DNA from: Schmidtea polychroa | Lineage: Eukaryota | Direction of reading: 5' to 3' | DNA: 64,000 bases | Assembly: GCA_044892525.1 (NCBI GenBank) | Contig: CM097885.1 | Location: forward strand, 39,184,001 to 39,248,000 | In this document: piece after piece, positions 1-64,000 of the stretch | Layout of the letters: every line of letters starts with the position of its first letter | Position numbering within the stretch: the stretch's first letter is position 1 | Made by a program: the position numbers and the translations under genes | The notes under the pieces: generated by a model | Told to the model about the DNA's origin: nothing | Databases searched by the model: none | What the model saw: only the letters and a program-made list of their open reading frames with translations

Positions 1-1
1 A

Positions 2-3000
2 GGATTATGCGGATACTATCGCAAATTTATCAAAAATTATGCAGGAATTGCAAAACCAATCCAGGAATTAGTAAAGAAGGACATTTCGTTCATTTGGGGG
101 AAGGAACAACAAGAGGCGTTCGAAACGCTGAGAGATAAACTAATCGAAGCACCTATCCTCGTACACCCAGATTTTAAGAAGCCATTTCTATTGGCAACGG
201 ATGCAAGCGGGTACGCGGCAGGCGCGATTCTGGGACAATTAGATGATGAAGGAAAAGAGAGAGTAATCGGGTATTACAGTCGAACATTCAAAAAGCACGA
301 AAAGAACTATTCGGTAACAGAACGGGAAGCATTGGCTATAATACAAGCTATCAAACACTTCCGATACTTACTATGGGGACATGAGATATGTATAACCACA
401 GATCATCAACCATTAGTGTGGTTAGGGCAACATAAAGAAGCGTCCAGTAGACTGATGAGATGGGCCATGCAATTGCAAGAATACTCCCCATTTATAAAAT
501 TCAAAGCGGGAAGAGCAAATGCCAACGCCGATTGTATGTCAAGATTTATTTTCCCAGATTTGGTGGATTCAGAAATGCAACGCATATGCTTAATAGTAGC
601 GGAAGATTTGGATTTCTGTCAACTGCGAAAGGACCAACAAGAGGACGCGGAATTAAAACAAATTATCGATTATGTAAAAACCGGAAAGACAGATGTATAT
701 GCGAAAGACCAAAAATTAAAAGAACATATGGATAAACACCGACACCGATATATTATAGAGAAAGATTGGTTGCTGATAATGGATGGGGAAAAACGATTAA
801 TGTGTATACCGGAAAACCGACGAAAAGAGTTACTAACGCAATATCACGATGGGAGATTGGGAGGACATATGTCATCGAAAAAGACGTTAGCAAGAATGAA
901 ACAGAAATATTTTTGGCCTACGTTAACTGAAGATGTAACCGAATGGGTAAAAAATTGTCTAACTTGTGCAACCAGGAAGAATACTGGATCGAAATGGAAA
1001 GCACCTTTAACGCCAATGCCAGTACCAATAGAACCAATGACAATGATATCCATGGACGTAGTTGGTCCACTACCAGAGTCAGATAAAGGAAACGTTTACA
1101 TTCTAGTGATCACAGACTTTCTTACGAAATTCCCAGAAGCATTCGCGATGCCAGACCAAAAAGCTAAAACAATCGCAAAAATTTTGGTAGAAGAGATATG
1201 TTGCCGATATGGAACACCAAAACAAATCTTAACCGATCAGGGAACTAATTTTATGAGTGAGATAATGAGCGAAGTAACAAATTACTTCAAAATAGCAAAA
1301 CTAAGAACATCTCCATACCACCCTCAAACCAATGGGATGACGGAAAGATTTAATGGAACACTTATACAAATGTTATCAAACTACGTCGACCGTCACCAAC
1401 GAGATTGGGACGAATATATAAACCTATGTCTTATGGCATACAGAATGTCGATTCACGCATCAACGAAAATGAGCCCATTCAAATTAATGTACGGAAGAGA
1501 GTGTAATATGCCAATGGACCTGGAATACCAACCACCGATATCGCAGTATATGGAGATCGATGATTATGTTACGAAATTCAAGGAAAGAATGCAAGAGATT
1601 TGGGAAACTGCGGGATTAAATATCAAGTTCTACCAGGAAAGTTATAAAGATTTACACGATCGAAAGAAAAACGTGAAGCAACATACGTTTCAAACAGGTG
1701 ATTGGGTAATGATAGAAACCCCGGAATTAATTCCAGGAACCACAAAAAAGTTACAACGCAACGGAAAAGGACCATATGAGATCTTATTCGTAGGCGAAAC
1801 TAATGTAAGAGTGAAATTGGTAAATAACCCCTTTACCAGGCCAATATACGTAAACGTGGCACGATGCAAATCAATTCCAAAAACAGCCACTAGTCAACCA
1901 GAAGGCCGTACATTAACCACACGTTCGCAAACCTACAGAATGAACATGATGCAACAACTCGCAGAACCGATCACTGGACGATTAGGTATCCAACCATCAG
2001 AAGCGGAAAAGATTGTAAAAGAGGTAAAAATTAAAATACCTGGATGGGCAAAAGATCGATTAGATTTCGAAATATTAGGAGGATTATTGACGATGATCGA
2101 GAACTATGCAAATAGAGAAAGGACACACCCATTATTGCGAGTAGTCAAAAGCCAATGGCCAATATTATTTACCATAACAGATCATTACGGAGACACACCA
2201 TTACACAAACTCATGAAAGTAGGTAACAACGAGCAAATACTAGAAACAATAGAAGCATTTCACGACTGCAAGCGATCAACAGAACAAACAAACAACCAAG
2301 GTTACACACCATTAATGATAGCCGCAAACAGAGGCAAAACAAAAGACGTTATAACCGCATTACTCGATACTGGATCGAAAATAACTACACAAGACCACGA
2401 GCGGAAAAACGCTCTATATCATGCTATCGAAGGGAGAAGTACCGAGGCGTTCACGTCATTGATGGAACTACTATCATATGAGGACAATCGAGAAGTCGGA
2501 AACATGTATGATGGATTATTAACAGCGATCAAAGAGAAACTGACAACAATTACCGGAATATTAATTACATGGAGAAATCCAATTCAAAACGATTATATGA
2601 TCAACGTAAACGAAGCGTTCACGAGAGGAGAGAACACGCTGATGAGAGAAGCTATGAAAGGACATCATTTATTCGAAATCCCGAATCAATTACTAGAACG
2701 AGGGATAAAATTCACAAATCACAAAGATGAACAGTTAACAAAAAAGCGAATCGACACATTCGAAAAATCACTATTCCAATTTACTAACCAAGTACGAAAT
2801 AAATATTGGGAAACGGTAAGTGTGTTATATATGATGGACACAATGAATAACATCCGCGAGAATTACCTGGATATTATCCAAATACTTACAGCAGAGGAAC
2901 GAATCAATAATCCAAACGGAAAGAAAACGAAAATAAGGTATGAGAAATCCAGGGAATCAAAGTCAACAACGAACCAAACGGTCACAAACAACGTCATCGA

Positions 3001-5158
3001 AACCAAATCAATGAGTATAGATCAAGAGGCAATAATACGCAAAGCAAAAGAAGTGTTCTTTGAGGAAATGCTAGAGCTGCCAGACGAAATAATATTGTCC
3101 AAAATAATAAAAGCCGTACACACATACGCAAGAGATCAAACCACGGGTTTAGATATCGGGAAAATCAAAACCTTCTTGCCTCGAGCATTTACGATGGTAA
3201 CAAAGGATTCCAGAACACCTCTACAACAAGCAATACTAGCTGCAAAAGAGAATAGAGCAATAACGATCATGAGCATCCTTGGGGAGATGGGCGAGGAAAC
3301 CAACACGAAAAATGAACAAGGTGAAACCGCCATGATGTATGCAGCTATAACGAAAATACACCCAAAAACACTCCACATCCTACATCAATCAGGATCGAAA
3401 CTAGACGAAAGGTCCAATGAAGGAAATTCCACCTTGGACTGGGCAACCATACAGCCAAACTTAGAAATGATCAGATTTATTTGCAAAAATGCGACAAAGG
3501 AAGAAGTTGAAAACATGTGCAAAGACACATCTCAGTTTCAATGGAATACGATACGGAAAAATCTAGAAGCAATGAAATTATTATTAACCTGGAGAGTACC
3601 ACAAAATAATAAATATGCGATAAATGTAAACGAATTCTACGAAAACGGAGAAAATGCGATGGTAAAGAACACCCTAACTAAGGGGGGGACGCCTAAAATT
3701 ATTTTAATAGTATTAAATAGAGAAGACCTAAAATTCACGCAAAATCAGAACGAGCAACAACGAATTGGGAAACATCGTCGCATGCAATTGAGAGAGTTAG
3801 TTAAAGAATGGAATAGAAAGAGACATGCTGCAACGGGTAGAAAAGAGTTTGAATTCGAAGCAAAATTAGCAAGAAACAGAGTGCTAACAGCATATCGCAG
3901 ATTATTGAACGATATAAATGTCGAGGACGACATTTTAAACGACAGCGGGGGAGATAAAAACGATGACAATGACGGAAAAGGCCGAAAGGAGGATAAAGGG
4001 AAAAGAGAACCGGAAGAGGATAAACCGGAAAACAAGGATTTGGATACGAAAAGAGAGGGAAACAGGCCGGGAACCAAGACCAAAGAGGAGGAAAAATCGA
4101 ATAATGGAAAACAGAGGGTATGCCTACCTTTCACTAACAAAGAAATAGAGACAAATATGATATTAATGATAATTATGCTTACCATGATAGAGTTAGTAAC
4201 AGCTCAGGGAGGGACGAGAACGATAAAAGAAACCAAAGAAGCGGAGAATCAAGATAGCAAAGAGGATGAACTAAAGCAAGAAAAGAAAAAGCAAGCACAA
4301 GAGCAGCAGTGGGATTTAAAGGAAGAATGGGACTTAAAGGAAAGGTGCATACTAGGAAGATGCATGTCTAGAGCGTATCAGAAACTAGTACTGATAAATG
4401 AGGACACAGAACCAATAACAGAAGTAAGAATACAAGAAGCATACCGAAATCGAGACGGGAAGAGAATAACGAACGTTAAAGGAAAAGAGGTACACCTAGG
4501 AAAAGGTGGTGAAGTAGTAATAACGCAGCTCCAACCTAGAAGAGAGCACAAAGTCTGTATTTCAAGATTAGGACCAGGTGAGAGATGCCATCAATATGTG
4601 ACGCAGCAGCAGCCGCCGAAAGAATACACGGTTTGTATCTGGAGGAATGAATCAAAAAGAGAATGCCGACGATACCCAGGGAAAAGAGGAAAGAAAAGAA
4701 AAAACCACGACGAAAAGAACGAAGGAGGAAAGCACAAGAAAACCGGCGAGGAAGCTCAGGACAACTATGTTTCGGAGGAAGAGATGGAAAAAATACAAAA
4801 GATGGCAAAGGATGGTATGAACGAGGAAATAGCAAGAATACGGGAAATGATGAAAGGAAATGGCAAAAGAGGAAACGAGAAAGGTATAGAAGCGATATCA
4901 ACATTAACGAACAAGGAGAAACCAGAGAATATAAGCGTGAAGCAGATGATGTGGATCAGTGGGATAATAATAACAGGGGCCTTCCTAATCATAACGGGGG
5001 GAACAATAAAAATAATCAAAGATAAACGACATCGCGGAGAACTAGAGATGACCCGAATCAGAAATTTCCAACATCGAGTGAAACGACCAAGTGATATCAA
5101 ACAAGAACAGTGGGTGGAGGCCTGGAACGCTCAGCGCCCTCCAAACTCACGTATATAG
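2..5158 (+). CDS. pol: Pol polyprotein (5'-partial): RT thumb/connection, RNase H, integrase, ankyrin modules, membrane-anchored tail
   Basis: Frame is open from nt 2 (GLCGYYRKFIKNYAGIAKP...PFLLATDAS). RNase H: TDAS...EREALAI...TDHQPL. Integrase HHCC: HDGRLGGH...CLTC. Integrase core: MDVVGP...TDQGTNF...ERFN. GPF/Y-like: GDWVMI...GPYEI. No stop until 5158. Confidence 0.96.
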   Translation, partial: GLCGYYRKFIKNYAGIAKPIQELVKKDISFIWGKEQQEAFETLRDKLIEAPILVHPDFKKPFLLATDASGYAAGAILGQLDDEGKERVIGYYSRTFKKHEKNYSVTEREALAIIQAIKHFRYLLWGHEICITTDHQPLVWLGQHKEASSRLMRWAMQLQEYSPFIKFKAGRANANADCMSRFIFPDLVDSEMQRICLIVAEDLDFCQLRKDQQEDAELKQIIDYVKTGKTDVYAKDQKLKEHMDKHRHRYIIEKDWLLIMDGEKRLMCIPENRRKELLTQYHDGRLGGHMSSKKTLARMKQKYFWPTLTEDVTEWVKNCLTCATRKNTGSKWKAPLTPMPVPIEPMTMISMDVVGPLPESDKGNVYILVITDFLTKFPEAFAMPDQKAKTIAKILVEEICCRYGTPKQILTDQGTNFMSEIMSEVTNYFKIAKLRTSPYHPQTNGMTERFNGTLIQMLSNYVDRHQRDWDEYINLCLMAYRMSIHASTKMSPFKLMYGRECNMPMDLEYQPPISQYMEIDDYVTKFKERMQEIWETAGLNIKFYQESYKDLHDRKKNVKQHTFQTGDWVMIETPELIPGTTKKLQRNGKGPYEILFVGETNVRVKLVNNPFTRPIYVNVARCKSIPKTATSQPEGRTLTTRSQTYRMNMMQQLAEPITGRLGIQPSEAEKIVKEVKIKIPGWAKDRLDFEILGGLLTMIENYANRERTHPLLRVVKSQWPILFTITDHYGDTPLHKLMKVGNNEQILETIEAFHDCKRSTEQTNNQGYTPLMIAANRGKTKDVITALLDTGSKITTQDHERKNALYHAIEGRSTEAFTSLMELLSYEDNREVGNMYDGLLTAIKEKLTTITGILITWRNPIQNDYMINVNEAFTRGENTLMREAMKGHHLFEIPNQLLERGIKFTNHKDEQLTKKRIDTFEKSLFQFTNQVRNKYWETVSVLYMMDTMNNIRENYLDIIQILTAEERINNPNGKKTKIRYEKSRESKSTTNQTVTNNVIETKSMSIDQEAIIRKAKEVFFEEMLELPDEIILSKIIKAVHTYARDQTTGLDIGKIKTFLPRAFTMVTKDSRTPLQQAILAAKENRAITIMSILGEMGEETNTKNEQGETAMMYAAITKIHPKTLHILHQSGSKLDERSNEGNSTLDWATIQPNLEMIRFICKNATKEEVENMCKDTSQFQWNTIRKNLEAMKLLLTWRVPQNNKYAINVNEFYENGENAMVKNTLTKGGTPKIILIVLNREDLKFTQNQNEQQRIGKHRRMQLRELVKEWNRKRHAATGRKEFEFEAKLARNRVLTAYRRLLNDINVEDDILNDSGGDKNDDNDGKGRKEDKGKREPEEDKPENKDLDTKREGNRPGTKTKEEEKSNNGKQRVCLPFTNKEIETNMILMIIMLTMIELVTAQGGTRTIKETKEAENQDSKEDELKQEKKKQAQEQQWDLKEEWDLKERCILGRCMSRAYQKLVLINEDTEPITEVRIQEAYRNRDGKRITNVKGKEVHLGKGGEVVITQLQPRREHKVCISRLGPGERCHQYVTQQQPPKEYTVCIWRNESKRECRRYPGKRGKKRKNHDEKNEGGKHKKTGEEAQDNYVSEEEMEKIQKMAKDGMNEEIARIREMMKGNGKRGNEKGIEAISTLTNKEKPENISVKQMMWISGIIITGAFLIITGGTIKIIKDKRHRGELEMTRIRNFQHRVKRPSDIKQEQWVEAWNAQRPPNSRI
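2170..3770 (+). other. Two duplicated ankyrin-repeat modules within the pol ORF
   Basis: Ankyrin motifs GDTPLHKL, GYTPLMIAA, KNALYHAI, RTPLQQAI, GETAMMYAA, GNSTLDWA. Each module ends in a shared cap: TWRNPIQNDYMINVNE...GEN and TWRVPQNNKYAINVNE...GEN. Confidence 0.85.
4157..5158 (+). other. Env-like/type I membrane segment at the pol C-terminus
   Basis: In-frame signal-peptide-like MILMIIMLTMIELVTAQ at 4157, a Cys-containing ectodomain, TM-like MMWISGIIITGAFLIITGGTIKII (about 4946-5017) and a basic cytoplasmic tail. Confidence 0.6.
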
Positions 5159-5318
5159 AAAGGAATATGACTGTATATAATTGTAAAAAGTAAGTATATC
5201 TTATGTATATAACAGTACTATATCTTTATATAAGCGCGGTATCAATATTATACAATAACGGGAATCATAAAATAAAATTAAAGTTAAATAAGAGTTGAAA
5301 AGTGTATATAAATTAAGA

Positions 5319-5665
5319 ATGGATCAAGGAAATAACGAAATGAACCACAATACAGTAACTGAAGAATTATGGAAGCAACAATGTGCCGTATTAGCACAAT
5401 TAGTGTCCAATTTGCAAGAACAAGGATTGACGATGCACAGAGTATGAATAGAGGATTTAGTTATTTGAAGATAATTGAAGACCAGAGGTTGAAAATCGAA
5501 CAAATGCAAAGAGAGATAGAGAGGATAACCCAATATAGCCGTAGACAGGAAATTGAACTAAACAGAATGATGGAGGAAGCAGAACAGACAGAAATAGAAG
5601 ACTGGTCGGAATGGTTAATGAATAGAGAGGAGAGCGGACACGAAGCCGACTCTTCCGAACCCTAA
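5319..5665 (+). CDS. Small coiled-coil/acidic cargo ORF, possibly frameshifted or stop-start coupled
   Basis: A 42-aa ORF at 5319-5447 (MDQGNNEM...LAQLVSNLQEQG) ends in a TGA that overlaps ATG 5444 (ATGA). That ATG is in the 5369-5665 frame (EDQRLKIEQMQREIER...). Confidence 0.5.
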
Positions 5666-5750
5666 ACCAAACCTAGCTTAAAATGTAAATAATTGTAAAT
5701 AAAATATCGAACCTGTATCGATAAGAACTATTTGTACATATAATTATAGA

Positions 5751-7139
5751 ATGGATAAACGACAAAGAGAAGAGTTCAGAGAGATTGTCGAGCAAGTCCG
5801 AAAATCTACAACGATCAGAATACACAAACATGTTATGTGCGGAATATGTGAAAAGTTGTTAAAGGAACCTCACCAAACGCAATGTGGATGCAGAGTATGT
5901 AAAGAATGTATCAGTGAAGCAATAAAGAATAGACCACAGAGGTGCCCGGTGTGTAAAGAGACACTAATATCGAGTTTAGAAGACACTAACGAGGATAAAG
6001 CCGCAGTGAAAGACATGTTAAACACCAACCTGGGATGCAAAAATGCCCCATGCGAATGGAAAGGAGTAATATGGAAGGTAGTACAACATATGGGAGAATG
6101 TATGTACAGAATTGGCCAGTGTGAAAGGTGCCATAAAACCATTCGAGCAAGCGAAGAAAAAGAGCATCAAAGGCAGTGTGAGGAGAGATTAGAAAGATGT
6201 GAACACTGTGGAGAAATAGATACGTGGAAAAATCTCACCCTCAAACATCACAATGTCCAAGAGGAGAGAGTATGTGCAGAGTTCAGTGGGGAATGCCCAA
6301 ACGGATGTAACCAAGGGGAAATAATGAAGGTGGCACAGCATCTAAGGGAATGTGAAAAGAAAAGAATGACATGCGTACTAGGCAAATGGGGTTGTCAGAA
6401 ACTACTACACCGAGGGGAGTTACCACATCATTTAGTAGAAAATGCTTCAACCCACGCAGAAATGTGGTCGACTGCGTTACAAGAAAGCGAGGAGAAAGTA
6501 AAACAAATGGAGATAGAGATAGCATCGTTGAAAGTATTAGTCAAAGAACTACTAGAAGAAAGGGAAGCGTTCGAAGAAGCCCGAGCAAACATAAAGATGC
6601 AAATAAACCGAATAGAAATCAGTAATAATCAGGCCAAGGAGCTACATCAGAAAATACGGGAAATAAATCTAAATGAGATAACCCCAACAGCACCCTACAT
6701 ATGGAAGATTACGGGAGTAAAGGAAAGAATACGAAAAGCAAAAACCGGAGAAGAGACAAGAATAACAAGTCCTGCATTCCATTCTTGGAAAAATGGGTAC
6801 AAAATGAAAATGAAGATATATCCCAACGGGGACGGAACCGGATTAGACACACACTTTTCGATTTTCTTTCTGTTATGTAAAGGAGAATACGACGAAATAA
6901 TAGAGTGGCCGTTCCAGGCGAAAATCGATATTGCACTAATGAATGACCGAAACATCCACGAACAAAGCTTCAAGACAACTGGAAACCAAATGTGTTACCA
7001 GAGACCTACGGAAGAAGAAGGATCAGCAACAGGAGCACCTACGTTCATCCTACAACAAAAAGTAGAAGATATGGCAAGAAAGGGCACGGTGTATATCAAG
7101 ATGACCGTAAGGAAAGAGGAGAAGGGCAGAACGGAGTAA
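5751..7139 (+). CDS. TRAF: Intronless full-length TRAF-family protein (RING, TRAF zinc fingers, coiled coil, MATH), TRAF2/3-like
   Basis: RING CGIC...QTQCGCRVCKEC...CPVC; linker DKAAVKDM...CKNAPCEWKG; TRAF-type zinc fingers; MATH domain YIWKI...SPAF...GYKMKMKIYPNGDGTGLDTHFSIFFLLCKGEYDEIIEWPF. Confidence 0.95.
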   Translation: MDKRQREEFREIVEQVRKSTTIRIHKHVMCGICEKLLKEPHQTQCGCRVCKECISEAIKNRPQRCPVCKETLISSLEDTNEDKAAVKDMLNTNLGCKNAPCEWKGVIWKVVQHMGECMYRIGQCERCHKTIRASEEKEHQRQCEERLERCEHCGEIDTWKNLTLKHHNVQEERVCAEFSGECPNGCNQGEIMKVAQHLRECEKKRMTCVLGKWGCQKLLHRGELPHHLVENASTHAEMWSTALQESEEKVKQMEIEIASLKVLVKELLEEREAFEEARANIKMQINRIEISNNQAKELHQKIREINLNEITPTAPYIWKITGVKERIRKAKTGEETRITSPAFHSWKNGYKMKMKIYPNGDGTGLDTHFSIFFLLCKGEYDEIIEWPFQAKIDIALMNDRNIHEQSFKTTGNQMCYQRPTEEEGSATGAPTFILQQKVEDMARKGTVYIKMTVRKEEKGRTE

Positions 7140-7333
7140 ACGATCGAATAATGTTGTATATAATAATCTGTATATATCGGTGTATATAACCAATAAAATA
7201 TTATATAATAATAGTATGAAAAACCCTAAATACGTAAACCCAAAAATGATGCGAAAATTTCCAAAGAAACAGCAAATAATGAATAAATTCCTTTTTCATA
7301 ATAAAAAGCTTAATCGATGTCTATGATTTAGAG

Positions 7334-8389
7334 ATGACACAAGAGAAACTAACCGAAACTGCGATAGTCCCAACCAATGTCAACAAGACACAAATTCCCC
7401 GAGAACATAACAAAAAATGGAACAAAGTAATGTTCCAACTAACTAATCTCACCCGAAATCACATCGAAGAAGCTAGAGAGGATGAGAATAGTCAATACCA
7501 ATGGTTAATACACAACTTAAGAGCGGAAGCAGAAGCATGCAAAAGAGCATCAAAATGGGCGTCACTAGAAAATACCCGCCAAGAAGCGCACAGCCACTAC
7601 TTAAAGCAGCTAGTGCAGGAAGCGAGAAAGAGACTTACCGATGAGAACACCAAGCGCGAAGCGGAAAAGCAAATAGAAGGAAGGAAAATGATGCACTTAG
7701 TGGCAGAAGCGAGAAAATGGAAAAGACAAAGCAATGAAATGAAAAAAGAGATGAAAGAATTGCCCATGAGACTCGGATATGAGAGCGAACAGGGTAAATG
7801 GGAGGAAAATTTAATAATAAAGGAAGAACTGAAACGGTTGAAAAAGGTCGCCGCCCGAAGCCAAACATGGCAGATGAAGGCTATGGAGTTTGAACGACAT
7901 TTGGCAATAAAATGCGACATAAGAGAGCACGAGAATGCCGCAATGGAAGAGATGATAACCCAGCAAGCAGGACGGGTTGTGGAATTAGTAAATCAGGTCG
8001 AAGAGATGAAAAGAGACCTTAATGGATTACAAGGATCGTTAGAACAAAGAAACATGGTCCTGGCGGGAAAAAACAGAAAATTAGAAAACGAGAGGAAAAT
8101 GTATACCGAAAATATCAAAAACTTGGAAATAGAAATTGAAAAATGGAAGGGCGACGAGAAAATCAAGGCCTTAGATAGACAAGTAGAGGCGAAAGACGAA
8201 GAGACAAGGTATCTCACTTATCTGCTCGACGAAGAGCTGAATATCACTCGAGCTCTAAGAGACGAAGTTAATGAATTGAGAGCTCAAATCCCCCAATATT
8301 ACCTACCCTATGACCCTATTGCGATACAGTTGCATCCAGCGGTCGATAGTGATGAAGGTTATGTGGGACAGGAGGAAACCTTCGTATAA
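7334..8389 (+). CDS. Uncharacterised coiled-coil cargo protein (351 aa)
   Basis: Long intact ORF with the same A-rich composition as pol; E/K/R heptad-rich; no recognisable domain. Confidence 0.75.
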   Translation: MTQEKLTETAIVPTNVNKTQIPREHNKKWNKVMFQLTNLTRNHIEEAREDENSQYQWLIHNLRAEAEACKRASKWASLENTRQEAHSHYLKQLVQEARKRLTDENTKREAEKQIEGRKMMHLVAEARKWKRQSNEMKKEMKELPMRLGYESEQGKWEENLIIKEELKRLKKVAARSQTWQMKAMEFERHLAIKCDIREHENAAMEEMITQQAGRVVELVNQVEEMKRDLNGLQGSLEQRNMVLAGKNRKLENERKMYTENIKNLEIEIEKWKGDEKIKALDRQVEAKDEETRYLTYLLDEELNITRALRDEVNELRAQIPQYYLPYDPIAIQLHPAVDSDEGYVGQEETFV

Positions 8390-8502
8390 GGGTGAATAAA
8401 AGGATAAAAACAAAAATCGGGACGTATATCCCAAACAAAAAAATTAAAGTATTGTAAAAGTATTCAAGGGACTGTAACCCGAACTATTAAAATTTTATAT
8501 AA

Positions 8503-9264
8503 ATGCATAAGTATAAGTCGCACTATAGCGCACCATTAACTGTACATATTACAGATATGAAAATCGAGGAAATAATAGAAATTACGAGCGACGTGGAAGA
8601 GGGAGAGATTGAGGCAGAAACAACAGAAACACAAACGTTAAAGGCCAAGTTACGGGAAGAGAGGGACGAAAACGAGAGACTAATAAACAAATATATAGAA
8701 GACCGAAAAATGATTAAAATACTAAAGAAGGAGTGCGAAGCGTTAGGAGAAATAAAGAGAGAAGCTGAAGAGAAGAATGAATGGTTGCAAGAACAACGAA
8801 CACGAGGAAGAAACTGGGAAAAGATTGCAGAGGAACTATGGCAAGAGAGGGCAAGCTTCAAGGCAGAAGAAGTAATCCAAGATTATTGGAAAACAGAGGC
8901 GAAAGAACACCAAATAACTATAAATAAATTAAATCGACAATTGGAGGAAAAACAACGAGAAAGTGAGGAAATGAAGAAATGGATTCGCAAGTACCAAGAG
9001 ATCGAGAGAAAACAACAACAACAACAACAACGAAACCTTTCGCAGGAAAACGAACAAGATTTCCTACAAATCGAACTAAAAAGGAATCTCGACAAAAAAC
9101 GGGAAGAAATTAAGAGACTGAAAAAGGAGATAAGGCACATGAAAAGGGAGGCCCGTGAAAAGAACAGACAGTTGGAAATGCTGCCCGAGTTAAGACACAG
9201 AGTCATTAAAGCGGAATCCACCCTGATGAGAATCGCCGAAAATAACCCAAACCAGAATCATTAA
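8503..9264 (+). CDS. Uncharacterised coiled-coil cargo protein (likely start ATG 8557)
   Basis: Intact 253-aa ORF with an acidic N-terminus, then heptads and a polyQ tract. ATG 8557 follows the shared TGTACATAT...AG motif. Confidence 0.75.
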   Translation: MHKYKSHYSAPLTVHITDMKIEEIIEITSDVEEGEIEAETTETQTLKAKLREERDENERLINKYIEDRKMIKILKKECEALGEIKREAEEKNEWLQEQRTRGRNWEKIAEELWQERASFKAEEVIQDYWKTEAKEHQITINKLNRQLEEKQRESEEMKKWIRKYQEIERKQQQQQQRNLSQENEQDFLQIELKRNLDKKREEIKRLKKEIRHMKREAREKNRQLEMLPELRHRVIKAESTLMRIAENNPNQNH

Positions 9265-9305
9265 ATTAAGGGTCACTAAAACCAATTGTAAATAAACCAT
9301 AATGA

Positions 9306-9965
9306 ATGTATAATAGTATCATGCGAGGCGAGATGATGATAACAATGACGGTATTGATGATTCTGACGGAGAACAAACAAGTAAACGCCCAACCGAAAAT
9401 CGTGCGAGATTACCGAAATCAAAATCAAGAACCTAAACGAGAATCCGGCCAATGCACATACCCTATGACAGTAAAAATCCATATCATCCAAACCCTTCAA
9501 TCAACCCGTTCACACATCAACAACATCCAAACAATGTGTAAAAAGAATCCCATTTGTAAAATGATAAACAAACAAATCCTCGAACAAATCCAACAATTCG
9601 ACCAGCTAGAACAACAAATGCAACAAGAGAATTTTGAAAATCTTGTAGAAAAGCCAAAAACACCTCCCGAAATCAATGACACCCATTATCTCATATATGT
9701 GGTGATCGCAGAAACCCTCCTCCTATGTCTACCAATACTCATGAAGATTTACGAAGTTAGAAATAAATGTAGAACCCCGACAGCAATAAGAGTAACCTCG
9801 AACAGAAATCCTCAAGAAGTGCCACTGACAAATCTTAACCCAACCCCATTCCGACCTCGAATCCCGAGTAACCAACCAATCCAGCCGAATTCTTACAGTC
9901 AGACCTATCTCAACATCAATACCCAAACCAACCAACAACCGCCGGCAGAAGCATCAAATGGTTAA
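9306..9965 (+). CDS. Small predicted type I membrane cargo protein
   Basis: Hydrophobic N-terminus MMITMTVLMILTENKQVNAQ, short helical ectodomain with two Cys, TM-like YLIYVVIAETLLLCLPILM, and a Pro/Asn/Gln-rich tail. Confidence 0.7.
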   Translation: MYNSIMRGEMMITMTVLMILTENKQVNAQPKIVRDYRNQNQEPKRESGQCTYPMTVKIHIIQTLQSTRSHINNIQTMCKKNPICKMINKQILEQIQQFDQLEQQMQQENFENLVEKPKTPPEINDTHYLIYVVIAETLLLCLPILMKIYEVRNKCRTPTAIRVTSNRNPQEVPLTNLNPTPFRPRIPSNQPIQPNSYSQTYLNINTQTNQQPPAEASNG

Positions 9966-10583
9966 CAGTTCATAAACTCTAACTCAAACATTGGTGATAT
10001 CATATGTAGAAACTTTTATTGTATATACAAACTATCACCTTAAGTGATACTTGCTTGGTCTTGATTTGACCTATATCTTAGAATAAAATTGTTTTATTAT
10101 TGTAATATAATTGTTTCGATATATCCTTTTTATGAATGCATGAAGTAAGATAACTATGCAATTGCGGGACGCAATTTTGATGGGTCCCCGAGTGATTTGT
10201 TGGGCTGAATCGAAGGGTAGTTGAGAAATTAGGGCAAACTTAACTAAAATAAAATAAAAAATAAAAACAAATAAATTGACAAACAAAATAGAATAAAACA
10301 TAAGAAAAACAATAATTAGAAAATAGGAATTAAAACAAAAAATATAAAGATGAGAAAAAATTAAAATAGGACAATAGAATGGCGGAAAACAACGTAAAAT
10401 ATAGTAAATAATAAGAAAATTAAGGAAAATAAATAAAAACATAATTTTAATAAAGAAAGTAAGAAGAAATAACTCAAAAACAAGGAAAATAAATTAAATT
10501 AATAAAATTAAGCGGTACTCAATTCTAATTGGTCCGCGCAAACAAAAAATTAATATATAAGCAGGCATTAAAAACATAACAAT

Positions 10584-10659
10584 TACTGTTAATCAACCAC
10601 CTCAATAGGTAAGCGAAATTTAAACAAAAATACTGTTAATCAACCACCTCAATAGGTAA
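10584..10659 (+). repeat. 29-bp direct repeat pair in the LTR (U3 enhancer-like)
   Basis: TACTGTTAATCAACCACCTCAATAGGTAA at 10584 and 10631; also present in the second LTR copy. Confidence 0.8.
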
Positions 10660-12633
10660 ATCTATTCTACGACAGAACAGAACTCCAGCAACTAACGCAC
10701 GATAACTCACGAGGACAATCCCAAGATTCAAGAGATTTTTACAGAACTAGACGATATTCGAGCATTAACTGATTCGACATAGTACCCTTTTCGACTCAGC
10801 CCATACTTGTATCAATCATTCAGTAAGGATTTTTGATTGCTTATTTTGAATTTTTAAGTAATGCGTATAGTTTAATAATATTTTTAATTTAAAAAATGGT
10901 TTTTCTTTTCGTTTGATTTTCGAATGCTTTACTTAAATTAATAATTTGCTTAATAATAAATGATTTGCTCGTTAAGAATTATTGATCTTTTATGAATTAA
11001 TTTGTATGAATTATTGGAGACTATTCAATTTTGCGAGAAACGTGGCGTTGAGATACTCTATGTCATGGTGTGAGGTGCCTTCGGGAGCTCCACCGGTGGA
11101 CATAGGGTATTTCAATCACGCAGCTAGATTGGGCCGAAATGTGAGGGCTTCTTCACGGGTCCAATTGCTGAAGGTGCGACTAAAAGCTATAGGTAAATGG
11201 TGGCAGAAAATTGATAGTCATGTAGTGATTGAAAACAAAGATATATAATAAAGGAATCGGAGAGTTTGGATGTATTCGCGCAGTGATTGAGGGTGTCGCA
11301 CTATCGTCTTCAAATATCGTTTTTGCTAAACCTAAAAATCTCTCTATCATCAATGTAGGTTGTGCGTCAAAAATTGTTCAAACCTTAATGAGGCTATCTG
11401 TGACATATCTTTGATGTTCATACCTTTCACTCAGAATCTGTTCCGACCAATTTTAGCCTATGACCTTTTGAACTATTATTCCGTTCACCTAAAAGTTCTC
11501 TTAAAGACATCGTTGCAAGGAAGCTCAAAGTAGATTGCTTCAGATAATTATTGGAATTATTCCAAATGACTGTTTACGGATAAATTGTAGAACTACGTAA
11601 AATAATTTATTATAGATAATTGTTAGAACTTCATAAAACGAGTTTGTTCCAATTAAAATTTTGAATTACATAAAATAATTTACTTCAATTAATTTTTTTT
11701 TGAATTATATAAAAATATTTACCTATAATCAATTATCATAATTACACGAACTATTGGCATCAAATAATTTAAAATGAAAAATGCAACCAATTCGAACCAA
11801 GAAAATATATTTCTTCAAGTTAACCGATAATCTTGTTAAATACAAAATTCCAGTATTACATGAGGTTGGCAATCCAGCAGAGATAGGAAAAAATCCTCCA
11901 GCACTTAGAGAGTAGATTGATAAACTAGGCTTGAGGAATTAGAGACGAAAAATCCACCCTTGGAGCAAGCAGTATCCAACATTTGCAATATAGATAATTT
12001 TAATTTTTCCAATAATCCGGTGAGAATTAGTAAATCATCACCATATGCCGTAGAATTGTGAGCGAATACGCGGTGGATAAAATTCTGAGAGAATGCCATC
12101 ATGCAAACATTCAACGCCTGCATTGGTAGTATAATTAAGCGGGTGAAAGCGCACCTGGCATGCGTCACCAGTTGCAGACTTACCTAATAGCCAAGTACAG
12201 TAGACAAAGTCACACACGCATCTACTCATGAAAAATTAGATCGAACATGCCAATTAAACTACCGACAGCTATCAGATTTCACCGCTTCGGATTAAGAGTC
12301 AATCACTGGGCTGACATTACCTTATCTACCCAGCAGGTATGATCGACTACTAGCTCACACTGATACCGTGCTCAGTTGTTATAAAGACACTAACATTTAA
12401 TGATAAACTCGATCATAATTATGAGTATTCTCTCGTTATTATCTTAGCATGAATGGCACCGAAATTATTTCATTTTTTGACATAGTTATCATTAATATTA
12501 GTATCGAATATTGTTAAATAAATATTATGTAAACCAGGTAAAACACATACGTGAGTAATTAAAGAAAATGAATAAACAATTAAAAATTTAAATAACCTTC
12601 CGTTTATCCTGTAGGAACTAATCAACAGGCATT

Positions 12634-13757
12634 ATGGACCCCTTTTCCATAGATAGTCACTCGACCCCAATATATGATACACTCAGTAAAAGCACTCGTA
12701 CGGGGGGAGAAGTCGACAATTTAAATCGATTCTCGGTAAACGTGAAATAATGACTCCAAGCGGATTAAATAAATAATCAGTTTCATCGACATAGAATTTC
12801 TCTCACAAACAGTAATATCTTCCTTTTCCTTGTGCGAAATCTGGGTTGATTGATTTATCTTCTTATAATTAAAGCCCCGAAAGGGTACGAGAATCCATCG
12901 CGTAGTAGAACTTGTCCTGACTGGTAAACCCTTATTTTTGTCTATGATCAGTACAGTATGAATGTAGTCAGGTGGTGACGCTCCCGCTGATTTAATTATT
13001 TTCATTTTCTTTTTCACAGTCGCTCAAAATGTTGCCAAATTCCAAGCCCGTTCTTCGACCTTGTTTTTCTTGCTCCGACAAGAATTCAATTATCAAAGAG
13101 CTCCAGGCCCAAATTGGCAAGCACAAAAGAAGGATAGATGAGTTAGAGGGGACATGGTTTAGTCCCACCCAGATGAAGGAGGCTCAGAAGAAGCTGCACC
13201 GAAGCGAGCACTGTAGAGACGCGTTGATTTCCGAGAGTCGGGCGCAGAGGAGCCTGATAAAAGAGCAGTCGGAGGCGCTGCACAAATTGTACGTCCAGGC
13301 CGCAACTACAAGGAAGATCGCGAAGATCCCGATTAACGAAGCCAGTAACCTTTTCCCAGCACATCATGATATCTCTGGAAAGTCCTGCCATGGGTGCGTA
13401 GAGACCGAGCTCTCACCTAAAGGACCAGAAATCATCTTTACCGGAACCAGTAAAGTGCTACCTGCGATAGCATCCACCTCAGCAGCACCCTCGACCAACC
13501 AAACAGCATCGAAGCCAAAGCGTCGACAATTATCGAGAGCAGAACGAAAGAAAAAACAGCGGGAACGCATAACCGCCAAACAGAACCAGCAATCGTCGGA
13601 TCATCCAATCAAAGTCATCAACCCCCCTGCAGCAATCGATTTAGCACCAGTGATCTCAGGGCGAATCATCTCCGCCGCTGGTGTTACCTGGGAGGAAAAC
13701 GCCTCTGAGTTTTTCGATTTGGAAGATCTATTGGCAGACTCGGAGTGGGAGAAATGA
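12634..13757 (+). CDS. LTR-encoded spliced gene (exons 12634-12735 and 13020-13757; 279 aa): CxxC, coiled coil, basic NLS-like segment, acidic tail
   Basis: 34-codon exon MDPFSID...NRFS ends at a GT donor (12736). A polypyrimidine TTTTCATTTTCTTTTTCACAG acceptor at 13019 joins it in frame (SLK) to the 242-aa ORF. Contains KPKRRQLSRAERKKKQRER and ends FFDLEDLLADSEWEK. Confidence 0.72.
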
Positions 13758-13891
13758 GAACTTCCCCGTAAAAAGTCTTCGTTCTCTGAATTGACCTGAA
13801 CATTGTCTGATAACATTTTACCTTGTCTCTTTTCCCGTTGTCGTGAACTTTATTGTATAGGTGTTAGATATATTTGTGTGATAATCTTAAT

Positions 13892-13897
13892 AATAAA
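13892..13897 (+). promoter_or_regulatory. Candidate polyadenylation signal in the LTR
   Basis: AATAAA 135 nt after the LTR ORF stop, followed by a GT/T-rich tract. Confidence 0.5.
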
Positions 13898-16800
13898 CCA
13901 TTTTTGTCTGCATACGTTCTTTTTGTGTTCATCTTAAGACAGTTGAGTTGAAATTGGTAAATGGTATTGAGAGTCATAAAATTATGAGGAGCATTAGTCA
14001 GTTGGTAAACTCAGCTAGAAATATTGCGATGGGGCGACGGAATGAGTAGACGTAAGTCCTTCTATCGGCAGTCAGGGTTGGGAAGTCGAGGCCTCAGTAA
14101 GGAGTAGTCCGAAGGAGCTGGCTCACCTGCTTACTGGCGTCTCGCCGGCATAGCACAGTTCCAACGTGAAGCAATTCACGGGTGCTATGTTGGAGTGTAA
14201 GTTATGTACGGGTCCCGCTCGGCGATGACCAAATAAATGACGGGCGAAATCGAGGTGGGCATTCATCCTCTAGACTAAAGCTGCACTAGAAAGGGGTCAT
14301 CCGAGTAGTGTACCCGCAACAACTGTAAAAATAAAAATTGTGGAACGTTCTGTGCTGTTCCGGGCTTTATTTTATTCGTAGGATTAACCTTTGAATATTA
14401 TTACAAGCGCTAAATTTTTGGGCGATTATACTAAAAATGTTTGGGGTATTTATATTAGATTTTTAAGCCAGATGTTATTTTAAAATAAATTATATTAATT
14501 TCTAGTGTTAAGAATTGTATTTCAAGTATGATCTTAAGAACAAATTATATTATTTTACCTAAAGAAATATTATTTTATTTTTATTTTCAGTTAATTCAAG
14601 AATACTTGAATTATTCTGACTAAAATTTTTCAGCTGTTTATTTATTAAAGAAATTTTACCTTTAATTAAAATTTATTGTTATTAATTTAAAATATTAAAT
14701 TAAAAATTATTAAAATATTTTCCCTTGTATAAAATTATATTGTAATCATTTATTAAAAAGTTAACTAATAAAATACTCAGTCTATTAAATATATACACCC
14801 GATAAAATATACATCATTAATCAGACAGTATTATACATAAATAATCAGACAGAAATTAATCAGAATAATAATAAAGGATAAAATATGCACAGATTGTTAG
14901 CTATTTCGAGGATAATGTTTGATCAATAATATTTACACAAATTAAATCGTTCAAGAATAATGTTTTGTTGAATTAACTTGAATTGATTGGATTGTTTCTG
15001 GATTGAATTGGGTTGCATGGAATTGGGTTGTTGATTGTTGGGAAATTAGATTGTCTATTTATCTACGCTCTTCGGTGTATACATTGACTCGGTATCTCTT
15101 GGGCCCTGTCCTATAATACCGGTTGAGGTTAAATGTGGTGATGTGCCTACCTTCATCATCCAACATACTTAATCTCCTTGAGTAACTCTGAGTTGTTATT
15201 GTCGTTCCCGACCAATATAAAACAATCTTTCATCACTATTACAATATATTACAAAACTACAGTAAACTTTATTGTCAAGTCACTGAAACATTATATTAAT
15301 AATACAGGATACTAATAATCAAAGGAATAGAAATTAGAACCCGGAACTTTAATAATATAAATAAGTATTATTGTCGACAAAGGTTCAAATATGCACTCCT
15401 CATCTGAGGCATTCATAACATTTGCATAGTATATTACTTCACTTTTTGGTGGTACTTCTTTGACAGATTCGTGTTTCATTATAATTTGAAATGAATTTAA
15501 AGTTTCAGTGACAGACGAGACCCATTAACTATTGACTGACTCATTTAATTTGTCTGTTTTCAGAAATCTATATGAAATCTATTGATCCTGTTAGCTTCCA
15601 CTGGCGTCATGAGAATCGCGGCGGGTTGGTCGAGAGTTTGAGTGGTCTGTGACTTGACAGCTCTGTGGCAACTGCTTGTTTGTCAAGGATGTGAGATTTA
15701 GAGACTGAAGGTTTATCTGTTTGATAATCTTGTTTTAATTAATTGTCGGGGTATTTTGAAACTTTAATTGAAAGTTTTTTACAGAAATTAAAACAACATT
15801 TCGATTTTCCTGGGTGTTCTTTACTATTGCTAATTTAATTTGATTTAATTAACAAATTAGGAGTGATGACACTAAAGCTTTTAGGGAAATTTTGCAAGTA
15901 GTTGCTGATATATCAATGATAGGTTAATTTGGTGTTGCTTTTTACTTGTTTTACCCGATTGCAAATAAAGTTCAAGTTATTTCAAAAGGTAATGATAGAC
16001 AATATTTATGAGAATCATTGGCTGATGGGTCTAAAAGTTAAGTATAATAGTTATAAACCAATTGCTAGAGGTTCTTAAGTCATTTTAAACATAAAAGAAG
16101 ATCAAATTAAATATCTGAATGAAAAGATCCAATCATCAACCTAGAATTATATTCTATTGACTAAAAGTATGCAACAAAAGCATCGGAAAGTTCTCCATTG
16201 ATGCAAATAATAAAAGAGAAAATTTATTTTCTAACAAAATTACTAAACTTCATACAATTCAAATTGAAAGAAATTAACGATGTTAAGATTAAGTTTCACA
16301 ATGCAAAATAAAGAAATAACCAAATACCAGATGATGAAACTACAGTAACAAAAGAGAAGGAAAGTGAAGAAACCGAAAGTAAATCGAAACTTGAATATTT
16401 GGATGATGACGATAAAAATATAAAGATTAAAAGGAAAAGAAAAGATGCTGGTGTAGAAGAGTTAAATAAAAATAACCCGATTTAGACAATAATCCAAAAT
16501 CGAAAAATATTAATTAATTTAATTATGTTTAAAAAGCCAAGAAAAAGCCTATTATCATTAAGTTTTAAGAAAAAATCCTTCATTGAAATTATGATAAAAT
16601 TATGTATGTCGAAAATTCAAATTTTTGTGTCAATTTGAATTCTTCTGTAAATCTAATCATATTTCTTGACCAGCCATTTCAACCTTATACCAAACTTTCA
16701 ACAGCTTTAGTTCACCTGATTGTAAAATTAAGTTTTGTAATCAGAATTCAAAATCTTATTTAATGGAGAGTTAGGTGAATAGAGAAAAATAAGTACATGC

Positions 16801-17759
16801 GTGCTATTGGATTATAATACTGTGTGCATGTCATTGTTATCTGATTAATTAATGTGTGCGTTGATATTGTTATGTAATTGGGTGATTTTTTGGTGTGCAT
16901 GTCAATCATTGATTTTTCATTTATTATTGTTATCATTTATTCAGACCTTCAATTTATAATAAATTTTAATTACTTCCTTATTGTTTTCAAATTTATGAAT
17001 AGTTCTTCACAGTAATCCAATATCACACTGCTGGCGTTTACGATTTCTCCACGAGGTTTTGCGGATACTGACATTTTCCGAAAAATTGCTTTCATCACAT
17101 GTGGGGCATTTAAATTTGGATTTTTTTCTTTCTAGACACGGTAGCGCTCATAGATTCTGTTTTCCAGTTTTGCGTTTCTACAGGCATTTTACTCTGCAAT
17201 AATATTCGAGTTTTTTCTATTAAAAATCCATTCCCGTAATTTGCAATGCCTTCCATAATACACTTGGGATAACAATGCCAAAGGCCACGGGGTTTATTGA
17301 TTCTTGTTAGCTTCTCGAGGCATTTTAAAGAACCAAAATATGAGTCAACCGATCGAGATTTCCTCTATTCAAATGCACCATAAGGGCTTAGACCAAAAGC
17401 CTTCCCCATAGCGGACTTTGAGTTTGAGTAATTAGTCTTTGCAGCTTCTGTCTGATGGCGCTATATATCTAAAGAGGCTCCTTGTAGGCCAATGGGAAAT
17501 AAGTGGTCCAGATGTTAGGAGGCTCTTATTATGCCCACGATAGCTTGTACATTCATTTTAATGATAAAATAAACTTACACACTTTATTTTATGCTCGATG
17601 GTTTTTAGAGCACACGAAAATACCTCAGCGTGATATATTTGTCGAAACAACAATTACGTTGCCACTGACTTATCATGTAATATGTTAGAGCTGTCTTTGA
17701 TCGCGAAATTCAATGTGCAACTTTGGTAAAAATCATTACAGATACATATTGTGTTAGTA

Positions 17760-17966
17760 TTAGATAGTTTCAATCAGTTTGACTTTTGTTTCATTGCGCC
17801 AATGTCCACTTGGAATACCTTTTGACCATTGAAGTCTCTTCCATTGATTTCTCCGGCAAATTAAGGGTTTAAGTTTTGCTAATCTTTCTTTTAATCTAAT
17901 TTCCTTCAATATCCTTTTTAAATCTTTTGATCCGCACAGTCCATACATACAGACCGTCGACAGCAA
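17760..17966 (-). pseudogene. Tc1-family transposase fragment
   Basis: RLAKLKPLICRRNQWKRLQWSK resembles the Tc1 'ARKKPLL...KRLEWAK' motif preceding the first catalytic D; degenerate. Confidence 0.5.
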
Positions 17967-18325
17967 TTTCGAGCTCCTAGGCAGAGCATCTCACAGGGCC
18001 CTAATCGAACAACGCATAAAATAGCAGATGACGTTTTATTTGACGTTCTATAGTACACAAATGATATGCATGTTTTCAGTTTCAGTAATCATGGTTTTCA
18101 AAAATTCGCTTATGAATTCAAACGAGTCATTTGAAATAATTATTATATATCACTGTATTATTTTTGTACTTATATCTAAAAGCTTACCTATGCTTTATCC
18201 AAATTTTAATAACTATCAATTGGGTTAATGTAAGAACTCTCGTAATGATTATGCCCACATTGTTACTGTTTTATGCCTATCCTATCGAACGGGTATTAAA
18301 AATACTCATGCCTTGAAAACTATCG

Positions 18326-18480
18326 TCAACAGCCTTTCAAATGGATACTGCCTATAATGATATCTTGAAAGCTTACCTAACCAGCTTATCCTAACAAGCA
18401 CTGATATCCTGAAGCCTATTATCAACAGCCTTTCAAATGGATACTGCCTATAATGATGTCTTGAAAGCCTATCCTAACCA
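18326..18480. repeat. Imperfect tandem duplication, period about 96 bp
   Basis: TCAACAGCCTTTCAAATGGATACTGCCTATAATGAT occurs at 18326 and 18422. Confidence 0.75.
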
Positions 18481-19003
18481 AATTATCAGACGGATACTGC
18501 AAGTACAGCAATACTACTGTGGGATTCCAAAGTCAATTCAACCGCGTTCAAACCACGTTAACTGATGGAATTCAGATGCTTGAACTTTAAACTGATTCTA
18601 GTTAAGTCAACTGAAGTGTCAGTAATATTATATTTAAATGCATAACAATTCTAACCCGGACCCCTAAACATCGTCGGGCTCCTGGGCATTTGCACCCCTG
18701 CCCCCTCTCGACGGGCCTGTACAGTTAACATGTACCGTTAAGATTTAAAAACACCTGAGACAAAAATAAGCTGAATCAAATAGGTTTAAGTAACCTTAAA
18801 GAACCTTTATTTTAAACACCGAGTCATCCAAAAATCAAAGTCATTTGATTATATTTTTGAAATTTTTATTTAATTATTTAATTTTAACAGAATTTCCTTT
18901 TTAAAAATATAATCATTGTTATAATTCAGCCGAATTCAAACAAATATTTATTTATTAAGAAAGTAAAGTGTATATTTCATCAATGATGTTAATATTATTT
19001 TAT

Positions 19004-20821
19004 TCAAGCTCCTAGAAGGTCTGAGAGTAATTGATTATAATTAATATCTTCTACACATTTTCCTTTTAAAAGTTCTCCGGAACTAAGAAAAGACTCTACT
19101 TCCGAAACGGGTGCCGGATAAGGATTAGTGCGCCAGTTGATGAAATATAAAAACTGATTGTAGTCGATCAAATCGTGATCAGGTTGAAGCAAACATCTTT
19201 AAAAAAACCCATTAATTAATAATTAATAATTGAATTAAACTTACTGATCAAACAGAATTTCTAAAAGATCTTGAGAAATCGGTAAGTGAAGCAGTTTACA
19301 AATTTTCTTCATTTCTACTCTTTCTAATTGACCGTTACCTCGCTTATCAGATTTAACAAATATGTTCTGAATTTGAGAAAACTCTTCGAAATTAACTTTT
19401 CTTAATTGCTGTTGGATGACACCAATCAAAGCAGAAACATTAACATCTTTGACAGACCTGCAGTTTATATTACTTTGAATCTATTTGGAAAAATTAAAAA
19501 TATTTTCTATTATAAAAATCGACTAGATCTTTGTTTTCCAATCATTTTCGGCTTGTGTGCTTTATTTATCCACACATCTTTTCCATTGACCCTAACTTTT
19601 ACAAAAGTTTTAGATTTTATTCAAGCACTCTGTGTCACTAGAAGGGTAGATAGAGTGAACTGAACTCCATATTATCCCATATTGTTGTAACTATGCATAT
19701 CTGAGAATATATGCTTATATGTTTTTCCTATTTTTTTCTATTTTTATTAAATAAAATTTGTTATATCAATATAAATTTAATTTTTTACATTTATGATATC
19801 TTTCTTTTAATTTAAATATTGAATTTTAATTGTTTTCATATTTTGTTTATTTTCACCCTGTCATGTGCCCCACCTGAGAAACGCTGGACTGAATCAATGT
19901 ATAATAGAATCACTACCAAAATAATTATTATAGATGACAATAGAAATATAAATCACCCATAATCACAAATTTTTGTAATTTTTACGTAATCAAAAAAAAA
20001 TATTTTTACAAAATTTATTATTTTTGGTCATTGGAATAAATAAAAGAACGTAAACAATGGTTACAGATCATTGTAATAACTGATTATTTGAATCAGTCGC
20101 GTTGTGGAATCAAATTTTTAAGAACCATTTCAACTTCTTAAAATCTACAGCATGATTCGTAACCTGTGTGTTGCGAGTTATTTAGAAAATATTTAAAATC
20201 GCTAGGAGTTTTACGAAAATTTTAAAGGTTAATATATATCCAATGAAAATCAAAAAAGTGATTATTTGAATTTGATCAAATTCACTTGAAAAAGGCAGTG
20301 CCGAAAATTCGTGAATATCAAAAACATCGATATATTTACTCATTTATAGTCAAGCTTTTTAATAAATATAAAATTGCAAATAACCAACCGATATACAGTG
20401 ATGCCAAATGGCAACACTTGGTTAATAAGGGTTAATCAGCACCTACGATATTAAGTCAACGACAAAATTAATACCTTGCTGCGTAATGTCTGGCGATGGT
20501 ACAGATCTCATGGTCTGTTAATTCTTGTTCAGAAAACCAAATTCGTAAAACCGATTGAAGCTGATGGAAGGTCACGGTCATCGCTTTCTGTGAGTCAACC
20601 TCTTTAAAATGTGAGTCTATTTCTCCTTCTTTAGAGGCAAATTTCTGTCTCAGTTTCAGCATAATTCTATCGATATTACTTTGTGGAAACTAAAATAATT
20701 TATAAAATATATATAATAGGTATTTATGTTGTAAGTTATATATTATGTTTAATAATAAATTTTAATTTAGGAAAAATTGTTGAATCCATCCGAGTCTCCT
20801 TTAAAAAACTGTATCAGGACA

Positions 20822-20902
<81 letters not shown>

Positions 20903-23900
20903 TGTGTGTGTGTTATTTGATCAAGTGTATGTTTGGGCATTTATTATTTTTAATTTAGTACTCCCGTAATTATATGATTTCAACAATGAAAAATCGAATA
21001 TACAATCCTCTTAAATGTGAATTTTATGATCCAACACAACGGCTTATTAATTACTCAAGTCCTACTATTTATAGAGATGTACAAATGTGTTACGATTATT
21101 ATTAACATTAAGGGATTTTCAATTTGTTTGAGCTCTGACATTTTTATATATTCTGTATTTGATTTCTCGAGAGTATACTTTCTCAGTTCCTTTCTCTTTA
21201 TTTAAGTAATATCTCAATAAATGTCGAATCAATATGCCAATTTTCCGACTCCTGATCTGAAAATGATTCGTACCTATGTAGTAATATGATGTGTTTCTAT
21301 CAGATAAAACCCTTAGCGTAGAAAAATGTGGAGCCAGGAAGTAGGCCACTGGTTACCGTGGTCATCGTAAAATAGATCAATTTGAGTCGGTTTAAAATTG
21401 CTTTAATAAAATGGCAACATTTAAAAACCAATGGCATCCAAAGTTATTCATTTTTAATATGTGGTTAGTAATTTTTAACAAATTAATTTTTTTTGTTTCC
21501 ATGAGTTTTACATTATTAACATTGATATTCTTCTATTTCTTCTTCATTTTATTATAATAATAAATGGCTTACATAGTTATTTATTTGAATTATATTTTTA
21601 TAAATGATTCTGCTATATCAAAGTTTATAATAATAATAATAATAATTATTATTATTGCTATTGTTTTTGCCGTTGTATAATTGATTATTAAAATAAAAAG
21701 AAACAATCAGACTTACTTCAATGTAATTCTTCTCCATGTATCTGTAAGCATATTCATCGGCATCTTCAATGAAAAAATTAAAATTGTTAATTTCTATAAT
21801 GCCTCCGACATGTATATCTGAAGCTTGGTAATATTTGGGCAATTCTGTACTGTATCTTTCTTGGCCGGGTTTTTTAATTTTACTTCGTTCGAGAAATTTC
21901 CCCCCAAGGAATCCTGCAAATTAATCGTCATTTATTTAATTTATAACTTTAAACCTGAATTTTTTAGTACACTTTCAAACACCACAACGCTGTCATCGGC
22001 CAAAAAGAACGAAATAATAAATCGCCTGTCTTTATCTAATACTTTCTCAGTAACAAGTCTAGCTTTAAATCTCAATACGTGGGACTCTAGGCCTTTGCGA
22101 TCTTTCTCCATAAATTTAATGAAATCTCGTTTTGGAGGTTGAGGCATTAAGCCATGACAATTACCAAGAGAATCTTCTTCCGATCCCCAACCATTAAATG
22201 GCGGTTCATGACGAATTATTGGTTCTCCGCGATAATTTTCAGTAGCAATAGGAATAAAATTCGCTAGAAGGAAATATTTATTTTAAAGAATATTTTAATA
22301 AAAAAATAAAAAATTAAGTAAAATATATAATGAAAAATATTAATAAACTATATTTAACCAACAAAGGTGATGAAAAGAATCATTAATTTTACTTTGTTTT
22401 TCAATGTAAATTTTTATCCGATTCAGAAGTTCTTTAATTATAATAATTTTCTTTTAAACTTTATTGTTAAAGTCACTACTTAGAAACTAATTTTCAATAA
22501 TAGGTGAGACTTCAAATACTGATACCGGCCTTTCCTTTACGTTTACAAATCCTCCTCTTATTAATACTGATGAATCTTCATTTGAGAGACGATGTCAATC
22601 AATACATAAGGGGTCACTGGAAGTCGTTAATTCAAACGTTGTCATATTTGTCGAAACAATTTTATTTAAATAAACAGAAATTTATTACTGAAAGATTGAT
22701 CTGCTAAAATCTGTACAATGAGAAAAATATCTTGTGATTACATTCAGCACCGAATTCTACACAAATCTTTGAAATTAAAAAAAAATTTTATATTTTTATA
22801 TTTTTACAATTAAGCATTCACATAAAAGTATATTATTATAACTTATACTGTTTTTGTTCATTTAGGCTATTAGGTCATTTTTGTTCAAAATAACATCAAA
22901 TTTGTTAGCCGCAATGGTCGTTTGCTGCAGTTTACGTGTTGAAAGTTTTAGTATAATGATTCCAGCATTTTAAGTGTTAGAACTTCGTGGATTTTTGGGA
23001 AACGTTTTGCAAATAGACTGTGCACCTCCAGTCTTAGACTCACATTCTATATGTTTAGAAGGCCCCAAAAAATCTTTGTGCCTAGTGCCCCATTTTCTGC
23101 AAATGTACCCTAGGTTAAAAATAGAATAATAAATTGAAAATCTGAAATTTTATTTCCAATACAGCTTAGTAACAAATATCCTTGTCCTGATCAAATTTTG
23201 AAAGTATTCATTTGACATAAAATTAGTGCAGAAAATCATCTTTAGATAAATTTTAGATAATTATTTGGATAGTCTTCTTATATACACTTGTCCGTTTGCA
23301 AGTATCAAGTTTTTTTGCAAACTACTCATCATAAGATATTCATTTTGGTGATAAGGGTTGGTTTGCCAGTTGTAGTAGTTATGACAAATTAAAAGTAGTA
23401 GGAAAACTCCAAATAATTCATAATTCGAATCCAACGAACGAGAGTTGGGGTTCGAAATGGGAAAAATATAAAGTTATTCAGAATAAACGATTGAGTTTAA
23501 AGATCCCATAAAAGATTGTATAGAATTGAACAATAATTTACAAATAAATAGAAGTAGCTAAAATATTTAATTTTAAGTAATAAGTTTTTATTGACAATTC
23601 AATGTTTAATGATTTGGAGGAATAATTTGATCCGCTTCAGGATCGTATGATTCAATTAATATTTTATAATTTATATTCTATCATAAAATAAAGCCACTAA
23701 CTCATTCCATATTTGTAATTATAATATTCTTTAGTGAACTGATCCATATCTGTTATAACGAATTTTCGCCCAAAAACATTAACGCAAGCTCCAATTTGAA
23801 GGTCTTCATCAGTATAGAATTCAACTTTTGTTTCTCCAGTCTTTCATAAATTCAATATCCAAAAAGAATAAAGTCAATATTTTTACTTTTAAATTATCAA

Positions 23901-25935
23901 TTAAATATCTGCCACCCCTCTGTGGATGACCTAATACGTTGAGTAATGTTCTTTCGGTTTGAGTTCCAATGCTTGGGAGTGGTTCCATATATTTCGGCAA
24001 TTTTTGTCTCTTCAAAAATGTAGGAGCCGCATCTCTGCCAGCATTTGCAGGGATAACTTCTCGAATCTCCACAGTATCATCAGCTAATTGTAGATTTTTN
24101 NNNNNNNNNNNNNNNNNNNNNNNNNNNNNNNNNNNNNNNNNNNNNNNNNNNNNNNNNNNNNNNNNNNNNNNNNNNNNNNNNNNNNNNNNNNNNNNNNNNN
24201 NNNNNNNNNNNNNNNNNNNNNNNNNNNNNNNNNNNNNNNNNNNNNNNNNNNAGATTTTGTGATTTAAGATATCAATGAATTTTTGTCGGAATGCTAACTA
24301 CCACATTATCCTAATCATATTTCGCGCAAAGGTTATCAAAGTAACCTTGATAAAAAACAGGAAACAAAGAGATCCGGTGCAATCTATGGTTTTAATTTAC
24401 AGTCCTATTTCCTTGTGCAATTCAATATTTTTGAAAAATTAATAACATTATCAAAATATCAACATTTGATTTTTCAAAGTTAACTCAGCTTTCACAAATC
24501 TGGCTTTCATTTTTTTATTGTTATTTCNNNNNNNNNNNNNNNNNNNNNNNNNNNNNNNNNNNNNNNNNNNNNNNNNNNNNNNNNNNNNNNNNNNNNNNNN
24601 NNNNNNNNNNNNNNNNNNNNNNNNNNNNNNNNNNNNNNNNNNNNNNNNNNNNNNNNNNNNNNNNNNNNNNNNNNNNNNNNNNNNNNNNNNNNNNNNNNNN
24701 NNNNNNNNNNNNNNNNNNNNNNNNNNNNNGTGTACAAGTAGTAGTGTTAGTATGATTATTATATGAAATTTTCTAACCTAGAAAATAATGAATAACCATT
24801 TCTCGTTTATCTCCATACAAATTGTCCGAATCATCCCAAAAACAGAAAAATCTTAGAACATGACGATCATGATCGAGAAACTGTTTCAATTTATCCTTTC
24901 TTTCATAAGGCCTAAGAGGCTGCATAGATTCATCCATTGCCTTTCGAGTTAAATTATAATTATCCTGTGGAATCTTTTCCGGTTGCCCTACCTTAAATAA
25001 TTAATTAANNNNNNNNNNNNNNNNNNNNNNNNNNNNNNNNNNNNNNNNNNNNNNNNNNNNNNNNNNNNNNNNNNNNNNNNNNNNNNNNNNNNNNNNNNNN
25101 NNNNNNNNNNNNNNNNNNNNNNNNNNNNNNNNNNNNNNNNNNNNNNNNNNNNNNNNNNNNNNNNNNNNNNNNNNNNNNNNNNNNNNNNNNNNNNNNNNNN
25201 NNNNNNNNNNNNNNNNNTTTTGAAATAAATGTTCATATTTTTACATGCACTCCAAGTTTTCTAAGAAAATTGTGAGTGAATTCATCACAACTGATGATTC
25301 GAAAAAGCTTTCCATAAAATTCTATTTCTATTCCGACATTTAAATCATGAACAGTGTAAAACAAATGGTCATTCGGTGCTGGTTTTGCTATTCTGTGACG
25401 ACGGATTATTGTTCCTGAACGTGGCATTAATTATCAAAAGTAACAAAGAATGATGGGCATTCACCTTGTGGCAAGCAACTATTACGTGTACGGGGCTCGA
25501 TCACTTGAATCGTGTCATCTTCAAGATAAAAGATAATTTTGCAATTTCTAATTCTAAACTGTTCTTCTCTTCTTTCATTCACGGATTCTTGAAAGTAAGC
25601 ATCGAAAAACAAGACCTAAATGTTTAGTAAAACCTAAATTAAAGAAACCAGCAATTTGTACTTGTTTATCAAATGCAATCCATGCTGGCATTTTACTTCC
25701 ATCTCCTGCTGGATATTTACTAGTTGGAGCACCAATTCTCTGTCCGGGCAGCGGAGCACCTCCAATGCCATTCTTGTCATCGCCAAACATGAAATTAACT
25801 TCATTCTTACTATCAAAATGATGAGATTTATGGTACTTTTCTTTTCCCAACTACAGTTAATTAAATAAATTTTTTCTTATAAAATTGACTTACATTTCTA
25901 TTAAAAATATTACCCGGTAAAAGAGGTAAAGCCAT
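19004..25935 (-). CDS. EFHC2: EF-hand domain-containing family member C2 (three DM10 domains plus EF-hand; ciliary microtubule inner protein), 12 exons
   Basis: Exons 25935-25894, 25850-25662, 25615-25465, 25414-25245, 24991-24778, 24083-23887, 23840-23702, 22263-21955, 21913-21717, 20689-20475, 19457-19245, 19196-19004 join in phase at GT-AG. Sequence MALPLLPGNIFNRN-LGKEKYHKSH...AWIAFDKQVLFFDAY...EDDTIQVIEP...FNGWGSEEDSLGNC matches EFHC2 as I recall it. Confidence 0.95.
20823..20898. repeat. (TA)n microsatellite in an EFHC2 intron
   Basis: Direct read. Confidence 0.95.
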
Positions 25936-27689
25936 TTTTAAAATATTAAACTCAGTTGCTAAGTAACGTTTCTATGATATAGTAAATTATAACAAGCCAA
26001 TTAATAAAGAATAAAATTTATTGATAATTTAAATTTTATCATATATTATTGAAAATATTTAAAATTTTATATATTTCTTTAAAGTTTTATTGATTTTATT
26101 TAGTTCGAAATAATTTATGTCGTTTTGAAAGATTAATTAATTTCATTTATTAATTAATGTTGACTTTGATTAATTGATTATAATATGAAATCTGTTCATA
26201 AAATATGAATTTGCCAATTTAATTTTTGTAAAAACAATAATGCATTCAATCAAACTTATGTAAAAGGCTAATTTAACGTTAAAACCGAATTCATGTATTT
26301 TACAGGCGTCAAAGTAATGCATAAAGAAAATATTTTAGTTTACGATATATCTATATTCGATTTGAAAAGAATATTGCAACAAAGATTATTCTTCCATGTT
26401 ACAGAAATGAAGGGAAATTTGATGTCACCCTTACTTTAGATATTTAAAAATTATACAAAACAATATAAATTTGTCATTTGTGTAAGAAAAGGGTAAAAGA
26501 TATGAGAAGAAATCACAATCACTTTAGTGGGAAGTACATTGGTTCTTTATATAAGAAATGTAATATTTTTAGAATAAACAGCTCTTTACACTAATTTGAG
26601 AGGATATAATCTTTAAGTCATTAAGTATCGCTTTTATCGATTTGTTTATTGGAATTTAAGTTGTATTTCGATTACTAGTGAAAAATGGCTATCACATTTC
26701 TATTACAATTTATTGACTTATTAGTTTGTAAATGACTCATTGTCTAATGCGGTCCAAATATACTTTATCACAAAATTGAAATTTAATGGTATTACAGTTT
26801 GATTTATAGGAATATTTTGATATCAAAAGACAAGAAGTGCTGGAAATTAAGTAAGACTTGCCACCGATTTTGGAAAATGTGACAGAAAACAATTAAAACA
26901 CTCAACAGATATAACATGAAACCGTTTGTCAAACCTTGGATGAATTATCAGTTAATTTTTTTCAAATTGGATAACTTTCACTTGGCTGATTTCTTCCATC
27001 CGTTTTGACCTAAGACATTAGCTTATAACCGATTATCCCTAGTTAACTAAAAATGCTTAGTATATCATAGGCATCAACCCTTTTGAATTTAGAAGAACCT
27101 ATTGAGTTATTACAAAAAATTAAGTTATTAATTTTTAATGCGTAATATTAAATTTACTGTATTTTCGAAATATTGTAAAAAATACAATAAAAACTTTCAA
27201 TTGATTTATAGAGAATTTTCTAGTTAGATACAATAGTTCATGACGTCATCTCTGTACTCGAGTTCAAGAACACTGTCGACCGAAAGAATGTCCAATATTA
27301 AGGATCATGATAAAGTATGTATGAGAGAATTAGGAATGTCGGATTTTAAAATATTATCAAAATAATTTGATAATTGGTTTGAGCGTGTGATATGTGAAGC
27401 ATTTGTTGATAAGAACTTTTAATCCTAAAGTCAATGTGCAGAATGCAGTGAATACGTGTGTGTGTGTTGAATGTTTTTAATTAAGTTTTTGTATGTTGTT
27501 GAATATTAATAATAGTTATGTTATATAATTAAAAAAAAATAATTAAAATAATATTTTTAGATAATTTTAAAAGTTTAAAATAATTGATTGTTGAAAATTA
27601 TTTTTAAAAATAATTGTTTAAAATTGTTATTTATAATTTTAAAATTTTAAAAATTTATAGATTTTATAATTAGTTTATAAATTACCAAT

Positions 27690-27985
27690 ATAGTATAGTT
27701 ATTAATCCGTCGCGAATGTAGGTAACCTGATGAACATAGTGATGCTATCGAAATATATAGTGAAAAAGATGTACGAATGGCGATATTATAAATTATTATT
27801 TATACGGTAAATTGCTGACAGGACAGACAAAAAAACCGACTTAGGAGTGGTCGCCTTGGGATGAAACATAGTCTACAACCTATCCCGAGTCAAATGATGC
27901 CCACGTGTAAAGTTTCAGCACCCTAAGTTCAAAGGTGGGGAATTCTATAGAAAACAAACAAACTTTAATATTTATATATTAGATT
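27690..27985 (-). mobile_element. Possible non-autonomous Helitron-like element
   Basis: Minus strand begins ATCTAATATATAAATATT...GTTTGTTTG and contains TGTCTGTC tracts, a pattern typical of invertebrate non-autonomous Helitrons. The 3' hairpin is unclear. Confidence 0.3.
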
Positions 27986-28114
27986 TCAAAATGATAAAAC
28001 GAACATTTGACATTGGGTTCACAAAATTTAAGGGAATAAATTGGCAAAGCTAGTGACTGACCTTTTGAATGCAATCGGGCATGACTCTCTGTGATTAGCC
28101 ATACTGGCATCGAC

Positions 28115-28330
28115 TTAAACTTTTGAATCACAAATACAGATCACAAATTCAGTGGCTTCGAGAAAGTGACGGAAGTGCTTGCTAGCTTTGTATATTGCAA
28201 GTAATTTTCTGTCGTATGTACAGTATATAGATTCTGTCTTCGTTAACAGTCTGCTAAAAAATGATATTGGTCGCCAATTTTGCTCCAGTACTGCTCCAAT
28301 ACCTGATCCTGAGGCAGCTGTTCTCAAGGT
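28115..28330 (-). pseudogene. Degenerate Gypsy RNase H fragment
   Basis: TAASGSGIGAVLEQNWRPISFFSRLLTKTESIYCTYDRKLLAIYKASKHFRHFLE; the catalytic TDAS motif is mutated to TAAS. Confidence 0.85.
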
Positions 28331-28339
28331 GGTAGGTTT

Positions 28340-30211
28340 TGATTCATGAAATAACGCGAGTTTGGTCGTTTTTTATAATAATTGTTTCGCTTCATCAAAA
28401 CATTTTAACTCATAAAACAATACTTAATTTTATGAAAAAAATAACTCTTGGGGAAATTGTTGATGAGTTAGCCACAAAAGACGGATTAGAGGAATTACAA
28501 GATCGAGTTTCATTCTGCAGACAATTCATGCTCAGGGCTACAAATTGCCAAAAAGCGAAAATAGTACAATGGCACTTATTCATGCTTAATTTGAAATAAA
28601 GAAAAGCATATATATATCAACTACTTTGATGAAGCTATAAAGAAAGGCCAGAAATTCAGCATCACTTTGGATGAATAGTTAAGTTCATGACAACATCGAT
28701 ACATGAATATCAATGTACATGATAAAACGGAAAAAGTATTTAATCTTGGATTGATAAGAATTATTGGATCGTGCAATGCAAGATAAATTCTGTCAATTGT
28801 CACCGATCATCTTAAATGTTTCATCTTTCTTTTAAAAACGACGTTGTGGCTACTACCAACGACGGAGTCAGTGTAATTGTGAAATACGGAAGAGAATCTC
28901 CAGCAGAATTACAATTGTGTTTAAACCATGGTCTTCATTTGGCCGTTTGTAATAATTCTTATTTAAGAAACCGCATAAATGATAACCAATATACCAGTTC
29001 TGAAGATGAAGCCATTGGTTTGAAGAAGAGTTTGAAGACGATTTTTCATTGTCTGCTTCTACTGATGAATATAAAGAAAGCGAAGCCGAAAGGGTTACCG
29101 AGATATTTAAAATAGCTGAGATACTAAATAAAGTACGGGTTATAGTAAAATCTTTCAAATCATCGAATTCGGTCTGTCTTATGCTGGAAAAGTTTGTGAA
29201 GCTTCAGAAACCAATTGTGGAAGCATTAACAGAATTAAACGCCACAAATTTAATCATTGATCTCAATTTAGAAATAATTAAAGGGTTGTGCTCTATTTTG
29301 AAACCATTAGAACTCACTGTGCATGAAATAAGACGCCAATTTAATATTTGCCAAAGGTGCAATTAATTTTTTGTTGATAAAGCTTGATGGAATCGGAACT
29401 CAAGAAAACTCTTGTCGAAGCGATACCTGAAATTAACGGACTGAAAGAAAATATCAAGACGTGATTAAGTTTTCGAGAGAATTCAGATCTTAATACATTG
29501 TTATCCTGTCTTCTGCAGCAAAAAGTACCAACAAAAGAAAATTTAAATTTCGATACGCGTTTGTTGAATCGACTGTACCCTAGTTTATCAACATCCGCGG
29601 TATCTGATGATGAAGAGAGCTTCATCGATTCAAATGATGTTTCTGTTCATTGTGATATGTCTTTAGAATACGAAATGAACGCTTATATAAATTATGAATC
29701 CAAAGAGGGTGGAGTACAAGAGACCCCATATTAATCTCTCAAAAAAGAATTTGCTATATATAAGAAAACTGGCAAAAGAACTAAAACTTTACAACAATTA
29801 TATCATGAAGTTTTAACAGTACGTCCAACATCCACCGAATCTGAACGAGTATTTTCCGTTTCAGCGAATTTCACACGGAAACTGAGATCTCACCTTAGTT
29901 TTTCCATTAATTGTTTGGTATTTTTTAAATATTATAGAATTAAAAGTAGTAATAATTAAACGTTTAATATAACCTATAACAATTTTTGTTTGACAATTTA
30001 ATAATTTTTTTATCTTTTTCTGTATTGTTAAATTTTGAATTATTTTTTATAATATAAATAAATGGAACTAAAAAGTTGAATGGTATATAATTTATTATTA
30101 TTAAATCTACCTTATTATAGTATAGATTCTCTTCTTTAAGCGAACTAATTATATTGAAAACCAAAATCGGAAACCGTGGTTTCAAAAAATCCGGTTATTT
30201 TGCAAACTCTA
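28340..30211 (+). mobile_element. Decayed hAT DNA transposon
   Basis: Fragments SITLDE, RYMNINVH, TTNDGVSV, CLNHGLHLAV (CxxH) and the C-terminal dimerisation motif RPTSTESERVFS, with stops and frameshifts. TIR-like right end ...TTGCAAACTCTA at 30211. Confidence 0.8.
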
Positions 30212-30678
30212 ACTTAACCTTTTCCACAACCTAGTTTACTTTTGTCCAGCTCAGTTATATAAACATATCAAAGTCTCGAGAGACGTTTGCAAGCTTTATA
30301 TAATTTGTGTTGTGAAAAATTCATTTTCAATATTAATTCTGATTTTATAATTTAATAACATTTTCCGGCTAACATTTTTTTCTGTTTTGGCCTAAAAAGA
30401 AAAATGACCTAATTCAAAGAAAATATTTAGAGCTATCTAAAAATTTAGTAAAACAATTTTTAAAAAATGGTTATTTATTAATTACTAGAAATAAATCAAT
30501 ATCAAAAATATCTTTTAAAAATATTATTACAGTTAAAATGAAAGTTATTCATTAAATTAGTTTTAAAAATTGAATTGATTTCTACTTTTAATATCTAATT
30601 CTATATTAAGGAGTCTTAGAAATTGTAAAATATAAATTTAATGGTCTTTGTTTTAATATTATTTTTTTGATTTAAATA

Positions 30679-30966
30679 ATGTCTATCATTTTTGCTGAAG
30701 AAGATGATTTAAAAGGAATAGATTCGAAATTAATTTCAATCGATCGAGTATATTAATATATTAATTACATTCTATAAACAGTATAGTTTAATTGTTTTTA
30801 GATGCTTGATGAGAATGACGTGTTAATTGAAACTGTTCATAGTCTTCACGAAGCTGGTAGACTTGAAGATATGGTCAAAATGCAAGAAATTTTATTAAGA
30901 AATCTCACTGTACTTGGGAAGCATGTTGATAATAATAGTAATATAATTCCTACCGTTGACAGATGA
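30679..30966 (+). CDS. SS18L2: SS18-like protein 2 (SSXT domain), two exons, 77 aa
   Basis: Exons 30679-30747 and 30802-30966 with a 54-nt GT-AG intron give MSIIFAEE...IDR-MLDENDVLIETVHSLHEAGRLEDMVKMQEILLRNLTVLGKHVD, which follows the SSXT pattern (MLDxNxxLI...Q..L.xNL..L...D). Confidence 0.8.
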
Positions 30967-31613
30967 ATTTTGTTAAAATATAAAATTCAAATTTCATTTA
31001 TTATTTTCACATAATTTGTTAGTTCTGAAAAGTAGTTTTACTATTTTAAAACACTGGATACAATATATTTATATAGTTATTGTAATTTCATTAGATAAAT
31101 TATCAAAAAATAATATGTTATGGTTATTCCAAAAAATAAATATAGTGCATTTATAATTTATTAGTTTAAATCAAGGGTTACCAAAGTAAAGCCGGAGTCC
31201 CATTTTCATAGTAATCTAAAAAATTTGCCAGTGTTGAAAAACTTAGAAACAAGCAGGATATCCTGGTCATAATCTCACTATTTAAATATTAAAATTTTAA
31301 TTAAACGTCAATACGCAGTTTCGCATAGGTTAGACATACTGAAAGGCAAAATAATTTTTATTGTATGTCTGAAACTTTTATTTATAATTTATTTTCAAGC
31401 ATAAATTTTCTTGGACACTCATAAGATTTTCATAAGAAATATAGATTAGCTGTTCTCACTCGAGTATTGAGAGTTTTTCTAATAAAGAATCTTCCCACGT
31501 ACCACGGTTTGAGAATCTAAGGGCCAAATTAATCTTATTTAGAAAAGTTATCTTAGTGTGTAACGTTTTACTTTATTCCTTAACTAAATGCAAGTTACAA
31601 ATACCGTATATAC

Positions 31614-31785
31614 TAAGGTGATTAGACGTCCCGATTTTTCACGATTTATCCCGCGTCAAAATGAATAAAAAATATGTCAAGGAATAAAATATTACCATAT
31701 TATTTTTATTCTATCTGAAAATTTTTGTTGATACCCCTCCTTCAAAGTTGTCCCGCTTTGCCCATCTAAAAATCTAGTCACCTTA
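31614..31785. mobile_element. hAT-type MITE
   Basis: TIRs TAAGGTGATTAGA / TCTAGTCACCTTA (12/13 match); 8-bp TSD GTATATAC / TTATATAC. Confidence 0.7.
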
Positions 31786-32975
31786 TTATATACGGTTTTT
31801 GGGCTAGAATCGAAAGTTTGTTTCAATGGATCAAAAATACATAACATAAAAACCGCACAAAGTTGAATACACAAATAATACAAAATAAAGTACATGGAGA
31901 ATAAATAAAACACATAATAAAATAAAGAAATAAATAAATTGAAAAATTGAAACTAAAAATTTCTATTAACGGATAAAATAATAAAAAGTAAATTAAAATT
32001 ATATAAAAAGTTAAAATTAGGTAATTTATAAAATTTATAGAATTAAATTGTTAGAATTAATAAAAATTAAATAATTACACACACTCATGCATGTGTGCAA
32101 AAGTAATTCAAATTTACTGCATTCTGATTGGATCTAGTGGCAGATAATGTAATCAAAATCAGTTTGGTTTAGTTAATTTTTTTTGTTCTTTTTATCGTTT
32201 GCTTCTAAGTTTTAATATTTACAGTTTGCATGAATGTTATTTTATTTGATTTTTATGACTGAGATTATTTTTAATGTCGTTGGATTGAACAGTGTCCAAG
32301 AGATGTTGGCACTTGCGTTGATGCCAGAGCGGAAGCTTGACAGTTTGGGGCATGATTTGAATGGGATTTATTCCTTTATAGATATCCACGAATCCATATG
32401 AATTTTAAAAGTATTTATCGTTTTGAATGTCTTCGGATTGAACGGTGTTTGTGAGGTGTTCGGGCATGCGTTGATGCCAGAGCGGATGCTTGACAGTTCG
32501 GAGCATTGTTTTGAATAGATATAGCATAGACTGGTTCGTCACTGTTATTTTTATGGATTTTATTGAGTTAGGAGCGGCAATAAAGTAAATAAGATCGGTT
32601 ATAAGTAGTTAGAGTTTAGTTTTGGTCAGTATAATGGAATTTATGAGTAGTTAGGATATCAAATAAGTCAGGATCGGAAATATAGACAGATCCCTGCACA
32701 ATCTTTTCAAAGGATGAGTCGAATATTATCAAACATAATAGAAGGTCGGGAACAATATGTATTAGTTGGGAAATAAGGGCGGATTCCTGAGCAAAATTTG
32801 GAAAAAAGAACTATAGCAAACACCCAGAAATGAGGACCATGATTCACTGAATAAACAACAATAATCTAACAACAGAAATAGATAATAAAAAATGACGTAA
32901 GACCTTCTATCGGCAGTCCAGAACCCGAAAAGAAAATATCACGATGAGTAATTTTAGTAATAGAGCTCACCTACT

Positions 32976-35900
32976 TGTTGGGCTGAATCGAAGGGTAGTT
33001 GAGAAATTAGGGCAAACTTAACTAAAATAAAATAAAAAATAAAAACAAATAAATTGACAAACAAAATAGAATAAAACATAAGAAAAACAATAATTAGAAA
33101 ATAGGAATTAAAACAAAAAATATAAAGATGAGAAAAAATTAAAATAGGACAATAGAATGGCGGAAAACAACGTAAAATATAGTAAATAATAAGAAAATTA
33201 AGGAAAATAAATAAAAACATAATTTTAATAAAGAAAGTAAGAAGAAATAACTCAAAAACAAGGAAAATAAATTAAATTAATAAAATTAAGCGGTACTCAA
33301 TTCTAATTGGTCCGCGCAAACAAAAAATTAATATATAAGCAGGCATTAAAAACATAACAATTACTGTTAATCAACCACCTCAATAGGTAAGCGAAATTTA
33401 AACAAAAATACTGTTAATCAACCACCTCAATAGGTAAATCTATTCTACGACAGAACAGAACTCCAGCAACTAACGCACGATAACTCACGAGGACAATCCC
33501 AAGATTCAAGAGATTTTTACAGAACTAGACGATATTCGAGCATTATCTGATTCGACATAGTACCCTTTTCGACTCAGCCCATACTTGTATCAATCATTCA
33601 GTAAGGATTTTTGATTGCTTATTTTGAATTTTTAAGTAATGCGTATAGTTTAATAATATTTTTAATTTAAAAAATGGTTTTTCTTTTCGTTTGATTTTCG
33701 AATGCTTTACTTAAATTAATAATTTGCTTAATAATAAATGATTTGCTCGTTAAGAATTATTGATCTTTTATGAATTAATTTGTATGAATTATTGGAGACT
33801 ATTCAATTTTGCGAGAAACGTGGCGTTGAGATACTCTATGTCATGGTGTGAGGTGCCTTCGGGAGCTCCACCGGTGGACATAGGGTATTTCAATCACGCA
33901 GCTAGATTGGGCCGAAATGTGAGGGCTTCTTCACGGGTCCAATTGCTGAAGGTGCGACTAAAAGCTATAGGTAAATGGTGGCAGAAAATTGATAGTCATG
34001 TAGTGATTGAAAACAAAGATATATAATAAAGGAATCGGAGAGTTTGGATGTATTCGCGCAGTGATTGAGGGTGTCGCACTATCGTCTTCAAATATCGTTT
34101 TTGCTAAACCTAAAAATCTCTCTATCATCAATGTAGGTTGTGCGTCAAAAATTGTTCAAACCTTAATGAGGCTATCTGTGACATATCTTTGATGTTCATA
34201 CCTTTCACTCAGAATCTGTTCCGACCAATTTTAGCCTATGACCTTTTGAACTATTATTCCGTTCACCTAAAAGTTCTCTTAAAGACATCGTTGCAAGGAA
34301 GCTCAAAGTAGATTGCTTCAGATAATTATTGGAATTATTCCAAATGACTGTTTACGGATAAATTGTAGAACTACGTAAAATAATTTATTATAGATAATTG
34401 TTAGGACTTCATAAAACGAGTTTGTTCCAAATAAAATTTTGAATTACATAAAATAATTTACTTCAATTTTTTTTTGAATTATATAAAAATATTTACATAT
34501 AATTAATTATCATAATTACACGAACTATTGGCATCAAATAATTTAAAAATGAAAAATGCAACTAACTCGAGCCAAGAAAAATATATTTCTTCAAGTTAAC
34601 CGAGGATCTTTTTAATTAAATAAAAAATTCCAGTATTTCATGGGGCTGGCAATCCAGCAGGGACAGGTAGAAATCCTCCAGCACTTAGAGAGTAGCTCGA
34701 TAAACTATGTTTGAGGAATTAGAGACGAAAAATCCACCCTTGGAGCAAGCAGTATCCAACATTTGCAATATAGATAATTTTAATTTTTCCAATAATCCGG
34801 TGAGAATTAGTAAATCATCACCATATGCCGTAGAATTGTGAGCGAATACGCGGTGGATAAAATTCTGAGAGAATGCCATCATGCAAACATTCAACGCCTG
34901 CATTGGTAGTATAATTAAGCGGGTGAAAGCGCACCTGGCATGCGTCACCAGTTGCAGACTTACCTAATAGCCAAGTACAGTAGACAAAGTCACACACGCA
35001 TCTACTCATGAAAAATTAGATCGAACATGCCAATTAAACTACCGATAGCTATCAGATTTCACCGCTTCGGATTAAGAGTCAATCACTGGGCTGACATTAC
35101 CTTATCTACCCAGCAGGTATGATCGACTACTAGCTCACACTGATACCGTGCTCAGTTGTTATAAAGACACTAACATTTAAGGATAAACTCGATCATAATT
35201 ATGAGTATTCTCTCGTTATTATCTTAGCATGAATGGCACCGAAATTATTTCATTTTTTGACATAGTTATCATTAATATTAGTATCGAATATTGTTAAATA
35301 AATATTATGTAAACCAGGTAAAACACATACGTGAGTAATTAAAGAAAATGAATAAACAATTAAAAATTTAAATAACCTTCCGTTTATCCTGTAGGAACTA
35401 ATCAACAGGCATTATGGACCCCTTTTCCATAGATAGTCACTCGACCCCAATATATGATACACTCAGTAAAAGCACTCGTACGGGGGGAGAAGTCGACAAT
35501 TTAAATCGATTCTCGGTAAACGTGAAATAATGACTCCAAGCGGATTAAATAAATAATCAGTTTCATCGACATAGAATTTCTCTCACAAATAGTAATATCT
35601 TCCTTTTCCTTGTGCGAAATCTGGGTTGATTGATTTATCTTCTTATAATTAAAGCCCCGAAAGGGTACGAGAATCCATCGCGTAGTAGAACTTGTCCTGA
35701 CTGGTAAACCCTTATTTTTGTCTATGATCAGTACAGTATGAATGTAGTCAGGTGGTGACGCTCCCGCTGATTTAATTATTTTCATTTTCTTTTTCACAGT
35801 CGCTCAAAATGTTGCCAAATTCCAAGCCCGTTCTTCGACCTTGTTTTTCTTGCTCCGACAAGAATTCAATTATCAAAGAGCTCCAGGCCCAAATTGGCAA

Positions 35901-37122
35901 GCACAAAAGAAGGATAGATGAGTTAGAGGGGACATGGTTTAGTCCCACCCAGATGAAGGAGGCTCAGAAGAAGCTGCACCGAAGCGAGCACTGTAGAGAC
36001 GCGTTGATTTCCGAGAGTCGGGCGCAGAGGAGCCTGATAAAAGAGCAGTCGGAGGCGCTGCACAAATTGTACGTCCAGGCCGCAACTACAAGGAAGATCG
36101 CGAAGATCCCGATTAACGAAGCCAGTAACCTTTTCCCAGCACATCATGATATCTCTGGCGGGTCTTCTTCTCCAGTCGGAAAGTCCTGCCATGGGTGCGT
36201 AGAGACCGAGCTCTCACCTAAAGGACCAGAAATCATCTTTACCGGAACCAGTAAAGTGCTACCTGCGATAGCATCCACCTCAGCAGCACCCTCGACCAAC
36301 CAAACAGCATCGAAGCCAAAGCGTCGACAATTATCGAGAGCAGAACGAAAGAAAAAACAGCGGGAACGCATAACCGCCAAACAGAACCAGCAATCGTCGG
36401 ATCATCCAATCAAAGTCATCAACCCCCCTGCAGCAATCGATTTAGCACCAGTGATCTCAAGGCGAATCATCTCCGCCGCTGGTGTTACCTGGGAGGAAAA
36501 CGCCTCTGAGTTTTTCGATTTGGAAGATCTATTGGCAGACTCGGAGTGGGAGAAATGAGAACTTCCCCGTAAAAAGTCTTCGTTCTCTGAATTGACCTGA
36601 ACATTGTCTGATAACATTTTACCTTGTCTCTTTTCCCGTTGTCGTGAACTTTATTGTATAGGTGTTAGATATATTTGTGTGATAATCTTAATAATAAACC
36701 ATTTTTGTCTGCATACGTTCTTTTTGTGTTCATCTTAAGACAGTTGAGTTGAAATTGGTAAATGGTATTGAGAGTCATAAAATTATGAGGAGCATTAGTC
36801 AGTTGGTAAACTCAGCTAGAAATATTGCGATGGGGCGACGGAATGAGTAGACGTAAGTCCTTCTATCGGCAGTCAGGGTTGGGAAGTCGAGGCCTCAGTA
36901 AGGAGTAGTCCGAAGGAGCTGGCTCACCTGCTTACTGGCGTCTCGCCGGCATAGCACAGTTCCAACGTGAAGCAATTCACGGGTGCTATGTTGGAGTGTA
37001 AGTTATGTACGGGTCCCGCTCGGCGATGACCAAATAAATGACGGGCGAAATCGAGGTGGGCATTCATCCTCTAGACTAAAGCTGCACTAGAAAGGGGTCA
37101 TCCGAGTAGTGTACCCGCAACA
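32976..37122 (+). mobile_element. Solo LTR (4147 bp) of the giant Gypsy family
   Basis: TGTTGGG...CCCGCAACA with a perfect 4-bp TSD TACT (32972-32975 and 37123-37126); near-identical to 10198-14321. Confidence 0.93.
35414..36558 (+). CDS. Second copy of the LTR-encoded spliced gene (exons 35414-35515 and 35800-36558; 286 aa)
   Basis: Same splice sites and an intact frame; differs from copy 1 by an in-frame 21-bp indel (GSSSPVG) and G-to-R near the C-terminus. Confidence 0.72.
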
Positions 37123-37289
37123 TACTCATTGATTTTCAACCATTGTGTACAGCACCAACATGGTTATCACCATGGGTACACAGATAGCGTAAAGACAATA
37201 GTCATGAAGGCGTTAAGAAAGGAGTCGATTCAACATCTATAAATACTCCTAACATATTTATAAAATAGAATGGCACACTCCTAAGCGTC

Positions 37290-37635
37290 AACATGGTATA
37301 TAGCCCGTTCGTTCATAACCTGACCCCTTTTTTGGAAGGGTAAAGTATAAAGTGTATGACCCGTTCGTAAGCTGACCCAAAAAAATTTAACGCTATAGAC
37401 CAAATGTTACACATTTCTTACTTAAGTTTTGAAAACATGTTAATTTTTGTTTACGTCAGTTTGAAGACCAAAGAGAATTAAATGACAGAGAAAGTTGAAG
37501 TCATTCTTGCATAGTAATATTCAATTGACACGTCAAAAACCATATAAATCTACTATGATCCGCTCGTAAGCCGATCCCCTCACTTTTCCGCCAAAAATTT
37601 TCAAAAAATGTCGGCTTAAGAACGAATATATACGG
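37290..37635. mobile_element. Tc2/pogo-like MITE remnant
   Basis: Right end TCGGCTTAAGAACGAATATATACGG followed by TA; internal TAAGCTGACCC motifs; left end is degenerate. Confidence 0.35.
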
Positions 37636-39010
37636 TAGGTAAATTATCTTTAATCATAATCGTTGCTAATAATAAACATTATTTAATAAAATCTCAAATG
37701 ATCAGAAAATAACTACTAAAAGTACGATAATAGTAGTAGCAGCATATTAAACACTCAAGAGTGGTTCTGTTTTTTGCCTTTTTGAAACATGCTCCCAACA
37801 CCCGGTATAAGCTTTCCTTTACCCAATGCATTTCTAGAGCTACACATATTTTGTATTGATATCTTTGGAGTCAGATATAATCTGTGTTAGGAAGAATCAA
37901 TCCACCTGATCAGAACCTAACACTTTCAGTAATTACAAGTCGTTAATAAGAATATTTAAATTATAAAAAGAACGTAAAACTTAATAGGTAAAGGAGATAT
38001 GAAAATACTAATTCCGAAATCTTTTTATTTTTAATTTATTTTCAGGTTTTTTAGGAATTTTATTTTATAATTATTTTGATATAATGTAAGTCAGATATAT
38101 TTTTAATTATAAATAAATCAATCGCCAAAAATATATTCTTTTAAAATATTTCTAAAACAAATATCAGAAATTCTAATGAATATTTTTCATGACAAAAATT
38201 TCTTTAAAAATACATTAAAAACATTTTCAGCAATCATTTTTTTCCTAAAAATTGTCTGAAATAAAGTTATTATCTCAGCTGCGCATTTCTATATATCGAA
38301 AGTTTGCATGTGTCTTTAAGTATGTGTTGTGTGCAGTATTTAATTTTTCTACCACTTTAGATTTCGATAGTGTGTATTTTTATAATGTAAGATTGATTTT
38401 TTTAATATTATATGAAACGTATCTCAGTGGTGTTTGGTGTATCAAAGAGTGGGAATTCATAACTTCCATTGTGTGATTGTGTAATGCGGTGTAAAGACGG
38501 TATAGACAGCAGTGGCTGTATGCCAGTACACAACAATTCCATATTAATAATTGAGAAGTTTTTGCTATAAGGCAAATTTTGAATGTATTGTATAATTTGT
38601 TAAATACTTCATAAAAATAATTATAATCGGAAAAAAGTCAATGGTACACAAAGGAAACGAATTGAATTAGAATAGAAATCAATAAAACAACCAACAACAC
38701 CATAAAATCTCAATGTCAAACTAGTGAATGGGGAACATGACAACCTGTACAGGTGGCATAAATAACGATTAAAATGTATGACCCAATGATATTTGAACTT
38801 CCCTGAAAAATCGACCTTGGAATAAAATCTATCCAAAATATGCATAAACATTGACCAATCCAAAATAACTAATCAATTCCCCCAAACAAAAAGCAGTTCC
38901 TCAACTATTCAATACACAATAAGAAATATAACAAAATGAAATTTTATTAACAAAAATATTTACAACTTCATTTTCTATAATTAAAAAATCTTTCAATTAT
39001 ATAAAGCAAA

Positions 39011-39959
39011 TTAAGAGTTGTTTTCCATGAACTCCACAATCGAGCTGTCACTTGTATTGAGGAAATTGGAATCAAGATCTGAGGGATTACCGATATTTTG
39101 TAAAAACATATCTTCAGCTTTGTTGATAAATTCTAAATCAGAATAATTTTCTTGGTCACTATCATTATAATTTTGATCCTCGCGTTCAGGATCACTTAAA
39201 TCTTCATTATCGGGATAATTTTGAATTTCGTAATCTATAAAGCATTCGAGTTCATTTCCGATATCATTATCAACATTTTTTTCTTTTTCAAAATCAGATT
39301 CATTTTCATAAGTCCTCATGATAAATTCCTTAGCAGTTATTGGTTTCCAAAACTCTTCCAATTTTTTGGTCTCTATAACAATTTCATGTTCTTTTACCTC
39401 CCCTTCCAATTTCATTAAACTCTCCTTCATGTCATTTGCCATAACTAAATTTTTCGAAATCTCTGATTCAACAAGTAAAATCCCATTCAAAACTCTTTCA
39501 TTTTCTTTTCTCAGCAATTCATTTTTATATTCAACTTCGTTGAATAATAATTCATTGGTTACTTTCTTTACGGCTCTATTATTATTATGATTTCTTTTAA
39601 GTGAACAAACACAAATAATTTCTTGTACCTTTCAAAACTCAAAGATCCATTTTTCAGAAAAAGACTCGAATCTGCCTAAAATCAAAATCGAAAATTTATA
39701 GAGAAAATGGAAATAGTAAGAACTATTAAATTCAAAAAAAAAAACAAGTTACAATATTAATATTAATTCAAAATTTTATTACAATTCTTTTCACAGCTCC
39801 TATAAACGAAAGATTACAAATATTAAAGCTAACACAGGCGAGTGTTACGGGAAACAATGGTTATAACCACATTTATAAAAATTACCTTGTTTGCAATACA
39901 ATTCTGCATTGGAATTGTTATTGATACTTCATCTGGCCGTTTTTCATATTTATCTTGGA
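39011..39959 (-). CDS. 3' exons of an unidentified gene (coiled coil and acidic tail); could be the end of the HAUS6-like gene
   Basis: Exons 39959-39886 and 39628-39011 join in phase at GT-AG (...MQNCIANK|VQEIICVC...LLRKENERV); no domain recognised. Confidence 0.45.
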
Positions 39960-40249
39960 CTAATTGACAGAGATTGAGGAATTTCATAATTTTACTTTGC
40001 AAGATGCTTATTTTATTTTCACTCTAGTGCACAATATTATTAGTTTATTTTAAAATTAAAAGTTTTAAATTTCATCTTAACACAACACCGATCGATTACG
40101 GAGATATCCCGTTTGGCAATGTAATGCAATACAGTACTGTTTAGGTGATTTTCAGGATATTTCTAATATATTTTGATGTCCCTTCACATTAAATAATAAT
40201 ATTTTTCGAGGAAAAAATAATGTTCTATTACAAGTTTTTCAAGCTAATA

Positions 40250-40440
40250 AGAGAATTAATAGTCAATACAATCTCGACAATACTTTCGGCAAAGATGATA
40301 GATGTCACTACGTGGTTAGAAAACACAGTACCCAAATCTGAATCAGTTGTAGAGTACAATAAATATATGAAAGGAGTTGATCGAGTTATTCAATACTCAT
40401 CATATTATAATATTCTCCGGAAGAGTAAGAAAAACTCTAC
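40250..40440 (+). pseudogene. piggyBac transposase fragment
   Basis: VVEYNKYMKGVDRVIQYSSYYNILRKSKK matches the piggyBac YN..MGGVD..DQ...Y...RK motif. Confidence 0.75.
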
Positions 40441-42861
40441 ATTACATTTCTATAATTGAGATCTTTTAACTCATACTCAAGCACAATTCACTCGGTCGGT
40501 AATGTGTTAACGAAATTTAACTTAATATTTTACATATAATTTGTCAAAAAAATATATATTAAATAAATCAAATGATAATGCTGAAAAATAAAAAATTATA
40601 CTTAGATATTTTCAGTAATTAAAAAGTCTTTAATAACAATATTTAAATTATAAAAATGTAAAACTTAATAGGTCAAAAAGATATGAGAATACTAATTATG
40701 AAATCTTTAGATAAATCTAACTTTTATTTTTTATGCCAAAACAGACAATGTCGAATTACTTATCACGATGTTTGCTGTATTTAAACTCGCAAAATAGGAT
40801 AAATATTCAAATAAGTTGAATTAATTTAGATGTCAATTTTTTATACGATAGAAAAGGATCCGTTAAAAGCAGTGCTTCTCATCATGTTTTGCTCTATGTC
40901 CCCAACAATAGAGTATAAAAGTCAAATTGTCCCAGTTTTTGAATTAATTAACAAATTATTTTACAAGCCTTTACTTAAAAATTTCAATTTTGCTTATAGA
41001 TCTTGGTTAGAACTATATCTTCAGTGTTAAGAAATTGTTTCTATCATAATATACATAAAATACGACGTATATACTTGAGAAAAATTAAGATTTATAAAAT
41101 GTTAAAAATCCATTAATTTCGAAATTGCCCCAACTAGGGCTCCAGCACTGGTTAAAAGTGTATGTGATTATACGATAAGGCCCATTTTATATCCTCCACA
41201 TCAGATATATCACATTTTGAGCAGCATAATAATTATTAGGATATCATCTAATGGTAATTATTAATCGACAAATGTCTATTGAACCATTATCAATAAATCA
41301 ACTTTCAATTATCGATAAATTAATTTGCAATTATCAATAAATACTTGGAGAAGAAAGAGCCTATTTCACACAAGATTTACGGACAATATTGCATACTTAA
41401 TTTTATTTAACATATATCAAAAATATGAAATTTGTCAAATTGACAGGTTAGGTAAATCTAGAGTTAAATATTATTTTAACATAATCATTTTAATGAAGCA
41501 TTTAGTATCATTTGGATTTAGTTAAAATTCACTTCAATTTTTTTCTTATTACAGTTTATTATTAATCCGGAATTTATGACAACGGTAAGTACTTATATGA
41601 ATGAGAATTTTGGCAAGGAAGATATCGGGTAGCGGAGAGAATTACTTATAGCGGAGATAAGGTACAAAATAGATCCGGAATTGTTTGTGAAAACCTGAGT
41701 GCACGCCAATAATGTCTTTTTTAATTGCAAAAAAACACCATCAATTAGTTTGATATATGTTTTGGAAATTAATTACACGGGCAATTATTTTCACACAATA
41801 TTTTGAAAATGGCCAACTTCATTTTTGGCTATTACAAGACATTCAAAGATTTGTGTTTTGCAGTTATATATAATGTAAATTTATTATCCAATAAGTTTTA
41901 TTATAGATGTCTTTCAAAATAAACGACTCAGTACCTACTACAAATAAAGCAATAATGCATATCCTATTATATAACTGAAAATTCAGCTAAAGATAATGAT
42001 AATTACGGTTAATTGTTGTAAGCTTATGTCTAAATTTAAAATCATTTATTTATCTTTTCTTTCATTTATCTTCATTACGTTTTAGACTATAAATCAGTGA
42101 TTCTCAACCTGTGTGTATTTTAGGAAATATATAAAATTCCTAAGGTTTATACAAATCAATGTTCTTTATTGGTTTCTGATATACATAGTGAATGTTTTAT
42201 TATAAAGATTTATTATTCTTTTATTTGCAAAGAGGAGGGTAAAACTTTATTTTCTAATTATTTGATTTGTATTTATCACTAAGTCAAATTTCAAAAAAAT
42301 TGAATACCCAAGTAGGTAACGACGTTTTATAGTTTGGTTTTTATGTTTAAATAGGCAGAATAAATATCAATATTAGTAGTAACAACTGAAAAGAGCCATT
42401 ATTTTCTTGCTTTACCTTTTTAATATCAGTAAAATTCTTTATTTTTTTGATCACATTTGATCGGTTTTTGATGATATATTACTTTCATTTTGACAAAAGA
42501 ATTTGTTATAATTTAAAAATATTTGATATTTTGTAAAAAAAAAACAAACAAATGAGATTGTCTCATTAATATTGACTTCAATTAATTTTTCTTCATTTGT
42601 ACTATTTATAAATATTTTATATAATTTAATACGAATTTTTAGGAAAATTTTCCAAGTGATTTATTTAATTAAATTAATTTTATTTCTAAAAAATACAAAA
42701 ATACTTAAATTTTTGGGCTAAATTCAAAAAAATATAGATTTATAGTTTGAAATGAAATTTAAAATAATCCACCAAGATTTTAATGATATTTAGAGCGAGT
42801 GATGTTTGGTGATAAAAATAAAGAATAAATAATATTATCAACTGTAAACAGTCAAACTTAC

Positions 42862-44459
42862 TTCTGCGGAACGTGTCATGAGATCCCAATCCAACATTTG
42901 AACTGTATTTTCACAAAATGTATCCAGATTAATATCACTATTTATAAAATATGAAAATAAGTTTTTATTTGCAGATTTTTACCTGTCTAAATTTAACTCT
43001 GCTATCAAATTATTAACATTTTTATTTACTCTGTTAACGCGTTCTTTCTTGGTCCTTTTATAAGAAATTTTAATTAACCTTAATCAATAAATTAAATACT
43101 TTAATTTATTGCTCAGTAATTTCTGTCGTTTAGTTAATATATCAAGTTGTGTGAGATACGCTTTCCGTTCTCTAAGAATATCATCATTAAAACTTGAAAT
43201 GATAATTTCTGGGGATAAATTGATCGTTTGTAAGTCATTCCACGATACGGGATAACGAAGATTATGAGAATTTTCAGCTACAACAAAAGCAAATTTTAAC
43301 CGCTATTCTGTTATCAAGAATAAAATTTGATCATCAATACTTGAAATTTAATCGAATATTTCACTATTTGTTTTAATGAAAGTGCAAAAAATAATTTTTT
43401 CAATATTTTTAAGTGTGCCAACTGCAAATATATAATAGCAACGACAGTTATAATTGAGATAATAAGAACTGCGTAAACTTAAAATAATCGTATAAACAGA
43501 ATAAACATGAAGGGCCTCATAATTTATAATTTAATAACAACAAATTTCATTCTGAGTAAAAATTTCTAAAGAAAACTGAATTTTGAGGAGTCACTTTGTA
43601 GAATATTTAAGGAATTTAATAAAAATATTGGAGTGAAAAGTACTAAAAATATTTTGCATTCTTTTAAAATATTAAAGAATGAGTCAATGTGATCTATAAA
43701 TTTGGCACCATGCCAAATTTACTAAATTCCAGTAAACCGTCGCTTATTTATCAATGTTTTATATACACATAGATTATCAGCCCAAAATAATATATATATA
43801 TATATATATATATTTTATAAATTTAAACCAAAGTATATATATTTTCTTAAAAAATTTTGATTTTGTCCTTATTTACTGCCCTTTACACACATTCACTTTA
43901 GATCTCGCTTAGAAATATATTTCTATCCTTAAGTTGTGTAATACAAAGACATGCAATACAAATGCATTAGTAACAAAGACATTTGCAATGCAAACGTAGT
44001 ATTAAAAAGTGTTTTGACTTTGAAAAATTTTCGAAAAAGTAATTCGTTAAATTTTAAATTAGACCTTAAATTGTGAGGTAGGGGGTTGCGAAAAAAAAAT
44101 TTGCGAAAAAGCCTTAGAATGGCCTAAATTGATCTTAAACTGCCCTGAAAATGTCACTGGCCCTAAAATTTGACCTCAAAATTTTCTATGTACTTAAGTT
44201 GCCCTTAGCAATGAGTCATCGTTGGCTCACTCACTACCTACAAATTGCTAAATTCCAGTAATTAGTAATCCGTTAAATACAGTAGAAATTGATAAATAAA
44301 ACTACCTTTAGAGGAGGCAATAGTGAAAGATCTAAAAGAATTAGGGGACTGGTTTTTTTAATTTAATATCTTAGCTAATATAACTTGTATGTAAAATTAA
44401 TATAATCATTGTATGATTAATTGTCACTTATCAATCAAACTTTTCTTCAGAAGTTATAT

Positions 44460-44548
<89 letters not shown>

Positions 44549-46516
44549 ACTGGAATAACATCACTAAGCCAAATTTCAATAATTCTAGTAAATACTGATT
44601 CATAAAATATAAAACTGACTTAGGGAGTCTCTTGGTGAGTAATCTAAAATGAATTTAATCACTTCAACTTGTTTTAAACTAAAGAATAGATATCTGTAAA
44701 TAGATAAATGTAAAAACTAGTTAAAGTAAATTCAGTATTTTCGTAGATTATTAAAGTTAATTTAGCATTTCCCATGACAAAATACTCAGTTTTAATGTAA
44801 TTTGTAAACTTGGCAACAAGCCAAACTTCATTAAAAAGTATTTGGAAAATAATTAGAATATTTTACATTTTTCTAAATTATTATCGCAAATTCAGAATAT
44901 TTGAAAATGAAAATTTTAAATGTTTATCACGATTAAATTTTTAATTTTATATAATTTTGGCACGAGTCCAAAATTTTATTTATTCCAATAAATTGTGATC
45001 CATAAAATACATCTGTATTTACTAAAGAAAATTTATTTTTAGTAAGAATAATTTAATCGATAACTAATAATAATGGACTAATATATAATCGATAACGAAT
45101 CCAAATGTGGTAATTTATATTGATTTGTGAGAAATAATTTCCTCGGATCCAGATAAATTGATATTTAGTTTTTTGATGACGAAATTTAAATAAATAGTCA
45201 ATAATAAATCAATAATAATCAGCAATAATTGATTATTATTTTCTCGCTGAAAAAATATCTAATGTTATTTGTAAATTTGGCACCATGCCAAATTATCTTC
45301 ATTCCCGTAAATTGTGACCAGTAGAAAATACATTTGTATTTATTAATGAAAACTGACTTGAATGAAGATTGAAGAATAATTTAATCGATTTTTTTCCAGT
45401 TTGCTTTAAACAAAAAAATCGATATTTAAAAATAGGTTTGAAATTTTATTAGAATACTTTTTTTTCATTTTGTAAGATGAAGCAAACAATCAAAAACGTG
45501 AAATAAAGACAGATAACGTTTCATAAGCTAAAAAATCTAGTTTGATTGTAATTTGTAAATTTGGCGCCGTTTCAAAAGTCTTTTATTTTAATAATTGGAA
45601 AGTGAATAAATGAAATCGTAAATAACTTTCAATAAATAATTTTCCTGTAATTCTAATGGAATTGGTTTTATTTCCAATTTGTTTGTTTAAGCTGAAGTAA
45701 AATCGATAACGAATCCAAAATGTGGTAATTTTTATATTGATTGGTGAGAAATGATTTGCTCGAACCCGGATAATATATTATTTATCTTTTTTTCATCACA
45801 AAAATCAAACAAATACCCAAATAAATCAATAATAATCAGCCAGATTCCCAGTGGGAAAAATATATTGATTGAATTAAATTATTGATTAAATTAAAATTTA
45901 TTCTAAATATAATTCTCAAAAAAATTAATAAAATCTGTTTAAATTTTATAGCAGTAAATTATTTTATTCGTTTTTTCAAAATAATAATTACTTAATAATT
46001 ACATTGAAATTTCTTAATTTTTTTCTTTATAACACAACTGGTTAATCTTGCCAGCATTTCATGCACTTGTACTCCTTTAGCTGATATGAAAATACTGGAA
46101 TTGAATTTAGAATCCTTAAATGTTTTCTTTATTAATTAGATCGAGGAGACTCTTTTCAAATGCATAACTTACTGATATCAAATCGGTAGACCAATTATAG
46201 AGTCTTCTCATGAAGTTGATTTTGGATTTCTTATCCGATAAATCAGAAAGACTGCTATATCAAATGAACAACATTTGAAACAATTAAATATAATACTTAT
46301 TCAAATCTTTAAGAAAATCAGAATCTACTTCCTTAATGCAAAACATAACAATTTCTTCAAGAGCACTATTATTAGGACTTTTAAATAAATTACTAAATTA
46401 CTTTTGTAAAAAAGTATGATTATTTATACTTACATACGTTCATCTAAAGACAAATTATTATTAAACGGGTATTCCAAAATCAATAAATTTTGATGCAAGA
46501 TATTTTTCCAATTCAT
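42862..46516 (-). CDS. HAUS6: HAUS augmin-like complex subunit 6-like gene (N-terminal domain exons plus coiled-coil exons; model incomplete)
   Basis: Exons 46516-46434, 46392-46297, 46254-46173, 46126-46003 (introns 41-46 nt) give LFKSPNNSALEEIVMFCIKEVD...DKKSKINFMRRLYNWSTDL...SSIFISAKGVQVHEMLARLTSCVIKKKIK, which resembles the HAUS6 N-terminus. Further in-phase exons lie at about 43300-42862; connecting exons are unresolved. Confidence 0.55.
44463..44546. repeat. (TA)n microsatellite
   Basis: Direct read. Confidence 0.95.
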
Positions 46517-46814
46517 TTACTGAAATAATAATAGCAAAAATGAATATAATAAAAATGACAATTACTATATCTTAAATGAAATTAAAATTTTCAGATTTTG
46601 ATTGATTATTATTTAAACAATTTTTAATAAAGACTAATTAAAATAGTAATTTCATTTTTTCAATAAATGTCTTCAAAGCTCATAATATATTTCTTTTTGC
46701 AGATAATTTTATAAAATATTTATGTGAAATCTTATAATTAAATCTAAGTTTCACTTATATTTTAATAATTACAGAATTATATTTTGAACAGATACCACTA
46801 CTTTTAATAATTTG

Positions 46815-47460
46815 TGTTGGGCTAGAACTGATTTCTAGACCCAAACTTATAATTGTGACTGAAATGTGTAGGTACACAACATGCAAAAAGCAAAAAGTAT
46901 AGCTAAATATTAAAATACACCAAATAAACAATAATGATTAAAAGGGAAACAACAAAAAAATAAACCCAGAAATTAAATAAAATTATACAAGAGCAAGAAG
47001 TTATGCAAAATCTAACTCAAAAATAACCAAATAAACAGAGTTACAAAAAACAAACTCGAATAACTTAAAAGACGGTAAAAACAGTAAAGAATTCCAGAAA
47101 AACCCAGAACATTCCATAAAAATGGCGATGACCATCATAAAAGCTACCTTAAACAATAAAATTTAGAAAAAAATAAATAAATTAGTAATAAAAATAAAAA
47201 AATCTTAAAAAGAAATTCATAAAACATCAGCTAAAATAAAAATAAAATTAAAATTAACATGGAATGTTCTGGAACCGTTCCAAATCCATCATAGACGTAA
47301 AATTAATGAAAATTAATTAGCAAATAAAAATTTAAAAATAAAAATAAAAATTATGGCACTAAAATTGCCATTAAAAATATCAAAATCGCGAAATAGAAAA
47401 TTCTGGAATAAAAAGAATTCGAGTTTGTTTTAATGCATCAATACATACACGTGTACAAAA
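46815..47460 (+). mobile_element. LTR remnant related to 59772-60179
   Basis: TGTTGGGCTAGAACTGATTTCTA(G/A)ACCCAA...GAAATGTGT..GTACACAAC is shared with the minus-strand copy starting at 60179; 3' end uncertain. Confidence 0.5.
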
Positions 47461-48849
47461 TAGGTATATATACCGACGCATTTTGGTCACAAGTTAATCT
47501 TTATGCAAATTTTTTTTTGTGTTATTGTTATTACTTTATTGGAAAATTTTGAAGTAAGAAATGTTCTTTTATTTTATGCATTTTTATCATGTTAACCGTA
47601 TTTTGGGTAGCTATTAAAACAATTATATTGAAAGTTCTTATATGTTAATCTTTATATGATTCTGATAAAGGAATTCCCCTTTGAATTTTTTTTTCTCAAG
47701 AGGGATCAACATTGATCGAATTTATCATCGATTTTGATCCGTCTCGCATAAAAATGGTTATCTCAACAACATCTACAACGTCATTGTGCACGCAGCCTTG
47801 ACGTATGCAGGCCACTGCCTGGCATGCACCTCAGTACTATAAAAGATGGGGTCGTCGGAGGTCGTACCGACTCAGTAGTATACGCCGCTGGATTCGTCGA
47901 TGAATCACCTCCGGGCGATGGAGTTCTCGGAACTCGTTATTTGTTATTATAATACGGTAGTATATTACCGATTACATTCACAATAGGGCTTGTCGTAGGG
48001 AGCACAGTGAGGCCCCGAAAGCAGGCAATGTTCTGTAAATTTGACTTTGTTTTCATGCATAAAGGACATATAACGTATACACTAAAAATCAACACGAATA
48101 CAGTACACTAGGTATGATAAACGGAGTAAAGCTCCAGACTCAATTAATTACACTGTCGAATACAAATTGTAGTTGGCTAACTCTAAACTTACCAAAGATG
48201 TCAATTTATGCATGGAACTTCCATTATGCCTATGCATTTTAGAGTGAAAATTGGAACTGAAACTAAGGTGGAAGGAGTCGCCAATGGTTATCAAGACAAT
48301 TTCAAGGTTCCGAAATAATGAAAAAATGATTACAAAAAGTACAAATGATGTAACCGAAAATTAGGTCAGAAGAAAACGATTGTAGCTTAGAGCCCTTCGA
48401 AATGCATATGCGTAATTCAGGAATCCACAATTCATTTAATCGACCAAAAAATCATATTGCCGATTTTAAAATTAATCAATTTCTAGTATTAAACCTTTTA
48501 GTAAATGATATATCGAATACTGATTCTAAAGAAGTTTTTCATTCAACTCTAAAATAATAGTTTGATATTTAACGTGATAGATGACAATTTATGTATAAAT
48601 TTTTTTTTTAAATTTTAGGTCTATTCGATGCGTAACATTTTTTCATAATTATATATAATAATTTTATATTTAACTTTTCTCATAATTCCACTTATTTCCA
48701 TACATTAGCCCATTATTATCGNNNNNNNNNNNNNNNNNNNNNNNNNNNNNNNNNNNNNNNNNNNNNNNNNNNNNNNNNNNNNNNNNNNNNNNNNNNNNNN
48801 NNNNNNNNNNNNNNNNNNNNNNNNNNNNNNNNNNNNNNNNNNNNNNNNN

Positions 48850-50547
48850 CGCGTTACAATATAGACAAAAAAAGTGATATAGTTTTGAAAATTATAAAGA
48901 TTTTAGGACTTAAAATACCTTAAGTTCTCAAAAATTCTATGTGTTTTAAAATTAAATTGCAAAATATGCAATTAAGATAATCGATTTCGAAGTATTACGT
49001 AATAACATGCTGTTACGCGCGTTACATCATTTGGACATAGGATTTTCTTGTGAGTTTTAAGGTGTGGTATTAAAAGTACCTTATGGACTTACATCATGAA
49101 CTGGATTTTTATGCTTAAAGGATGTTTAGATCATCTGAAAAACACCATGATATTTTCACAGTATCATCATCTTAGAAGAAAATGACGATTTTTTGTGTTA
49201 CGGGCGTTACACAGATTTTTTGTTACGCGCGTTACTTAAGGTTTGTGTACACATATAGTCCTCTAATTCATTCCATATTCAAGTTGTAGTACAATAATAA
49301 TGGGAAGTTACTAAGTTTCACAACATTCACAAAAGTCAAATAAGTGGATCAATGAGTTACACCCCCATTATCACAGTTCCAGAAATGATCCAGCATTATT
49401 TGTGGTACTTTTTTCGCATTTCCAAACACGGTGACTGCATCCACAAACGCTAGTGCATCTTGCATGGTCTCAGCAGTGGATAGTAGCACTTTCATACTAG
49501 AACGTGGCTGAGCCAATGCCCCAGAAAACTCTGCTGCATTTGTCACCGCATGTACACGTCGACTCAACACAGATCTCCAAACAATACGTTTCGCCATTCC
49601 CCCTGAAAAATTACAAGTCTGATCCATAAATTTGCTAGTTGACATATATATACTATATAGTCTTAACATTAACAAACAACTAACCTACGGCATCCACGGG
49701 TCCTTTATCGTGAGAAGTGGCAAAAAACGACCACGTCAATCTGTCTAGGTGAAATTGATTACGGAAATTCTCAAGCAATGCAAATGTAAATTTGTTTTCA
49801 TTTGTGATGATGGGCCATCACTTAGAATGTGGATTTCAACACACTGGCTGTGTTCAGACAAAAACTCTCGCATAACTTGAACAAAATTTGATGCAACAGT
49901 TGTCTTGTCGTGAACAAGACTGTCAGACACAACCACATATGAGCACGGCGTCGACTCTCCACTCCACAAACACGCTGTGAACACAGAAACGTGGCTCTGA
50001 AGCCAATGCGCTCCTTGTGTTTCGTCTTGGAACGCACAACCATAATTTTCGGCAAAATCAAATTGACAAATGACACGTTGAGGAGTCGCAGTTGACTTTA
50101 AATCATTGGCGTGCTTGTTCTGCCACCGTTTTGTGTAATGGTGTTTTAGAAATTGCGTCAAATTCAGAAGAAGGTCCTTGAAAATATTGTATTCGAATAA
50201 AAGCAAGTTCAGTTGATGATACCAACGCATTCATTCTTACTTCTAAGGCAGACCCCAGAGACTGTGTAACTTTCCTCTTCACCAACTGGCTGTGGTGCAA
50301 AATCTCATTTTCTCTTTTTTCCCAACGACATATTTCCACTTCCATCAAACTTTCATGTTCAGACAGTGCGATTTCTCTGAGACCGTTTCTCAAGCAACAT
50401 TTTTCGCATTCACCAAAGAAACACTCCTCACGTGAATCCGCGCACACTACCAAATCGGTCTATTTCTCTGAATATGGTGGTATGATCTCAGGAATCATGC
50501 AGGATATCGAGTTGACGGTACTGAAAGGTTAATTTATACCCAAGCTT

Positions 50548-50582
<35 letters not shown>

Positions 50583-51960
50583 TGCATTGTGCAATGTTCA
50601 CTTTACACATTACCTGATAAAGTTGTAATGCATTTGACAGACGCACACATTCTGTGGAGTATCCCCTACCACTAGCACATGTGATGGGCGCAATTTTGAA
50701 AACTTTGATTTTCCTATCTTCATTGCAGGATACTCTGTCAGAAACTGCTGGTATGCTTCTGTCAGTGTCATTGTCAGATACCTCTGAAATGTTTGTGTTA
50801 TAAGCACACGTATTCGTATGTTTCGTTTTTGGTCAATATATAACATTGCAATTAAAATAAATCTACCTTTGGTTTCTCCACCTTGGTTCCATCAGGATTT
50901 CTTACAGACACATAATCACGCTTCCCTGGGGCTTGGTATGATACATCATCCTTTATATAGAATGACTGAACACATTCCACAACAGTTTGGCTTATTACAT
51001 AGGAACCACGGGGATGCTTCTTAGGTTTCATCCCATATTCTGTCTGGATTCGGTGGAAGATGTGCGCACATTTCCTGGGTGAACCAGGAAGAGCTGTCTT
51101 CATTGAATGTAGAACCCTGAATCCATGACCATATGTATAATAATCAAATAACGTTTAATAAAGTTCCGATATTCTGCAAATAAATTAATATCGCATAATA
51201 CCTGTTAAACGCCCTAGTTTCGGAACTTTGTGAGCCATATGGAGAAGACATGTTTGTGCATGATGGCTCATCGTGAGCAATATTCTTTTTTCTTTGACGG
51301 TATGCCGCTACTCTTAACCGTGTCTGAAGCTTTATTTTATCCCTTTTAGCTTTCGGTTTTCGTCGAGAATGGTATTCTTTCTTGCGAGCATTCTACTTTT
51401 CTTTATATTCTGGGTGTCGTTCCCGGAACTCCTTTTGCCGTTGTGCATTGGTTTTCGCCATGATCTGAAATTAAATTCCATAAAGGTTCATTCATAATCA
51501 TTGAGTTAAAAAAACATCTTTGATGAAACTATAAACTATATCAGGCCTAAGTTTAAAATTATGATGTGTAAGTTTTATAAGATTAATACATAGTGTATAA
51601 CTGATAACTGATTCCTATTCTTCATCCTAGGTCTATCGCTTCTATAAAGCTATTAGGGTGTGCCACTTTAGGAAATTATTCACTTTAACTGTTTCATCTG
51701 ATATAGAGAGAAAATACGACAGTAACGCGCATAACGAAAGAGGTAACGCGCGTAACAATGAAAGTAACGGGCGTTACTAAATGTTTTTTGTTCATGACAG
51801 GTAAAATATAAAGATTTTACATTCAAGAACAGTATAAAACCGTTTATAAATAAACCGTTTCTATTTTGTAAAAGTTAGGGATGAATGGGGGTTACACATA
51901 CAATTATATGGAAATTATATAGTGTTTTTGTTATGCGCGTTACAAAATATTTACACACAT
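48850..51960 (-). mobile_element. Decayed DDE DNA transposon, Sola2-like
   Basis: Fragments KSKFSKLRP...CVCQMH, QFDFAENY...QDETQGAHW, SDGPSSQMK, FFATSHDKGPVDA...GGMAKR; subterminal GTAACGCGCGTAAC repeats at both ends; frameshifts and a (TA)n insertion. Superfamily assigned from memory of the motifs. Confidence 0.7.
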
Positions 51961-52588
51961 TTTAAAAGCAAATTACTTTCATTGCGTGCAAATAAAACAT
52001 ATAAACTGATAAAATAAATCATTAACAATGTATATATTTATTAAAAATATTAATTACAGTATCAAAAATGCACGATAAAGTATATTCAAACTTACGGAAA
52101 TAAAACGCAGTAATGATCATAAAAATATAAACAATTATTGCAACAAATTAAATTACACTTTATCATTAATGCCTTGAACGTTTGTCACAAAATTTCATAT
52201 TCATATTGTTTGATATATTACTTAATAGAAACAGTCAAAACATATTGTAAAATTAATAGAAATTTTTTCAGTCAGGCTGTCNNNNNNNNNNNNNNNNNNN
52301 NNNNNNNNNNNNNNNNNNNNNNNNNNNNNNNNNNNNNNNNNNNNNNNNNNNNNNNNNNNNNNNNNNNNNNNNNNNNNNNNNNNNNNNNNNNNNNNNNNNN
52401 NNNNNNNNNNNNNNNNNNNNNNNNNNNNNNNNNNNNNNNNNNNNNNNNNNNNNNNNNNNNNNTAATAAAACATGATTATACCGATCACCTACCCCATGAC
52501 TACCCGTCTATAACTATTCATAATAATATTATTTATATATATATATATATATATATATTACTTATAAATTTATAAATTAACCCTATAA

Positions 52589-52938
52589 TATCTTATATAC
52601 AATCCTTCATACTACTTATATATACTACTCATTAACCTGTATTTCGGATAAAAATTTATATCTTATATACAATCCTTCATACTACTTATATATACTACTC
52701 ATTAACCTGTATTTCGGATAAAAATTTATATCTTATATACAATCCTTCATACTACTTATATATACTACTCATTATCCTGTATTTCGGATAAAAATTTATA
52801 TCTTATATACAATCCTTCATACTACTTATATATACTACTCATTAACCTGTATTTCGGATAAAAATTTATATCTTATATACAATCCTTCATACTACTTATA
52901 CATACTATTCATTAACCGGTATTTCGGATAAAAATTTA
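52589..52938. repeat. Five tandem 70-bp units
   Basis: TATCTTATATACAATCCTTCATACTAC...GTATTTCGGATAAAAATTTA starts at 52589, 52659, 52729, 52799 and 52869. Confidence 0.92.
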
Positions 52939-54138
52939 TAATTTGTGATTTTATAAACAATCTATAATAATATTAGTGTATATATCATTCATAAAATTTA
53001 TTTTACGAATTCACCCTATAATATCCTATTTATAAATATTCGTCTTAATATTACTGAAATATACTATTTGTAAATATACACTTCTAAGGCATTATAAATT
53101 CCAATCACACCCCCATAATTTTTATAACAACTTATACACCTACACTTACATTTATACACTGATATATATACTACTTATAAAGGAGAATCATAAATTTCAT
53201 TCTGATAAATTACCCCCCCCCCTTCATATTCTCCCCTTACCTATATTACTATTTGAATGTATTATGAAAAAGGTACAATAAAAATTTCATAAATTGAAAA
53301 TCTGGGAAACCCCCCCCCCCTTTTTTTATTTATAATTCTATATATATCTATATCATATTATGTGCATATTACCTATAAATGACAATTTTAAAAAAACAAA
53401 ACCCCTTTATGATATGCTACATCGTTAGAATACAAAAACTATAAATTTCCAAGCTATAATTTTAGTTTATGAATATTTCTCACTTATTATAATTGTCTAT
53501 ATCTCTCACTAAAATAACAGATCAAATCATTAGGAAGATTTATTCATATCACATGGCGAAATAATTTGAGTTTGGATTGAGAATGCGTGGTTTTCCGTTC
53601 ACTGCCTGCGGGGTGGTCGTCTCCCCTTTGGGTGGCTTTAGGGAACTACAATGTGAATTGTAAGCACAGGTACTAAAGAAAATGGGCATTACCTTTTTGC
53701 TATTCCTCAGAAGGTCGAATACTCCTTTACCAGGTTTAGAGTTCCGATGTGAGTCGCTCGTAGGTTGACAGCCGTTGGCGTTTTCCGGCTGTGGTTTTCT
53801 TGGGTTGCTGGTTCTACAATTTATAAATTGACATTATTGCTTAGTTAAAATCTATTTTTAATTTAATTAATCAGATTGTTATATAAAATTAGTTTATAAA
53901 TCTTAAATTAATAAAATTTAAAATTGTTATATTTAAATCTCCATTTGAAACATTATAACAAACATAAATTAGAATAAATACATTAGGGAAGTTCCTTTCT
54001 TGAAGAATTATGGGAATATGATGGTGATTAGTATAGTCATTTAAATTTTTTTTTTCGACAAAGGTACGGAAACGCGTGAGGAGAAACTGGAAAATAATCA
54101 TATTTATTTGAAATGAAAAAAGAAAATATTTATTTAGA

Positions 54139-54510
54139 ATGTCGACATCCAGCAATCACAGCGAGGAGAACCTGTATGACGTGACGACCACACGCCTTCG
54201 CTCCAGACATATCTGGCACCACATCCACCGGTGGAGCCAGGGACGGGACCTAGATTGCACAAATCGAGTGATCCGGGAAGGCCCCTAGACAAACGCACCG
54301 GTATGGGTAAAGACCGAGCCGGACAACAATTGGCTCGTCGAGGCCAGAGACCGTACTATGGATGCAATCGCTAGAGCCCAGTGTGAACTCCGTTTGATCG
54401 AGGCTCAGCTCCGTGCGGTCGAAACTGGTCGGCCAATAGAAGAAATGGACGTGGAGCCGACGCCGGCGAAGAAACGGGGTCGACCCCGCAAGAAGGCTTT
54501 CCGAAACTGA
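54139..54510 (+). pseudogene. 123-codon ORF with a C-terminal AT-hook, interrupted by one in-frame stop
   Basis: ATG directly follows the acceptor-like TATTTAG-A; TAG at codon 50 (54286); ends AKKRGRPRKKAFRN*. Confidence 0.6.
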
Positions 54511-54856
54511 GATCTCGGTGGTCTCGGGGACGGTCTTACATTTAATTCTTTGACTTTAGTGATTTGACATGACTCCTTTGCTTAATAAACGTATTGTTTT
54601 CTTTATTTCGTTATGTCAATCTACATGTTATCATCTTAATAATTTACATTACGAAGTTATGCTAATCGAGACGTTATCATCTTGACTATCAACTCAACGG
54701 AAAATTTATGCTCACCCGTAGGACTTTAGTGTTTTATTCCACTTACATGGGCATAGTTCCTCGGATATGGGTACCCGAGCTTCGTTTCATAGGGATCGGC
54801 AATTATAAGGAGATAAAATTACGGTAAAAGTCGGTTGATTCTATATTTTAATTCAG

Positions 54857-55338
54857 TGTACCAACTGTTCGAATGACTCCGGAAGGACAGGGAGCAGGCG
54901 CAGCAGCAGGCCGAGCGGCTGCAACTTAGCGTCAATCAGTTCAAGGAACGCTGTCGGAAGATGGAGCAGACTTGGATTCGCCCTGAGGTGGCACACAAGT
55001 ACTTGAGACAGATTGAACAACTGCAGCTCCAGAGTACCCAAGACAAAACTGAAATACGAGCCCTAAAAATACAGATGCGGGCCATGGAAACAGAATTAAA
55101 TCAGCGGGCCATCGATGAGCACGTCACAGCAGCTATCCGGCCCATGACGATAGAACTGGCCGAAATGCACCCACTCAAGCCCAAGACCAAGCAAAAACGG
55201 CTAGGCCGAGATGGTCGTGAGCGACTCAAACGACTGAGGCTAGCAGAGCAAAGACTAGAAGAAGGGGCAAGAAAGTCAGTGCCACTTGACAGTTCATGTG
55301 CCGAACCAATGGATAGAAATAAAATTGTAGATAGTTGA
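54857..55338 (+). CDS. Coiled-coil ORF homologous to the LTR-encoded protein (related LTR family; 5' part degenerate)
   Basis: Acceptor TTTTAATTCAG at 54856. CTNCSND vs CFSCSDK; LQLSVNQFKERCRKMEQTWIRP vs LQAQIGKHKRRIDELEGTWFSP; KPKTKQKRLGRDGRERLKR vs KPKRRQLSRAERKKKQRER. Confidence 0.6.
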
Positions 55339-55820
55339 AGTTTAGTTCTTGTATGTTGAATGATGAAAATGAATGATGAGATGGGCATGGCGTTTTTGGG
55401 AAAACAATAGAAGTAGGGGACCAATGAAATCGGACACAAATCTTCTACCGATAGTCCGTGGACCCAAAGAGTGCTTGACAATTATAGTGCAAGTAGGCAC
55501 TCACCTTTTGCGAGTACTCACCCAGTTGACACAGTACCAACGGTGATCGCTCATCGGGTGTCAATTGGCGAAAGCAAGCTTGTATTCTGGGTTACGCTGG
55601 AAACAGCACGAAATGGTGAAATGTCTGACCACCTGTAACCCACCATTTGTCTATTTGCACTGATGAAGTTCTCACTAAGATGTATGATTTTACATCCCTT
55701 CCCAACCTCTAAACAGAAGCTTGGAGACAAAATCAACTGAATTTTAAATATTATTTGATCTAAAAAGTTGATTATCATTATTACAAGCTTAACGAAAACA
55801 ATAATAGCAATACATCCATT

Positions 55821-56157
55821 CAGTGCTCGAAGTGGAACAAAATATGTGCCGGGATAGGCATGCTGTGGCACCCGGGATTCCAGGCTTTTATGCAGAAATT
55901 TTCAGTTGGGGGTGTTGCAAAACTTTGGGGGGTGTCCAACAAATTGAATAGAGAATAGAGAATAAAGAATATATATATACATACATATATGGATGTACTA
56001 TGTGTGACCTTAATTGCAGTATTTGTGTGCCTATAAAATGAAATAAGTACCGGGATAAACCTATAGATTATATGAAATGAAGTGCCGGGATGCAATTCCG
56101 CCTACATAATCAATGCCGGGATAATACTCCGGCTATCCCGCCTCACTTCGAGCACTG
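55821..56157. mobile_element. hAT MITE
   Basis: Perfect 14-bp TIR CAGTGCTCGAAGTG and perfect 8-bp TSD CATCCATT. Confidence 0.92.
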
Positions 56158-57801
56158 CATCCATTATTAAATTAAAAACTACGCCAAAAATTAAATAGCT
56201 AAATCTACAGACAATCACTGCGGTGATTAAATTAAAATTGACAAATTTACTCCAACCAATAAACTTTGAAACTGTCGAACCTGATAAATAAACCGATGGT
56301 AATGATTCGGTCTATGCTGCATTTCTTTACTGATTTTACATTTATTAGTAATTAATTAGTAATTATCATTGAGTAAAATTTCACAATGTAAGCAATTAAA
56401 AATCTGACGATTTTTCATGAAAATAACATTGATATCACAAAATTACATCGAAGTTGTTGCTATAGGTATGACTATTAGTGCATTTCCATATTGCTTCATT
56501 CTAATTTTCAAAACACCAATCAAAGCACATTTTTATTAAACTAAATTCATCGAAAGTGACTTTGGTATCGTGAAGTTTTGATTAAACCTGTAAAATAAGC
56601 TGAGAATCTTCTGGATCTGCTAAATTACGCATACCCATATTTCAGGTTAGAAAATGGAAAGTGCATTAACGAAATTTGGTTAAACGGTCTTTACTATATT
56701 CTTAATAATTTTCATATTTGAATCACCTGTGAGTTTTATTAAGACATAATTTCTTCAACTTGTTTATTATATAGTTAATTAGAAAAACCTCACAAAAACG
56801 AAAATAGACGAAATTAAATCACATGATTCAAATATATATATAAATGGTAGGGTTTGGTCTGGAGTTTGCCCAGACGCCTCAATAATAATGATACAAATTG
56901 TATAAAATAATTACTTAAAATAGATCATAACTAAAATTAGCAAGTAAATACGGATAAATTAATACAGATAGTAATAAATAAATAATAATATTTTAAAATA
57001 GTAATTTTTAATTTATTTTTAATTTCAAAAATTCACTATAAGACGACATTAGCAACAGTTTGAAGGGAAGGAGAATTAATAACAGCTGGAGAGTTATTAA
57101 AGAAACTGCTTGAAATTATATTTTTCATATATAAAACATAGCCAGAAAAGGAGACTCAGTAGTGAAAATTAACTTGGAAAATTTGGAAAATTTGTCAAGT
57201 CGATTCAGAACAGCATTAAAAAGGTATTACTGATCATATTGTGAAATTGTTGAAAACCCATTTTGCGAAAACAGAAATTGACCATCAAGTAATTGATAGA
57301 CCAATTTTAACAGTTTAACAAGGGTTGTATTTTGAATTGAATTAAGCATCAGTTTTCTAGGGGAACTGCTTGCTTGCGTAATTTTATTAAATAGTAGAGG
57401 GTTAATATCTAAGAAAGCATTACTACCAATTTCTGGGTAGTAAGCGATCGTGCTAAATTTCGGGCATCCATTGTCTTTTTTCTTGCATTGTTGAGTGGCG
57501 CTGTTGATCAATTAGGATACTGCATTCGCCGCCTTAGAAATACCTAAGGACGGTTTATATAACCTATACCTTTTCTTAGCAGCGACAAGTTTCTTGGTAA
57601 TTAAATATTTTTGTTTTATTATTTTGTAAATCATATTTGTACTTATATTCTCATAAATATATATTAGTATCGAAAAGAATGTTGTGTTTTTATTTGTGAA
57701 CACATATATTTGGAGTCAGATCAAGACTGCGTGTGTTAATCGTATATCCACTTTCAAATCTACCATAAATGTAATAATAAAATGAAGTAATCCACCAATT
57801 A

Positions 57802-59094
57802 CAGGAATACCTCGAACAGTACGGTTAATCGGTTCTGGAATTTAGCCGTACTATTTGAAACCGGACTATTCGAGGCATTCTGGCGCTAATAAATTTACGG
57901 CTTAGTACCCCTATTAAGAAATTTAAAAATCGTGATTATAATCTAGTAAACAAAAAATATTTTGTTATGTATTTTTTTTCTGATATTCAAGAGCAAAACA
58001 ATCATATTTAACACAGTTGTACATTTAAATATATGTGAGACGATCTTTTTGAGATTTTATATCCCAGGCATGACTTCTCATTCACTGCTATGAAAGTGCG
58101 TGTTGCTAACTTTTTCCAGTATAACGCAGTCTCGTCTACATTGAATATTTGTTCGTCTTTGTAACCACCTTTTTCTATAATTCTGGATAATTCTTCTGGA
58201 TAGAATTTTAAAGCCGCCTCTTTATCTGCACTTGCAGATTCCCCACTTGCAAATACGTTGTGAATACCAGTTCGTTCCTTATACCGAGAAAACCACCCTC
58301 GACTGGCCGTAAAGGTTTCACCGGTTTCAGAACCAAGGTCTTCTACTTCATCCTCAGTCCCCAAGTCTTTGTAAAAATTTAGTGCCTTCGCTTGATTTTC
58401 CATTTGACTAATTGGAATACGTTTTTGGCTAAGGTGTTCTATCCATAAAGATAATAGTCGCTCTATGTTAACCATTCGAGAGCTTCCAATTTTCGTTACC
58501 ACTTTTGACAAACATGACGCCGTAGCTATACCTTGCGACTTGTATTGATCTTTCTTTTTCACAATTTTCCGAACTGACGCCTCGTTCATTCCCCTTTCTT
58601 TTCCTACTTTAGCAAACGAAGCCTCTTTGTCATGAAGTTTAATAACACTAAGCTTCTGTTTTAAAAGTGAGCCATTTGCATTTTATGGTTGTGGAGTCAC
58701 TTTTACACTTTGTTCTGCCACTCATTTTATTTTTAAAACTAAAATCTAAATATATAAAAGTCAACATACCTACAATTAAAAATATAAAACCAACAACTTT
58801 GATCTATTATCGCGCGATCGTGAATGTATCCATAGTGAATTTTTTTACGGTTTATTTATTCAATTTTTTATTGAAACTACAAACCAGAAATTAAACCTAA
58901 CAAAACAAATTATTAAACACGTGTCGTATGATTTTATAATAACGAATAAATTCTAAAAAATTAATTTTAAAAAACTTTTTTAAATTTCGAAAATATTATT
59001 AATTCATTTCAAAAACAATCATATTTTGAAAATTTCAAAATCGTACTATAGAGAAACCGTACTGATCGAAACCGTACTTTGCGAGGTATTCCTG
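57802..59094 (-). mobile_element. Tigger/pogo-type transposon, internally deleted
   Basis: TIRs CAGGAATACCTCG with TA TSDs; transposase remnant with HTH, FTASRGWFSRYKER and IFNVDETALYWK, truncated after the first D. Confidence 0.9.
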
Positions 59095-59223
59095 TAATTT
59101 TATTTGCGAAACATTAGTAGAGAGATTTGAGCCCACGAAACCACGAGCCCGCAAGGACAAAGACTATATACCCCATACCCCCGGCCAAATTTTTTAACTA
59201 CATGAGCCCGTGGGGACAAAAAC

Positions 59224-59350
59224 AATGACTCATCTGATGACTCATCCTTTTTAGAACAAAGACACATTCGATGACTCATCTCATGACTCACCTCATGAAT
59301 CATCCGATGACTCATCTAATGACTCACCTCATGACTCAATCCGATGACTC
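59224..59350. repeat. About 12-bp minisatellite built on TGACTCA
   Basis: Seven perfect TGACTCA and two near-matches in about 125 bp. Confidence 0.8.
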
Positions 59351-59771
59351 TTGCTAAAAATTAAAAAATTTAAATTTTTAGAGTTCACGACAATGGATTT
59401 TAATATTTGATAGTTCATTTTATAGGTCTTTGAAAGGGCTATTACGCACNNNNNNNNNNNNNNNNNNNNNNNNNNNNNNNNNNNNNNNNNNNNNNNNNNN
59501 NNNNNNNNNNNNNNNNNNNNNNNNNNNNNNNNNNNNNNNNNNNNNNNNNNNNNNNNNNNNNNNNNNNNNNNNNNNNNNNNNNNNNNNNNNNNNNNNNNNN
59601 NNNNNNNNNNNNNNNNNNCGACAAATTATTCTGTCCCCATATGGCTATTAGTCGCAAGGGTATTTATTACTCACACTCAACCACTCACAAGTGTATTATT
59701 ATTAATATTATTAATATTACTATTACTATTATTATTACTATTATTATTACTATTATTATTATTATTATTAT

Positions 59772-60177
59772 TGTTTCGACCAGTCAGAAGGAGGAATTAC
59801 TTCTACCTCTGGCTGGCGGTGTATGTGTGTGTTGTTTTATTGTTGTTTATTGTGGCGACTGTGTGCGTGTGGATGTTGCAATTGTTTTCATTTTGGTGTG
59901 TGCACACAGACGCGAGGAATTGGTACGTTTAACTTTTATTTGGTAAATGTAAATTAATTGAGTTGTGGGTTTTTTAGATTAGATTTTTCTAGAAGTTGTT
60001 TAAATATTGGTTTTAGTTGTACAGGATTTGAATTTATTGGAACGAAACAATTGATAAAGTTCCTTTGGTGTTTTATATATTTTTATTTAAGTAAACTTAA
60101 TGCTGGGTATGCGTGTTGTGTACTGACACATTTCGTCCCATTCCTAACGTTGGGTTTAGAAATCAGTTCTAGCCCAA

Positions 60178-60179
<2 letters not shown>
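59772..60179 (-). mobile_element. Short solo LTR (408 bp) inserted into a (TAA)n tract
   Basis: TG...CA termini (minus strand TGTTGGGCT...GTCGAAACA); TTAT on both flanks; 5' end shared with 46815. Confidence 0.6.
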
Positions 60180-60214
<35 letters not shown>

Positions 60215-61305
60215 TAAAATATATTGATAATTTAAACCCTTTACTGAGAATAATGTATTTAATGAAAAAGTTTTCGACTTTAAGATTGTCCTTGTTATTA
60301 TTATCATTATAATTATTATTAATAATATTATTATTATTTTTTAAAGTCAATTTATTATTATTATTATTATTATTATTGAGGTTTAAAAATGTAAATTATT
60401 AAATTATATAGTTCAGATTAAAAGGAAAACCGAAATTGAATGGCGGTCAAGCAGAGAAGCAATGCCAAAGAAAGATATGATAAAAACAGAACTATAAAAG
60501 GGTACAATCAGGCGTGAAATGGGAAAATGCGCAAACCTGAGGAAGTGGAATAAAGTGAAAAGTTATCGAAATTGAAGCTGGAAAACGGGAGAGGGGATGA
60601 TTAAGGGATGGTGAAGAAGACAGTGAGCAAGAAATTTTTAGAAAATATTTAGAAAGGGTCGTAAAACAGACAAATGTGAAAAACGTAAAATATTAATTAA
60701 TTAATTGGCTAATGGGAAACCCGAGCTAATGTGGAAGGGTAAACAAACAAGGAATTCAAAGGGCAATTATCCAAACAACAGGACAAACGAGGGTAAACAA
60801 AGGAAGGGGAATTACGAAGAGAGTCAACAGAAATAGCCAATTAGGGAATGATAACTAAAGAAGTCAAAACCAAATAGGTCAAAAATGGAGCAATTACAAC
60901 GATTATGTGAGTATATAAGGAAGCTCAAAAGTCACACAATCGGCGATAGCCTTAGGTAGGGAAGAAGAAAACGACATTTGGAGTTAGAGGAATAGAATAA
61001 AAGAAGAAAAAGAATAATAGGAAAAACTGAAGAGTTAGACAAGGAGTGTCAAAAGAGATTGGATCAGAGAGCGGAACTAAGTCAAAAGGTGAAACTTAAT
61101 TTTTGAATCGTACAAGGTTGAGACCTTCCAGAGCGGAGTCCAATCTGAAATTGCGTGAGAATTGTGGTTAACCCACAGTATAATTAATTGTTGAGAGTTG
61201 TAAATTTTTATAAATCAAATATACGTTGGGAGTTTGTGTTTATTGATTTTGGAACACGTGGAGTCAGAGTAACCAACGGTTAATTTTGATATCATAAAAC
61301 CCAAA

Positions 61306-61388
<83 letters not shown>
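61306..61388. repeat. (ATT)n microsatellite
   Basis: Direct read. Confidence 0.95.
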
Positions 61389-61389
<1 letters not shown>

Positions 61390-62142
61390 TTGAAGGGTTT
61401 TACGCATGGTATCCGAATGTTGTAATCCAAGGTAAGCAATATTTTCAGGATTTTCAACATTTTTATTGTTTTTTAACATTTTCATATTTTTCAATATTTT
61501 CATGATTATTTTCTTCAAAATTCTTATTTTATAAAGTATGACTCATTCAAGTTCATATGACTCATCAAGGTCATTGAAACAAAGACAATGACTCAGTGAC
61601 ATTTTTAAAATGCTAATTTGATTGGCTTTCTCTATTGTTATAAATGTAAAACAAAAGTAATTTAGTTATTTATTACTGATGATTTCTATAAGTAAAACTG
61701 TTGAATATGATTGTGCTAATCACAAAACGCATTTGGTAAATTTATTATTTTATCAATTTTTTCTATATATGTAATTTATAGCAAGGAAGTCCTACTAGAA
61801 ATAAGGAAAAAGTAAAATTAAGTCCAACCTATTCCGAAGATAAGAGTTCATTGAAATTCGAGTTTTTAACAGCATATTTGAAGATTTTATAATTAATCAT
61901 TATACTTACACGATACTTACATGATACTTAATTATGATACTTATAAGGAAATCATAAATATCTTAAAAATTTTCAAACATTCCTCTATTGAATATTTGAT
62001 TGATTTATTTAATTATGATAAATGCATTTTGAAATTATCTAGTTATTTAATGTATTTAGACAAAACAGGGTGTAAAGAACGACTCACTGAATGATTACGT
62101 TTGGAGTTGCATATATTTAAGATTGAAACCGGGATAAAGTAG

Positions 62143-62377
62143 ATTGATTTATGAAAGGATAGCGAAAGACGGTTTGATTGAAAATAAGCTAACGGAAAAA
62201 CTGAACGATGTTAAGAAAAGGTATTTAACTTGTTCAATTTGTAAAGAAAATCAAGTTTCGGTTTTGTATTTACCGTGTGGTCACGTAATTGTTTGTTCTA
62301 AGTGTCACGAGAAGAATGTTCACAATTGTCAAGCCTGTTCAACACTGATTAATGAATATCATACTATATACATGTAA
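62143..62377 (+). CDS. Terminal exon encoding an IAP/MDM2-type C-terminal RING-HC
   Basis: CSICKENQVSVLYLPCGHVIVCSKCHEKNVHNCQACSTLINEYHTIYM* has IAP-like RING spacing at the extreme C-terminus; upstream exons not found. Confidence 0.7.
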
Positions 62378-64000
62378 GTTCTCAATACAAATCAATACAA
62401 TATCAAAGTCAAATGAATTATTACCATCCATAATGACGGTACTATAATGTAGAAAATTTTCAAACATTGAATAATATGAAATCATCTTGGTAATTAAATA
62501 TATTGGGCGCAACTACCAAATGGTGATGATATGATGAAGGTATACCCATGAGTTCATCAAAATGGGAAAAAGATCTTCGCAAGAACCATGAAGATGCTGG
62601 ATGTATTGGTTATTATTTTTTCGGAAATAAATGTTTTAATTTGTTTTTATAAATTTATTGTTTTATTCTAATACTTTTTGATTAAAACATATTCATTTTG
62701 TTTTAATATTTGTATTAATTTTTGAAATAGTGATATTTATATATATGGAAATTTACAATTATATATACAATTATATTTACAATTATTATAAATCATAATG
62801 ACTAAATGATGCTTTTCTCTGTCCATTCATTCTCCTCTGATATTACTGCCATAATCATCTTCGACATAATGCAAATATAATATTTCTAATGTCTTTGTTA
62901 ATCATGACCATTTATTGCAAAGTCTTTGTTAATTATGCACTTGTATTGCAAATTTATTAGTCATACAATCATATTATTTTTCATGCCCTGTCATAATATT
63001 ATTATTTTTAATTTTATTATTATGATTATTTAACAATACCATATAGCAAATTTTTAGGCAATTTAGTGAAAGGTTATTTTAAATATATAGTAATTTCTTA
63101 AGTAAAATATTTCCAGATAAATTTACCAATTTAGTTAGAAATCCATGTTTTTGGTTGTAACATTTAATTAAAATATCCTTGTATTCATAACAATTTTTAT
63201 ATAGTTGATACATATACCAATTATTTAACTTGAAACATAACAGAATTCGTAGGTAATATAGAATTTTTGTGTATTTTTTTTAGTTAATTTATAAATATTA
63301 TCTGACATTTTGATGTATCAATGCAATATTCAACAAATTAATCAATAAAAACCATAGCATATTGTAAGTTTTTATATATAGTCTGAATTTATCCGACAAA
63401 ATATTCTGTTCCCCTATGTGTATTTGTCGTAAGGGTACTGGTCACATGTCGCAAGGGTATATTAATTAAGGCATATGTATATTAGTTAAACATTCTTAGG
63501 TAATTTAGTGAGAAATGCATAATCATTAATAACAACATATATTCATTGATAATTTTGGTAGAAAGTCTTTATCATTTGGAGTAAATTTCTGTCTTTGTTC
63601 GAGTCAAAAAAAAAGGAGTCATAATAGAAACATGATCATTTGGTTATCATCTAACCAATTAAGGTGCTTATTAGTTAGAAATATAGGGTTACAATTCTTT
63701 TCTAATTTAATGAGATGATCATTGGGTGTAATATATCTTTGTGAGAAATATATGGTTAACATTTTTAAATAGGGATTTTTGAGTAACCAAAACAGGGATA
63801 TTTTGTGTGAATAATTTAAGAATATTGGTTAATTTTCTCTTTTTTAGTCATTTAAAATAATATTTAACAAAGGTAATTTAGCAAAATATCATTGAAAGAT
63901 TTATCCATCCGATAACAATATTCCTTCAATAGATTTTACCCTTTATTCAACCGATTTAATTTCTAGAAATCTAATTAAAATCATAAAATTCCTTCAATAA

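Follow-up and report, generated by a model that had tools for sequence, protein, structure and literature searches.

The giant, envelope-bearing and cargo-laden Burro design has already been published. The parts of PMC6431247 considered here describe Burro1/GYPSM1, with MATH_TRAF_C, ankyrin repeats, BIR and Smc, and a Dugesia tigrina element of the Burro-like type, in which MATH_TRAF_C has an accessory ORF of its own; they give an env between gag and protease as the Burro signature. The GAG-ENV-POL errantiviruses of Platyhelminthes, with an env of the HSV/gB type, likewise have env before pol, and their fusion protein is of class III type (PMC13524379). That survey left out LTRs whose partner lies over 14 kb away, "Burro" is missing from its main text, and a large accessory region does not appear in the parts covered. 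According to the portion of PMC13465017 that cites it, the IAP of Burro1 protects stem cells.

We have analyzed a stretch of 64,000 nucleotides from Schmidtea polychroa (the window), which contains the 3' half of a 30,301 bp element. All coordinates refer to the window and to its + strand. Extension upstream of the window has provided gag, protease, RT and the 5' LTR. The order PR-RT-RH-IN corresponds to a Ty3/Gypsy LTR retrotransposon, and paired TG...CA LTRs, a target duplication and a tRNA primer site (18/18 bases match tRNA-Pro(TGG)) are all present. The 3' LTR (10198..14321) has 4,124 bp and no mismatches with its 5' partner, only one 21-bp gap, and the 4-bp target-site duplication at 14322..14325 is identical to the four bases preceding the 5' LTR. 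A solo LTR of the same family is found at 32976..37122: It is 98.6% identical, has its own 4-bp target duplication, and its ORF is open. There are at least 120 close copies in the genome, and 120/120 scored matches are at least 93% identical. The sequence-only reading had suggested a recently active giant Gypsy element whose 4.1-kb LTR carries a gene of its own, and both suggestions are borne out.

Gene order is co-linear in 11/11 other copies compared, where the intronless, multicopy cargo genes are linked to pol and to this LTR. Their dN/dS values among copies are far below 1, mostly 0.05-0.2, which corresponds to purifying selection. The element is young and recently active, and its cargo is under selection in every gene. 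We have also considered that the region might be a cluster of host genes, or a chimera of the assembly, next to a Gypsy element, and the host genome does contain intronless TRAF genes with a similar layout. Nevertheless, the cargo is enclosed by an LTR pair with a target duplication, it is co-linear and linked in multiple copies, and its A-skew (0.39) matches the element, as against 0.00-0.18 in host TRAFs; no pol is found in the vicinity of four host TRAF loci. This explanation is refuted by the LTR pairing and the co-linear copies, and its probability is practically negligible. A GC-rich element at 10160..10197, where a polypurine tract is expected, is kept in 5/5 lineages. Its last 15 bases have a purine fraction of 0.33-0.53 in the five lineages, without any purine run.

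A single frame of 4,732 codons codes for gag, a fusion-type env, PR, RT, RH, IN, ankyrins and a membrane tail. Its 5' part, upstream of the window, includes gag, CCHC knuckles, the env, protease and RT; the env is in frame between gag and protease (Monjiviricetes_fusion, E 5e-70). The remaining 1,718 codons form an open frame at 2..5158. They contain the RNase H domain (95..484, Pfam RT_RNaseH, E 2e-39), the integrase zinc finger and catalytic core (806..1324, Pfam Integrase_H2C2 and rve, dN/dS 0.04) and, fused behind integrase, two short ankyrin blocks (2177..3502, Pfam Ank_2, E 1e-17, dN/dS 0.11-0.16), with PDB matches in two stretches. The polyprotein tail (4157..5158, dN/dS 0.13-0.17) is a predicted type I membrane protein, judging from hydropathy: a signal-like hydrophobic segment at 4157, a cysteine-bearing, predicted all-beta ectodomain and a transmembrane segment at 4949. 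A fibronectin-like fold, suspected by eye, found no support: The structure model is of low confidence (pLDDT 53), there are no Foldseek matches at E 0.001, and a wide search yielded no specific match, just scores common to beta-sandwiches (Z up to 7.4). Burro-like elements are described with BCL2-like, ubiquitin-like and dUTPase-like motifs in ORF1. Searches for them in the polyprotein gave Bcl-xL rows at E 1-2 and weak Mcl-1 rows for a BCL2-like motif, on a model with pLDDT 53, a weak ubiquitin-like match (E 0.73) and no dUTPase-like match. The polyprotein would be cut by its protease and by signal peptidase.

The likeness to Burro1/GYPSM1, as described in the parts of PMC6431247 considered, is extensive. 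Both have more than 30 kb, long LTRs (multi-kb here, in many copies), a giant ORF with gag (including CCHC), in-frame env, PR-RT-RH-IN and ankyrins, TRAF/MATH cargo and accessory ORFs. On the other hand, a domain scan gives no MATH domain in the polyprotein of the element and no BIR/IAP gene in any of its scanned ORFs, and its giant frame has 4,732 codons, compared with 4,873 in Burro1. The same genome contains a co-linear family with the layout of Burro1: It has 35,061 bp, a MATH domain in a 4,791-codon frame and a BIR-RING ORF, at a place where our element has a gap of just 194 bp between TRAF and the next ORF. The two families are 91% identical in RT and 79% in IN. The co-linear family combines its polyprotein MATH with a full TRAF downstream, 30% identical to that of the element. 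We have rejected the possibility that the element is Burro1/GYPSM1 proper: It has neither a MATH in its polyprotein nor an IAP gene, while the co-linear family has both. Judging kinship by the published description of Burro1, we place the element in a sister family. A suspected third family elsewhere in the genome turned out to be an inverted piece of the co-linear family. The D. tigrina element, in the description available, also has an ORF1 without MATH and a TRAF domain in its own accessory ORF; this TRAF ORF is described upstream of ORF1, whereas here it lies downstream, and the upstream ORF codes for a RING-only protein.

All the parts announced by the sequence-only reading are found on the + strand: integrase, ankyrins, membrane tail, TRAF, two coiled-coil-like ORFs, a membrane ORF and an LTR with an ORF. 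Its estimate of about 8 kb of intact coding sequence needs a small correction, as it includes some 0.9 kb of spacers and a frameshifted small gene. This gene (5320..5665, dN/dS 0.17 between lineages) has a private 13-base deletion, found only in the window copy and missing from 11/11 other copies. Two accessory ORFs, at 7334..8389 (dN/dS 0.05-0.13) and 8557..9264 (dN/dS 0.11-0.14, with an earlier ATG at 8503), match no known family; we call them coiled-coil-like from their charged, helical-type sequence. A second membrane ORF (9321..9965) has a signal-like start and a predicted transmembrane segment at 9699, and it is the fastest-evolving cargo gene (dN/dS 0.30-0.51). The LTR ORF (13029..13757, 242 aa) has a conserved helical N-terminal half, a basic cluster and an acidic tail, and belongs to no known family. 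Its pN/pS is 0.22 among copies; between lineages, pS is 0.79 and pN 0.19.

The TRAF gene (5751..7139) is intronless and codes for a full-length protein of 462 aa, with a dN/dS of 0.09-0.16. Its domains are in the canonical order: RING, zinc fingers, a linker and MATH, the linker being considered coiled-coil-like only by position and sequence. All eight RING ligands are present, with Cys replacing the usual His, as in host TRAF2-like genes. The MATH domain is closest to TRAF1/2/3, and the tree places the element TRAF on the flatworm side. The planarian host genes, D. japonica TRAF2-like A and Smed-TRAF-2A/B (PMC7586133, in part), share this intronless RING-zinc finger-MATH layout, but the identity between the element TRAF and four host genes compared with it is just 28-30%. 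We have also considered Burro as the seed of the host TRAF expansion. In a quick tree, from which 2 truncated rows of 30 were omitted, the MATH domains of the elements form a clade (94) separate from the 20 host cluster exons (100), and this idea is not supported. As a separate observation, Burro copies inflate planarian TRAF/MATH gene counts; seeding of the sampled host TRAF cluster is not apparent.

IkB-like inhibitors have a single run of six to seven ankyrin repeats related to IkB. The sequence-only reading proposed a cassette for TNF/NF-kB modulation; IkB-like ankyrins, TRAF and receptor decoys would then act together. A complete TRAF with a MATH close to TRAF1/2/3, flanked by two predicted type I membrane proteins, agrees with this proposal, whose basis is domain names only. 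However, the ankyrins form two short blocks, their best PDB matches are generic ankyrin proteins, and the IkB-family Bcl-3 ranks last among the 60 matches listed. No receptor family matched either ectodomain in domain, profile and structure searches; the lone match is a repeat protein, which we take as chance. A genome search for Rel-domain and TNF families came out blank, a type of search that cannot establish absence. TRAF and pol-fused ankyrins had been presented as new cargo and the cassette as undescribed. This claim of novelty largely falls, because PMC6431247, in the parts considered, already lists TRAF/MATH and ankyrins for Burro1/GYPSM1 and describes the D. tigrina element. We consider a new TNF/NF-kB cassette very unlikely.

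Knock-downs of planarian host TRAFs point to cell survival: RNAi raises cell death, as reported in the portion of PMC7586133 consulted. The stem-cell protection ascribed to the Burro1 IAP also favours a survival role. The element TRAF might work in signalling for host survival or defence, either as an adaptor or as a ubiquitin ligase, with perhaps an even chance. Judging from the host genes, a pro-survival role appears likelier than NF-kB modulation. Among Burro cargo genes, a function has been reported for IAP alone, and its absence from the element counts against the survival reading. Another possibility is that the cargo serves the cycle of the element itself: TRAF and the upstream RING protein would eliminate restriction factors, while budding, entry or superinfection exclusion would be steered by the membrane proteins. 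The fusion-type env, the absence of the IAP gene while RING-bearing genes are kept, and the rapid evolution of the second membrane ORF are in its favour. Nevertheless, the host TRAF2-like genes work in survival, according to the same part of PMC7586133. We regard this as a possible alternative, with rather less than an even chance. In our preferred reading, which we hold as quite probable, this Gypsy element of 30.3 kb is young, has an envelope and follows the planarian Burro design; its family is sister to Burro1 and has no IAP gene. It is likely to produce one giant self-processed polyprotein and separately spliced accessory messages, and its captured TRAF would favour survival of the hosting cell.

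The accessory genes are separated by six AT-rich spacers, 895 bp in total, between 5159 and 10197. They contain 12 TGTAHATA motifs (at 5172, 5204, 5303, 5684, 5694, 5733, 7155, 7169, 7181, 8541, 9287 and 10020), while there are none in 9.3 kb of ORFs and five in 45.5 kb of flank. In five lineages, a motif lies 14-23 nt past 21 of 31 stops, compared with 0/30 host controls. Its position is tied to the preceding stop, not to the next ATG. The fifth letter is T in 25 cases, A in 22, C in 4 and G in 2. In 3' UTRs, the Pumilio response element reads UGUAHAUA on the sense strand, and the motif agrees with it on this strand, as a candidate site. The stop-proximal placement is the only feature of the element for which we have found no match in the literature searched.

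Each accessory gene of the element has an acceptor-like AG shortly before its ATG. Counted over starts, 11/14 have one, compared with 2/105 internal ATGs and 32/721 flank ATGs, and also in 9/12 ORFs of two further lineages. The LTR has a CCAAT-like signal at 10528, a TATA-like signal at 10554, donor-like sites at 10609 and 10823, an acceptor at 13019 and AATAAA at 13892. In the co-linear family, the matching LTR positions show neither a clear donor nor AATAAA. Another donor-like site, around 14054, was discarded since it is not conserved in that family. We consider it somewhat more probable than the contrary that the LTR promoter gives rise to a short non-coding leader, which would be spliced to each acceptor. 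GT-AG joints between LTR donors and these acceptors are absent among the matches listed in contigs of presumed-RNA runs, diverged copies included, a comparison with little power either way. In complex retroviruses (HIV-1, MMTV, foamy viruses), some genes overlap the LTR and the accessory mRNAs are multiply spliced. The element would work in a similar way if one leader feeds many acceptors; its gene order and env class are not retroviral, and its splicing is putative.

Nematode operons have a layout comparable to the stop, motif, acceptor and ATG found here, and the flatworm spliced leader ends in AUG. The accessory genes could be transcribed as an operon, which SL trans-splicing would resolve while every spacer provides a polyadenylation site, or be expressed from small internal promoters; TGTAHATA would then be a 3'-end or promoter signal. 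AATAAA does follow most ORFs, often overlapping TGTAHATA. Nevertheless, it is not enriched in the spacers over shuffles (8 vs 5.7), and TGTAHATA is anchored to the stop rather than to the next ATG. The gaps between acceptor and ATG (0-4 nt) have no frame bias, while a leader ending in AUG would favour one frame. Furthermore, UGUA has been reported missing upstream of planarian poly(A) signals (PMC5068929). We consider this arrangement unlikely. TGTAHATA may act at the RNA level, a Pumilio/PUF site or a 3'-end signal being its probable roles, a suggestion which we find evenly balanced. A more ambitious proposal, which we advance as speculative, is that Burro-type accessory genes form a regulated cassette. 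A single LTR leader would be spliced to each of them, and a Pumilio-type element, about one ribosome-length past each stop, would give a host PUF protein control over the messages for polyprotein and cargo, coupling their translation or stability to the state of the cell.

The element itself adds little to the published Burro design. Host benefit from Burro1 has been reported via IAP, yet an IAP-less family keeps more than 100 young copies, so that the pair offers a way to study the roles of TRAF and of the remaining cargo. If the regulated cassette were true, the IAP-less family would offer a ready-made contrast for TRAF acting alone. The motif is kept while synonymous sites saturate, which points to a specific host factor reading these messages: The factor behind this stop-anchored RNA motif is directly testable.

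All the parts listed in the sequence-only reading are present on the + strand of the window. An open frame (2-5158) codes for RNase H, integrase, two ankyrin blocks and a tail, which has a hydrophobic signal-like segment at 4157 and a transmembrane segment at 4949. A fibronectin-like reading of this tail is not confirmed in a fold comparison. Then come a small ORF (5320-5665), whose frame is broken by a 13-base deletion private to this copy, the TRAF gene (5751-7139), two coiled-coil-like ORFs, a membrane ORF and the 3' LTR (10198-14321, 4,124 bp), which contains a 242-aa ORF.

Extension of the contig in the 5' direction, as that reading had proposed, recovers gag, protease, RT and the 5' LTR. 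The element spans G000:C1:39168021-39198321 (30,301 bp), with identical four bases flanking both ends. The 5' LTR, found in upstream stretches, has 4,145 bp and shows 0 mismatches to the 3' LTR, with a single in-frame 21-bp gap. A RING-only ORF stands upstream of a single 4,732-codon frame, whose upstream part codes for gag, CCHC knuckles, a Monjiviricetes-type fusion protein, protease and RT, and which runs on into the window. Tandem repeats of about 74 bases (L012:9530-9940) lie in the leader between the RING-only ORF and gag. With the added CCA counted, 18/18 bases at the primer site agree with the 3' end of tRNA-Pro(TGG). The pattern of this primer tRNA has 2,164 exact matches genome-wide, and a tandem array with 475-bp units is found in L044 (G000:C1:130.90 Mb onward). 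No polypurine tract is found directly before the 3' LTR (window:10160-10197; also L065, L089, L093 and L050); its place is taken by about 35 GC-rich bases that contain inverted arms and are conserved as far as a distant sister family.

TRAF and ankyrins had been regarded as new cargo; they are already known, because PMC6431247 gives both for Burro/GYPSM1, an element of >30 kb whose 4,873-aa ORF1 has env after gag and before pol and includes MATH_TRAF_C, BIR, ankyrin, Smc and BCL2-like motifs. The same paper describes a D. tigrina element with MATH in a separate upstream ORF. The sister family in this genome has the Burro1 layout: a 4,791-codon frame including MATH and a BIR-RING ORF downstream, in 35,061 bp. 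The two elements are co-linear (identity 91% in RT, 79% in integrase and 59% in env), and the sister family's own full TRAF is 30% identical to that of the window. The RING-only ORF upstream of the polyprotein frame (L012:8491-8973) codes for an IAP-type RING without BIR; it shares 38-40% identity with the RING in the IAP of the sister family, and its dN/dS is 0.08. Burro1 has a polyprotein MATH and an IAP ORF, whereas the window's family has neither; because both are missing, this family is Burro-like but not Burro1, as Burro1 has been described, and it may correspond to Burro-2, -3 or -4. The figures or supplements of Grohme 2018 and Lee 2026 may show the same ORFs and transcripts.

To examine linkage, 10 copies were chosen across 40 DNA matches, plus one more. 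Since they were found through TRAF, they test linkage to pol and LTR, not the presence of TRAF. The order from integrase to LTR is co-linear in 11/11, so the cargo is multicopy and linked to both, and 9/11 share the window's LTR throughout. The other two (L063:1511-5387; L085/L086) have an interior 93-99% identical, a different 3.9-kb LTR beyond the first 395 bp, and an LTR ORF 65% identical. These differences suggest either LTR exchange or a much faster turnover of the LTR. Four loci at a greater distance comprise two full co-linear copies, one that is degraded yet still co-linear and one fragment. A diverged copy has an unrelated compact Gypsy pol within its 3' LTR (L090:360-3746, -). All 120 scored matches to the polyprotein tail (of 735 candidates) are at least 93% identical, and for 59 of them, by hand count, the surrounding 4,732-codon frame is free of stops.

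The proposed comparison of copies reveals selection on the cargo. Mean pN/pS, taken over 12-13 copies whose pairs are not independent, is 0.04 for integrase, 0.11-0.16 for the ankyrins, 0.17 for the tail, 0.16 for TRAF, 0.13 and 0.11 for the coiled-coil ORFs, 0.22 for the LTR ORF and 0.51 for the membrane ORF. In the most divergent pair, the membrane ORF has p = 0.06 and all other parts have p < 1e-6. Compared with a lineage at dS close to 1, dN/dS is 0.05-0.17 (membrane ORF 0.30).

The window's TRAF combines RING, zinc fingers and MATH; its best structure matches are TRAF1/2/3. In a quick tree of full-length TRAFs, with long branches flagged, the element TRAFs cluster in a single clade (98) that falls on the flatworm side of a split (100), with the TRAFs of other animals and one TRAF4-like host gene on the other side; this tree singles out no donor gene. 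For one host TRAF, the best named relatives belong to Dugesia and Dendrocoelum, from which the host is taken to be a planarian. In a tree built from MATH alone, the MATH domains of all elements, including that of the polyprotein, cluster (94) separately from 20 host cluster exons (100). Because of this grouping, the sequences suggest one old TRAF capture, and that elements did not seed the host MATH cluster sampled. Large host MATH-exon clusters are found at about 105-124 Mb and 1-5 Mb of contig G000:C2 (L020-L043), as one clade apart from element TRAFs. Dozens of the best 150 genome MATH matches lie in element-length frames; therefore, elements inflate planarian TRAF counts. The context for these counts is the TRAF expansion treated in PMC6109357 and PMC7586133. 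PMC7586133 contains no word beginning with transpos or retro, and reports that cell death rises on host TRAF knock-down. As for the suggested NF-kB modulation by the cargo, no observation, including an ankyrin comparison, speaks specifically for NF-kB.

In two families, 11/14 accessory starts have an acceptor-like YAG ending 0-4 nt upstream of the ATG, versus 2/105 internal ATGs and 32/721 flank ATGs; the rule was defined after sequence inspection, and the second ATG was scored in 3/14 starts. Two lineages fetched later follow it in 9/12 ORFs (first or second ATG). CCAAT-like, TATA-like and donor-like sites occur in the first 420 bp of three LTR types of the window's family, a pattern that is looser in a fourth type and in the sister family. 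The LTR ORF has an acceptor upstream and AATAAA downstream in 3/4 LTR types. The simplest reading of these signals would be a common leader spliced to every gene; if so, a solo LTR would be a two-exon gene. No leader-to-acceptor joint is observed in RNA-like contigs, which mix in diverged copies and are not evidence either way. A unit of about 45 bases with the first donor-like site is tandemly duplicated at window:10590-10660, and likewise in another LTR type. A good donor-like site about 30 bases past the polyprotein stop (window:5180-5195) is found in four lineages of the window's family, not in the sister family.

The rest of the window contains a solo LTR (32976-37122) and an exon with a DM10 domain, from an EFHC-type gene (23821-24096, -). 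This gene may therefore contain or adjoin both the element and the solo LTR. There are also a Tc5/CENP-B-type transposase DNA-binding fragment (58008-58682, -) and a 70-bp tandem repeat of about six copies (52518-53010), adjoining an N stretch.

The AT-rich spacers that follow the polyprotein and the accessory ORFs contain a motif, TGTAHATA, anchored to the stops. It was picked after inspection, and the pattern persisted in lineages fetched later. The spacers (895 bp) hold 12 copies and the flank (45,532 bp) 5, and the ORFs (9,301 bp) have none; shuffled spacers have a mean of 0.62, and 12 is reached in 0/300. The count in the sister family is 7 in 698 bp (shuffle mean 0.75, 0/300). The first motif lies 14-23 nt past 21/31 stops in five lineages, two of them close to each other and the others saturated or nearly so at synonymous sites. 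The stops of four frames (polyprotein, small ORF, TRAF, second coiled-coil ORF) show this placement in 20/20 cases, those of the remaining ORFs in 1/11. After host MATH-frame stops, used as a control, the motif appears within 40 nt in 0/30 and within 200 nt in 1/30. TGTAHATA fits the Pumilio consensus, and its TGTAAATA form matches a Forkhead-like site as well. PMC5068929 gives UGUA as absent before planarian poly(A) signals. Literature searches on the motif (as listings) and on Burro showed no account of such a stop-anchored motif.

In summary, the element is real, young and under selection, of a kind already known, in a variant without IAP. The passage of PMC13465017 citing Lee 2026 states that Burro1's IAP protects stem cells. 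What is worth pursuing is the stop-anchored motif, together with the contrast offered by a family which lacks the IAP.

Follow-up and report, generated by a model that had tools for sequence, protein, structure and literature searches.

Giant gypsy-like LTR elements named Burro or GYPSM1 have been described in planarians (Jurka 2007; Grohme 2018, as reviewed in PMC6431247). In the sections of that review considered here, they are about 30 kb long with long LTRs, encode a polyprotein of about 4,700 aa whose Gag has three CCHC knuckles, place an in-frame env between gag and pol, follow the order PR-RT-RH-IN and carry ankyrin repeats together with MATH/TRAF, BIR and BCL2-like sequences (PMC6431247). 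The ankyrin cargo of Burro polyproteins is already published there, and the same sections name the repeats without their position, a doubling, a border motif or a second membrane protein. An env between gag and pol is also the arrangement of GAG-ENV-POL errantiviruses of the HSV/gB type in Platyhelminthes, in the portion of PMC13524379 available to us. The main text of that paper has no occurrence of ankyrin, Burro or fibronectin, and Burro ankyrins are not discussed in the available portions of PMC8532177, PMC11410931, PMC13524379 and PMC7968707. Levels of Burro RNA increase in smedwi-2(RNAi) animals (PMC8532177). Burro elements are known for their odd cargo. Our literature search found no paper in which the Burro ankyrins are given a position or analysed, none that connects them with the planarian nidovirus PSCNV, and none that gives the doubling, the series of families with two, one or no units, the candidate protease code or the PSCNV match reported below; the doubling may already be visible in figures and supplements of Jurka 2007 and Grohme 2018.

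Ankyrin domains are also carried by viruses. The domain of PSCNV is closest to host RHD-ANK proteins, is predicted to lie in one protein with a TM segment and has been proposed as an IkB mimic (PMC6211748, in part). Polydnavirus Ank proteins and vankyrins are encoded by separate genes, have an IkB-like ankyrin domain without regulatory sites (PMC3359993, in part) and bind Rel factors, as has been demonstrated (PMC3359993, PMC3757122, both in part).

Here we analysed a stretch of 64,000 nucleotides of the Schmidtea polychroa genome (contig CM097885.1), called the window. The first-pass annotation of this window had described two ankyrin modules fused in frame behind an integrase and had read them either as a targeting module of the integrase or as a protease-released inhibitor of NF-kB. 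We report that the modules are genuine, a selected ankyrin cargo that was doubled long ago and is carried by an element of a known kind: the units are joined in frame to Pol, are similar to ankyrin repeats, arose by an old duplication, are under purifying selection and are absent from the sister family B. The reading which we prefer is that the two units are accessory cargo, made in frame with the Pol of an envelope-carrying Burro-type gypsy element; that the element's own protease would cut them from the integrase; that they would remain on the cytosolic face of a membrane through the signal-like segment which follows them; and that, held there, they would bind and retain a host signalling protein, of which a Rel-homology transcription factor would be the most likely, in the manner of an IkB decoy. 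Taken as a whole, this reading stands about even in our judgement. The candidate protease code, together with the occurrence of families with two, one and no units in a single genome, opens both the processing and the function of the cargo to direct tests in a model animal.

Architecture of the element

The element is a young, multicopy gypsy LTR element of the Burro type with the order gag-env-PR-RT-RH-IN; its layout is that of Burro, and the assignment, made by layout from comparison with the Burro descriptions, is to the Burro-1 to -4 group as a whole. It is 30,301 bp (30.3 kb) long, has LTRs of 4.1 kb and a 4-bp target-site duplication, and its 5′ and 3′ LTRs differ by 0 substitutions and 21 gap columns. 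The whole frame has 4,732 codons, close to the 4,800-5,100 aa taken as typical of a Burro polyprotein, and extends upstream of the window, where it encodes Gag with zinc knuckles, a fusion protein of the mononegavirus type, the protease and RT. Pfam matches along the frame were obtained for Retrotrans_gag, zf-CCHC, Monjiviricetes_fusion (E 4.6e-70), RVP, RVT_1, RNase H and rve, with env placed between gag and PR and followed by RT-RH-IN. The size, the long LTRs, the Gag with three CCHC, the order of domains, the ankyrin repeats and the TRAF/MATH cargo are shared with the published elements described above. In the window element MATH is present in a downstream ORF only, and there are two ankyrin units. 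A sister family of the same genome, family D, fits the Burro1 description better: its frame of 4,791 codons includes MATH and is followed by TRAF and BIR-RING. It has one unit. The features located in the window are collected in Table 1.

Table 1. Features of the Burro-type element in the window (positions in nucleotides of the window)
Feature	Position	Strand	Basis or remark
gag-env-pol frame, 3′ part (1,718 aa)	2..5158	+	one stop-free frame; the window starts inside it
RNase H domain	95..484	+	Pfam RT_RNaseH and RT_RNaseH_2
Integrase: H2C2 zinc domain, rve core, GPY motif (nt 1769), C-terminal part	806..1876	+	Pfam and motif
Candidate cleavage site, aa 644-652, between integrase and unit 1	1931..1957	+	recurrence of the motif at domain borders
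Ankyrin unit 1, 313 aa	1982..2920	+	N-terminal helices, ankyrin repeats, C-terminal helical part
TWR...GEN motif, unit 1	2567..2635	+	lengthened loop that leads to another ankyrin repeat
Ankyrin unit 2, 308 aa	3023..3946	+	AlphaFold model, five ankyrin-like helix pairs, long C-terminal helical hairpin
TWR...GEN motif, unit 2	3587..3655	+	loop between fourth and fifth helix pair
Charged linker (17 K/R, 18 D/E of 66 aa)	3938..4135	+	weakly constrained, dN/dS 0.26
Internal signal-like hydrophobic segment	4157..4210	+	mean hydropathy 1.78; small-residue -3/-1 pattern at its end
Second membrane protein: Cys-containing ectodomain, TM helix 4946-5023, short tail	4211..5158	+	sequence features
Accessory TRAF-like ORF (RING and MATH)	5703..7139	+	Pfam; 31% identical to family D TRAF
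3′ LTR (TG...CA)	10198..14321	+	5′ partner upstream of the window, L022:4021-8165

The primer-binding site which follows the 5′ LTR (L022:8166-8200) is similar to a tRNA-Pro type; no clear polypurine tract was seen before the 3′ LTR, and the Rfam and tRNA scans gave no matches. A solo LTR of the same family is present at window 32976-37122, is 98.6% identical to the 3′ LTR and has its own 4-bp target-site duplication. The LTRs contain an ORF of 253-260 aa which matches no Pfam family (window 12996-13757 and 35776-36558; L022:6819-7601), and a similar peptide is encoded at window 54877-55338.

Extent and fold of the ankyrin units

The fusion and the duplication that had been described at first sight are both borne out. 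One stop-free frame holds RNase H, the integrase and three stretches matched by Pfam Ank_2 (E 1.2e-17), and the two units are 25% identical across 250 columns (E 1e-17), each with the TWR...INVNE...GEN motif. At the DNA level no significant similarity between unit 1 and unit 2 is left, and the duplication is therefore old. The size of the modules had to be corrected from about 190 aa to about 305-313 aa, the borders (about 305 aa) being set by a three-way alignment which includes the single unit of family D.

An ankyrin fold is indicated by Ank_2 in three of three units (both window units and that of family D) and by an AlphaFold model of unit 2 (pLDDT 85.9, pTM 0.81), in which N-terminal helices are followed by five ankyrin-like helix pairs and a long hairpin; the alignment behind this model had 31 rows, 22 from elements and 9 from generic ankyrin proteins. 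Single-sequence AlphaFold runs of both units gave a pLDDT of 34 and were set aside, and the assignment of unit 1 is from sequence evidence. The matches of the unit 2 model among solved structures are ankyrin proteins, with Z up to 15.8.

The TWR...GEN stretch had been called a cap. It is common to both units as was stated, but it aligns with an ordinary inter-repeat loop in seven of nine unrelated ankyrin proteins, is about 8 residues longer than that loop and is followed by a further helix pair, the fifth ankyrin repeat; it is a lengthened loop, and its reading as a new domain was rejected. An F-box-like stretch noticed by eye at the start of unit 2 was also dropped, being absent from the other units and without a Pfam match.

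Copies in the genome and selection

Unit 1 is matched at no less than 91% by at least 150 copies (the best 150 of 982 candidates), two of which have a stop inside the match, and frames of at least 4,700 codons hold 63 of the best 150 matches. The GPY motif and both TWR motifs stand in one open frame in the window copy and in 19 of 19 other copies tested, with neither a stop nor a junction between integrase and ankyrins. When 59 other copies were compared with the window copy, 57 covered aa 590-1312, 44 of the 57 had no indel or stop there, and no stop allele was seen in the linker between integrase and ankyrins in any of the 59.

Both ankyrin units are under purifying selection. From single-base codon variants common to at least three of the 59 copies, dN/dS lay between 0.02 and 0.10 for each of the six sub-regions of the units; the spacer gave 0.49, the charged linker 0.26, and RNase H and integrase 0.01. 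The copies had been selected as best matches either to unit 1 or to 1900-3900, a choice that biases toward conservation; unit 2, on which it bears less, gives the same values. Long retroelement frames can carry hitch-hiking sequence, and on this general ground the units might be a captured passenger without function. The difference in dN/dS between units and spacer already contradicts such an origin, and so does the diverged unit kept at the same place in family D, where linker and unit are 98-100% kept with no stop in 115 of 115 scored copies. We regard a functionless passenger as hardly credible.

Sister families with two, one and no units

The window family has two units, family D one and family B none. 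The single unit of family D is found at the position that matches the units of the window family. Family B has a frame of 3,334 codons which is 49% identical over RNase H and integrase; it keeps env, and only about 40 aa separate its integrase from a signal-like segment, after which come an ectodomain and a TM helix. Ankyrin matches are absent from three of three loci. One broken copy of a further family has the same order as family B. As family B joins integrase and membrane protein without ankyrins, the ankyrin units are an insert between these two parts.

Between the window family and family D (L106) the identity is 81% in the integrase and 88% in RNase H, and falls to 28-29% in the ankyrin units and 31% in TRAF. 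These values suggest that the cargo evolves fast or else predates the shared Pol. Among the top-scoring candidates there was no fourth family with ankyrins, and a BIR search of the genome returned only frames of the family D type.

The first half of the family D unit (L106:1999-2916) is nearer to unit 1 (47 vs 39 of 142), and its second half is nearer to unit 2 (44 of 156, vs 27 of 152 for unit 1). Such half-wise affinities may reflect a division of labour after the duplication, or a deletion between twins.

Candidate protease sites

An integrase must be free of a membrane segment to reach the chromosome, and the integrase here would have to be freed from the downstream signal-like segment, which supports a release. 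A short motif was found nine times in the upstream 3,013 aa of the window family against 2.3 expected (0 of 500 shuffles), and the upstream half of family D gave the same count and the same expectation, nine and 2.3 (0 of 500 shuffles); the motif was written after reading the window family with the family D half unseen, and one residue class was widened after the post-integrase site of family D had been seen. Downstream it is not enriched (2 vs 1.3 expected in the window family and 3 vs 1.1 in family D), and family B has no match in either half. Several of its sites lie at borders, namely after the zinc knuckles, on either side of the protease (ahead of it, and between it and RT) and where RNase H meets integrase, and six of ten positions checked are aligned between the window family and family D. 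From this recurrence at domain borders, the motif is probably the site of the element's own protease.

A weight matrix was built from 14 of the 18 upstream matches, leaving out two inside the protease, one before the start region and one within a domain. It places aa 644-652, between integrase and unit 1, at the top of the 1,718 aa with 14.7 bits, the next site having 4.4 bits, and none of 200 shuffles attained this score. With a matrix trained on family D alone the same site is top again (14.1 bits, 0 of 100 shuffles), and only one of 2,000 shuffles of the linker reaches its score. The core is unchanged in 55 of 59 copies, one of them with a gap just after it, and shows a conservative change in the other four. 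Some sites score less well: the one at the border of RNase H and integrase is weak, and the post-integrase site of family D, although the best between its integrase and signal-like segment, is not significant (6.1 bits, 175 of 2,000) and is not among the ten best sites under a matrix from the window family alone.

On these scores, cleavage between integrase and ankyrins at aa 644-652 appears likely. No comparable site was found from there to the signal-like segment, including the stretch between the units (best 3.9 bits). With the strongest site directly after the integrase and none comparable later, the cut would leave the units on the membrane side.

Integration targeting

Chromovirus integrases are tethered by a chromodomain which follows the GPF/Y motif, and the first-pass annotation had placed the modules at just this position. 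The placement was right: the units come directly after the GPY-containing end of the integrase, and no Chromo family was matched in the window frame at E<=0.1, unit 2 modelling instead as an ankyrin stack. A tethering module that replaces the chromodomain would agree with this position, with the fusion that is open in the 44 of 57 fully covered copies and with the weak protease site of family D. Such a tether is difficult to reconcile with the strong candidate site between integrase and unit 1, with units which run on into a membrane segment, with their absence from family B and with an identity between families as low as 28% in the units when the integrase keeps 81%. The insertions also give no sign of it. 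The 147 placed copies are compatible with an even spread over four large contigs (chi-square p 0.50; KS p 0.73), and their distribution is no different from that of 64 family B copies (p 0.61), a test which speaks only to bias at the megabase scale. A targeting role is unlikely for the ankyrin units, and replacement of the chromodomain by them is improbable.

The integrase tails of all three families end in short arginine-containing motifs, TRSQ or RYxLRS (window 1913-1930; L106, L064). These we take to recall nucleosome-binding motifs of other viruses, and they could be the real tether.

Second membrane protein and accessory reading frames

Past the ankyrins the frame continues into a signal-like segment, an ectodomain and a TM helix. 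This second membrane protein has no Pfam family above the cut-off, and its ectodomain gave no usable Atlas match. A signal-peptidase cut may follow the signal-like segment, as judged by eye. Retention of the units at the membrane after such a cut has, in our estimate, an equal chance of holding or failing. Signal sequences inside the polyprotein may be used to anchor cytosolic cargo by its tail.

A structural use of the released units can be pictured as well, in which they form a matrix-like scaffold under the membrane and, during assembly and budding, connect the particle with the second surface protein or with the cytoskeleton. The units immediately precede the signal-like segment that belongs to the second membrane protein. 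Sharing one frame with Gag and Env, they would be produced 1:1 with them, and the membrane adaptors ankyrin-1/2 and Kidins220/ARMS are among their top solved-structure matches. These matches are, however, generic and near tied, and family B, which has no ankyrins, still has both env and the second membrane protein, so that the units are dispensable for the layout; we consider a scaffold rather unlikely.

The element is accompanied by TRAF and RING ORFs. Because the other cargo (TRAF, RING, and BIR-RING in family D) is related to signalling and apoptosis, a host-signalling target of the released, membrane-held units is somewhat favoured over other targets. The same RING and TRAF cargo would also suit a role of the units as substrate adaptor for ubiquitin ligation, together with this cargo or with a host cullin ligase. 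Poxvirus ANK-PRANC proteins and host ASB proteins are the families for comparison, with an F-box-like PRANC or a SOCS box at the C-terminus. The conserved helical hairpin after the repeats and an alignment with ASB7 over residues 3-294 (Z 14.6) point in this direction, but the ASB7 match has an rmsd of 5.3 and is tied with many others, and no F-box, PRANC or SOCS family was found by Pfam in the three whole units at E<=5. A ligase adaptor is accordingly a poor candidate in our view.

Further accessory ORFs are present at window 5363-5665, 7283-8389, 8503-9264 and 9306-9965 and at L022:8473-8976; three of them are charged and coiled-coil-looking, one has signal-like and TM-like segments and one is an upstream RING ORF. 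A weakly Bcl-2-like stretch (L021:960-9998) lies ahead of the signal-like segment of env, parallel to the ankyrin units ahead of the second such segment. Burro-type elements are characterised by BCL2-like and ubiquitin-like domains before env. The Bcl-2 match has E 0.015 in family B, the same stretch compares pairwise with the window family at E 8e-4, and no solved Bcl-2 structure was found to match it. A ubiquitin-like match before env in the window family reached only E 0.46.

Possible host target

The proposal of a protease-released NF-kB inhibitor fared differently in its two parts: release is supported by the conserved candidate site, and the NF-kB part is a hypothesis, with a planarian virus as top viral fold match and no IkB-specific similarity among solved structures. 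When the unit 2 model was searched with Foldseek against a viral fold library, a fragment of the PSCNV polyprotein ranked first among at least 500 matches (E 9.9e-6, TM 0.53, 242 columns, 22% identity), by a small margin (next match E 2.7e-5; next TM values 0.49 and 0.48). That a virus of planarians tops this list is suggestive, a likeness drawn from one Foldseek rank of a model whose alignment included the 9 generic ankyrin proteins. Solved structures returned generic ankyrin proteins for unit 2, with Bcl-3 only at rank 35, and no IkB was among 50 VIA rows (Z 13.3-15.8, near tied).

Like the Burro units, the PSCNV domain is an ankyrin domain of a giant polyprotein in a planarian host, in a protein predicted to have a TM segment; unlike the Burro element, PSCNV is an RNA virus, and its domain, listed at aa 11394-11555, is a single copy of three divergent repeats in about 100 aa (PMC6211748, in part). 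The polydnavirus proteins resemble the units as ankyrin-only viral accessory proteins beside other immune-modulating cargo (PMC3359993, PMC3757122, both in part). They differ from the Burro units, which form part of a polyprotein and have additional helices at the N-terminus and a hairpin at the C-terminus. From these likenesses and the model, an IkB-like action of the ankyrin units is plausible, and Rel factors as their target are a tentative choice.

A bolder possibility is that the Burro units and the PSCNV domain form one family of membrane-held IkB mimics, which a retroelement and an RNA virus with a host in common would owe either to exchange or to capture from the same RHD-ANK host gene, with the doubled version released by the element's protease and internal signal sequences serving as tail anchors for host-control cargo. 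We regard this as speculative and unlikely. If the link were true, two unrelated planarian viruses would use the same kind of decoy; the shared mimics would show where the poorly defined NF-kB system of planarians has its real target, and their binding partner would identify a flatworm antiviral transcription factor which homology searches have not settled.

On the host side, seven divergent RHD factors and no clear NF-kB are given for S. mediterranea in the available portion of PMC13563047, and planarian NF-kB was not detected by BLAST according to that of PMC4484250. A search of the genome with the RHD_DNA_bind profile gave 0 candidates, a result which is uninformative. The RHD_dimer profile found one locus, whose exons we take to be NFAT5-like, and the TIG profile found two, presumably an exocyst subunit and a COE factor. 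Among 36 loci screened with the Burro profile, the best host ankyrin exon (L083:1492-1857) scored 49 bits and the others 27 or less; it looks like part of a generic ankyrin gene, presumably FANK1-like, and not of an RHD-ANK gene.

Broader searches also returned ordinary ankyrin proteins. The first protein search gave 357 matches, only generic ankyrin, with no integrase family among the best 120 of the 357; further searches gave 9 matches, and 81 matches with no integrase or RHD family among the 81; the best 150 of 145,764 representatives were long multi-ankyrin proteins; and the Atlas search with unit 2 returned generic ankyrin clusters. In viral contigs, 59 pattern matches led to 0 confirmed loci. 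These protein and viral-contig searches are weak for divergent, unannotated polyproteins, and absence of such units elsewhere does not follow from them.

Large clustered ankyrin arrays with a period of 144 nt lie near contig ends of the genome (G000:C4 86-93 Mb, C1 263-265 Mb, C3 8.4-8.5 Mb), with no similarity to the Burro units in the loci screened. In the window itself, a host exon at 23821-24297 on the minus strand presumably belongs to an EFHC/DM10 gene.

Follow-up and report, generated by a model that had tools for sequence, protein, structure and literature searches.

The window analyzed here is a 64,000-nt stretch of Schmidtea polychroa DNA that contains the 3' part of a Burro-type Ty3/gypsy LTR element of 30.3 kb. 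This giant element has at least 150 matches across the genome, and the region we studied is its 3' cluster of five cargo ORFs, one of them TRAF-like. The features of this region are:

2..5158, plus strand: 3' portion of the polyprotein, with RNase H, integrase and ankyrin repeats
5159..5318, plus strand: spacer 1, with TGTATATA at 5172 (stop+14), 5204 and 5303, TGTA at 5182, donor-like GTAAGT at 5190 and AG at 5316-5317
5319..5665, plus strand: cargo ORF A1, frameshifted near 5440 in the present copy
5666..5750, plus strand: spacer 2, with TGTAAATA at 5684 (stop+19) and 5694, TGTACATA at 5733 and TAG at 5747-5749
5751..7139, plus strand: cargo ORF A2, TRAF-like, 462 aa
7140..7333, plus strand: spacer 3, with TGTATATA at 7155 (stop+16), 7169 and 7181 and TAG at 7329-7331
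7334..8389, plus strand: cargo ORF A3, 351 aa, 31% identical to family-B cargo B4
8390..8556, plus strand: spacer 4, with a variable A-tract at 8437, TGTACATA at 8541 and CAG at 8552-8554 (TAG in other copies)
8557..9264, plus strand: cargo ORF A4, start set by conservation
9265..9320, plus strand: spacer 5, with TGTAAATA at 9287 (stop+23), TGTA at 9307 and TAG at 9314-9316
9321..9965, plus strand: cargo ORF A5, the last ORF, without a stop-proximal motif behind it
10082..10087, plus strand: AATAAA in the 3' UTR, followed by T-rich sequence, a candidate common polyA signal
10198..14321, plus strand: 3' LTR of 4.1 kb, sharing 99.5% identity with the 5' LTR, which sits upstream of the window
13029..13757, plus strand: LTR-internal ORF, 242 aa

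The element has two LTRs (TG...CA) and a 4-bp target-site duplication, as expected of an LTR retrotransposon, and a shared motif directly behind the 5' LTR was taken as a putative PBS. The open frame of the polyprotein runs from -9040 to 5158, ~9 kb beyond the window's 5' edge; RNase H precedes integrase, as in Ty3/gypsy elements, with the RT domain upstream of the window. Its 30.3-kb length, ankyrin polyprotein and TRAF cargo agree with the description of planarian Burro/GYPSM1 in the consulted text of PMC6431247 (>30 kb, multi-kb LTRs, accessory ORFs, an ankyrin polyprotein of about 4,700-4,800 codons, and MATH/TRAF, BIR and RING cargo), a likeness to the published description. BIR cargo is found in a sister family, B, and not in family A, to which this copy belongs. 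The consulted text of PMC6431247 does not address how the accessory ORFs are expressed, and our literature search, which covered main texts, found no paper on Burro spacer signals. How Burro's many accessory genes are expressed has no explanation in the literature searched; for one of them, B-IAP, protection of planarian stem cells has been reported (cited in PMC13465017), and Burro RNA rises after piwi knock-down (PMC8532177).

Among the cargo proteins, A2 has a MATH domain above the Pfam cut-off and a RING-like N-terminus below it, and A3 matches no Pfam family above the cut-off. The frame that the A1 ATG at 5319 opens in this copy is only short; 18/20 other copies have an ORF of 119-125 aa there. 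An alternative in-frame ATG for A4 at 8503 is not kept in every lineage. Cargo proteins of families A and B are 26-32% identical, and the surrounding spacer sequence is unalignable. We scored eleven spacers, five from this copy and six from family B. Spacer length is 56-194 nt, and the ORFs around them are on the same strand. The spacers hold two positional classes of motif, both conserved and biased to one strand, with one class tied to the start of the downstream ORF and the other to the stop of the upstream ORF.

On the start side, all 11/11 spacers have an AG at 0-4 nt from the ATG (shuffle mean 3.4; 0/5000 dinucleotide shuffles of the spacers reach the count), YAG precedes it in 9/11 (mean 1.35; 0/5000), and TGTA is located 12-20 nt ahead of it in 8/11 (mean 1.4; 0/3000). 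The position windows, here and on the stop side, were picked after the sequences had been viewed, which makes the P values optimistic. For comparison, YAG precedes 31/318 internal in-frame ATGs. The two sites with AAG in place of YAG are A1 (mostly) and B6. Across loci, which are related copies so that locus counts here and below are not independent events, AG is retained nearly everywhere at 0-6 nt from the ATG in different lineages, and TAG and CAG replace one another between copies (35 TAG and 23 CAG among 58 at the A4 site). The cargo sites have no clear pyrimidine tract (over the final 25 nt the T fraction is 0.37, compared with 0.18 ahead of internal ATGs), and a branch-point-like TRAY lies 15-26 nt from the AG in 8/11 spacers, a count that carries no chance control. 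Host intron ends, as inferred within the Pumilio gene, resemble the cargo AG sites; textbook acceptors precede the element's 5' RING ORF and, as a pyrimidine-rich CAG 9 nt upstream, the 242-aa ORF in the LTR.

From these features, the AG before each ATG is likely a weak 3' splice acceptor that would give each ORF its own mRNA. The earlier note had proposed a repeated cis-signal for cargo expression, with splice or trans-splice acceptors as one option. Our analysis supports the cis-signal, and the acceptor option gains support because YAG is conserved with C/T swaps and at variable distance from the ATG, textbook acceptors stand before other ORFs, and one copy has lost a GT-AG segment. The five sequence strings and ATGs that the note quoted are present where it placed them, and the enrichment over shuffled AT-rich spacers that it called for was found, no shuffle reaching the AG or TGTA counts. 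Its TGTA(C/T)A before every cargo ORF fails at 7334, where the sequence reads TGTCTA; spacer 3 has no TGTA close to the A3 ATG, and such a TGTA is missing in 34/35 loci. TGTA...AG...ATG, which the note read as one unit, is better regarded as a composite in which the AG belongs to the downstream ORF, and the most conserved TGTAHATA copies sit behind the upstream stop, a class that it overlooked.

The GT-AG loss comes from copy L083, which lacks exactly 9272-9316, a segment that starts with GT and ends at the AG of the predicted A5 acceptor; this is a single copy, with 1 nt of ambiguity and a weak local donor, and it carries other deletions that are not GT-AG. A formal filter, which drops junctions with inserted letters and so excludes the other L083 deletions, returned four clean deletions of at least 30 nt in 36 loci, 1/4 being GT-AG. 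None of sixteen other deletion junctions inspected by eye was GT-AG. Exact-match patterns for retrocopies joining a leader to an ORF, with a purine at -3, gave two matches for A2, both native variants with TAG+2, and 0 for B3, which nowhere in the genome starts with a purine at -3. Exact-match patterns for splicing from the GTAAGT at 5190 gave six matches and no spliced one: four are native by the matched text, and the remaining two belong to a diverged lineage without GTAAGT. Among the matches listed for contigs X1-X4, from one study, no joint or loose end falls at the five AGs.

On the stop side, TGTA starts 14-23 nt after the previous stop in 10/11 spacers (shuffle mean 2.1; 0/5000). The longer TGTAHATA occurs 11 times in the 662 nt of spacer of this copy against 0.55 expected (0/1000 shuffles), and 0 times both on the minus strand and in 9,302 nt of coding sequence. 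Four family-A stops are followed by it at 66/67, 72/73, 68/68 and 31/33 loci of related copies and five family-B stops at 35/35, 36/36, 37/38, 32/37 and 38/38 loci, while the site behind B3 is TGTA without HATA. The stop-linked motif was found at 0/72 loci in spacer 4 and at 0/18 and 0/39 loci behind the last ORFs, and it is missing behind 20/20 stops of host TRAF-like genes. It is often doubled, with copies 9-14 nt apart. A derivative with dead cargo has the stop-linked motif in 11/11 loci; AG near the old ATG is kept in 3/10 and YAG in 0.

The stop-linked motif matches in sequence the 8-mer of the Pumilio response element, on the sense strand and in untranslated RNA. We found a host Pumilio gene of canonical type whose eight repeats fit the classical PUF code, and the host also encodes CFIm25, another reader of UGUA. 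We read TGTA(A/T)ATA behind the stop as a likely binding site of an RNA-binding protein, with Pumilio as one candidate. The fifth base is A or T and varies at homologous positions; it is the degenerate position of UGUAHAUA as described in the consulted text of bioRxiv 10.1101/2025.01.03.631239, an element that shares with ours the exact 8-mer, the sense strand, the untranslated location and the variable fifth base. The putative sites here differ from that known element in their fixed distance from a stop inside a polycistronic element.

We favor, with moderate confidence, a model in which each spacer would provide a weak acceptor before the ATG and, in all but one, a Pumilio-type motif after the stop. 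One LTR-driven transcript would either be left whole as genomic RNA or have a short leader spliced to one acceptor, by which each cargo ATG would become the first start codon. A leader supplied in cis from an LTR donor, for which donor-like sites lie at 10609 (AG/GTAAG), 14052 and 14197 (both GTAAGT), is somewhat favored over the host spliced leader, with a small remainder for other sources. The TGTA copies 13-18 nt before the ATG would then fall within the excised intron, where they may modulate how strong the acceptor is. The stop-linked UGUAHAUA would occupy the first position clear of the terminating ribosome and may govern how stable the mRNA of the upstream cistron is, how it is translated or where it ends. 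Host Pumilio is the likeliest reader, at about even odds, and CFIm25 is the next, less probable candidate.

An SL2-type operon as in C. elegans, in which UGUA with a nearby A-rich hexamer would cleave and polyadenylate the upstream cistron within each spacer and the host spliced leader would join the next AG, has the acceptor in common with the favored model but departs from it over the leader and over what TGTA does. We consider it improbable but deserving of weight. Spacers of 56-194 nt fit flatworm operon distances, which peak at about 100 bp (consulted text of PMC8629364) under a threshold of 300 bp (likewise PMC12582326); mammalian CFIm uses paired UGUA as a signal (as described in part of PMC10476966), the host has CFIm25, and the gypsy element Cer1 of C. 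elegans can be SL1 trans-spliced (consulted text of PMC3315495). The B4 stop of family B has an A-tract (8-64 nt) behind it at 32/32 loci that could be anchored among 40 tried; the 5' edges fall at 12 different positions within stop+10..51, as captured poly(A) tails might look. However, slippage can account for these edges, 5/32 of them lie upstream of or within the motif, and the commonest is only 13 nt past the motif start. AATAAA is not enriched in the spacers (7 versus 5.3 expected; 287/1000 shuffles), so there is at most weak support for the classical polyA cassette suggested in the earlier note. Behind the last ORF, AATAAA and T-rich sequence stand in place of the motif, and genomic RNA would pay for five or six internal cleavage sites. 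In addition, planarian polyA sites show no UGUA enrichment and CFIm59/68 were not detected, according to the consulted text of PMC5068929.

Translational coupling without splicing, with a protein bridging both TGTA classes to promote reinitiation on polycistronic RNA, would suit the symmetric geometry (stop+14..23 and ATG-13..18, each about the ribosome-edge distance) and the restriction of the motif to the plus strand. It is nonetheless very unlikely, as it leaves YAG unexplained: the variants with CAG hold no stop codon there, and no TAA was seen in place of TAG at the loci compared. Moreover, every spacer has 1-7 upstream ATGs, and the spacers exceed the lengths known for termination-reinitiation junctions. 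We give still less credence to internal promoters, an option of the earlier note for which we found no support, in which every cargo gene would have its own TATA box (TGTATATAA) or forkhead site (GTAAATA). TATATAA is present in spacers 1 and 3, but a TATA box 16 nt before the ATG would place the transcription start within the ORF, half of the sites have TGTAAATA instead, the minus strand has 0 sites, and the motif is tied to the upstream stop and outlives the death of the downstream ORF. A chance pattern or functionless inheritance is the least credible reading; the spacers are AT-rich and the two families share ancestry, yet the motif counts were reached in 0 of 1000-5000 shuffles, and the motifs persist amid unalignable spacers between proteins 26-32% identical. 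Pure chance is already refuted. We also weighed, and set aside as main explanations, a TAG that ends an ORF upstream, Kozak context, and cassettes built on AATAAA.

In complex retroviruses, as in the adenovirus major late unit, a single promoter serves a series of weak acceptors, and an ORF begins shortly after each of them. The likeness to the element lies in the proposed weak acceptor per ORF, with a donor that is here only a candidate, and we know of no Pumilio-type element fixed behind each stop in those systems. Spliced-leader operons of flatworms and nematodes, as described in parts of PMC8629364 and PMC12582326, have same-strand genes about 100 nt apart and acceptors near UUNYAG, as here; the present cluster differs in lying within a retroelement and in its lack of AATAAA enrichment. 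Cer1 produces a subgenomic mRNA by cis-splicing and SL1 trans-splicing at sites that its genomic RNA leaves unused, and yields one spliced product, compared with five or six cargo cistrons here (consulted text of PMC3315495).

A more speculative and rather doubtful extension is that giant planarian retroelements carry a eukaryotic operon of modular spacers, with a Pumilio-type element per stop, placed where the terminating ribosome ends, and a leader-taking acceptor per start, possibly using the host spliced leader. If true, anti-apoptotic and TRAF cargo would be plugged into a host stem-cell RNA circuit (Pumilio, trans-splicing), and genes could be added by mere spacer duplication. The favored model predicts acceptors to the exact base, five of them in this element and another six in the sister family, and its stop-anchored element, if read as proposed, would tie a transposon to Pumilio control. 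The fixed stop-to-motif distance, repeated ten times, offers a natural experiment on RNA-binding proteins beside terminating ribosomes. A protein search with cargo B3 as query gave no match at E 1e-40. Seven further element groups were sampled via the PBS; five show no cargo cluster within the stretches retrieved, and the other two are family-A relatives with the same spacer grammar.

Positions 1-14321 of the window make up the 3' half of an LTR element (family A) that is 30.3 kb long and flanked by a 4-bp target duplication. Its 4.1-kb repeat (10198-14321) is 99.5% identical to a counterpart lying 16.0-11.8 kb before the window starts. A single open frame extends from about -9040, upstream of the window, to 5158, with RNase H, integrase and ankyrin repeats in the portion inside the window, and is followed by five same-strand cargo ORFs with intervening spacers (1-5) of 160, 85, 194, 167 and 56 nt. 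A1 is disrupted in the window copy and intact in 18/20 other copies; A2 is TRAF-like, and a genome search with its MATH domain scored at least 150 matches among 1,488 candidates. The architecture fits planarian Burro/GYPSM1 as described in the available part of PMC6431247, an assignment based on architecture.

5158, + strand: polyprotein stop
5319, + strand: start of cargo ORF A1
5751, + strand: start of A2
7334, + strand: start of A3
8557, + strand: start of A4
9321, + strand: start of A5, the last cargo ORF
10160-10189: GC-rich motif immediately before the 3' LTR, common to families A and B (562 genome-wide matches), with no obvious polypurine tract there
32975-37122: solo LTR belonging to family A (98.6% identity to 10197-14321), flanked by a separate 4-bp target duplication
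52588-52940: tandem repeat of a 70-bp unit in host DNA

One copy (L104, L105, L107) has an internal region ~94-99% identical to that of the window and an LTR that aligns in only three short blocks, a mismatch that suggests LTR swapping between subfamilies. Same-strand pairs of genome matches ~26 kb apart (match set G000; e.g. L004/L005, L019/L020) are consistent with tandem elements with a common LTR.

A Pfam search revealed a sister family, B, whose frame spans 4,791 codons and whose six cargo ORFs (B1-B6) include one with a BIR domain. Four of its cargo proteins are 26-32% identical to those of the window, and the spacers of the two families have no resemblance beyond the signals scored here. 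The earlier note had proposed a shared TGTA(C/T)A...AG...ATG motif before each cargo ORF; its five quoted strings all lie at the positions it gave, and the one at 7334 does not fit TGTA(C/T)A. The five spacers hold 11 TGTAHATA (H = A, C or T) versus 0.55 in shuffles (0/1000 reached 11), with none on their minus strand and none across the 9.3 kb of coding sequence. AATAAA showed no enrichment in the five family-A spacers. When these and the six family-B spacers were scored jointly, in position windows picked after inspecting the sequences, we observed AG 0-4 nt upstream of the ATG in 11/11 (shuffle mean 3.4; 0/5000 shuffles), YAG there in 9/11 (1.35; 0/5000), TGTA starting 12-24 nt past the preceding stop in 10/11 (2.1; 0/5000) and TGTA starting 12-20 nt before the ATG in 8/11 (1.4; 0/3000). 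YAG occupied the equivalent place at 31/318 internal in-frame ATGs.

The AG was retained across family-A loci (A1 72/74, A2 75/76, A3 69/69, A4 58/58, A5 15/16) and family-B loci (B1 35/35, B2 35/36, B3 38/38, B4 38/39, B5 36/37, B6 38/38), where misses were mostly loci without the ATG and the loci counted are related, a few fetched twice, with divergent ones below the mapping threshold. As TAG and CAG interchange among loci and the AG-ATG distance varies from 0 to 6 nt, the AG acts neither as a stop codon nor as start context. Textbook T-rich acceptors lie 2 nt before the ATG of a 5' RING ORF and 9 nt before that of an LTR ORF, TAG immediately precedes the ATG of the family-B 5' ORF, and the cargo AG sites resemble the ends of introns inferred for the host's Pumilio gene. 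The cargo AGs probably function as 3' splice acceptors. One copy, L083, lacks exactly 9272-9316, a segment with GT at its start and the A5 AG at its end; because this loss occurs once genome-wide and L083 carries further deletions that are not GT-AG, it is only suggestive of splicing. Retrocopy searches of the genome found no leader-joined retrocopies.

Donor-like sites lie in the LTR at 10609, 14052 and 14197, the second within a block common to a different LTR type, where GTAAG is kept. A donor-like GTAAGT at 5190-5195 is invariant in 21/21 aligned sequences and missing from a 68% diverged lineage; the genome yielded no copy in which it had served as the splice donor. Identical acceptors serve flatworm cis- and trans-splicing (PMC12582326, in the part available), and at the DNA level a cis leader and a host spliced leader are indistinguishable.

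TGTAHATA lies 14-23 nt past 4/5 internal stops in family A and 5/6 in family B, the sixth having TGTA alone, and further diverged relatives retain it. It was found behind the A3 stop in 0/72 loci and past none of 20 host TRAF-like stops, those host genes being paralogues. Spacer 4 (8390-8556), which follows A3, has three short palindromic segments, GC-closed and conserved, besides a variable tract of A at 8437, and its folding gave no consistent structure. A short family-B derivative, in which the polyprotein is reduced (up to ~1,480 aa) and the cargo has decayed (L120, L125, L132 and eight more; 11/40 sampled family-B-type loci), keeps TGTAAATA 17 nt past the polyprotein stop in 11/11 loci; near its old first ATG, AG is retained in 3/10 mapped loci and YAG in 0/10. 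In its distribution, TGTAHATA behaves as if it belonged to the 3' UTR of the ORF before it. Motifs within ~15 nt of a stop are concealed by the ribosome.

At homologous places, family A carries T as the motif's fifth base where family B carries A, variation that suits the Pumilio element UGUAHAUA (bioRxiv 10.1101/2025.01.03.631239) better than UGUA plus AAUAAA. The repeats of the host Pumilio gene (SRFIQ, NYVIQ, CRVIQ, NHVVQ, CRVIQ, NYVIQ, SNVVE, NYVIQ) correspond to the classical code. The host also has a CFIm25 gene. In mammals, paired UGUA motifs serve as signals for CFIm (available text of PMC10476966), and planarian polyA sites are reported without UGUA (available text of PMC5068929).

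Our preferred reading, which we hold to be moderately probable from sequence, is that a single LTR transcript would be left whole or spliced at one weak acceptor, that use of one such acceptor at a time would yield a separate mRNA for every cargo ORF, and that the stop-linked UGUAHAUA would decide what becomes of the mRNA that has this stop at the end of its first ORF. The motif is absent behind the last ORF (0/18 family-A and 0/39 family-B loci), which is consistent with nested mRNAs that share one 3' end and in which only upstream cistrons have long 3' UTRs.

An SL2-type operon is a tentative alternative that we consider unlikely, and the A-tracts bear on it. Behind the B4 stop, an A-tract 8-64 nt in length was present in 32/32 anchored loci (of 40 tried), with 12 different 5' edges. 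Mapped tracts of at least 12 A in both families lay in spacers and none inside any cargo ORF, a count in which one family-A and 11 derivative tracts were poorly mapped and selection would act against coding tracts. If such tracts are captured poly(A) tails, cleavage within spacers would be favoured; however, five of the B4 edges fall upstream of the motif or within it, and the tracts may stem from slippage. Reinitiation at successive cargo ORFs is highly improbable, separate promoters slightly more so, and chance the least credible of all. At L085:7388-7520 and homologous family-B loci, the B4-stop tract is hypervariable, with some short duplications.

Elements of this type are already known, as are expression through multiple acceptors and, from Cer1 (PMC3315495, in the part available), the SL trans-splicing of a gypsy element; a literature search of partly available texts found nothing on signals in these cargo spacers. 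At L032:8474-8974, a RING-like ORF that has both a strong acceptor and an AATAAA of its own lies between the 5' LTR and gag, followed by about six 74-bp tandem repeats.

Follow-up and report, generated by a model that had tools for sequence, protein, structure and literature searches.

The window analysed in this work is a stretch of 64,000 nucleotides of Schmidtea polychroa DNA (assembly GCA_044892525.1, contig CM097885.1, positions 39,184,001 to 39,248,000 of the forward strand), and all coordinates refer to this window. The left part of the window consists of six open reading frames (ORFs) on the + strand that are separated by spacers of 41-210 nt, none of which is broken by a stop codon or a frameshift. 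The first is the 3' part of a large ORF (ORF1, 1..5158), which follows the frame of base 2 for 1718 codons without a stop and is open at the left edge of the window. It is followed by an accessory ORF of 98 aa (5369..5665), by the TRAF gene of 462 aa (5751..7139), and by three more accessory ORFs of 351 aa (7334..8389), 253 aa (8503..9264), and 219 aa (9306..9965). The TRAF ORF begins 85 nt past the preceding ORF. A long terminal repeat (LTR) of 4.12 kb (10198..14321, +) starts 232 nt past the last accessory ORF, and a second copy of this LTR is found further to the right (32976..37122, +).

The TRAF gene was characterised using ORF calling, Pfam, PDB sequence searches, alignments, AlphaFold2, and Foldseek. 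It is a single open frame that runs from ATG to stop over 462 codons with zero interruptions, where the longest stop-free run obtained in 20,000 shuffles of its bases was 221 codons. The gene encodes, in order and on the + strand, a C4C4 RING (5838-5954), five TRAF-type zinc fingers (~6036-6455), a coiled coil (6444-6671), and a MATH/TRAF-C domain (6696-7115). Pfam identified the RING at residues 29-68 and the MATH domain at residues 316-449 (E 3e-25). The zinc fingers are visible as five Cys/His clusters between residues 96-235 that are invariant or nearly invariant across alignments of 12 and 50 TRAFs; the Pfam zf-TRAF model did not reach E 0.01 on this protein. In the PDB sequence search, the C-terminal half matched TRAF domains from TRAF1, TRAF2, and TRAF3 (E ~1e-27), and the N-terminal 160 residues matched the RING-zinc-finger parts of TRAF6, TRAF5, and TRAF2 (E down to 6e-15).

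The AlphaFold2 model of the TRAF protein, for which an alignment of 50 relatives was used as input, has a mean pLDDT of 92.9. The modelled protein exhibits the RING, a row of small zinc-finger units, a long helix at residues 232-307, and a beta-sandwich at residues 316-455. The best Foldseek matches of the model are the TRAF domains of TRAF3, TRAF2, and TRAF1 (E 1e-18 to 1e-19), with target TM-scores of 0.75-0.83 against TRAF2/3. The TRAF protein is TRAF2/3-like by architecture and fold. The intact RING-ZnF-coiled coil-MATH protein that had been described in the initial annotation of this DNA is therefore borne out by the ORF, Pfam, PDB, AlphaFold2, and Foldseek results, and the gene can be called intronless insofar as its ORF is continuous.

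The zinc ligands of the RING are C30, C33, C45, C47, C50, C53, C65, and C68 (C4C4). Since all eight ligands are Cys, the fourth ligand is Cys and not the usual His. In the 12-sequence alignment, 10 of the 11 relatives belong to a planarian-type group that includes three named Dendrocoelum lacteum TRAFs. Cys replaces His in the RINGs of eight of these ten planarian-type relatives, among them Dendrocoelum lacteum TRAF-2, TRAF-4, and TRAF-5; one of the other two has Phe and one is without that stretch. The fish TRAF in the same alignment has His at the fourth ligand. The Cys-for-His change is therefore a trait of the lineage and not a mark of the element. The initial annotation was right that the His had been replaced and that a zinc ligand had been kept, but the replacement is not peculiar to the element copy, as it is found in planarian TRAFs generally.

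The ligand groove of the MATH domain was compared with that of TRAF2 using groove residue numbers that were verified by counting along PDB chain 1czz_A. Y395, D399, F410, and F447 of TRAF2 are identical in the window TRAF, and R393K, L432I, F456Y, and S467T are conservative swaps. The TRAF2 residues S453-455 are replaced by Q-M-C and C469 is replaced by A. Planarian TRAFs have x-x-Cys where human TRAF2 has Ser453-Ser454-Ser455, and the window TRAF shares this pattern.

ORF1 begins in the window with the tail/connection of a reverse transcriptase (RT) and an RNase H that extend to ~484. An integrase zinc domain (806-982) and an integrase core (1031-1324) follow on the same strand (+). The Pfam matches on ORF1 (RT_RNaseH, E 7e-36; Integrase_H2C2, E 4e-21; rve, E 6e-13) are those of a Ty3/gypsy-type pol. 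Two ankyrin modules (2048-3220 and 3221-4090) lie in frame after the integrase. They are 29% identical over 157 aa (E 8e-10) and, as judged from their sequences, represent an ancient internal duplication. The stretch that comes after the repeats is conserved between both modules. The remaining tail of ORF1 (~4100-5158) is highly charged, very rich in Lys/Glu, and has two hydrophobic segments (~4145-4216 and ~4937-5020); it may be a membrane protein that is translated in frame with pol. The single-sequence AlphaFold model of the tail (pLDDT 44) was too poor for use. Several Cys lie between the two hydrophobic segments.

The four non-TRAF accessory ORFs differ in character. The 98-aa ORF is helical, charged, and without a family match. 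The 351-aa and 253-aa ORFs look coiled-coil-like and are without a significant family match. The 219-aa ORF has a hydrophobic N-terminus and a predicted membrane segment at residues 126-151. Pfam at relaxed thresholds identified no credible match in these four ORFs, in the ORF1 tail, or in the ORF that is borne by the LTR. Splice-acceptor-like motifs lie directly 5' of the start codons of the TRAF ORF (TTATAG, 5730-5750, +) and the 351-aa ORF (TTTAG, 7315-7333, +). The window contains three occurrences of the nonamer TGTAAATAA, each of them in a spacer between accessory ORFs (5684-5702 and 9287-9295, +), a count that is not above chance (3.1 expected) for a motif that was chosen after being seen.

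The base composition of the TRAF gene is that of the element. The A content of the TRAF gene is 40.9% and that of ORF1 is 41.4%; the A content at third positions is 44.7% and 45.0%, and the third-position A-T skew is 0.50 and 0.47, respectively. The third-position skew in the coding sequences of three free-standing relatives ranges from -0.01 to 0.14, values that come from other organisms and are thus indicative only. The A-T skew remains at 0.3-0.5 from 1 to ~9965 and stops before the LTR. The rest of the window has a skew of ~0 and 23-32% GC. The earlier statement that the TRAF gene is as A-rich as pol is confirmed by both measures of A content. The TRAF gene also shares its strand with pol and has pol on one side and the 3' LTR on the other, which upholds its earlier assignment as cargo of the element.

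The two LTR copies are direct repeats that are 98.6% identical over ~4.15 kb and lie 22.8 kb apart. Both copies begin with TGTTG and end with CAACA. The right copy is bounded on either side by the 4-bp TACT (32972-32975 and 37123-37126), and is therefore a solo LTR with its target-site duplication, which shows that the repeat belongs to a mobile element as its LTR. GATT and ACTG flank the left copy. Since these flanks do not match, this copy does not represent a solo insertion and instead agrees with a 3' LTR that has its partner past the left edge of the window; we read it as the 3' LTR of the element that bears the TRAF gene. The distance from the middle of the RT to the end of this 3' LTR is already 14.3 kb, and the 5' half of the element and its 5' LTR lie beyond the window. 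No clear classical polypurine tract was found 5' of the left LTR.

A single 27-kb element bounded by both LTR copies was considered and rejected, as the right copy has its own TACT and the outer flanks are mismatched. Between the copies lie 18.6 kb of AT-rich DNA that is non-coding save for a short decayed gypsy RNase H fragment, and this likewise speaks against such an element. Each LTR copy bears an ORF of higher GC and without a family match (242/249 aa; 13029-13757 and 35809-36558, +). The two copies of this ORF have 96.8% amino acid identity against 98.6% nucleotide identity, which is about the neutral expectation, so the ORF is probably not a constrained gene.

The homologs of the TRAF protein were identified using an exhaustive profile-free search against 1.84 billion representative proteins, which returned 6027 matches. 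Among these matches, no relative of the window TRAF is nearer than ~40% identity, and the best full-length matches have 30-35% identity. The closest among the top organism-named full-length matches are Dendrocoelum lacteum TRAF-2/-4/-5 and Dugesia japonica TRAF2-like A, followed by fish, cnidarian, and nemertean TRAFs. The UniParc entry P0005 and the window TRAF are reciprocal best matches (~35% identity), and they form a pair with 95% bootstrap in the neighbour-joining tree. The truncated sequences P0001, P0018, and P0023 join this pair in the N-terminal tree with 61-67% support. The resulting subclade sits among planarian TRAFs, with deeper nodes that are weakly supported.

No identical database entry was found in an exact look-up of the TRAF sequence. 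In word-indexed protein searches, for which the queries were the TRAF, the ankyrin region, and a profile of four sequences, no relative exceeded 40% identity. The scan of metagenome and viral contigs found none with the TRAF, and with pol its sole matches were two gypsy elements that are unrelated and 35% identical. The top-scoring matches P0002 and P0016, which have multiple MATH domains, were dropped since they come from metagenome-assembled eukaryotic contigs without retroelement genes. Such top-scoring matches, at two loci (L003 and L004) on eukaryotic metagenome contigs, are very long tandem-MATH proteins of up to 3052 aa and 19 matched stretches. One of these loci lies amid a cluster of neighbouring MATH genes, and there are no retroelement genes nearby.

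The window TRAF retains 40 of the 41 columns that are conserved in at least 90% of the 49 other TRAFs, and 53 of the 57 columns that are conserved in at least 80% of them. This retention places it mid-field among the 50 TRAFs. The retention of 40 of 41 conserved columns at ~30% identity is not what unconstrained drift would leave. Together with the tree and the element-like composition, it indicates an old capture from the planarian TRAF lineage that has long been resident in the element and under selection. The view of the TRAF as a host-derived gene that has been maintained, which had been put forward before, thus agrees with its planarian affinity, its conserved columns, and the presence of all its zinc ligands.

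Giant gypsy-like elements named Burro/GYPSM1 have been described from Schmidtea mediterranea by Jurka (2007) and by Grohme et al. (2018), per PMC6431247. Multi-kb LTRs, a total length above 30 kb, and dugesiid or geoplanid planarian hosts characterise them, and SUMO-like, dUTPase, and env modules are further parts of their cargo. The motifs reported in them are RING (AIR1), Smc-like, MATH_TRAF_C, BIR, ankyrin, and BCL2-like, and several species have Burro elements in which TRAF modules recur (PMC6431247). The TRAF module of Burro-1 is described as located inside a polyprotein of 4,873 aa, upstream of the protease, and BCL2-like, SUMO-like, and dUTPase motifs lie upstream of the RT (PMC6431247). 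A Burro-like element of Dugesia (Girardia) tigrina encodes MATH_TRAF_C in a separate accessory ORF that is upstream of ORF1 (PMC6431247). Arkhipova and Yushenova suggest that the Burro modules interfere with host apoptosis and ubiquitination (PMC6431247).

The element in the window resembles Burro/GYPSM1 in its Ty3/gypsy pol, its multi-kb LTRs, and its occurrence in an AT-rich planarian-type genome, and also in its host-derived modules, which are RING, coiled coil (Smc-like in Burro), MATH_TRAF_C, and ankyrin. By its architecture and the literature, the element would be of the Burro/GYPSM1 kind, a comparison that was made with Burro as described. No BIR, BCL2-like, SUMO-like, or dUTPase module was found by Pfam in the part of the element that lies within the window. 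Since the BCL2-like, SUMO-like, and dUTPase motifs of Burro-1 are upstream of the RT, their counterparts would fall outside the window. The window TRAF is free-standing and downstream of pol and ankyrin, whereas the TRAF of Burro-1 lies within the polyprotein. The element of D. tigrina, as described, is similar in having TRAF/MATH in a separate accessory ORF, but that ORF is upstream of ORF1 whereas the window TRAF ORF is downstream of pol. The finding had been treated as novel in the initial annotation; however, RING, MATH_TRAF_C, and ankyrin in planarian Burro/GYPSM1 elements are already published (PMC6431247). What may differ here is where the TRAF lies, namely downstream of pol and ankyrin in a full-length ORF of its own.

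Other carriers of such genes can be compared with the window TRAF. The cellular TRAFs of planarians have all of its domains, a C4C4 RING like its own, and likewise a Cys where TRAF2 has Ser455, but they are 30-35% identical to it, and the window TRAF is far more A-biased and lies inside a retroelement. The RING+BIR module of Burro1 reportedly shields the stem cells of planarians against caspase-mediated apoptosis (Lee et al. 2026, cited by PMC13465017). This B-IAP of Burro1 and the IAPs of baculoviruses are likewise host-derived, RING-containing regulators of cell death on mobile or viral genomes. They differ in having a BIR domain, which was not found in the window, where the window TRAF has zinc fingers and MATH. 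Foldseek against BFVD identified TRAF homologues of megalocytivirus iridoviruses and Klosneuvirinae (E 1e-15 to 1e-28). These differ in that they come from large DNA viruses whose hosts are fish or protists; their identity is 14-22%, and they are independent acquisitions.

The findings in this work are best explained by the TRAF ORF being a maintained accessory gene of a giant Ty3/gypsy element of the Burro/GYPSM1 kind, an explanation that we consider probable with the proposed signalling role included. An ancestor of the element would have taken up a planarian TRAF2/3-like gene. The captured gene would then have acquired the A-rich composition of the element, with its RING, zinc fingers, coiled coil, and MATH domain staying intact. 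The TRAF protein is expected to trimerise via its coiled coil and MATH domain. In cells that express the element, it could act as an adaptor or an E3 that joins or competes with the TNFR/TRAF signalling of the host in cell death and innate immunity. The TRAF and ankyrin here, as the IAP and BCL2-like modules in Burro, may keep the host cell alive and tolerant during expression of the element. Expression of the TRAF would most likely resemble that of complex retroviruses and rely on a subgenomic transcript made by splicing; the acceptor-like TTATAG and TTTAG before the start codons would fit this mode of expression.

Three other explanations were weighed against this one. This copy of the element, or its TRAF, could now serve the host as a co-opted and immobile relic, as has been proposed for the IAP module of Burro1. 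Burro1 is reportedly engaged in a host-transposon mutualism (Lee et al. 2026, cited by PMC13465017), and planarians have abundant TRAF transcripts (PMC6109357), both of which speak for such a role. However, the six visible ORFs, including those parts that encode RNase H and integrase, are uninterrupted, and this together with the 98.6% identity of the LTR copies gives the appearance of a young and potentially autonomous element instead of a relic preserved for the sake of one gene. We regard co-option as unlikely.

The TRAF could also be a recent passenger without function, where the processed mRNA of a host gene entered one copy of the element and has not yet decayed. The gene is intronless and single-copy within the window, and no sister copies were found in the protein databases or in the metagenome and viral contigs searched, as would be the case for such a passenger. 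Against this stand its fully element-like composition, which is unlike that of its free-standing relatives, and its ~35% identity to the nearest known relative with 40 of 41 conserved positions nonetheless retained. In addition, the portion of the spacer 3' of the TRAF stop that was read shows no poly(A) remnant, and TRAF modules are recurrent in Burro elements of several species (PMC6431247). This makes a passenger very unlikely. A processed pseudogene or retrogene was likewise rejected, as the gene is intronless but its frame is intact, no poly(A) is evident in that portion of the spacer, and the residues conserved in the family are kept.

The last explanation, in which a host gene merely adjoins the retroelement or was placed beside it by an assembly join, can draw on the many TRAF genes of planarians (PMC6109357) and on the 5' end of the element lying beyond the window, but it is highly improbable for a gene that lies between pol and the 3' LTR, 85 nt past the previous ORF and with three same-strand ORFs after it, in a tract whose A-skew is unbroken from 1 to ~9965 and whose flanking DNA is unskewed with 23-32% GC.

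The maintained accessory gene of a Burro-like element thus remains the preferred explanation, and with it the relatives of the window TRAF can be considered. The A-skew at codon positions 1-2, as implied by amino acid composition, is 0.32-0.41 in the subclade of the window TRAF (P0005, P0001, P0018, and P0023). It is 0.19-0.27 in the named planarian TRAFs and most other relatives, and 0.32 in P0067. P0005, P0001, P0018, and P0023 may, on this measure, be element-borne as well. TRAF/MATH transcripts are known to be expanded in S. mediterranea (PMC6109357), and the small A-skewed subclade gives a soft hint that elements could have contributed to the expansion of planarian TRAFs. A wider proposal is that the window TRAF and these four sequences form a distinct planarian TRAF clade that travels with Burro-like elements, that a sizeable share of the TRAF expansion is cargo or derived from it, and that the position of the module has shifted among elements; we put this forward tentatively and with more doubt than confidence. 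If true, the TRAF module would have moved between a place in the polyprotein, an upstream ORF, and a downstream ORF, either by module shuffling or by repeated capture.

The locus represents a retrovirus-like genome with a complete and well-preserved host adaptor of immunity and cell death. It fits the emerging view that the giant retroelements of planarians are equipped with a set of genes that regulate apoptosis and ubiquitin. As the phenomenon has already been published for Burro, the locus does not represent a new kind; it is of value as an example that is clean and that may be a variant in position. It also provides a concrete and intact locus for asking what share of planarian TRAFs is element-borne and by what route such cargo genes are expressed.

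A few other features were identified in the window. Rfam and tRNA scans of the window returned no matches. A gypsy-type RNase H remnant (28118-28327, -; Pfam E 3e-17) is 43% identical to that of the element and lies in AT-rich non-coding surroundings. An ORF with a Tc5/pogo-type transposase DNA-binding domain (58008-58589, -; E 3e-10) is evidently a fragment of a DNA transposon. A tandem array of ~7 units of 70 bp (52518-53010), the central copies of which are 98-99% alike, adjoins a masked run of N.

Follow-up and report, generated by a model that had tools for sequence, protein, structure and literature searches.

Coding sequence within an LTR is known from sag, nef, and bel; these genes occupy U3, ahead of the promoter, and are expressed from the 3' LTR. 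Complex retroviruses are known to encode regulators of the Rev or Tat type, and so is one gypsy element, whose regulator is CERV. The Rev-like proteins (HIV Rev, HTLV Rex, and MMTV Rem) are described as having a basic helix and long coiled helices, as being made from spliced mRNA, and as having structured RNA in an intron or LTR region (PMC5568270). CERV is encoded by Cer1, a gypsy element of C. elegans; it is translated from a spliced mRNA, and export of the genomic RNA depends on it. CERV is described as a nuclear accessory protein that has conserved cysteines and an NLS, forms an oligomer, and requires a Ser-Pro site (PMC10309623). In the foamy virus LTR, the major splice donor is described as lying in R, upstream of the poly(A) signal, and U1 binding at this donor could inhibit 5'-LTR polyadenylation (PMC3694450).

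The closest described element is Burro (GYPSM1) of planarians, which is about 30 kb long, with multi-kb LTRs and one giant polyprotein. This polyprotein is described as containing gag, CCHC knuckles, a protease preceded by an in-frame viral fusion protein, RT, RNase H, integrase, and ankyrin repeats, and TRAF/MATH cargo is described as well (PMC6431247).

We analyzed a stretch of 64,000 nucleotides from Schmidtea polychroa (assembly GCA_044892525.1, contig CM097885.1, positions 39,184,001 to 39,248,000 of the forward strand), which we will call the window. Positions count from its first letter. The parts of the window that concern us first are:

2 to 5158, forward strand: 3' part of the element's polyprotein (RNase H, integrase, ankyrin repeats)
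5751 to 7139, forward strand: TRAF-like accessory ORF (RING and MATH), with an AG one base ahead of its ATG
10198 to 14321, forward strand: 3' LTR of a ~30.3-kb Burro-type gypsy element (4124 bp; ends TGTTG...CAACA)
32976 to 37122, forward strand: solo LTR with the same cassette (4-bp target site duplication, TACT)
35809 to 36558: ORF of the solo-LTR cassette

The partner of the 3' LTR, which is the element's 5' LTR, lies 26.2 kb upstream, beyond the window; each of these LTRs is 4.1 kb and the element is flanked by ACTG. We rejected the idea that the two copies in the window are the LTR pair of one element, as the first is a 3' LTR and the second is a solo LTR.

The element's interior encodes, in overlapping in-frame stretches, Retrotrans_gag, zf-CCHC, Monjiviricetes_fusion, RVP, RVT_1, RNase H, and rve, in that order. 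The interior also contains ankyrin repeats and accessory ORFs with RING and TRAF-like (TRAF/MATH) domains. Based on this layout (length, multi-kb LTRs, polyprotein order, and ankyrin and TRAF cargo), we assign it to the Burro-type giant gypsy elements, a kind of element that is already known. It shares the size, the LTR length, the polyprotein order, and the TRAF/MATH cargo with Burro as described, but here TRAF is a separate downstream ORF, unlike in that description (PMC6431247). The available parts of the Burro description make no mention of a gene inside the LTR, an intron, or an RNA hairpin, all of which we propose for the present LTR (PMC6431247). We found no paper on a gene inside Burro LTRs; the supplements of Grohme et al. 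2018 and the Repbase entries may describe one.

Two side observations concern the interior. The accessory ORFs at 5751, 7334, and 8557 each have an AG 0-2 nt ahead of the ATG and an AATAAA past the stop codon. Behind the 5' LTR, at L091:4367-4395, there is a 7-nt spacer and then a GC-rich sequence resembling a primer site, presumably of the tRNA-Pro type; a RING-finger ORF follows, ahead of gag.

We compared the window with other LTR copies in the genome. A DNA search, in which the best 40 of 975 candidates were scored, yielded 30 loci. A protein search, in which the best 150 of 7155 candidates were scored, yielded copies with 73-100% identity, and 136 of these 150 lacked stop codons. From the protein search we picked 60 loci by hand. 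Because we preferred stop-free copies, the intactness of the main ORF in this sample is biased, while dN/dS and the upstream features are unselected. Because the copies share ancestry and in some cases represent both LTRs of a single insertion, the counts below do not represent independent events. Matching 4-bp flanks were found at 21 of the 60 loci; one of these is a 5' LTR, which leaves about 20 solo LTRs. We also found homologs of the LTR protein at 39%, 34%, and 25% identity. The first of these is family B, of which we picked 20 copies from the best 150 scored, and the last is family C; we will call the window's own family A.

The initial annotation proposed a spliced protein-coding gene inside the LTR, in which 12634-12735 is joined in frame to 13020-13757 by a GT-AG intron. 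The features that bear on this gene are:

12634 to 12735, forward strand: the proposed first exon; an incidental open frame inside the intron that is neutral by its substitution, indel, and dN/dS data
13000 to 13019, forward strand: pyrimidine tract and YAG acceptor, 5-10 nt ahead of the ATG (90 of 90 loci)
13029 to 13757, forward strand: the LTR ORF, 242 amino acids in the window's 3' LTR (CxxC, helix-EGTWFSP-long helix, basic helix, acidic hydrophobic tail)

The central claim, that the LTR contains a protein-coding gene, is borne out by the ORF from 13029 and the acceptor that feeds it. The ATG is found at the 13029 position in 89 of 90 loci, and the acceptor tract averages 16.4 pyrimidines out of 20 across the 90 loci. 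The dN/dS of the ORF is 0.12 (CI 0.07-0.21), versus 1.8-1.9 in the shifted frames. If the intron is read as codons, its dN/dS is 0.49, so the neutral baseline of the method is below 1. Across 77 unique copies, with 556 saturated pairs excluded, the dN/dS of the ORF stays at 0.12-0.19 over a range of dS from 0.05 to 1.5, and the first 110 residues are at 0.04-0.06. The conservation of the acceptor and the downstream ORF is far beyond chance. We conclude that the LTR gene is real, that it is under strong purifying selection, and that it starts at ATG 13029.

The proposed first exon is another matter. All the parts of the two-exon model are present (ATG 12634, GT 12736, AG 13019, and an open frame to the stop at 13757), but neither exon 1 nor its donor is conserved. 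Of the 30 youngest loci, 26 have an open two-exon frame, as expected if it were a functional gene, but the frame is open in just 2 of 20 intermediate loci and 0 of 40 diverged loci. Among the 20 intermediate loci, exon 1 has the same substitution rate as the intron (0.129 vs. 0.130, with the ORF at 0.056). Indels whose length is not a multiple of three are also as common in exon 1 as in the intron (13.8 vs. 13.5 per kb in these loci). The main ORF is 247-249 amino acids long in 87 of 90 copies, in a sample that favors intact ORFs. The dN/dS comparison across LTR copies that had been suggested separates the two parts in the same way, with 1.34 for exon 1 (CI 0.6-5.0). Also, the distance from the acceptor to the ATG varies: it is 9 nt in 76 of the 90 loci, 10 in 8, 5 in 4, 8 in 1, and 7 in 1, and in 14 of 90 it cannot be divided by 3. 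In two elements, a one-base shift in this spacer, which is common to both LTRs, closes the two-exon frame while the ORF from 13029 remains open. Exon 1 evolves neutrally, and we consider it extremely unlikely that the two-exon CDS is the functional gene. Given the unconserved frame and the intron-like rates, we rejected the 34-codon first exon and its 12735/13020 junction.

Two arguments that had been made for the two-exon gene from the window alone also carry little weight. It is true that the frame is open in both LTR copies, but these copies are ~99% identical (27 substitutions and 5 indels), so this is almost uninformative. The 21-bp in-frame indel, which had been taken as evidence of selection, turns out to be a deletion that the window's 3' LTR alone has: the 21 bp are present in the other 29 of the top 30 loci, including the element's own 5' LTR, which otherwise has no mismatches.

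We also looked at RNA contigs from six runs for two LTR copies (X1, X5, X6, and X7 on one copy and X5, X6, X8, and X9 on the other). Among the joints listed, neither 12735/13020 nor a joint of the leader to the acceptor appears, and these contigs are uninformative on the point: X6 covers the intron as DNA would, and X5 runs 7-12 nt into it. A search of the genome for processed, intronless copies gave 9 pattern matches versus 8 in the control, and none of these had the ORF.

If exon 1 is not the start of the transcript, then what feeds the acceptor? Diverged copies of the LTR have just four blocks in common, at ~10198-10640, 11024-11185, the ORF, and 14048-14230. The blocks other than the ORF, and the sequences between them, contain these features:

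10528 to 10560, forward strand: promoter-like block, ATTGG at 10528-10532 and TATATAA at 10554-10560 (53 of 60 full-length loci; 19 of 20 in family B)
10586 to 10608, forward strand: putative non-coding leader exon of ~22 nt without an ATG, its start placed ~30 nt behind the TATA
10609 to 10614, forward strand: splice donor AG|GTAAG, the likely true donor of the LTR gene (48 of 53 promoter-bearing loci; 15 of 19 in family B)
10609 to 10655, forward strand: mini-intron-like unit of 47 nt whose 3' end repeats the leader, with a second GT next, in the window copy's subfamily
10955 to 10960, forward strand: AATAAA-1, with a U-rich tract downstream, the likely end of R (49 of 53 loci, 51-98 nt ahead of the hairpin described below)
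11041 to 11170, forward strand: RNA double hairpin within the predicted intron (z = -6.1; 0 of 200 shuffles)
13892 to 13897, forward strand: AATAAA-2, the likely poly(A) signal of the gene (88 of 90 loci)
14052 to 14230, forward strand: terminal conserved block that opens with a donor-like GTAAGT (GACGTAAGT in 82 of 90 loci)

We take ATTGG to be a CCAAT box on the opposite strand and TATATAA to be a TATA box. From these motifs, transcription likely starts near 10586. None of 48 leaders contains an ATG. Of the five promoter-bearing loci that lack the donor, four have lost the repeated mini-intron. AATAAA-1 falls within a single 55-nt bin in 22 of 25 diverged copies, versus 11 for the next-best bin. 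The resulting order is promoter, 22-nt ATG-free leader, donor, AATAAA-1, double hairpin, acceptor, ORF, and AATAAA-2, and this order is conserved.

Family B, despite its 39% protein identity, repeats the layout of promoter, donor, acceptor, and AATAAA. Its acceptor directly abuts the ATG in 19 of 20 loci, its AATAAA lies in one bin in 19 of 20 (10 for the next bin), and the dN/dS of its ORF is 0.09. In family C, the acceptor is conserved, but a scan of 20 stretches revealed no promoter or hairpin of a comparable kind. (In one family B copy, L121, a reversed fragment of the family C ORF lies directly past the stop codon.)

The 13019 acceptor might instead be mainly a spliced-leader trans-splicing site at the end of an outron, with the LTR leader not joined to the gene. 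SL trans-splicing does occur in flatworms. The acceptor is 0-10 nt ahead of the ATG, as in the other accessory ORFs that end near AATAAA, which is an operon-like arrangement. But a trans-spliced gene would have no need for a strong donor behind an ATG-free leader, and this combination is conserved in two distant families. We consider trans-splicing to be an improbable account of the acceptor. The gene model alone, with an ORF from 13029 and an acceptor fed by the LTR's leader, seems to us very likely to be correct.

We had considered other donors. The candidates at 12551 and 11190 were rejected because they are not conserved, and GTAAGT at 14052 was dropped as the donor of the leader once the upstream promoter and donor were found. 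This GTAAGT (14052-14057) is a perfect donor-like sequence 160 nt past AATAAA-2; it could suppress the AATAAA-2 site or act as a second donor. Folded as a single sequence, the terminal block at 14052-14230 has no significant structure (z = -1.0). Within 10583-10660, a second copy of the leader ends the 47-nt GT-AG unit, and several copies lack the unit exactly. This exact loss fits either a passage via spliced RNA or a deletion between direct repeats.

Based on the motifs, U3 likely spans 10198 to ~10585, R likely extends to ~10980, and the remaining 3.3 kb, with the gene, is likely U5. If AATAAA-1 is not used, then R would be long and would include the gene; in both cases, the gene is behind the promoter. 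We place the gene behind the promoter (likely in U5) and not in U3 because the 2.4-kb predicted intron contains AATAAA-1 and the hairpin. The analogy that had been drawn to sag, bel/tas, and nef as U3 genes breaks down here, since the conserved LTR promoter is 2.4 kb upstream of the gene, which also lies past the first conserved poly(A) signal. Unlike those genes, it is downstream of the promoter, so a 5' LTR or a solo LTR contains the entire cassette. The expectation that solo LTRs would carry the whole gene holds, as the promoter, leader, acceptor, ORF, and poly(A) signal (the AATAAA reported just past the gene, at 13892) are all within the LTR. Because solo LTRs retain the full cassette, this gene would be among the most numerous in the genome. 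The donor also lies upstream of an AATAAA in the foamy virus LTR, as described; the present LTR differs in adding a whole gene and a second AATAAA (PMC3694450).

The hairpin block is present in 55 of 60 loci. For covariation, we used 29 sequences (28 of the 55 loci and the window), in which 91% of the cells pair. Changes on both sides are seen in 15 of the 55 hairpin pairs, which was reached by none of 500 shuffles and by no slid control, although the slid control favors a structure that was derived from the window copy. G-U wobbles point to RNA of the forward strand. The only match in Rfam was a chance one to Xist_exon1, below the gathering score. In family B, a long hairpin at the equivalent place is the most stable window of the intron in 20 of 20 copies (z from -1.9 to -6.0), and 12 of its 27 pairs show compensatory changes (in 19 of the 20 copies; L121, which has a shortened hairpin, was excluded). 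Its internal loop has an invariant GGU/GGUG, and GGU and GGUG adjoin the outer stem in the hairpins of both families A and B. BLAST of the family A hairpin against the family B hairpin found no homology. Separately, almost every diverged copy retains a short motif at 11281-11292 (CAGTGATTGAG), whose sequence complements the base of the 3' arm of hairpin 1. This motif may serve in an alternative pairing or as a DNA site.

As the initial annotation noted, the protein has a CxxC, long helices, a basic stretch, and an acidic tail, features that resemble those of regulators. A structure model from 48 sequences (mean pLDDT 64.8, pTM 0.33) has helices at residues 15-39 and 46-98 (both confident), 170-187 (basic), and 231-238 (acidic), with disordered linkers. 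In the window's family, 12 of 25 residues in the basic stretch are K or R (6 R and 6 K). Since it is as lysine-rich as it is arginine-rich, it may be only an NLS. The acidic tail has a hydrophobic-x-x-hydrophobic-hydrophobic motif in 47 of 48 homologs. In a pattern scan, no leucine-rich NES of class 1a-c or 2 was common to even 10 of the 48 homologs, and patterns of class 1d and 3 were found only near residues 20-25, in 20 of 48. The C-terminal motif looks more like an activation or adaptor motif.

None of 48 members matched a Pfam family, and searches of PDB by sequence, by fold, and against viral folds gave nothing at E <= 0.001. A word-seeded search for homologs accepted 0 of 551 candidates, and a comparison to the Atlas gave a best score of 0.83 and no lead. 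Ten public proteins match the LTR protein, with E values from 2e-8 to 7e-4. These have in common a GTW-x-x-P turn and an E-x-R-x-Q-R helix, and most have a strongly arginine-rich motif behind it. All three families retain the basic motif. The cysteines of the CxxC are absent from family C and from the public homologs; Cys/His residues are conserved in families A and B. One of the ten public homologs has a match to Pfam's REV below the threshold (19.1 bits, with a cut-off of 22). Unrelated Pfam domains are attached to eight of the ten, which is what we would expect if an acceptor-bearing exon were caught in gene models. Gene models may thus be contaminated by the LTR gene.

We propose that the LTR gene, selected from ATG 13029 and likely expressed as a spliced mRNA made from the LTR alone, encodes a predicted RNA-binding regulator, similar in role to Rev or Tat, that would switch on the full-length RNA of the element. 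We give this proposal an even chance of being right. Transcription would begin near 10586, and splicing of 10608 to 13020 would remove AATAAA-1 and the hairpin and give a short early mRNA that ends near 13912. This short mRNA would be the default product, and any solo LTR could supply it. Because reverse transcription copies from the primer site back to R, the packaged genome would have to retain the 2.4-kb intron and to read through both poly(A) signals. We suppose that the basic helix would bind the intron-containing RNA, with the hairpin as the candidate site, that the long helices would oligomerize, and that the acidic hydrophobic tail would recruit host machinery, leading to read-through or to export of the unspliced RNA.

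A basic helical protein from a spliced mRNA, together with a structured RNA that is present only in the unspliced form, has the logic of the Rev-like switches (PMC5568270) and of CERV (PMC10309623). Like the Rev-like proteins, the LTR protein has a basic helix and long helices that are probably coiled and is likely made from spliced mRNA, and the hairpin that covaries in two families may correspond to their structured RNA as described (PMC5568270). It differs from them, as they are described, in that it has no conserved leucine-rich NES or homology and in that both the gene and the hairpin are in the LTR, behind the promoter (PMC5568270). We do not class it as a Rev-like protein because we did not find a leucine-rich NES C-terminal to the basic motif. 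Like CERV as described, it belongs to the accessory genes of a gypsy-class element, with a spliced mRNA that in our case is only predicted, a putative NLS, and cysteines that are conserved in families A and B (PMC10309623). Also, the nearly invariant W-F-S-P of the LTR protein is a parallel, and only a parallel, to the Ser-Pro site described for CERV (PMC10309623). The LTR gene differs from CERV in lying wholly within the LTR, and we found no sequence link between the two. More broadly, searches by sequence and by fold found no similarity of the LTR protein to Rev, Tat, Tas, or CERV.

The same gene model could also encode a DNA-level transactivator of the LTR promoter, similar to Tas of foamy viruses, that has an NLS and uses its acidic tail for activation. 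The hairpin might equally be a packaging or host-export signal that is unrelated to the protein. Packaging signals of retroviruses lie just inside the intron, behind the major donor, which is where the hairpin is found. The hydrophobic motif of the acidic tail in 47 of 48 homologs, without a conserved NES, and the conserved Cys/His of families A and B would also suit a transactivator. On the other hand, arginine-dominated motifs like those of the public homologs are typical of RNA binding, and the cysteines are missing from family C and the public homologs. Also, the basic helix is behind the coiled segment by ~60 disordered residues, unlike in a bZIP protein. (We rejected bZIP because the long helices are ~70 residues ahead of the basic helix and because none of the 48 members has a bZIP match.) Overall, we consider a transactivator unlikely, but it is the strongest competitor to an RNA-binding regulator.

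Another alternative is that the protein is nuclear cargo directed at the host, which would modulate chromatin, silencing, or signaling without any role at the element's RNA. Several accessory domains of host type (TRAF, RING, and ankyrin) are on the element (PMC6431247), and a position in the LTR gives the highest copy number. But we found no host homolog or family for this protein, and in two distant families the gene is linked to the LTR, where its signals follow an identical order. We consider host-directed cargo to be quite unlikely, although more likely than trans-splicing.

If the proposal of an RNA-binding regulator is true, then this would be an independent regulator with a candidate RNA target in the LTR, and it would show how giant elements evade splicing and early polyadenylation. 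A fuller version, which we put forward tentatively and think is more doubtful than the proposal itself, is that a gypsy-class element has a switch in the style of complex retroviruses that lies wholly within its LTR. The early spliced gene in U5 would encode a basic protein that acts on an intronic hairpin and controls either the read-through of two poly(A) sites or the export of the genome. Solo LTRs would form a genome-wide trans-acting pool for the whole family. The protein family would be an undescribed one that is also present in other animal genomes.

We made a few other observations about these LTRs and the window. The two LTR copies in the window differ mostly in or near a 300-nt patch (11627-11930 vs. 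34405-34710), where 21 of the 27 substitutions and 4 of the 5 indels lie. Among young elements, this patch has two haplotypes that assort without regard to the ORF, suggesting that recombination takes place inside the LTR. Four LTRs (L041, L042, L060, and L063) are chimeric: their upstream part and their ORF half come from different subfamilies. Elsewhere in the window, an ORF on the reverse strand (58008-58682) encodes a DNA-binding domain of the Tc5/CENP-B transposase type, and a tandem array with a 70-bp period occupies 52518-53010.

Follow-up and report, generated by a model that had tools for sequence, protein, structure and literature searches.

Selected genes inside the long terminal repeats of five families of Burro-type elements in Schmidtea polychroa: possible nuclear regulators of the element's own RNA

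On balance, the long terminal repeats (LTRs) of five families of Burro-type elements appear to carry genes of their own, which are kept by selection, are likely spliced from a promoter at the 5′ end of the LTR and likely encode nuclear regulators of the element's own RNA. Profile comparisons show that one of the products, a coiled-coil protein with a basic helix, is homologous across all five families (A to E), and the reading frames are under purifying selection. In planarian genomes, Burro elements make up a major component that is targeted by PIWI silencing. The window analyzed here is a stretch of 64,000 nucleotides (G000:C1:39184001-39248000) of a 781-Mb genome, and its features are listed in Table 1.

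The elements and the family-B LTR

Two of the families are present in the window, A as one end of a 30.3-kb element and as a solo LTR, B as a solo LTR only. The two LTRs of the family-A element are 99.5% identical to each other, and its gag, CCHC, PF24664 fusion glycoprotein, RVP and RVT_1 domains are found within one 3013-aa frame, the fusion glycoprotein lying in frame between gag and protease. A full-length family-B element measures ~35.7 kb between and including LTRs that are ~98-99% identical; a scan for these domains other than RT found them there in broken frames. In both elements, gag, the PF24664 fusion glycoprotein, pol domains and a MATH cargo are present, and BIR and ankyrin domains were found in B. 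An identical 18-nt primer site, which we read as tRNA-Pro, follows the LTR in 28 of the 31 stretches checked. The design of A and B matches that of the published Burro/GYPSM1 elements (PMC6431247): more than 30 kb in all, LTRs of several kb, a single frame for gag, fusion glycoprotein, protease and RT, and a cargo of MATH/TRAF, BIR and ankyrin domains. Judging from their sequence, the elements are most probably Burro-type, env-bearing gypsy elements.

Families C, D and E were found through distant matches in the flanks: C has ~52% identity to A in the core of the protein, and D and E have 31-44% identity to B. One open reading frame (ORF) is present in the LTRs of A and C, and two (ORF1 and ORF2) in those of B, D and E.

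Other features were seen beside these elements. The internal accessory ORFs of element A stand in a row at 5363-9965 (RING/TRAF-MATH and two coiled coils, one with hydrophobic stretches), and four of five have an AG with an ATG close behind it. Between the two A LTRs, the minus strand holds exons (21618-25850) that belong to a DM10-domain host gene, presumably EFHC-like, and further downstream, at 58008-58682, also on the minus strand, lies a fragment of a Tc5/CENP-B-type transposase DNA-binding domain. Elsewhere in the genome (G000:C1:123080000-123100000), a B element has a 6-kb direct duplication, made of the 3′ half of the LTR and ~3 kb of internal sequence, and adjoins a family-C LTR.

Table 1. 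Features of the LTRs in the window (positions in the window; the slash marks a splice junction)
Feature	Position	Strand	Remarks
3′ LTR of the 30.3-kb family-A element	10198..14321	+	Single ORF: acceptor 13019, ATG 13029, stop 13757
Solo family-A LTR	32976..37122	+	Target duplication TACT; open copy of the family-A LTR ORF
Solo LTR of family B, TG...CA, ~5.1 kb without insert	46815..55645	+	4-bp target duplication TTTG on both sides
A-rich 5′ block, ~90% identical among B, D and E; putative U3	46815..47510	+	
TATA-like box (possibly an alternative splice donor)	47464..47474	+	Surrounding 22-mer has 1108 exact genome matches
Conserved donor A/GTAAG, closing a short non-coding leader exon	47553..47560	+	0.74 kb into the LTR
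Later insertion of ~3.7 kb with broken transposase-like frames, in the predicted intron	48722..52462	-	Ends approximate
70-bp tandem repeat in the LTR	52588..52940	.	Related copies have the same repeat
Acceptor AG and ORF1, 123 codons	54136..54510	+	IWxxIHxW motif, helix, C-terminal AT-hook-type motif 54469-54492
AATAAA downstream of ORF1, candidate poly(A) signal	54584..54589	+	Present too in LTR copy L104
Acceptor AG/TG (phase 1) and ORF2	54855..55338	+	Coiled coil, TWxxP hinge 54970-54984, coiled coil, basic helix
AATAAA, candidate poly(A) signal of the LTR genes	55318..55323	+	~300-330 nt before the LTR end in B, D and E
Conserved, folded 3′ end of the LTR with compensatory base pairs	55385..55645	+	3′ of the candidate poly(A) signal

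In the first-pass annotation, the family-B LTR was considered a relic of a giant-LTR family different from that of A. The difference was borne out. Blastn of the window against itself gave no DNA-level similarity to LTR A, as had also been noted. The word relic fits the window copy, with a stop in each ORF: ORF1 has an in-frame stop after 49 codons, and ORF2 is open over 54877-55338 with a stop in the frame just before 54877. It does not fit the family, which is abundant (2431 candidate places genome-wide, 40 of them scored) and includes the full-length elements with nearly identical LTRs. The insert in the window copy contains DFAENY and SDG motifs, and no Pfam match was obtained for the single frame scanned.

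The LTR-encoded proteins

The first-pass annotation had proposed that the ORF2 product is a distant homolog of the LTR-A protein. At the level of profiles this stands (hhalign 93%, E 3.2e-7, 75 columns, after families C, D and E had been added as bridges), but it is not significant in pairwise blastp (E 15); the first profile test, with A and B alone, gave 76% and E 2.2e-5 over 32 columns. When a profile made only from B, D and E sequences was run on a set of 1342 ORFs, which included the elements' own long coiled coils, all 10 LTR ORFs of A and C (E 6e-9 to 4e-4) outranked the unrelated ones; the best non-family match had an E of 1. The resemblance is also better than that of shuffled coiled coils, since each of the 14 A/C members scored above 300 shuffles that preserve the heptads. 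In the reverse test, which is weak for the closest B copies, 12 of 15 members pass, the exceptions being three B copies for which 6, 14 and 1 of the 300 shuffles reach the real score.

The common core is a coiled coil broken by TWxxPxxM, a motif present in 21-29 of 30 loci in each of the five families. The LQ..K.R..E.TW..P stretch and the basic helix, both described earlier, are indeed found in the coiled-coil ORF. A CxxC motif had been thought to be shared as well, and here the description fails: CTNC at 54857 lies outside the coiled-coil frame in all 40 B loci. All 32 close B copies retain it and none of the eight diverged ones does, while the coiled-coil frame persists in these, and the CxxC of family B is therefore a shadow frame. 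A frameshift joining it to the coiled coil was rejected, as the offset is identical in all 40 loci, and CxxC is absent from the D and E ORF2. The A and C proteins, on their side, have a CxxC, a basic helix and an acidic-aromatic C-terminal tail, and their LTRs lack ORF1.

The structure model of ORF2 (pLDDT 84, pTM 0.37) consists of a helix (residues 2-39), a kink, a second helix (43-104) and a basic helix (118-146); an arginine/lysine-rich helix is present in the LTR ORF proteins. Leucine-rich export signals have a spacing of the LxxIxxLxL type. Such a spacing occurs in 29 of 30 loci in B and 22 of 30 in D, as against three in E and one each in A and C, although coiled coils match it easily. 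No relative with a known function was found for the LTR ORF proteins in Pfam, among PDB folds or in databases: a protein database search with the family alignments, restricted to near lengths, gave nothing at E<=1, Foldseek against the PDB gave no match for the ORF2 model, and a search of the structure Atlas with ORF2 returned only generic coiled coils. A library of 1.84 billion sequences yielded one match, P0001, a D-type protein on short ENA contigs and the sole one outside this genome.

The upstream ORF1 had been described as starting with MSTSSNHSEENLYD and ending in an AT-hook (KKRGRPRK). The start at 54139 and this end do belong to one frame, and both ORFs follow splice acceptors, as had been observed (AG at 54136-37 and 54855-56). 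ORF1 is open over its whole length in 20 of 40 family-B loci and lies upstream of ORF2 in 39/40 B, 19/25 D and 26/29 E rows. The echo of the first exon of LTR A that had been read into its start was not recovered, a YD-ending start occurring in only 5 of 40 B loci. Homology of ORF1 to LTR A is likewise not supported by its profile, which matches none of 40 A loci; none of 30 C loci was matched either, these extending only 1.5 kb upstream. The "exon 1" peptide of LTR A itself finds a match in only two of 15 diverged stretches of A, in one case with a stop, and gives no selection signal in a six-frame scan with low coverage at that place.

AT-hook proteins have an HMGA-type role. The likeness of ORF1 to this class (PF02178) is the KRGRPRK core at its C-terminus; it differs in having just one hook, which scores less than the Pfam cut-off (first member 14.5 bits, cut-off 17.4), and is otherwise an unclassified helical protein with a poor structure model (pLDDT 63). 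PF02178 matches weakly in four of 11 members. The GRP core with basic flanks was counted in 22 (B), 11 (D) and 28 (E) of 30 loci each, and in none of 30 in A and C. A DNA-binding role of this motif would fit AT-rich DNA.

The first-pass statement that conservation at the protein level implies selection is supported by dN/dS values of ~0.07-0.14 in both ORFs. After removal of saturated or near-identical pairs, the median pairwise value is 0.07 (B, 7/10 pairs) and 0.14 (D, 18/36 pairs) for ORF2, 0.14 (7/10 pairs) and 0.13 (9/15 pairs) for ORF1 and 0.03 for the A/C core (A 4/21 pairs, C 17/21 pairs). In the six-frame scan, low dN/dS is confined to the A ORF and to ORF1 and ORF2 of B, apart from a few low windows elsewhere, which are poorly covered. 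Other GC-rich LTR frames were considered as genes and rejected, being without a selection signal. The LTR ORFs of A and B lie wholly inside the LTR, as in a gene of the MMTV sag type, and an LTR end was found downstream in 147 of the 150 top-scoring loci, so that the LTR-only context that had been proposed holds for these matches. A distant host homolog may exist beyond them.

Predicted splicing and the split start codon

An AG with an ATG no more than ~9 nt behind it is found at most of the accessory ORF starts that were examined, both in the interior of the elements and in the LTR. ORF2 is the exception: the acceptor AG stands in phase 1 in 93 of 94 rows and is followed by TG in 88 of 94, with no ATG nearby (100 loci were examined, six were without an N-terminal match and two rows are duplicate copies). 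At the other end of the LTR, a TATA-like box common to B, D and E is located at about +650. Of the 1108 exact matches to the 22-mer around the box, the first 100 supplied 70 LTRs for comparison. In 62 of these, a GTRAG donor follows the box by 76-93 nt, and five of the eight LTRs without it have A/GTAGGT. The base at -1 of the donor is A in 48 of 49 distinct LTR sequences, which, even if related copies are non-independent, span many distinct leader types; the neighboring bases are variable, and at control GTRAG sites A is found in five of 46. In family A, where the ORF has its own ATG, the -1 base is G in five and A in two of seven.

A donor fixed at A and an ORF2 exon fixed at TG are best explained by an ATG formed at the splice junction. 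The start codon of ORF2 is thus predicted to be created only by splicing, through a junction from 47553 to 54857, and it is very probable from these patterns that the LTR-borne genes are spliced. Three other sources of the start were rejected: a mini-intron of 24-33 nt before ORF2, which has in-frame stops and is not seen in D; trans-splicing of a spliced leader (an SL ending in AUG exists), which would open the shadow frame; and, for the LTR genes in general, a donor behind the primer-binding site (PBS), which is absent from both of two D leaders.

Contigs of four runs aligned to a B LTR covered parts of the ORFs, and no GT..AG joint was found among the 15 joints listed out of 26. One presumed-RNA run covered mainly the first 0.5 kb and is not counted as evidence. 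Searches for genomic copies of the spliced ORF2 junction gave 0 and 0, versus 168 unspliced B/E matches; these zeros are uninformative, as they are expected if the spliced mRNAs lack the PBS.

Two further details of the leader region were noted. At 10584-10660, in LTR A, a 29-nt stretch ending in a donor is repeated 47 nt later, and such an intron-ending copy of the first exon is found, with a different sequence each time, in several diverged A copies. In the leader exon of the other group, a conserved TATGCCAA motif is found ~40-50 nt after the TATA-like box (~47500-47507 in the window; also in L243-L312). It contains an ATG whose frame relative to the donor is not constant, sits where the similarity between families ends, and may mark the end of R.

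LTR layout and candidate roles of the products

The LTR proteins are probably nuclear self-regulators of the element; that ORF2 specifically is Rev-like is put forward tentatively. In the mechanism that we propose, the promoter would lie near the 5′ end of the LTR, and a short leader exon after the TATA box would be spliced to each ORF, its last A forming, for ORF2, the start codon with the first TG of the exon. These mRNAs would end at the AATAAA located 300-430 nt before the LTR end and would be the first, early products. If this layout is right, the full-length RNA has to bypass the splice sites as well as the internal poly(A) signal: it would stay unspliced over ~4.5 kb and read through the internal AATAAA. 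ORF2 would be an early, oligomeric, Rev/CERV-like protein that promotes this unspliced, read-through RNA and may do so by attaching to the folded end of the LTR. ORF1 would bind the AT-rich promoter block via its AT-hook and aid transcription. The role of ORF2 and of the LTR proteins is kept uncertain by the export-signal spacing, which is confined to B and D, and by the acidic tail of A and C, which favors an activator.

Such an activator (Tas/Tax-like) would be a coiled-coil/basic protein directed to the DNA of the LTR promoter, with ORF1 as an HMGA-like helper and no RNA export. The architecture of the A and C proteins, the AT-hook core in ORF1 and the A-rich promoter block all agree with it, but the acidic tail is absent from the ORF2 of B, D and E, no bZIP or bHLH match was found for the LTR ORF proteins, and the passage of the full-length RNA past the splice sites and the internal AATAAA is left unexplained. 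We consider it rather unlikely.

As far as +700, the B, D and E LTRs are 70-100% identical in each 50-nt bin; beyond this point they can mostly not be aligned, and at this breakpoint the AT skew falls from +0.4 to about -0.1; family A has a comparable break near +400-450, with one reciprocal mosaic. Where downstream identity is below 0.8, the 5′ block keeps an identity of ~90% in each of three bins (231 pairs, 22 of 30 loci), and B and E are 89-96% identical in their internal 3′ end. The post-PBS leaders, on the other hand, follow the ORF family, with identities of 0.81-0.96 within and 0.35-0.72 between families. As the ORFs travel with the post-PBS leader and the first 0.7 kb is common to the families, the ORFs would be part of the 5′ end of the RNA (R-U5), and the LTR genes likely lie in a giant U5. 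Blocks ~90% common to families with very different LTR genes further suggest that the first 0.7 kb (46815-47510; L223-L272) and the internal 3′ end were exchanged repeatedly between families at strand transfer. Against this layout, no canonical poly(A) signal was found just behind the inferred start site, and the boundary of R is for this reason not placed.

In the conventional layout, the genes would instead lie in a long U3, which is where MMTV sag lies, transcription would start near the 3′ end of the LTR, and the genes would be expressed from the 3′ LTR via a post-PBS donor or an internal U3 promoter. The AATAAA is conserved at 299-330 nt (B, D and E) or 424-437 nt (A) before the LTR end, inconsistently so in C, and is followed by the folded block, which could be R-U5; in this block, 12 of 53 pairs are changed on both sides, and the window copy alone gives a z of -2.1. 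B and E moreover have an A/GTRA site ~85-90 nt downstream of where the PBS begins. This site is, however, missing from both D leaders, neither the first 0.7 kb nor the internal 3′ end travels with the ORFs, and in the A group as in the B/D/E group the TATA-like box, the change of skew and the breakpoint between families fall at one place, which makes the long-U3 layout improbable.

With the genes placed in U5, the LTRs might, as a provisional picture, be self-contained gene cassettes made of a short U3 promoter and a 4-5 kb U5 with intron-bearing early genes (one start codon being built by splicing), whose products would switch the element from spliced to unspliced read-through RNA. Reverse transcription would require a strong-stop DNA of ~5 kb, families would exchange promoters at R, and the intact solo LTRs would all be dispersed regulator genes that act in trans.

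The LTR proteins could also counter host silencing (piRNA/H3K9me3) or target host pathways, with many LTRs, among them solo ones, supplying them in trans. SMEDWI-2 silences Burro elements (PMC8532177, partial text), the elements carry other host-directed domains and the ORFs exist in very many LTR copies. Against this, purifying selection is strong, pairwise dN/dS has no sign of an arms race and no likeness to known anti-silencing proteins was found; we regard this role as quite improbable. Finally, convergence of coiled coils with basic tails, the two ORFs being unrelated captured fragments, is very improbable and largely refuted: the non-significant blastp, the short first profile alignment and a common signal that rests largely on the TWxxPxxM hinge would allow it, but the heptad-shuffle and decoy tests, the bridging motif in D and E and the position of all ORFs at the same place, just before the LTR end, contradict it.

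Taken one by one, several components of this system have precedents: Burro elements have been described, MMTV sag is a gene encoded in an LTR, and both spliced export factors and split start codons are on record. Genes inside LTRs, a split start codon or the LTR layout are not described for Burro/GYPSM1 (PMC6431247, section 7). CERV, a novel protein of the C. elegans element Cer1, is produced from a spliced mRNA and needed for export of unspliced RNA (PMC10309623, partial text). It is alike in that an invertebrate gypsy element makes a novel protein from a spliced mRNA, splicing being predicted in our case, and differs in lying in the internal region at the env position; the database searches did not return CERV. 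MMTV sag, an LTR-encoded protein gene, specifies a type II membrane superantigen, and rem a Rev-like export factor from spliced RNA (PMC11998498, partial text), whereas the LTR ORF proteins here are charged and helical and apparently encoded downstream of the LTR promoter. In Drosophila endogenous retroviruses of the springer subclade, the env start codon is completed by splicing of the main env exon to an upstream AU (PMC12992720, partial text); here, the predicted split is A/TG, the gene is not env and both exons would be inside the LTR. Conserved additional ORFs of plant LTR retrotransposons, proposed as nuclear regulators akin to retroviral accessory factors (PMC7264820, partial text), differ by their place in the internal region, often in antisense, and not in the LTR. 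As no sequence or fold homology to Rev/Rem/CERV-type factors was found in the LTR ORF proteins, these would at most work like such factors, without being members of the group.

No description of genes inside Burro LTRs was found in the search listings and partial texts covered, although the original Burro paper and its supplements may mention LTR ORFs: the available part of PMC11410931 mentions Burro once, with nothing on LTR genes, and a word search of PMC13524379 gave none of the five terms sought. The control of a 30-kb Burro RNA with many splice acceptors is unexplained in these partial texts, and the conserved LTR genes are now named candidates for it. If the placement in U5 is true, reverse transcription must copy an unusually long first segment, and solo LTRs, usually seen as inert or as promoters only, would be whole protein-coding genes, each family of them present hundreds to thousands of times.
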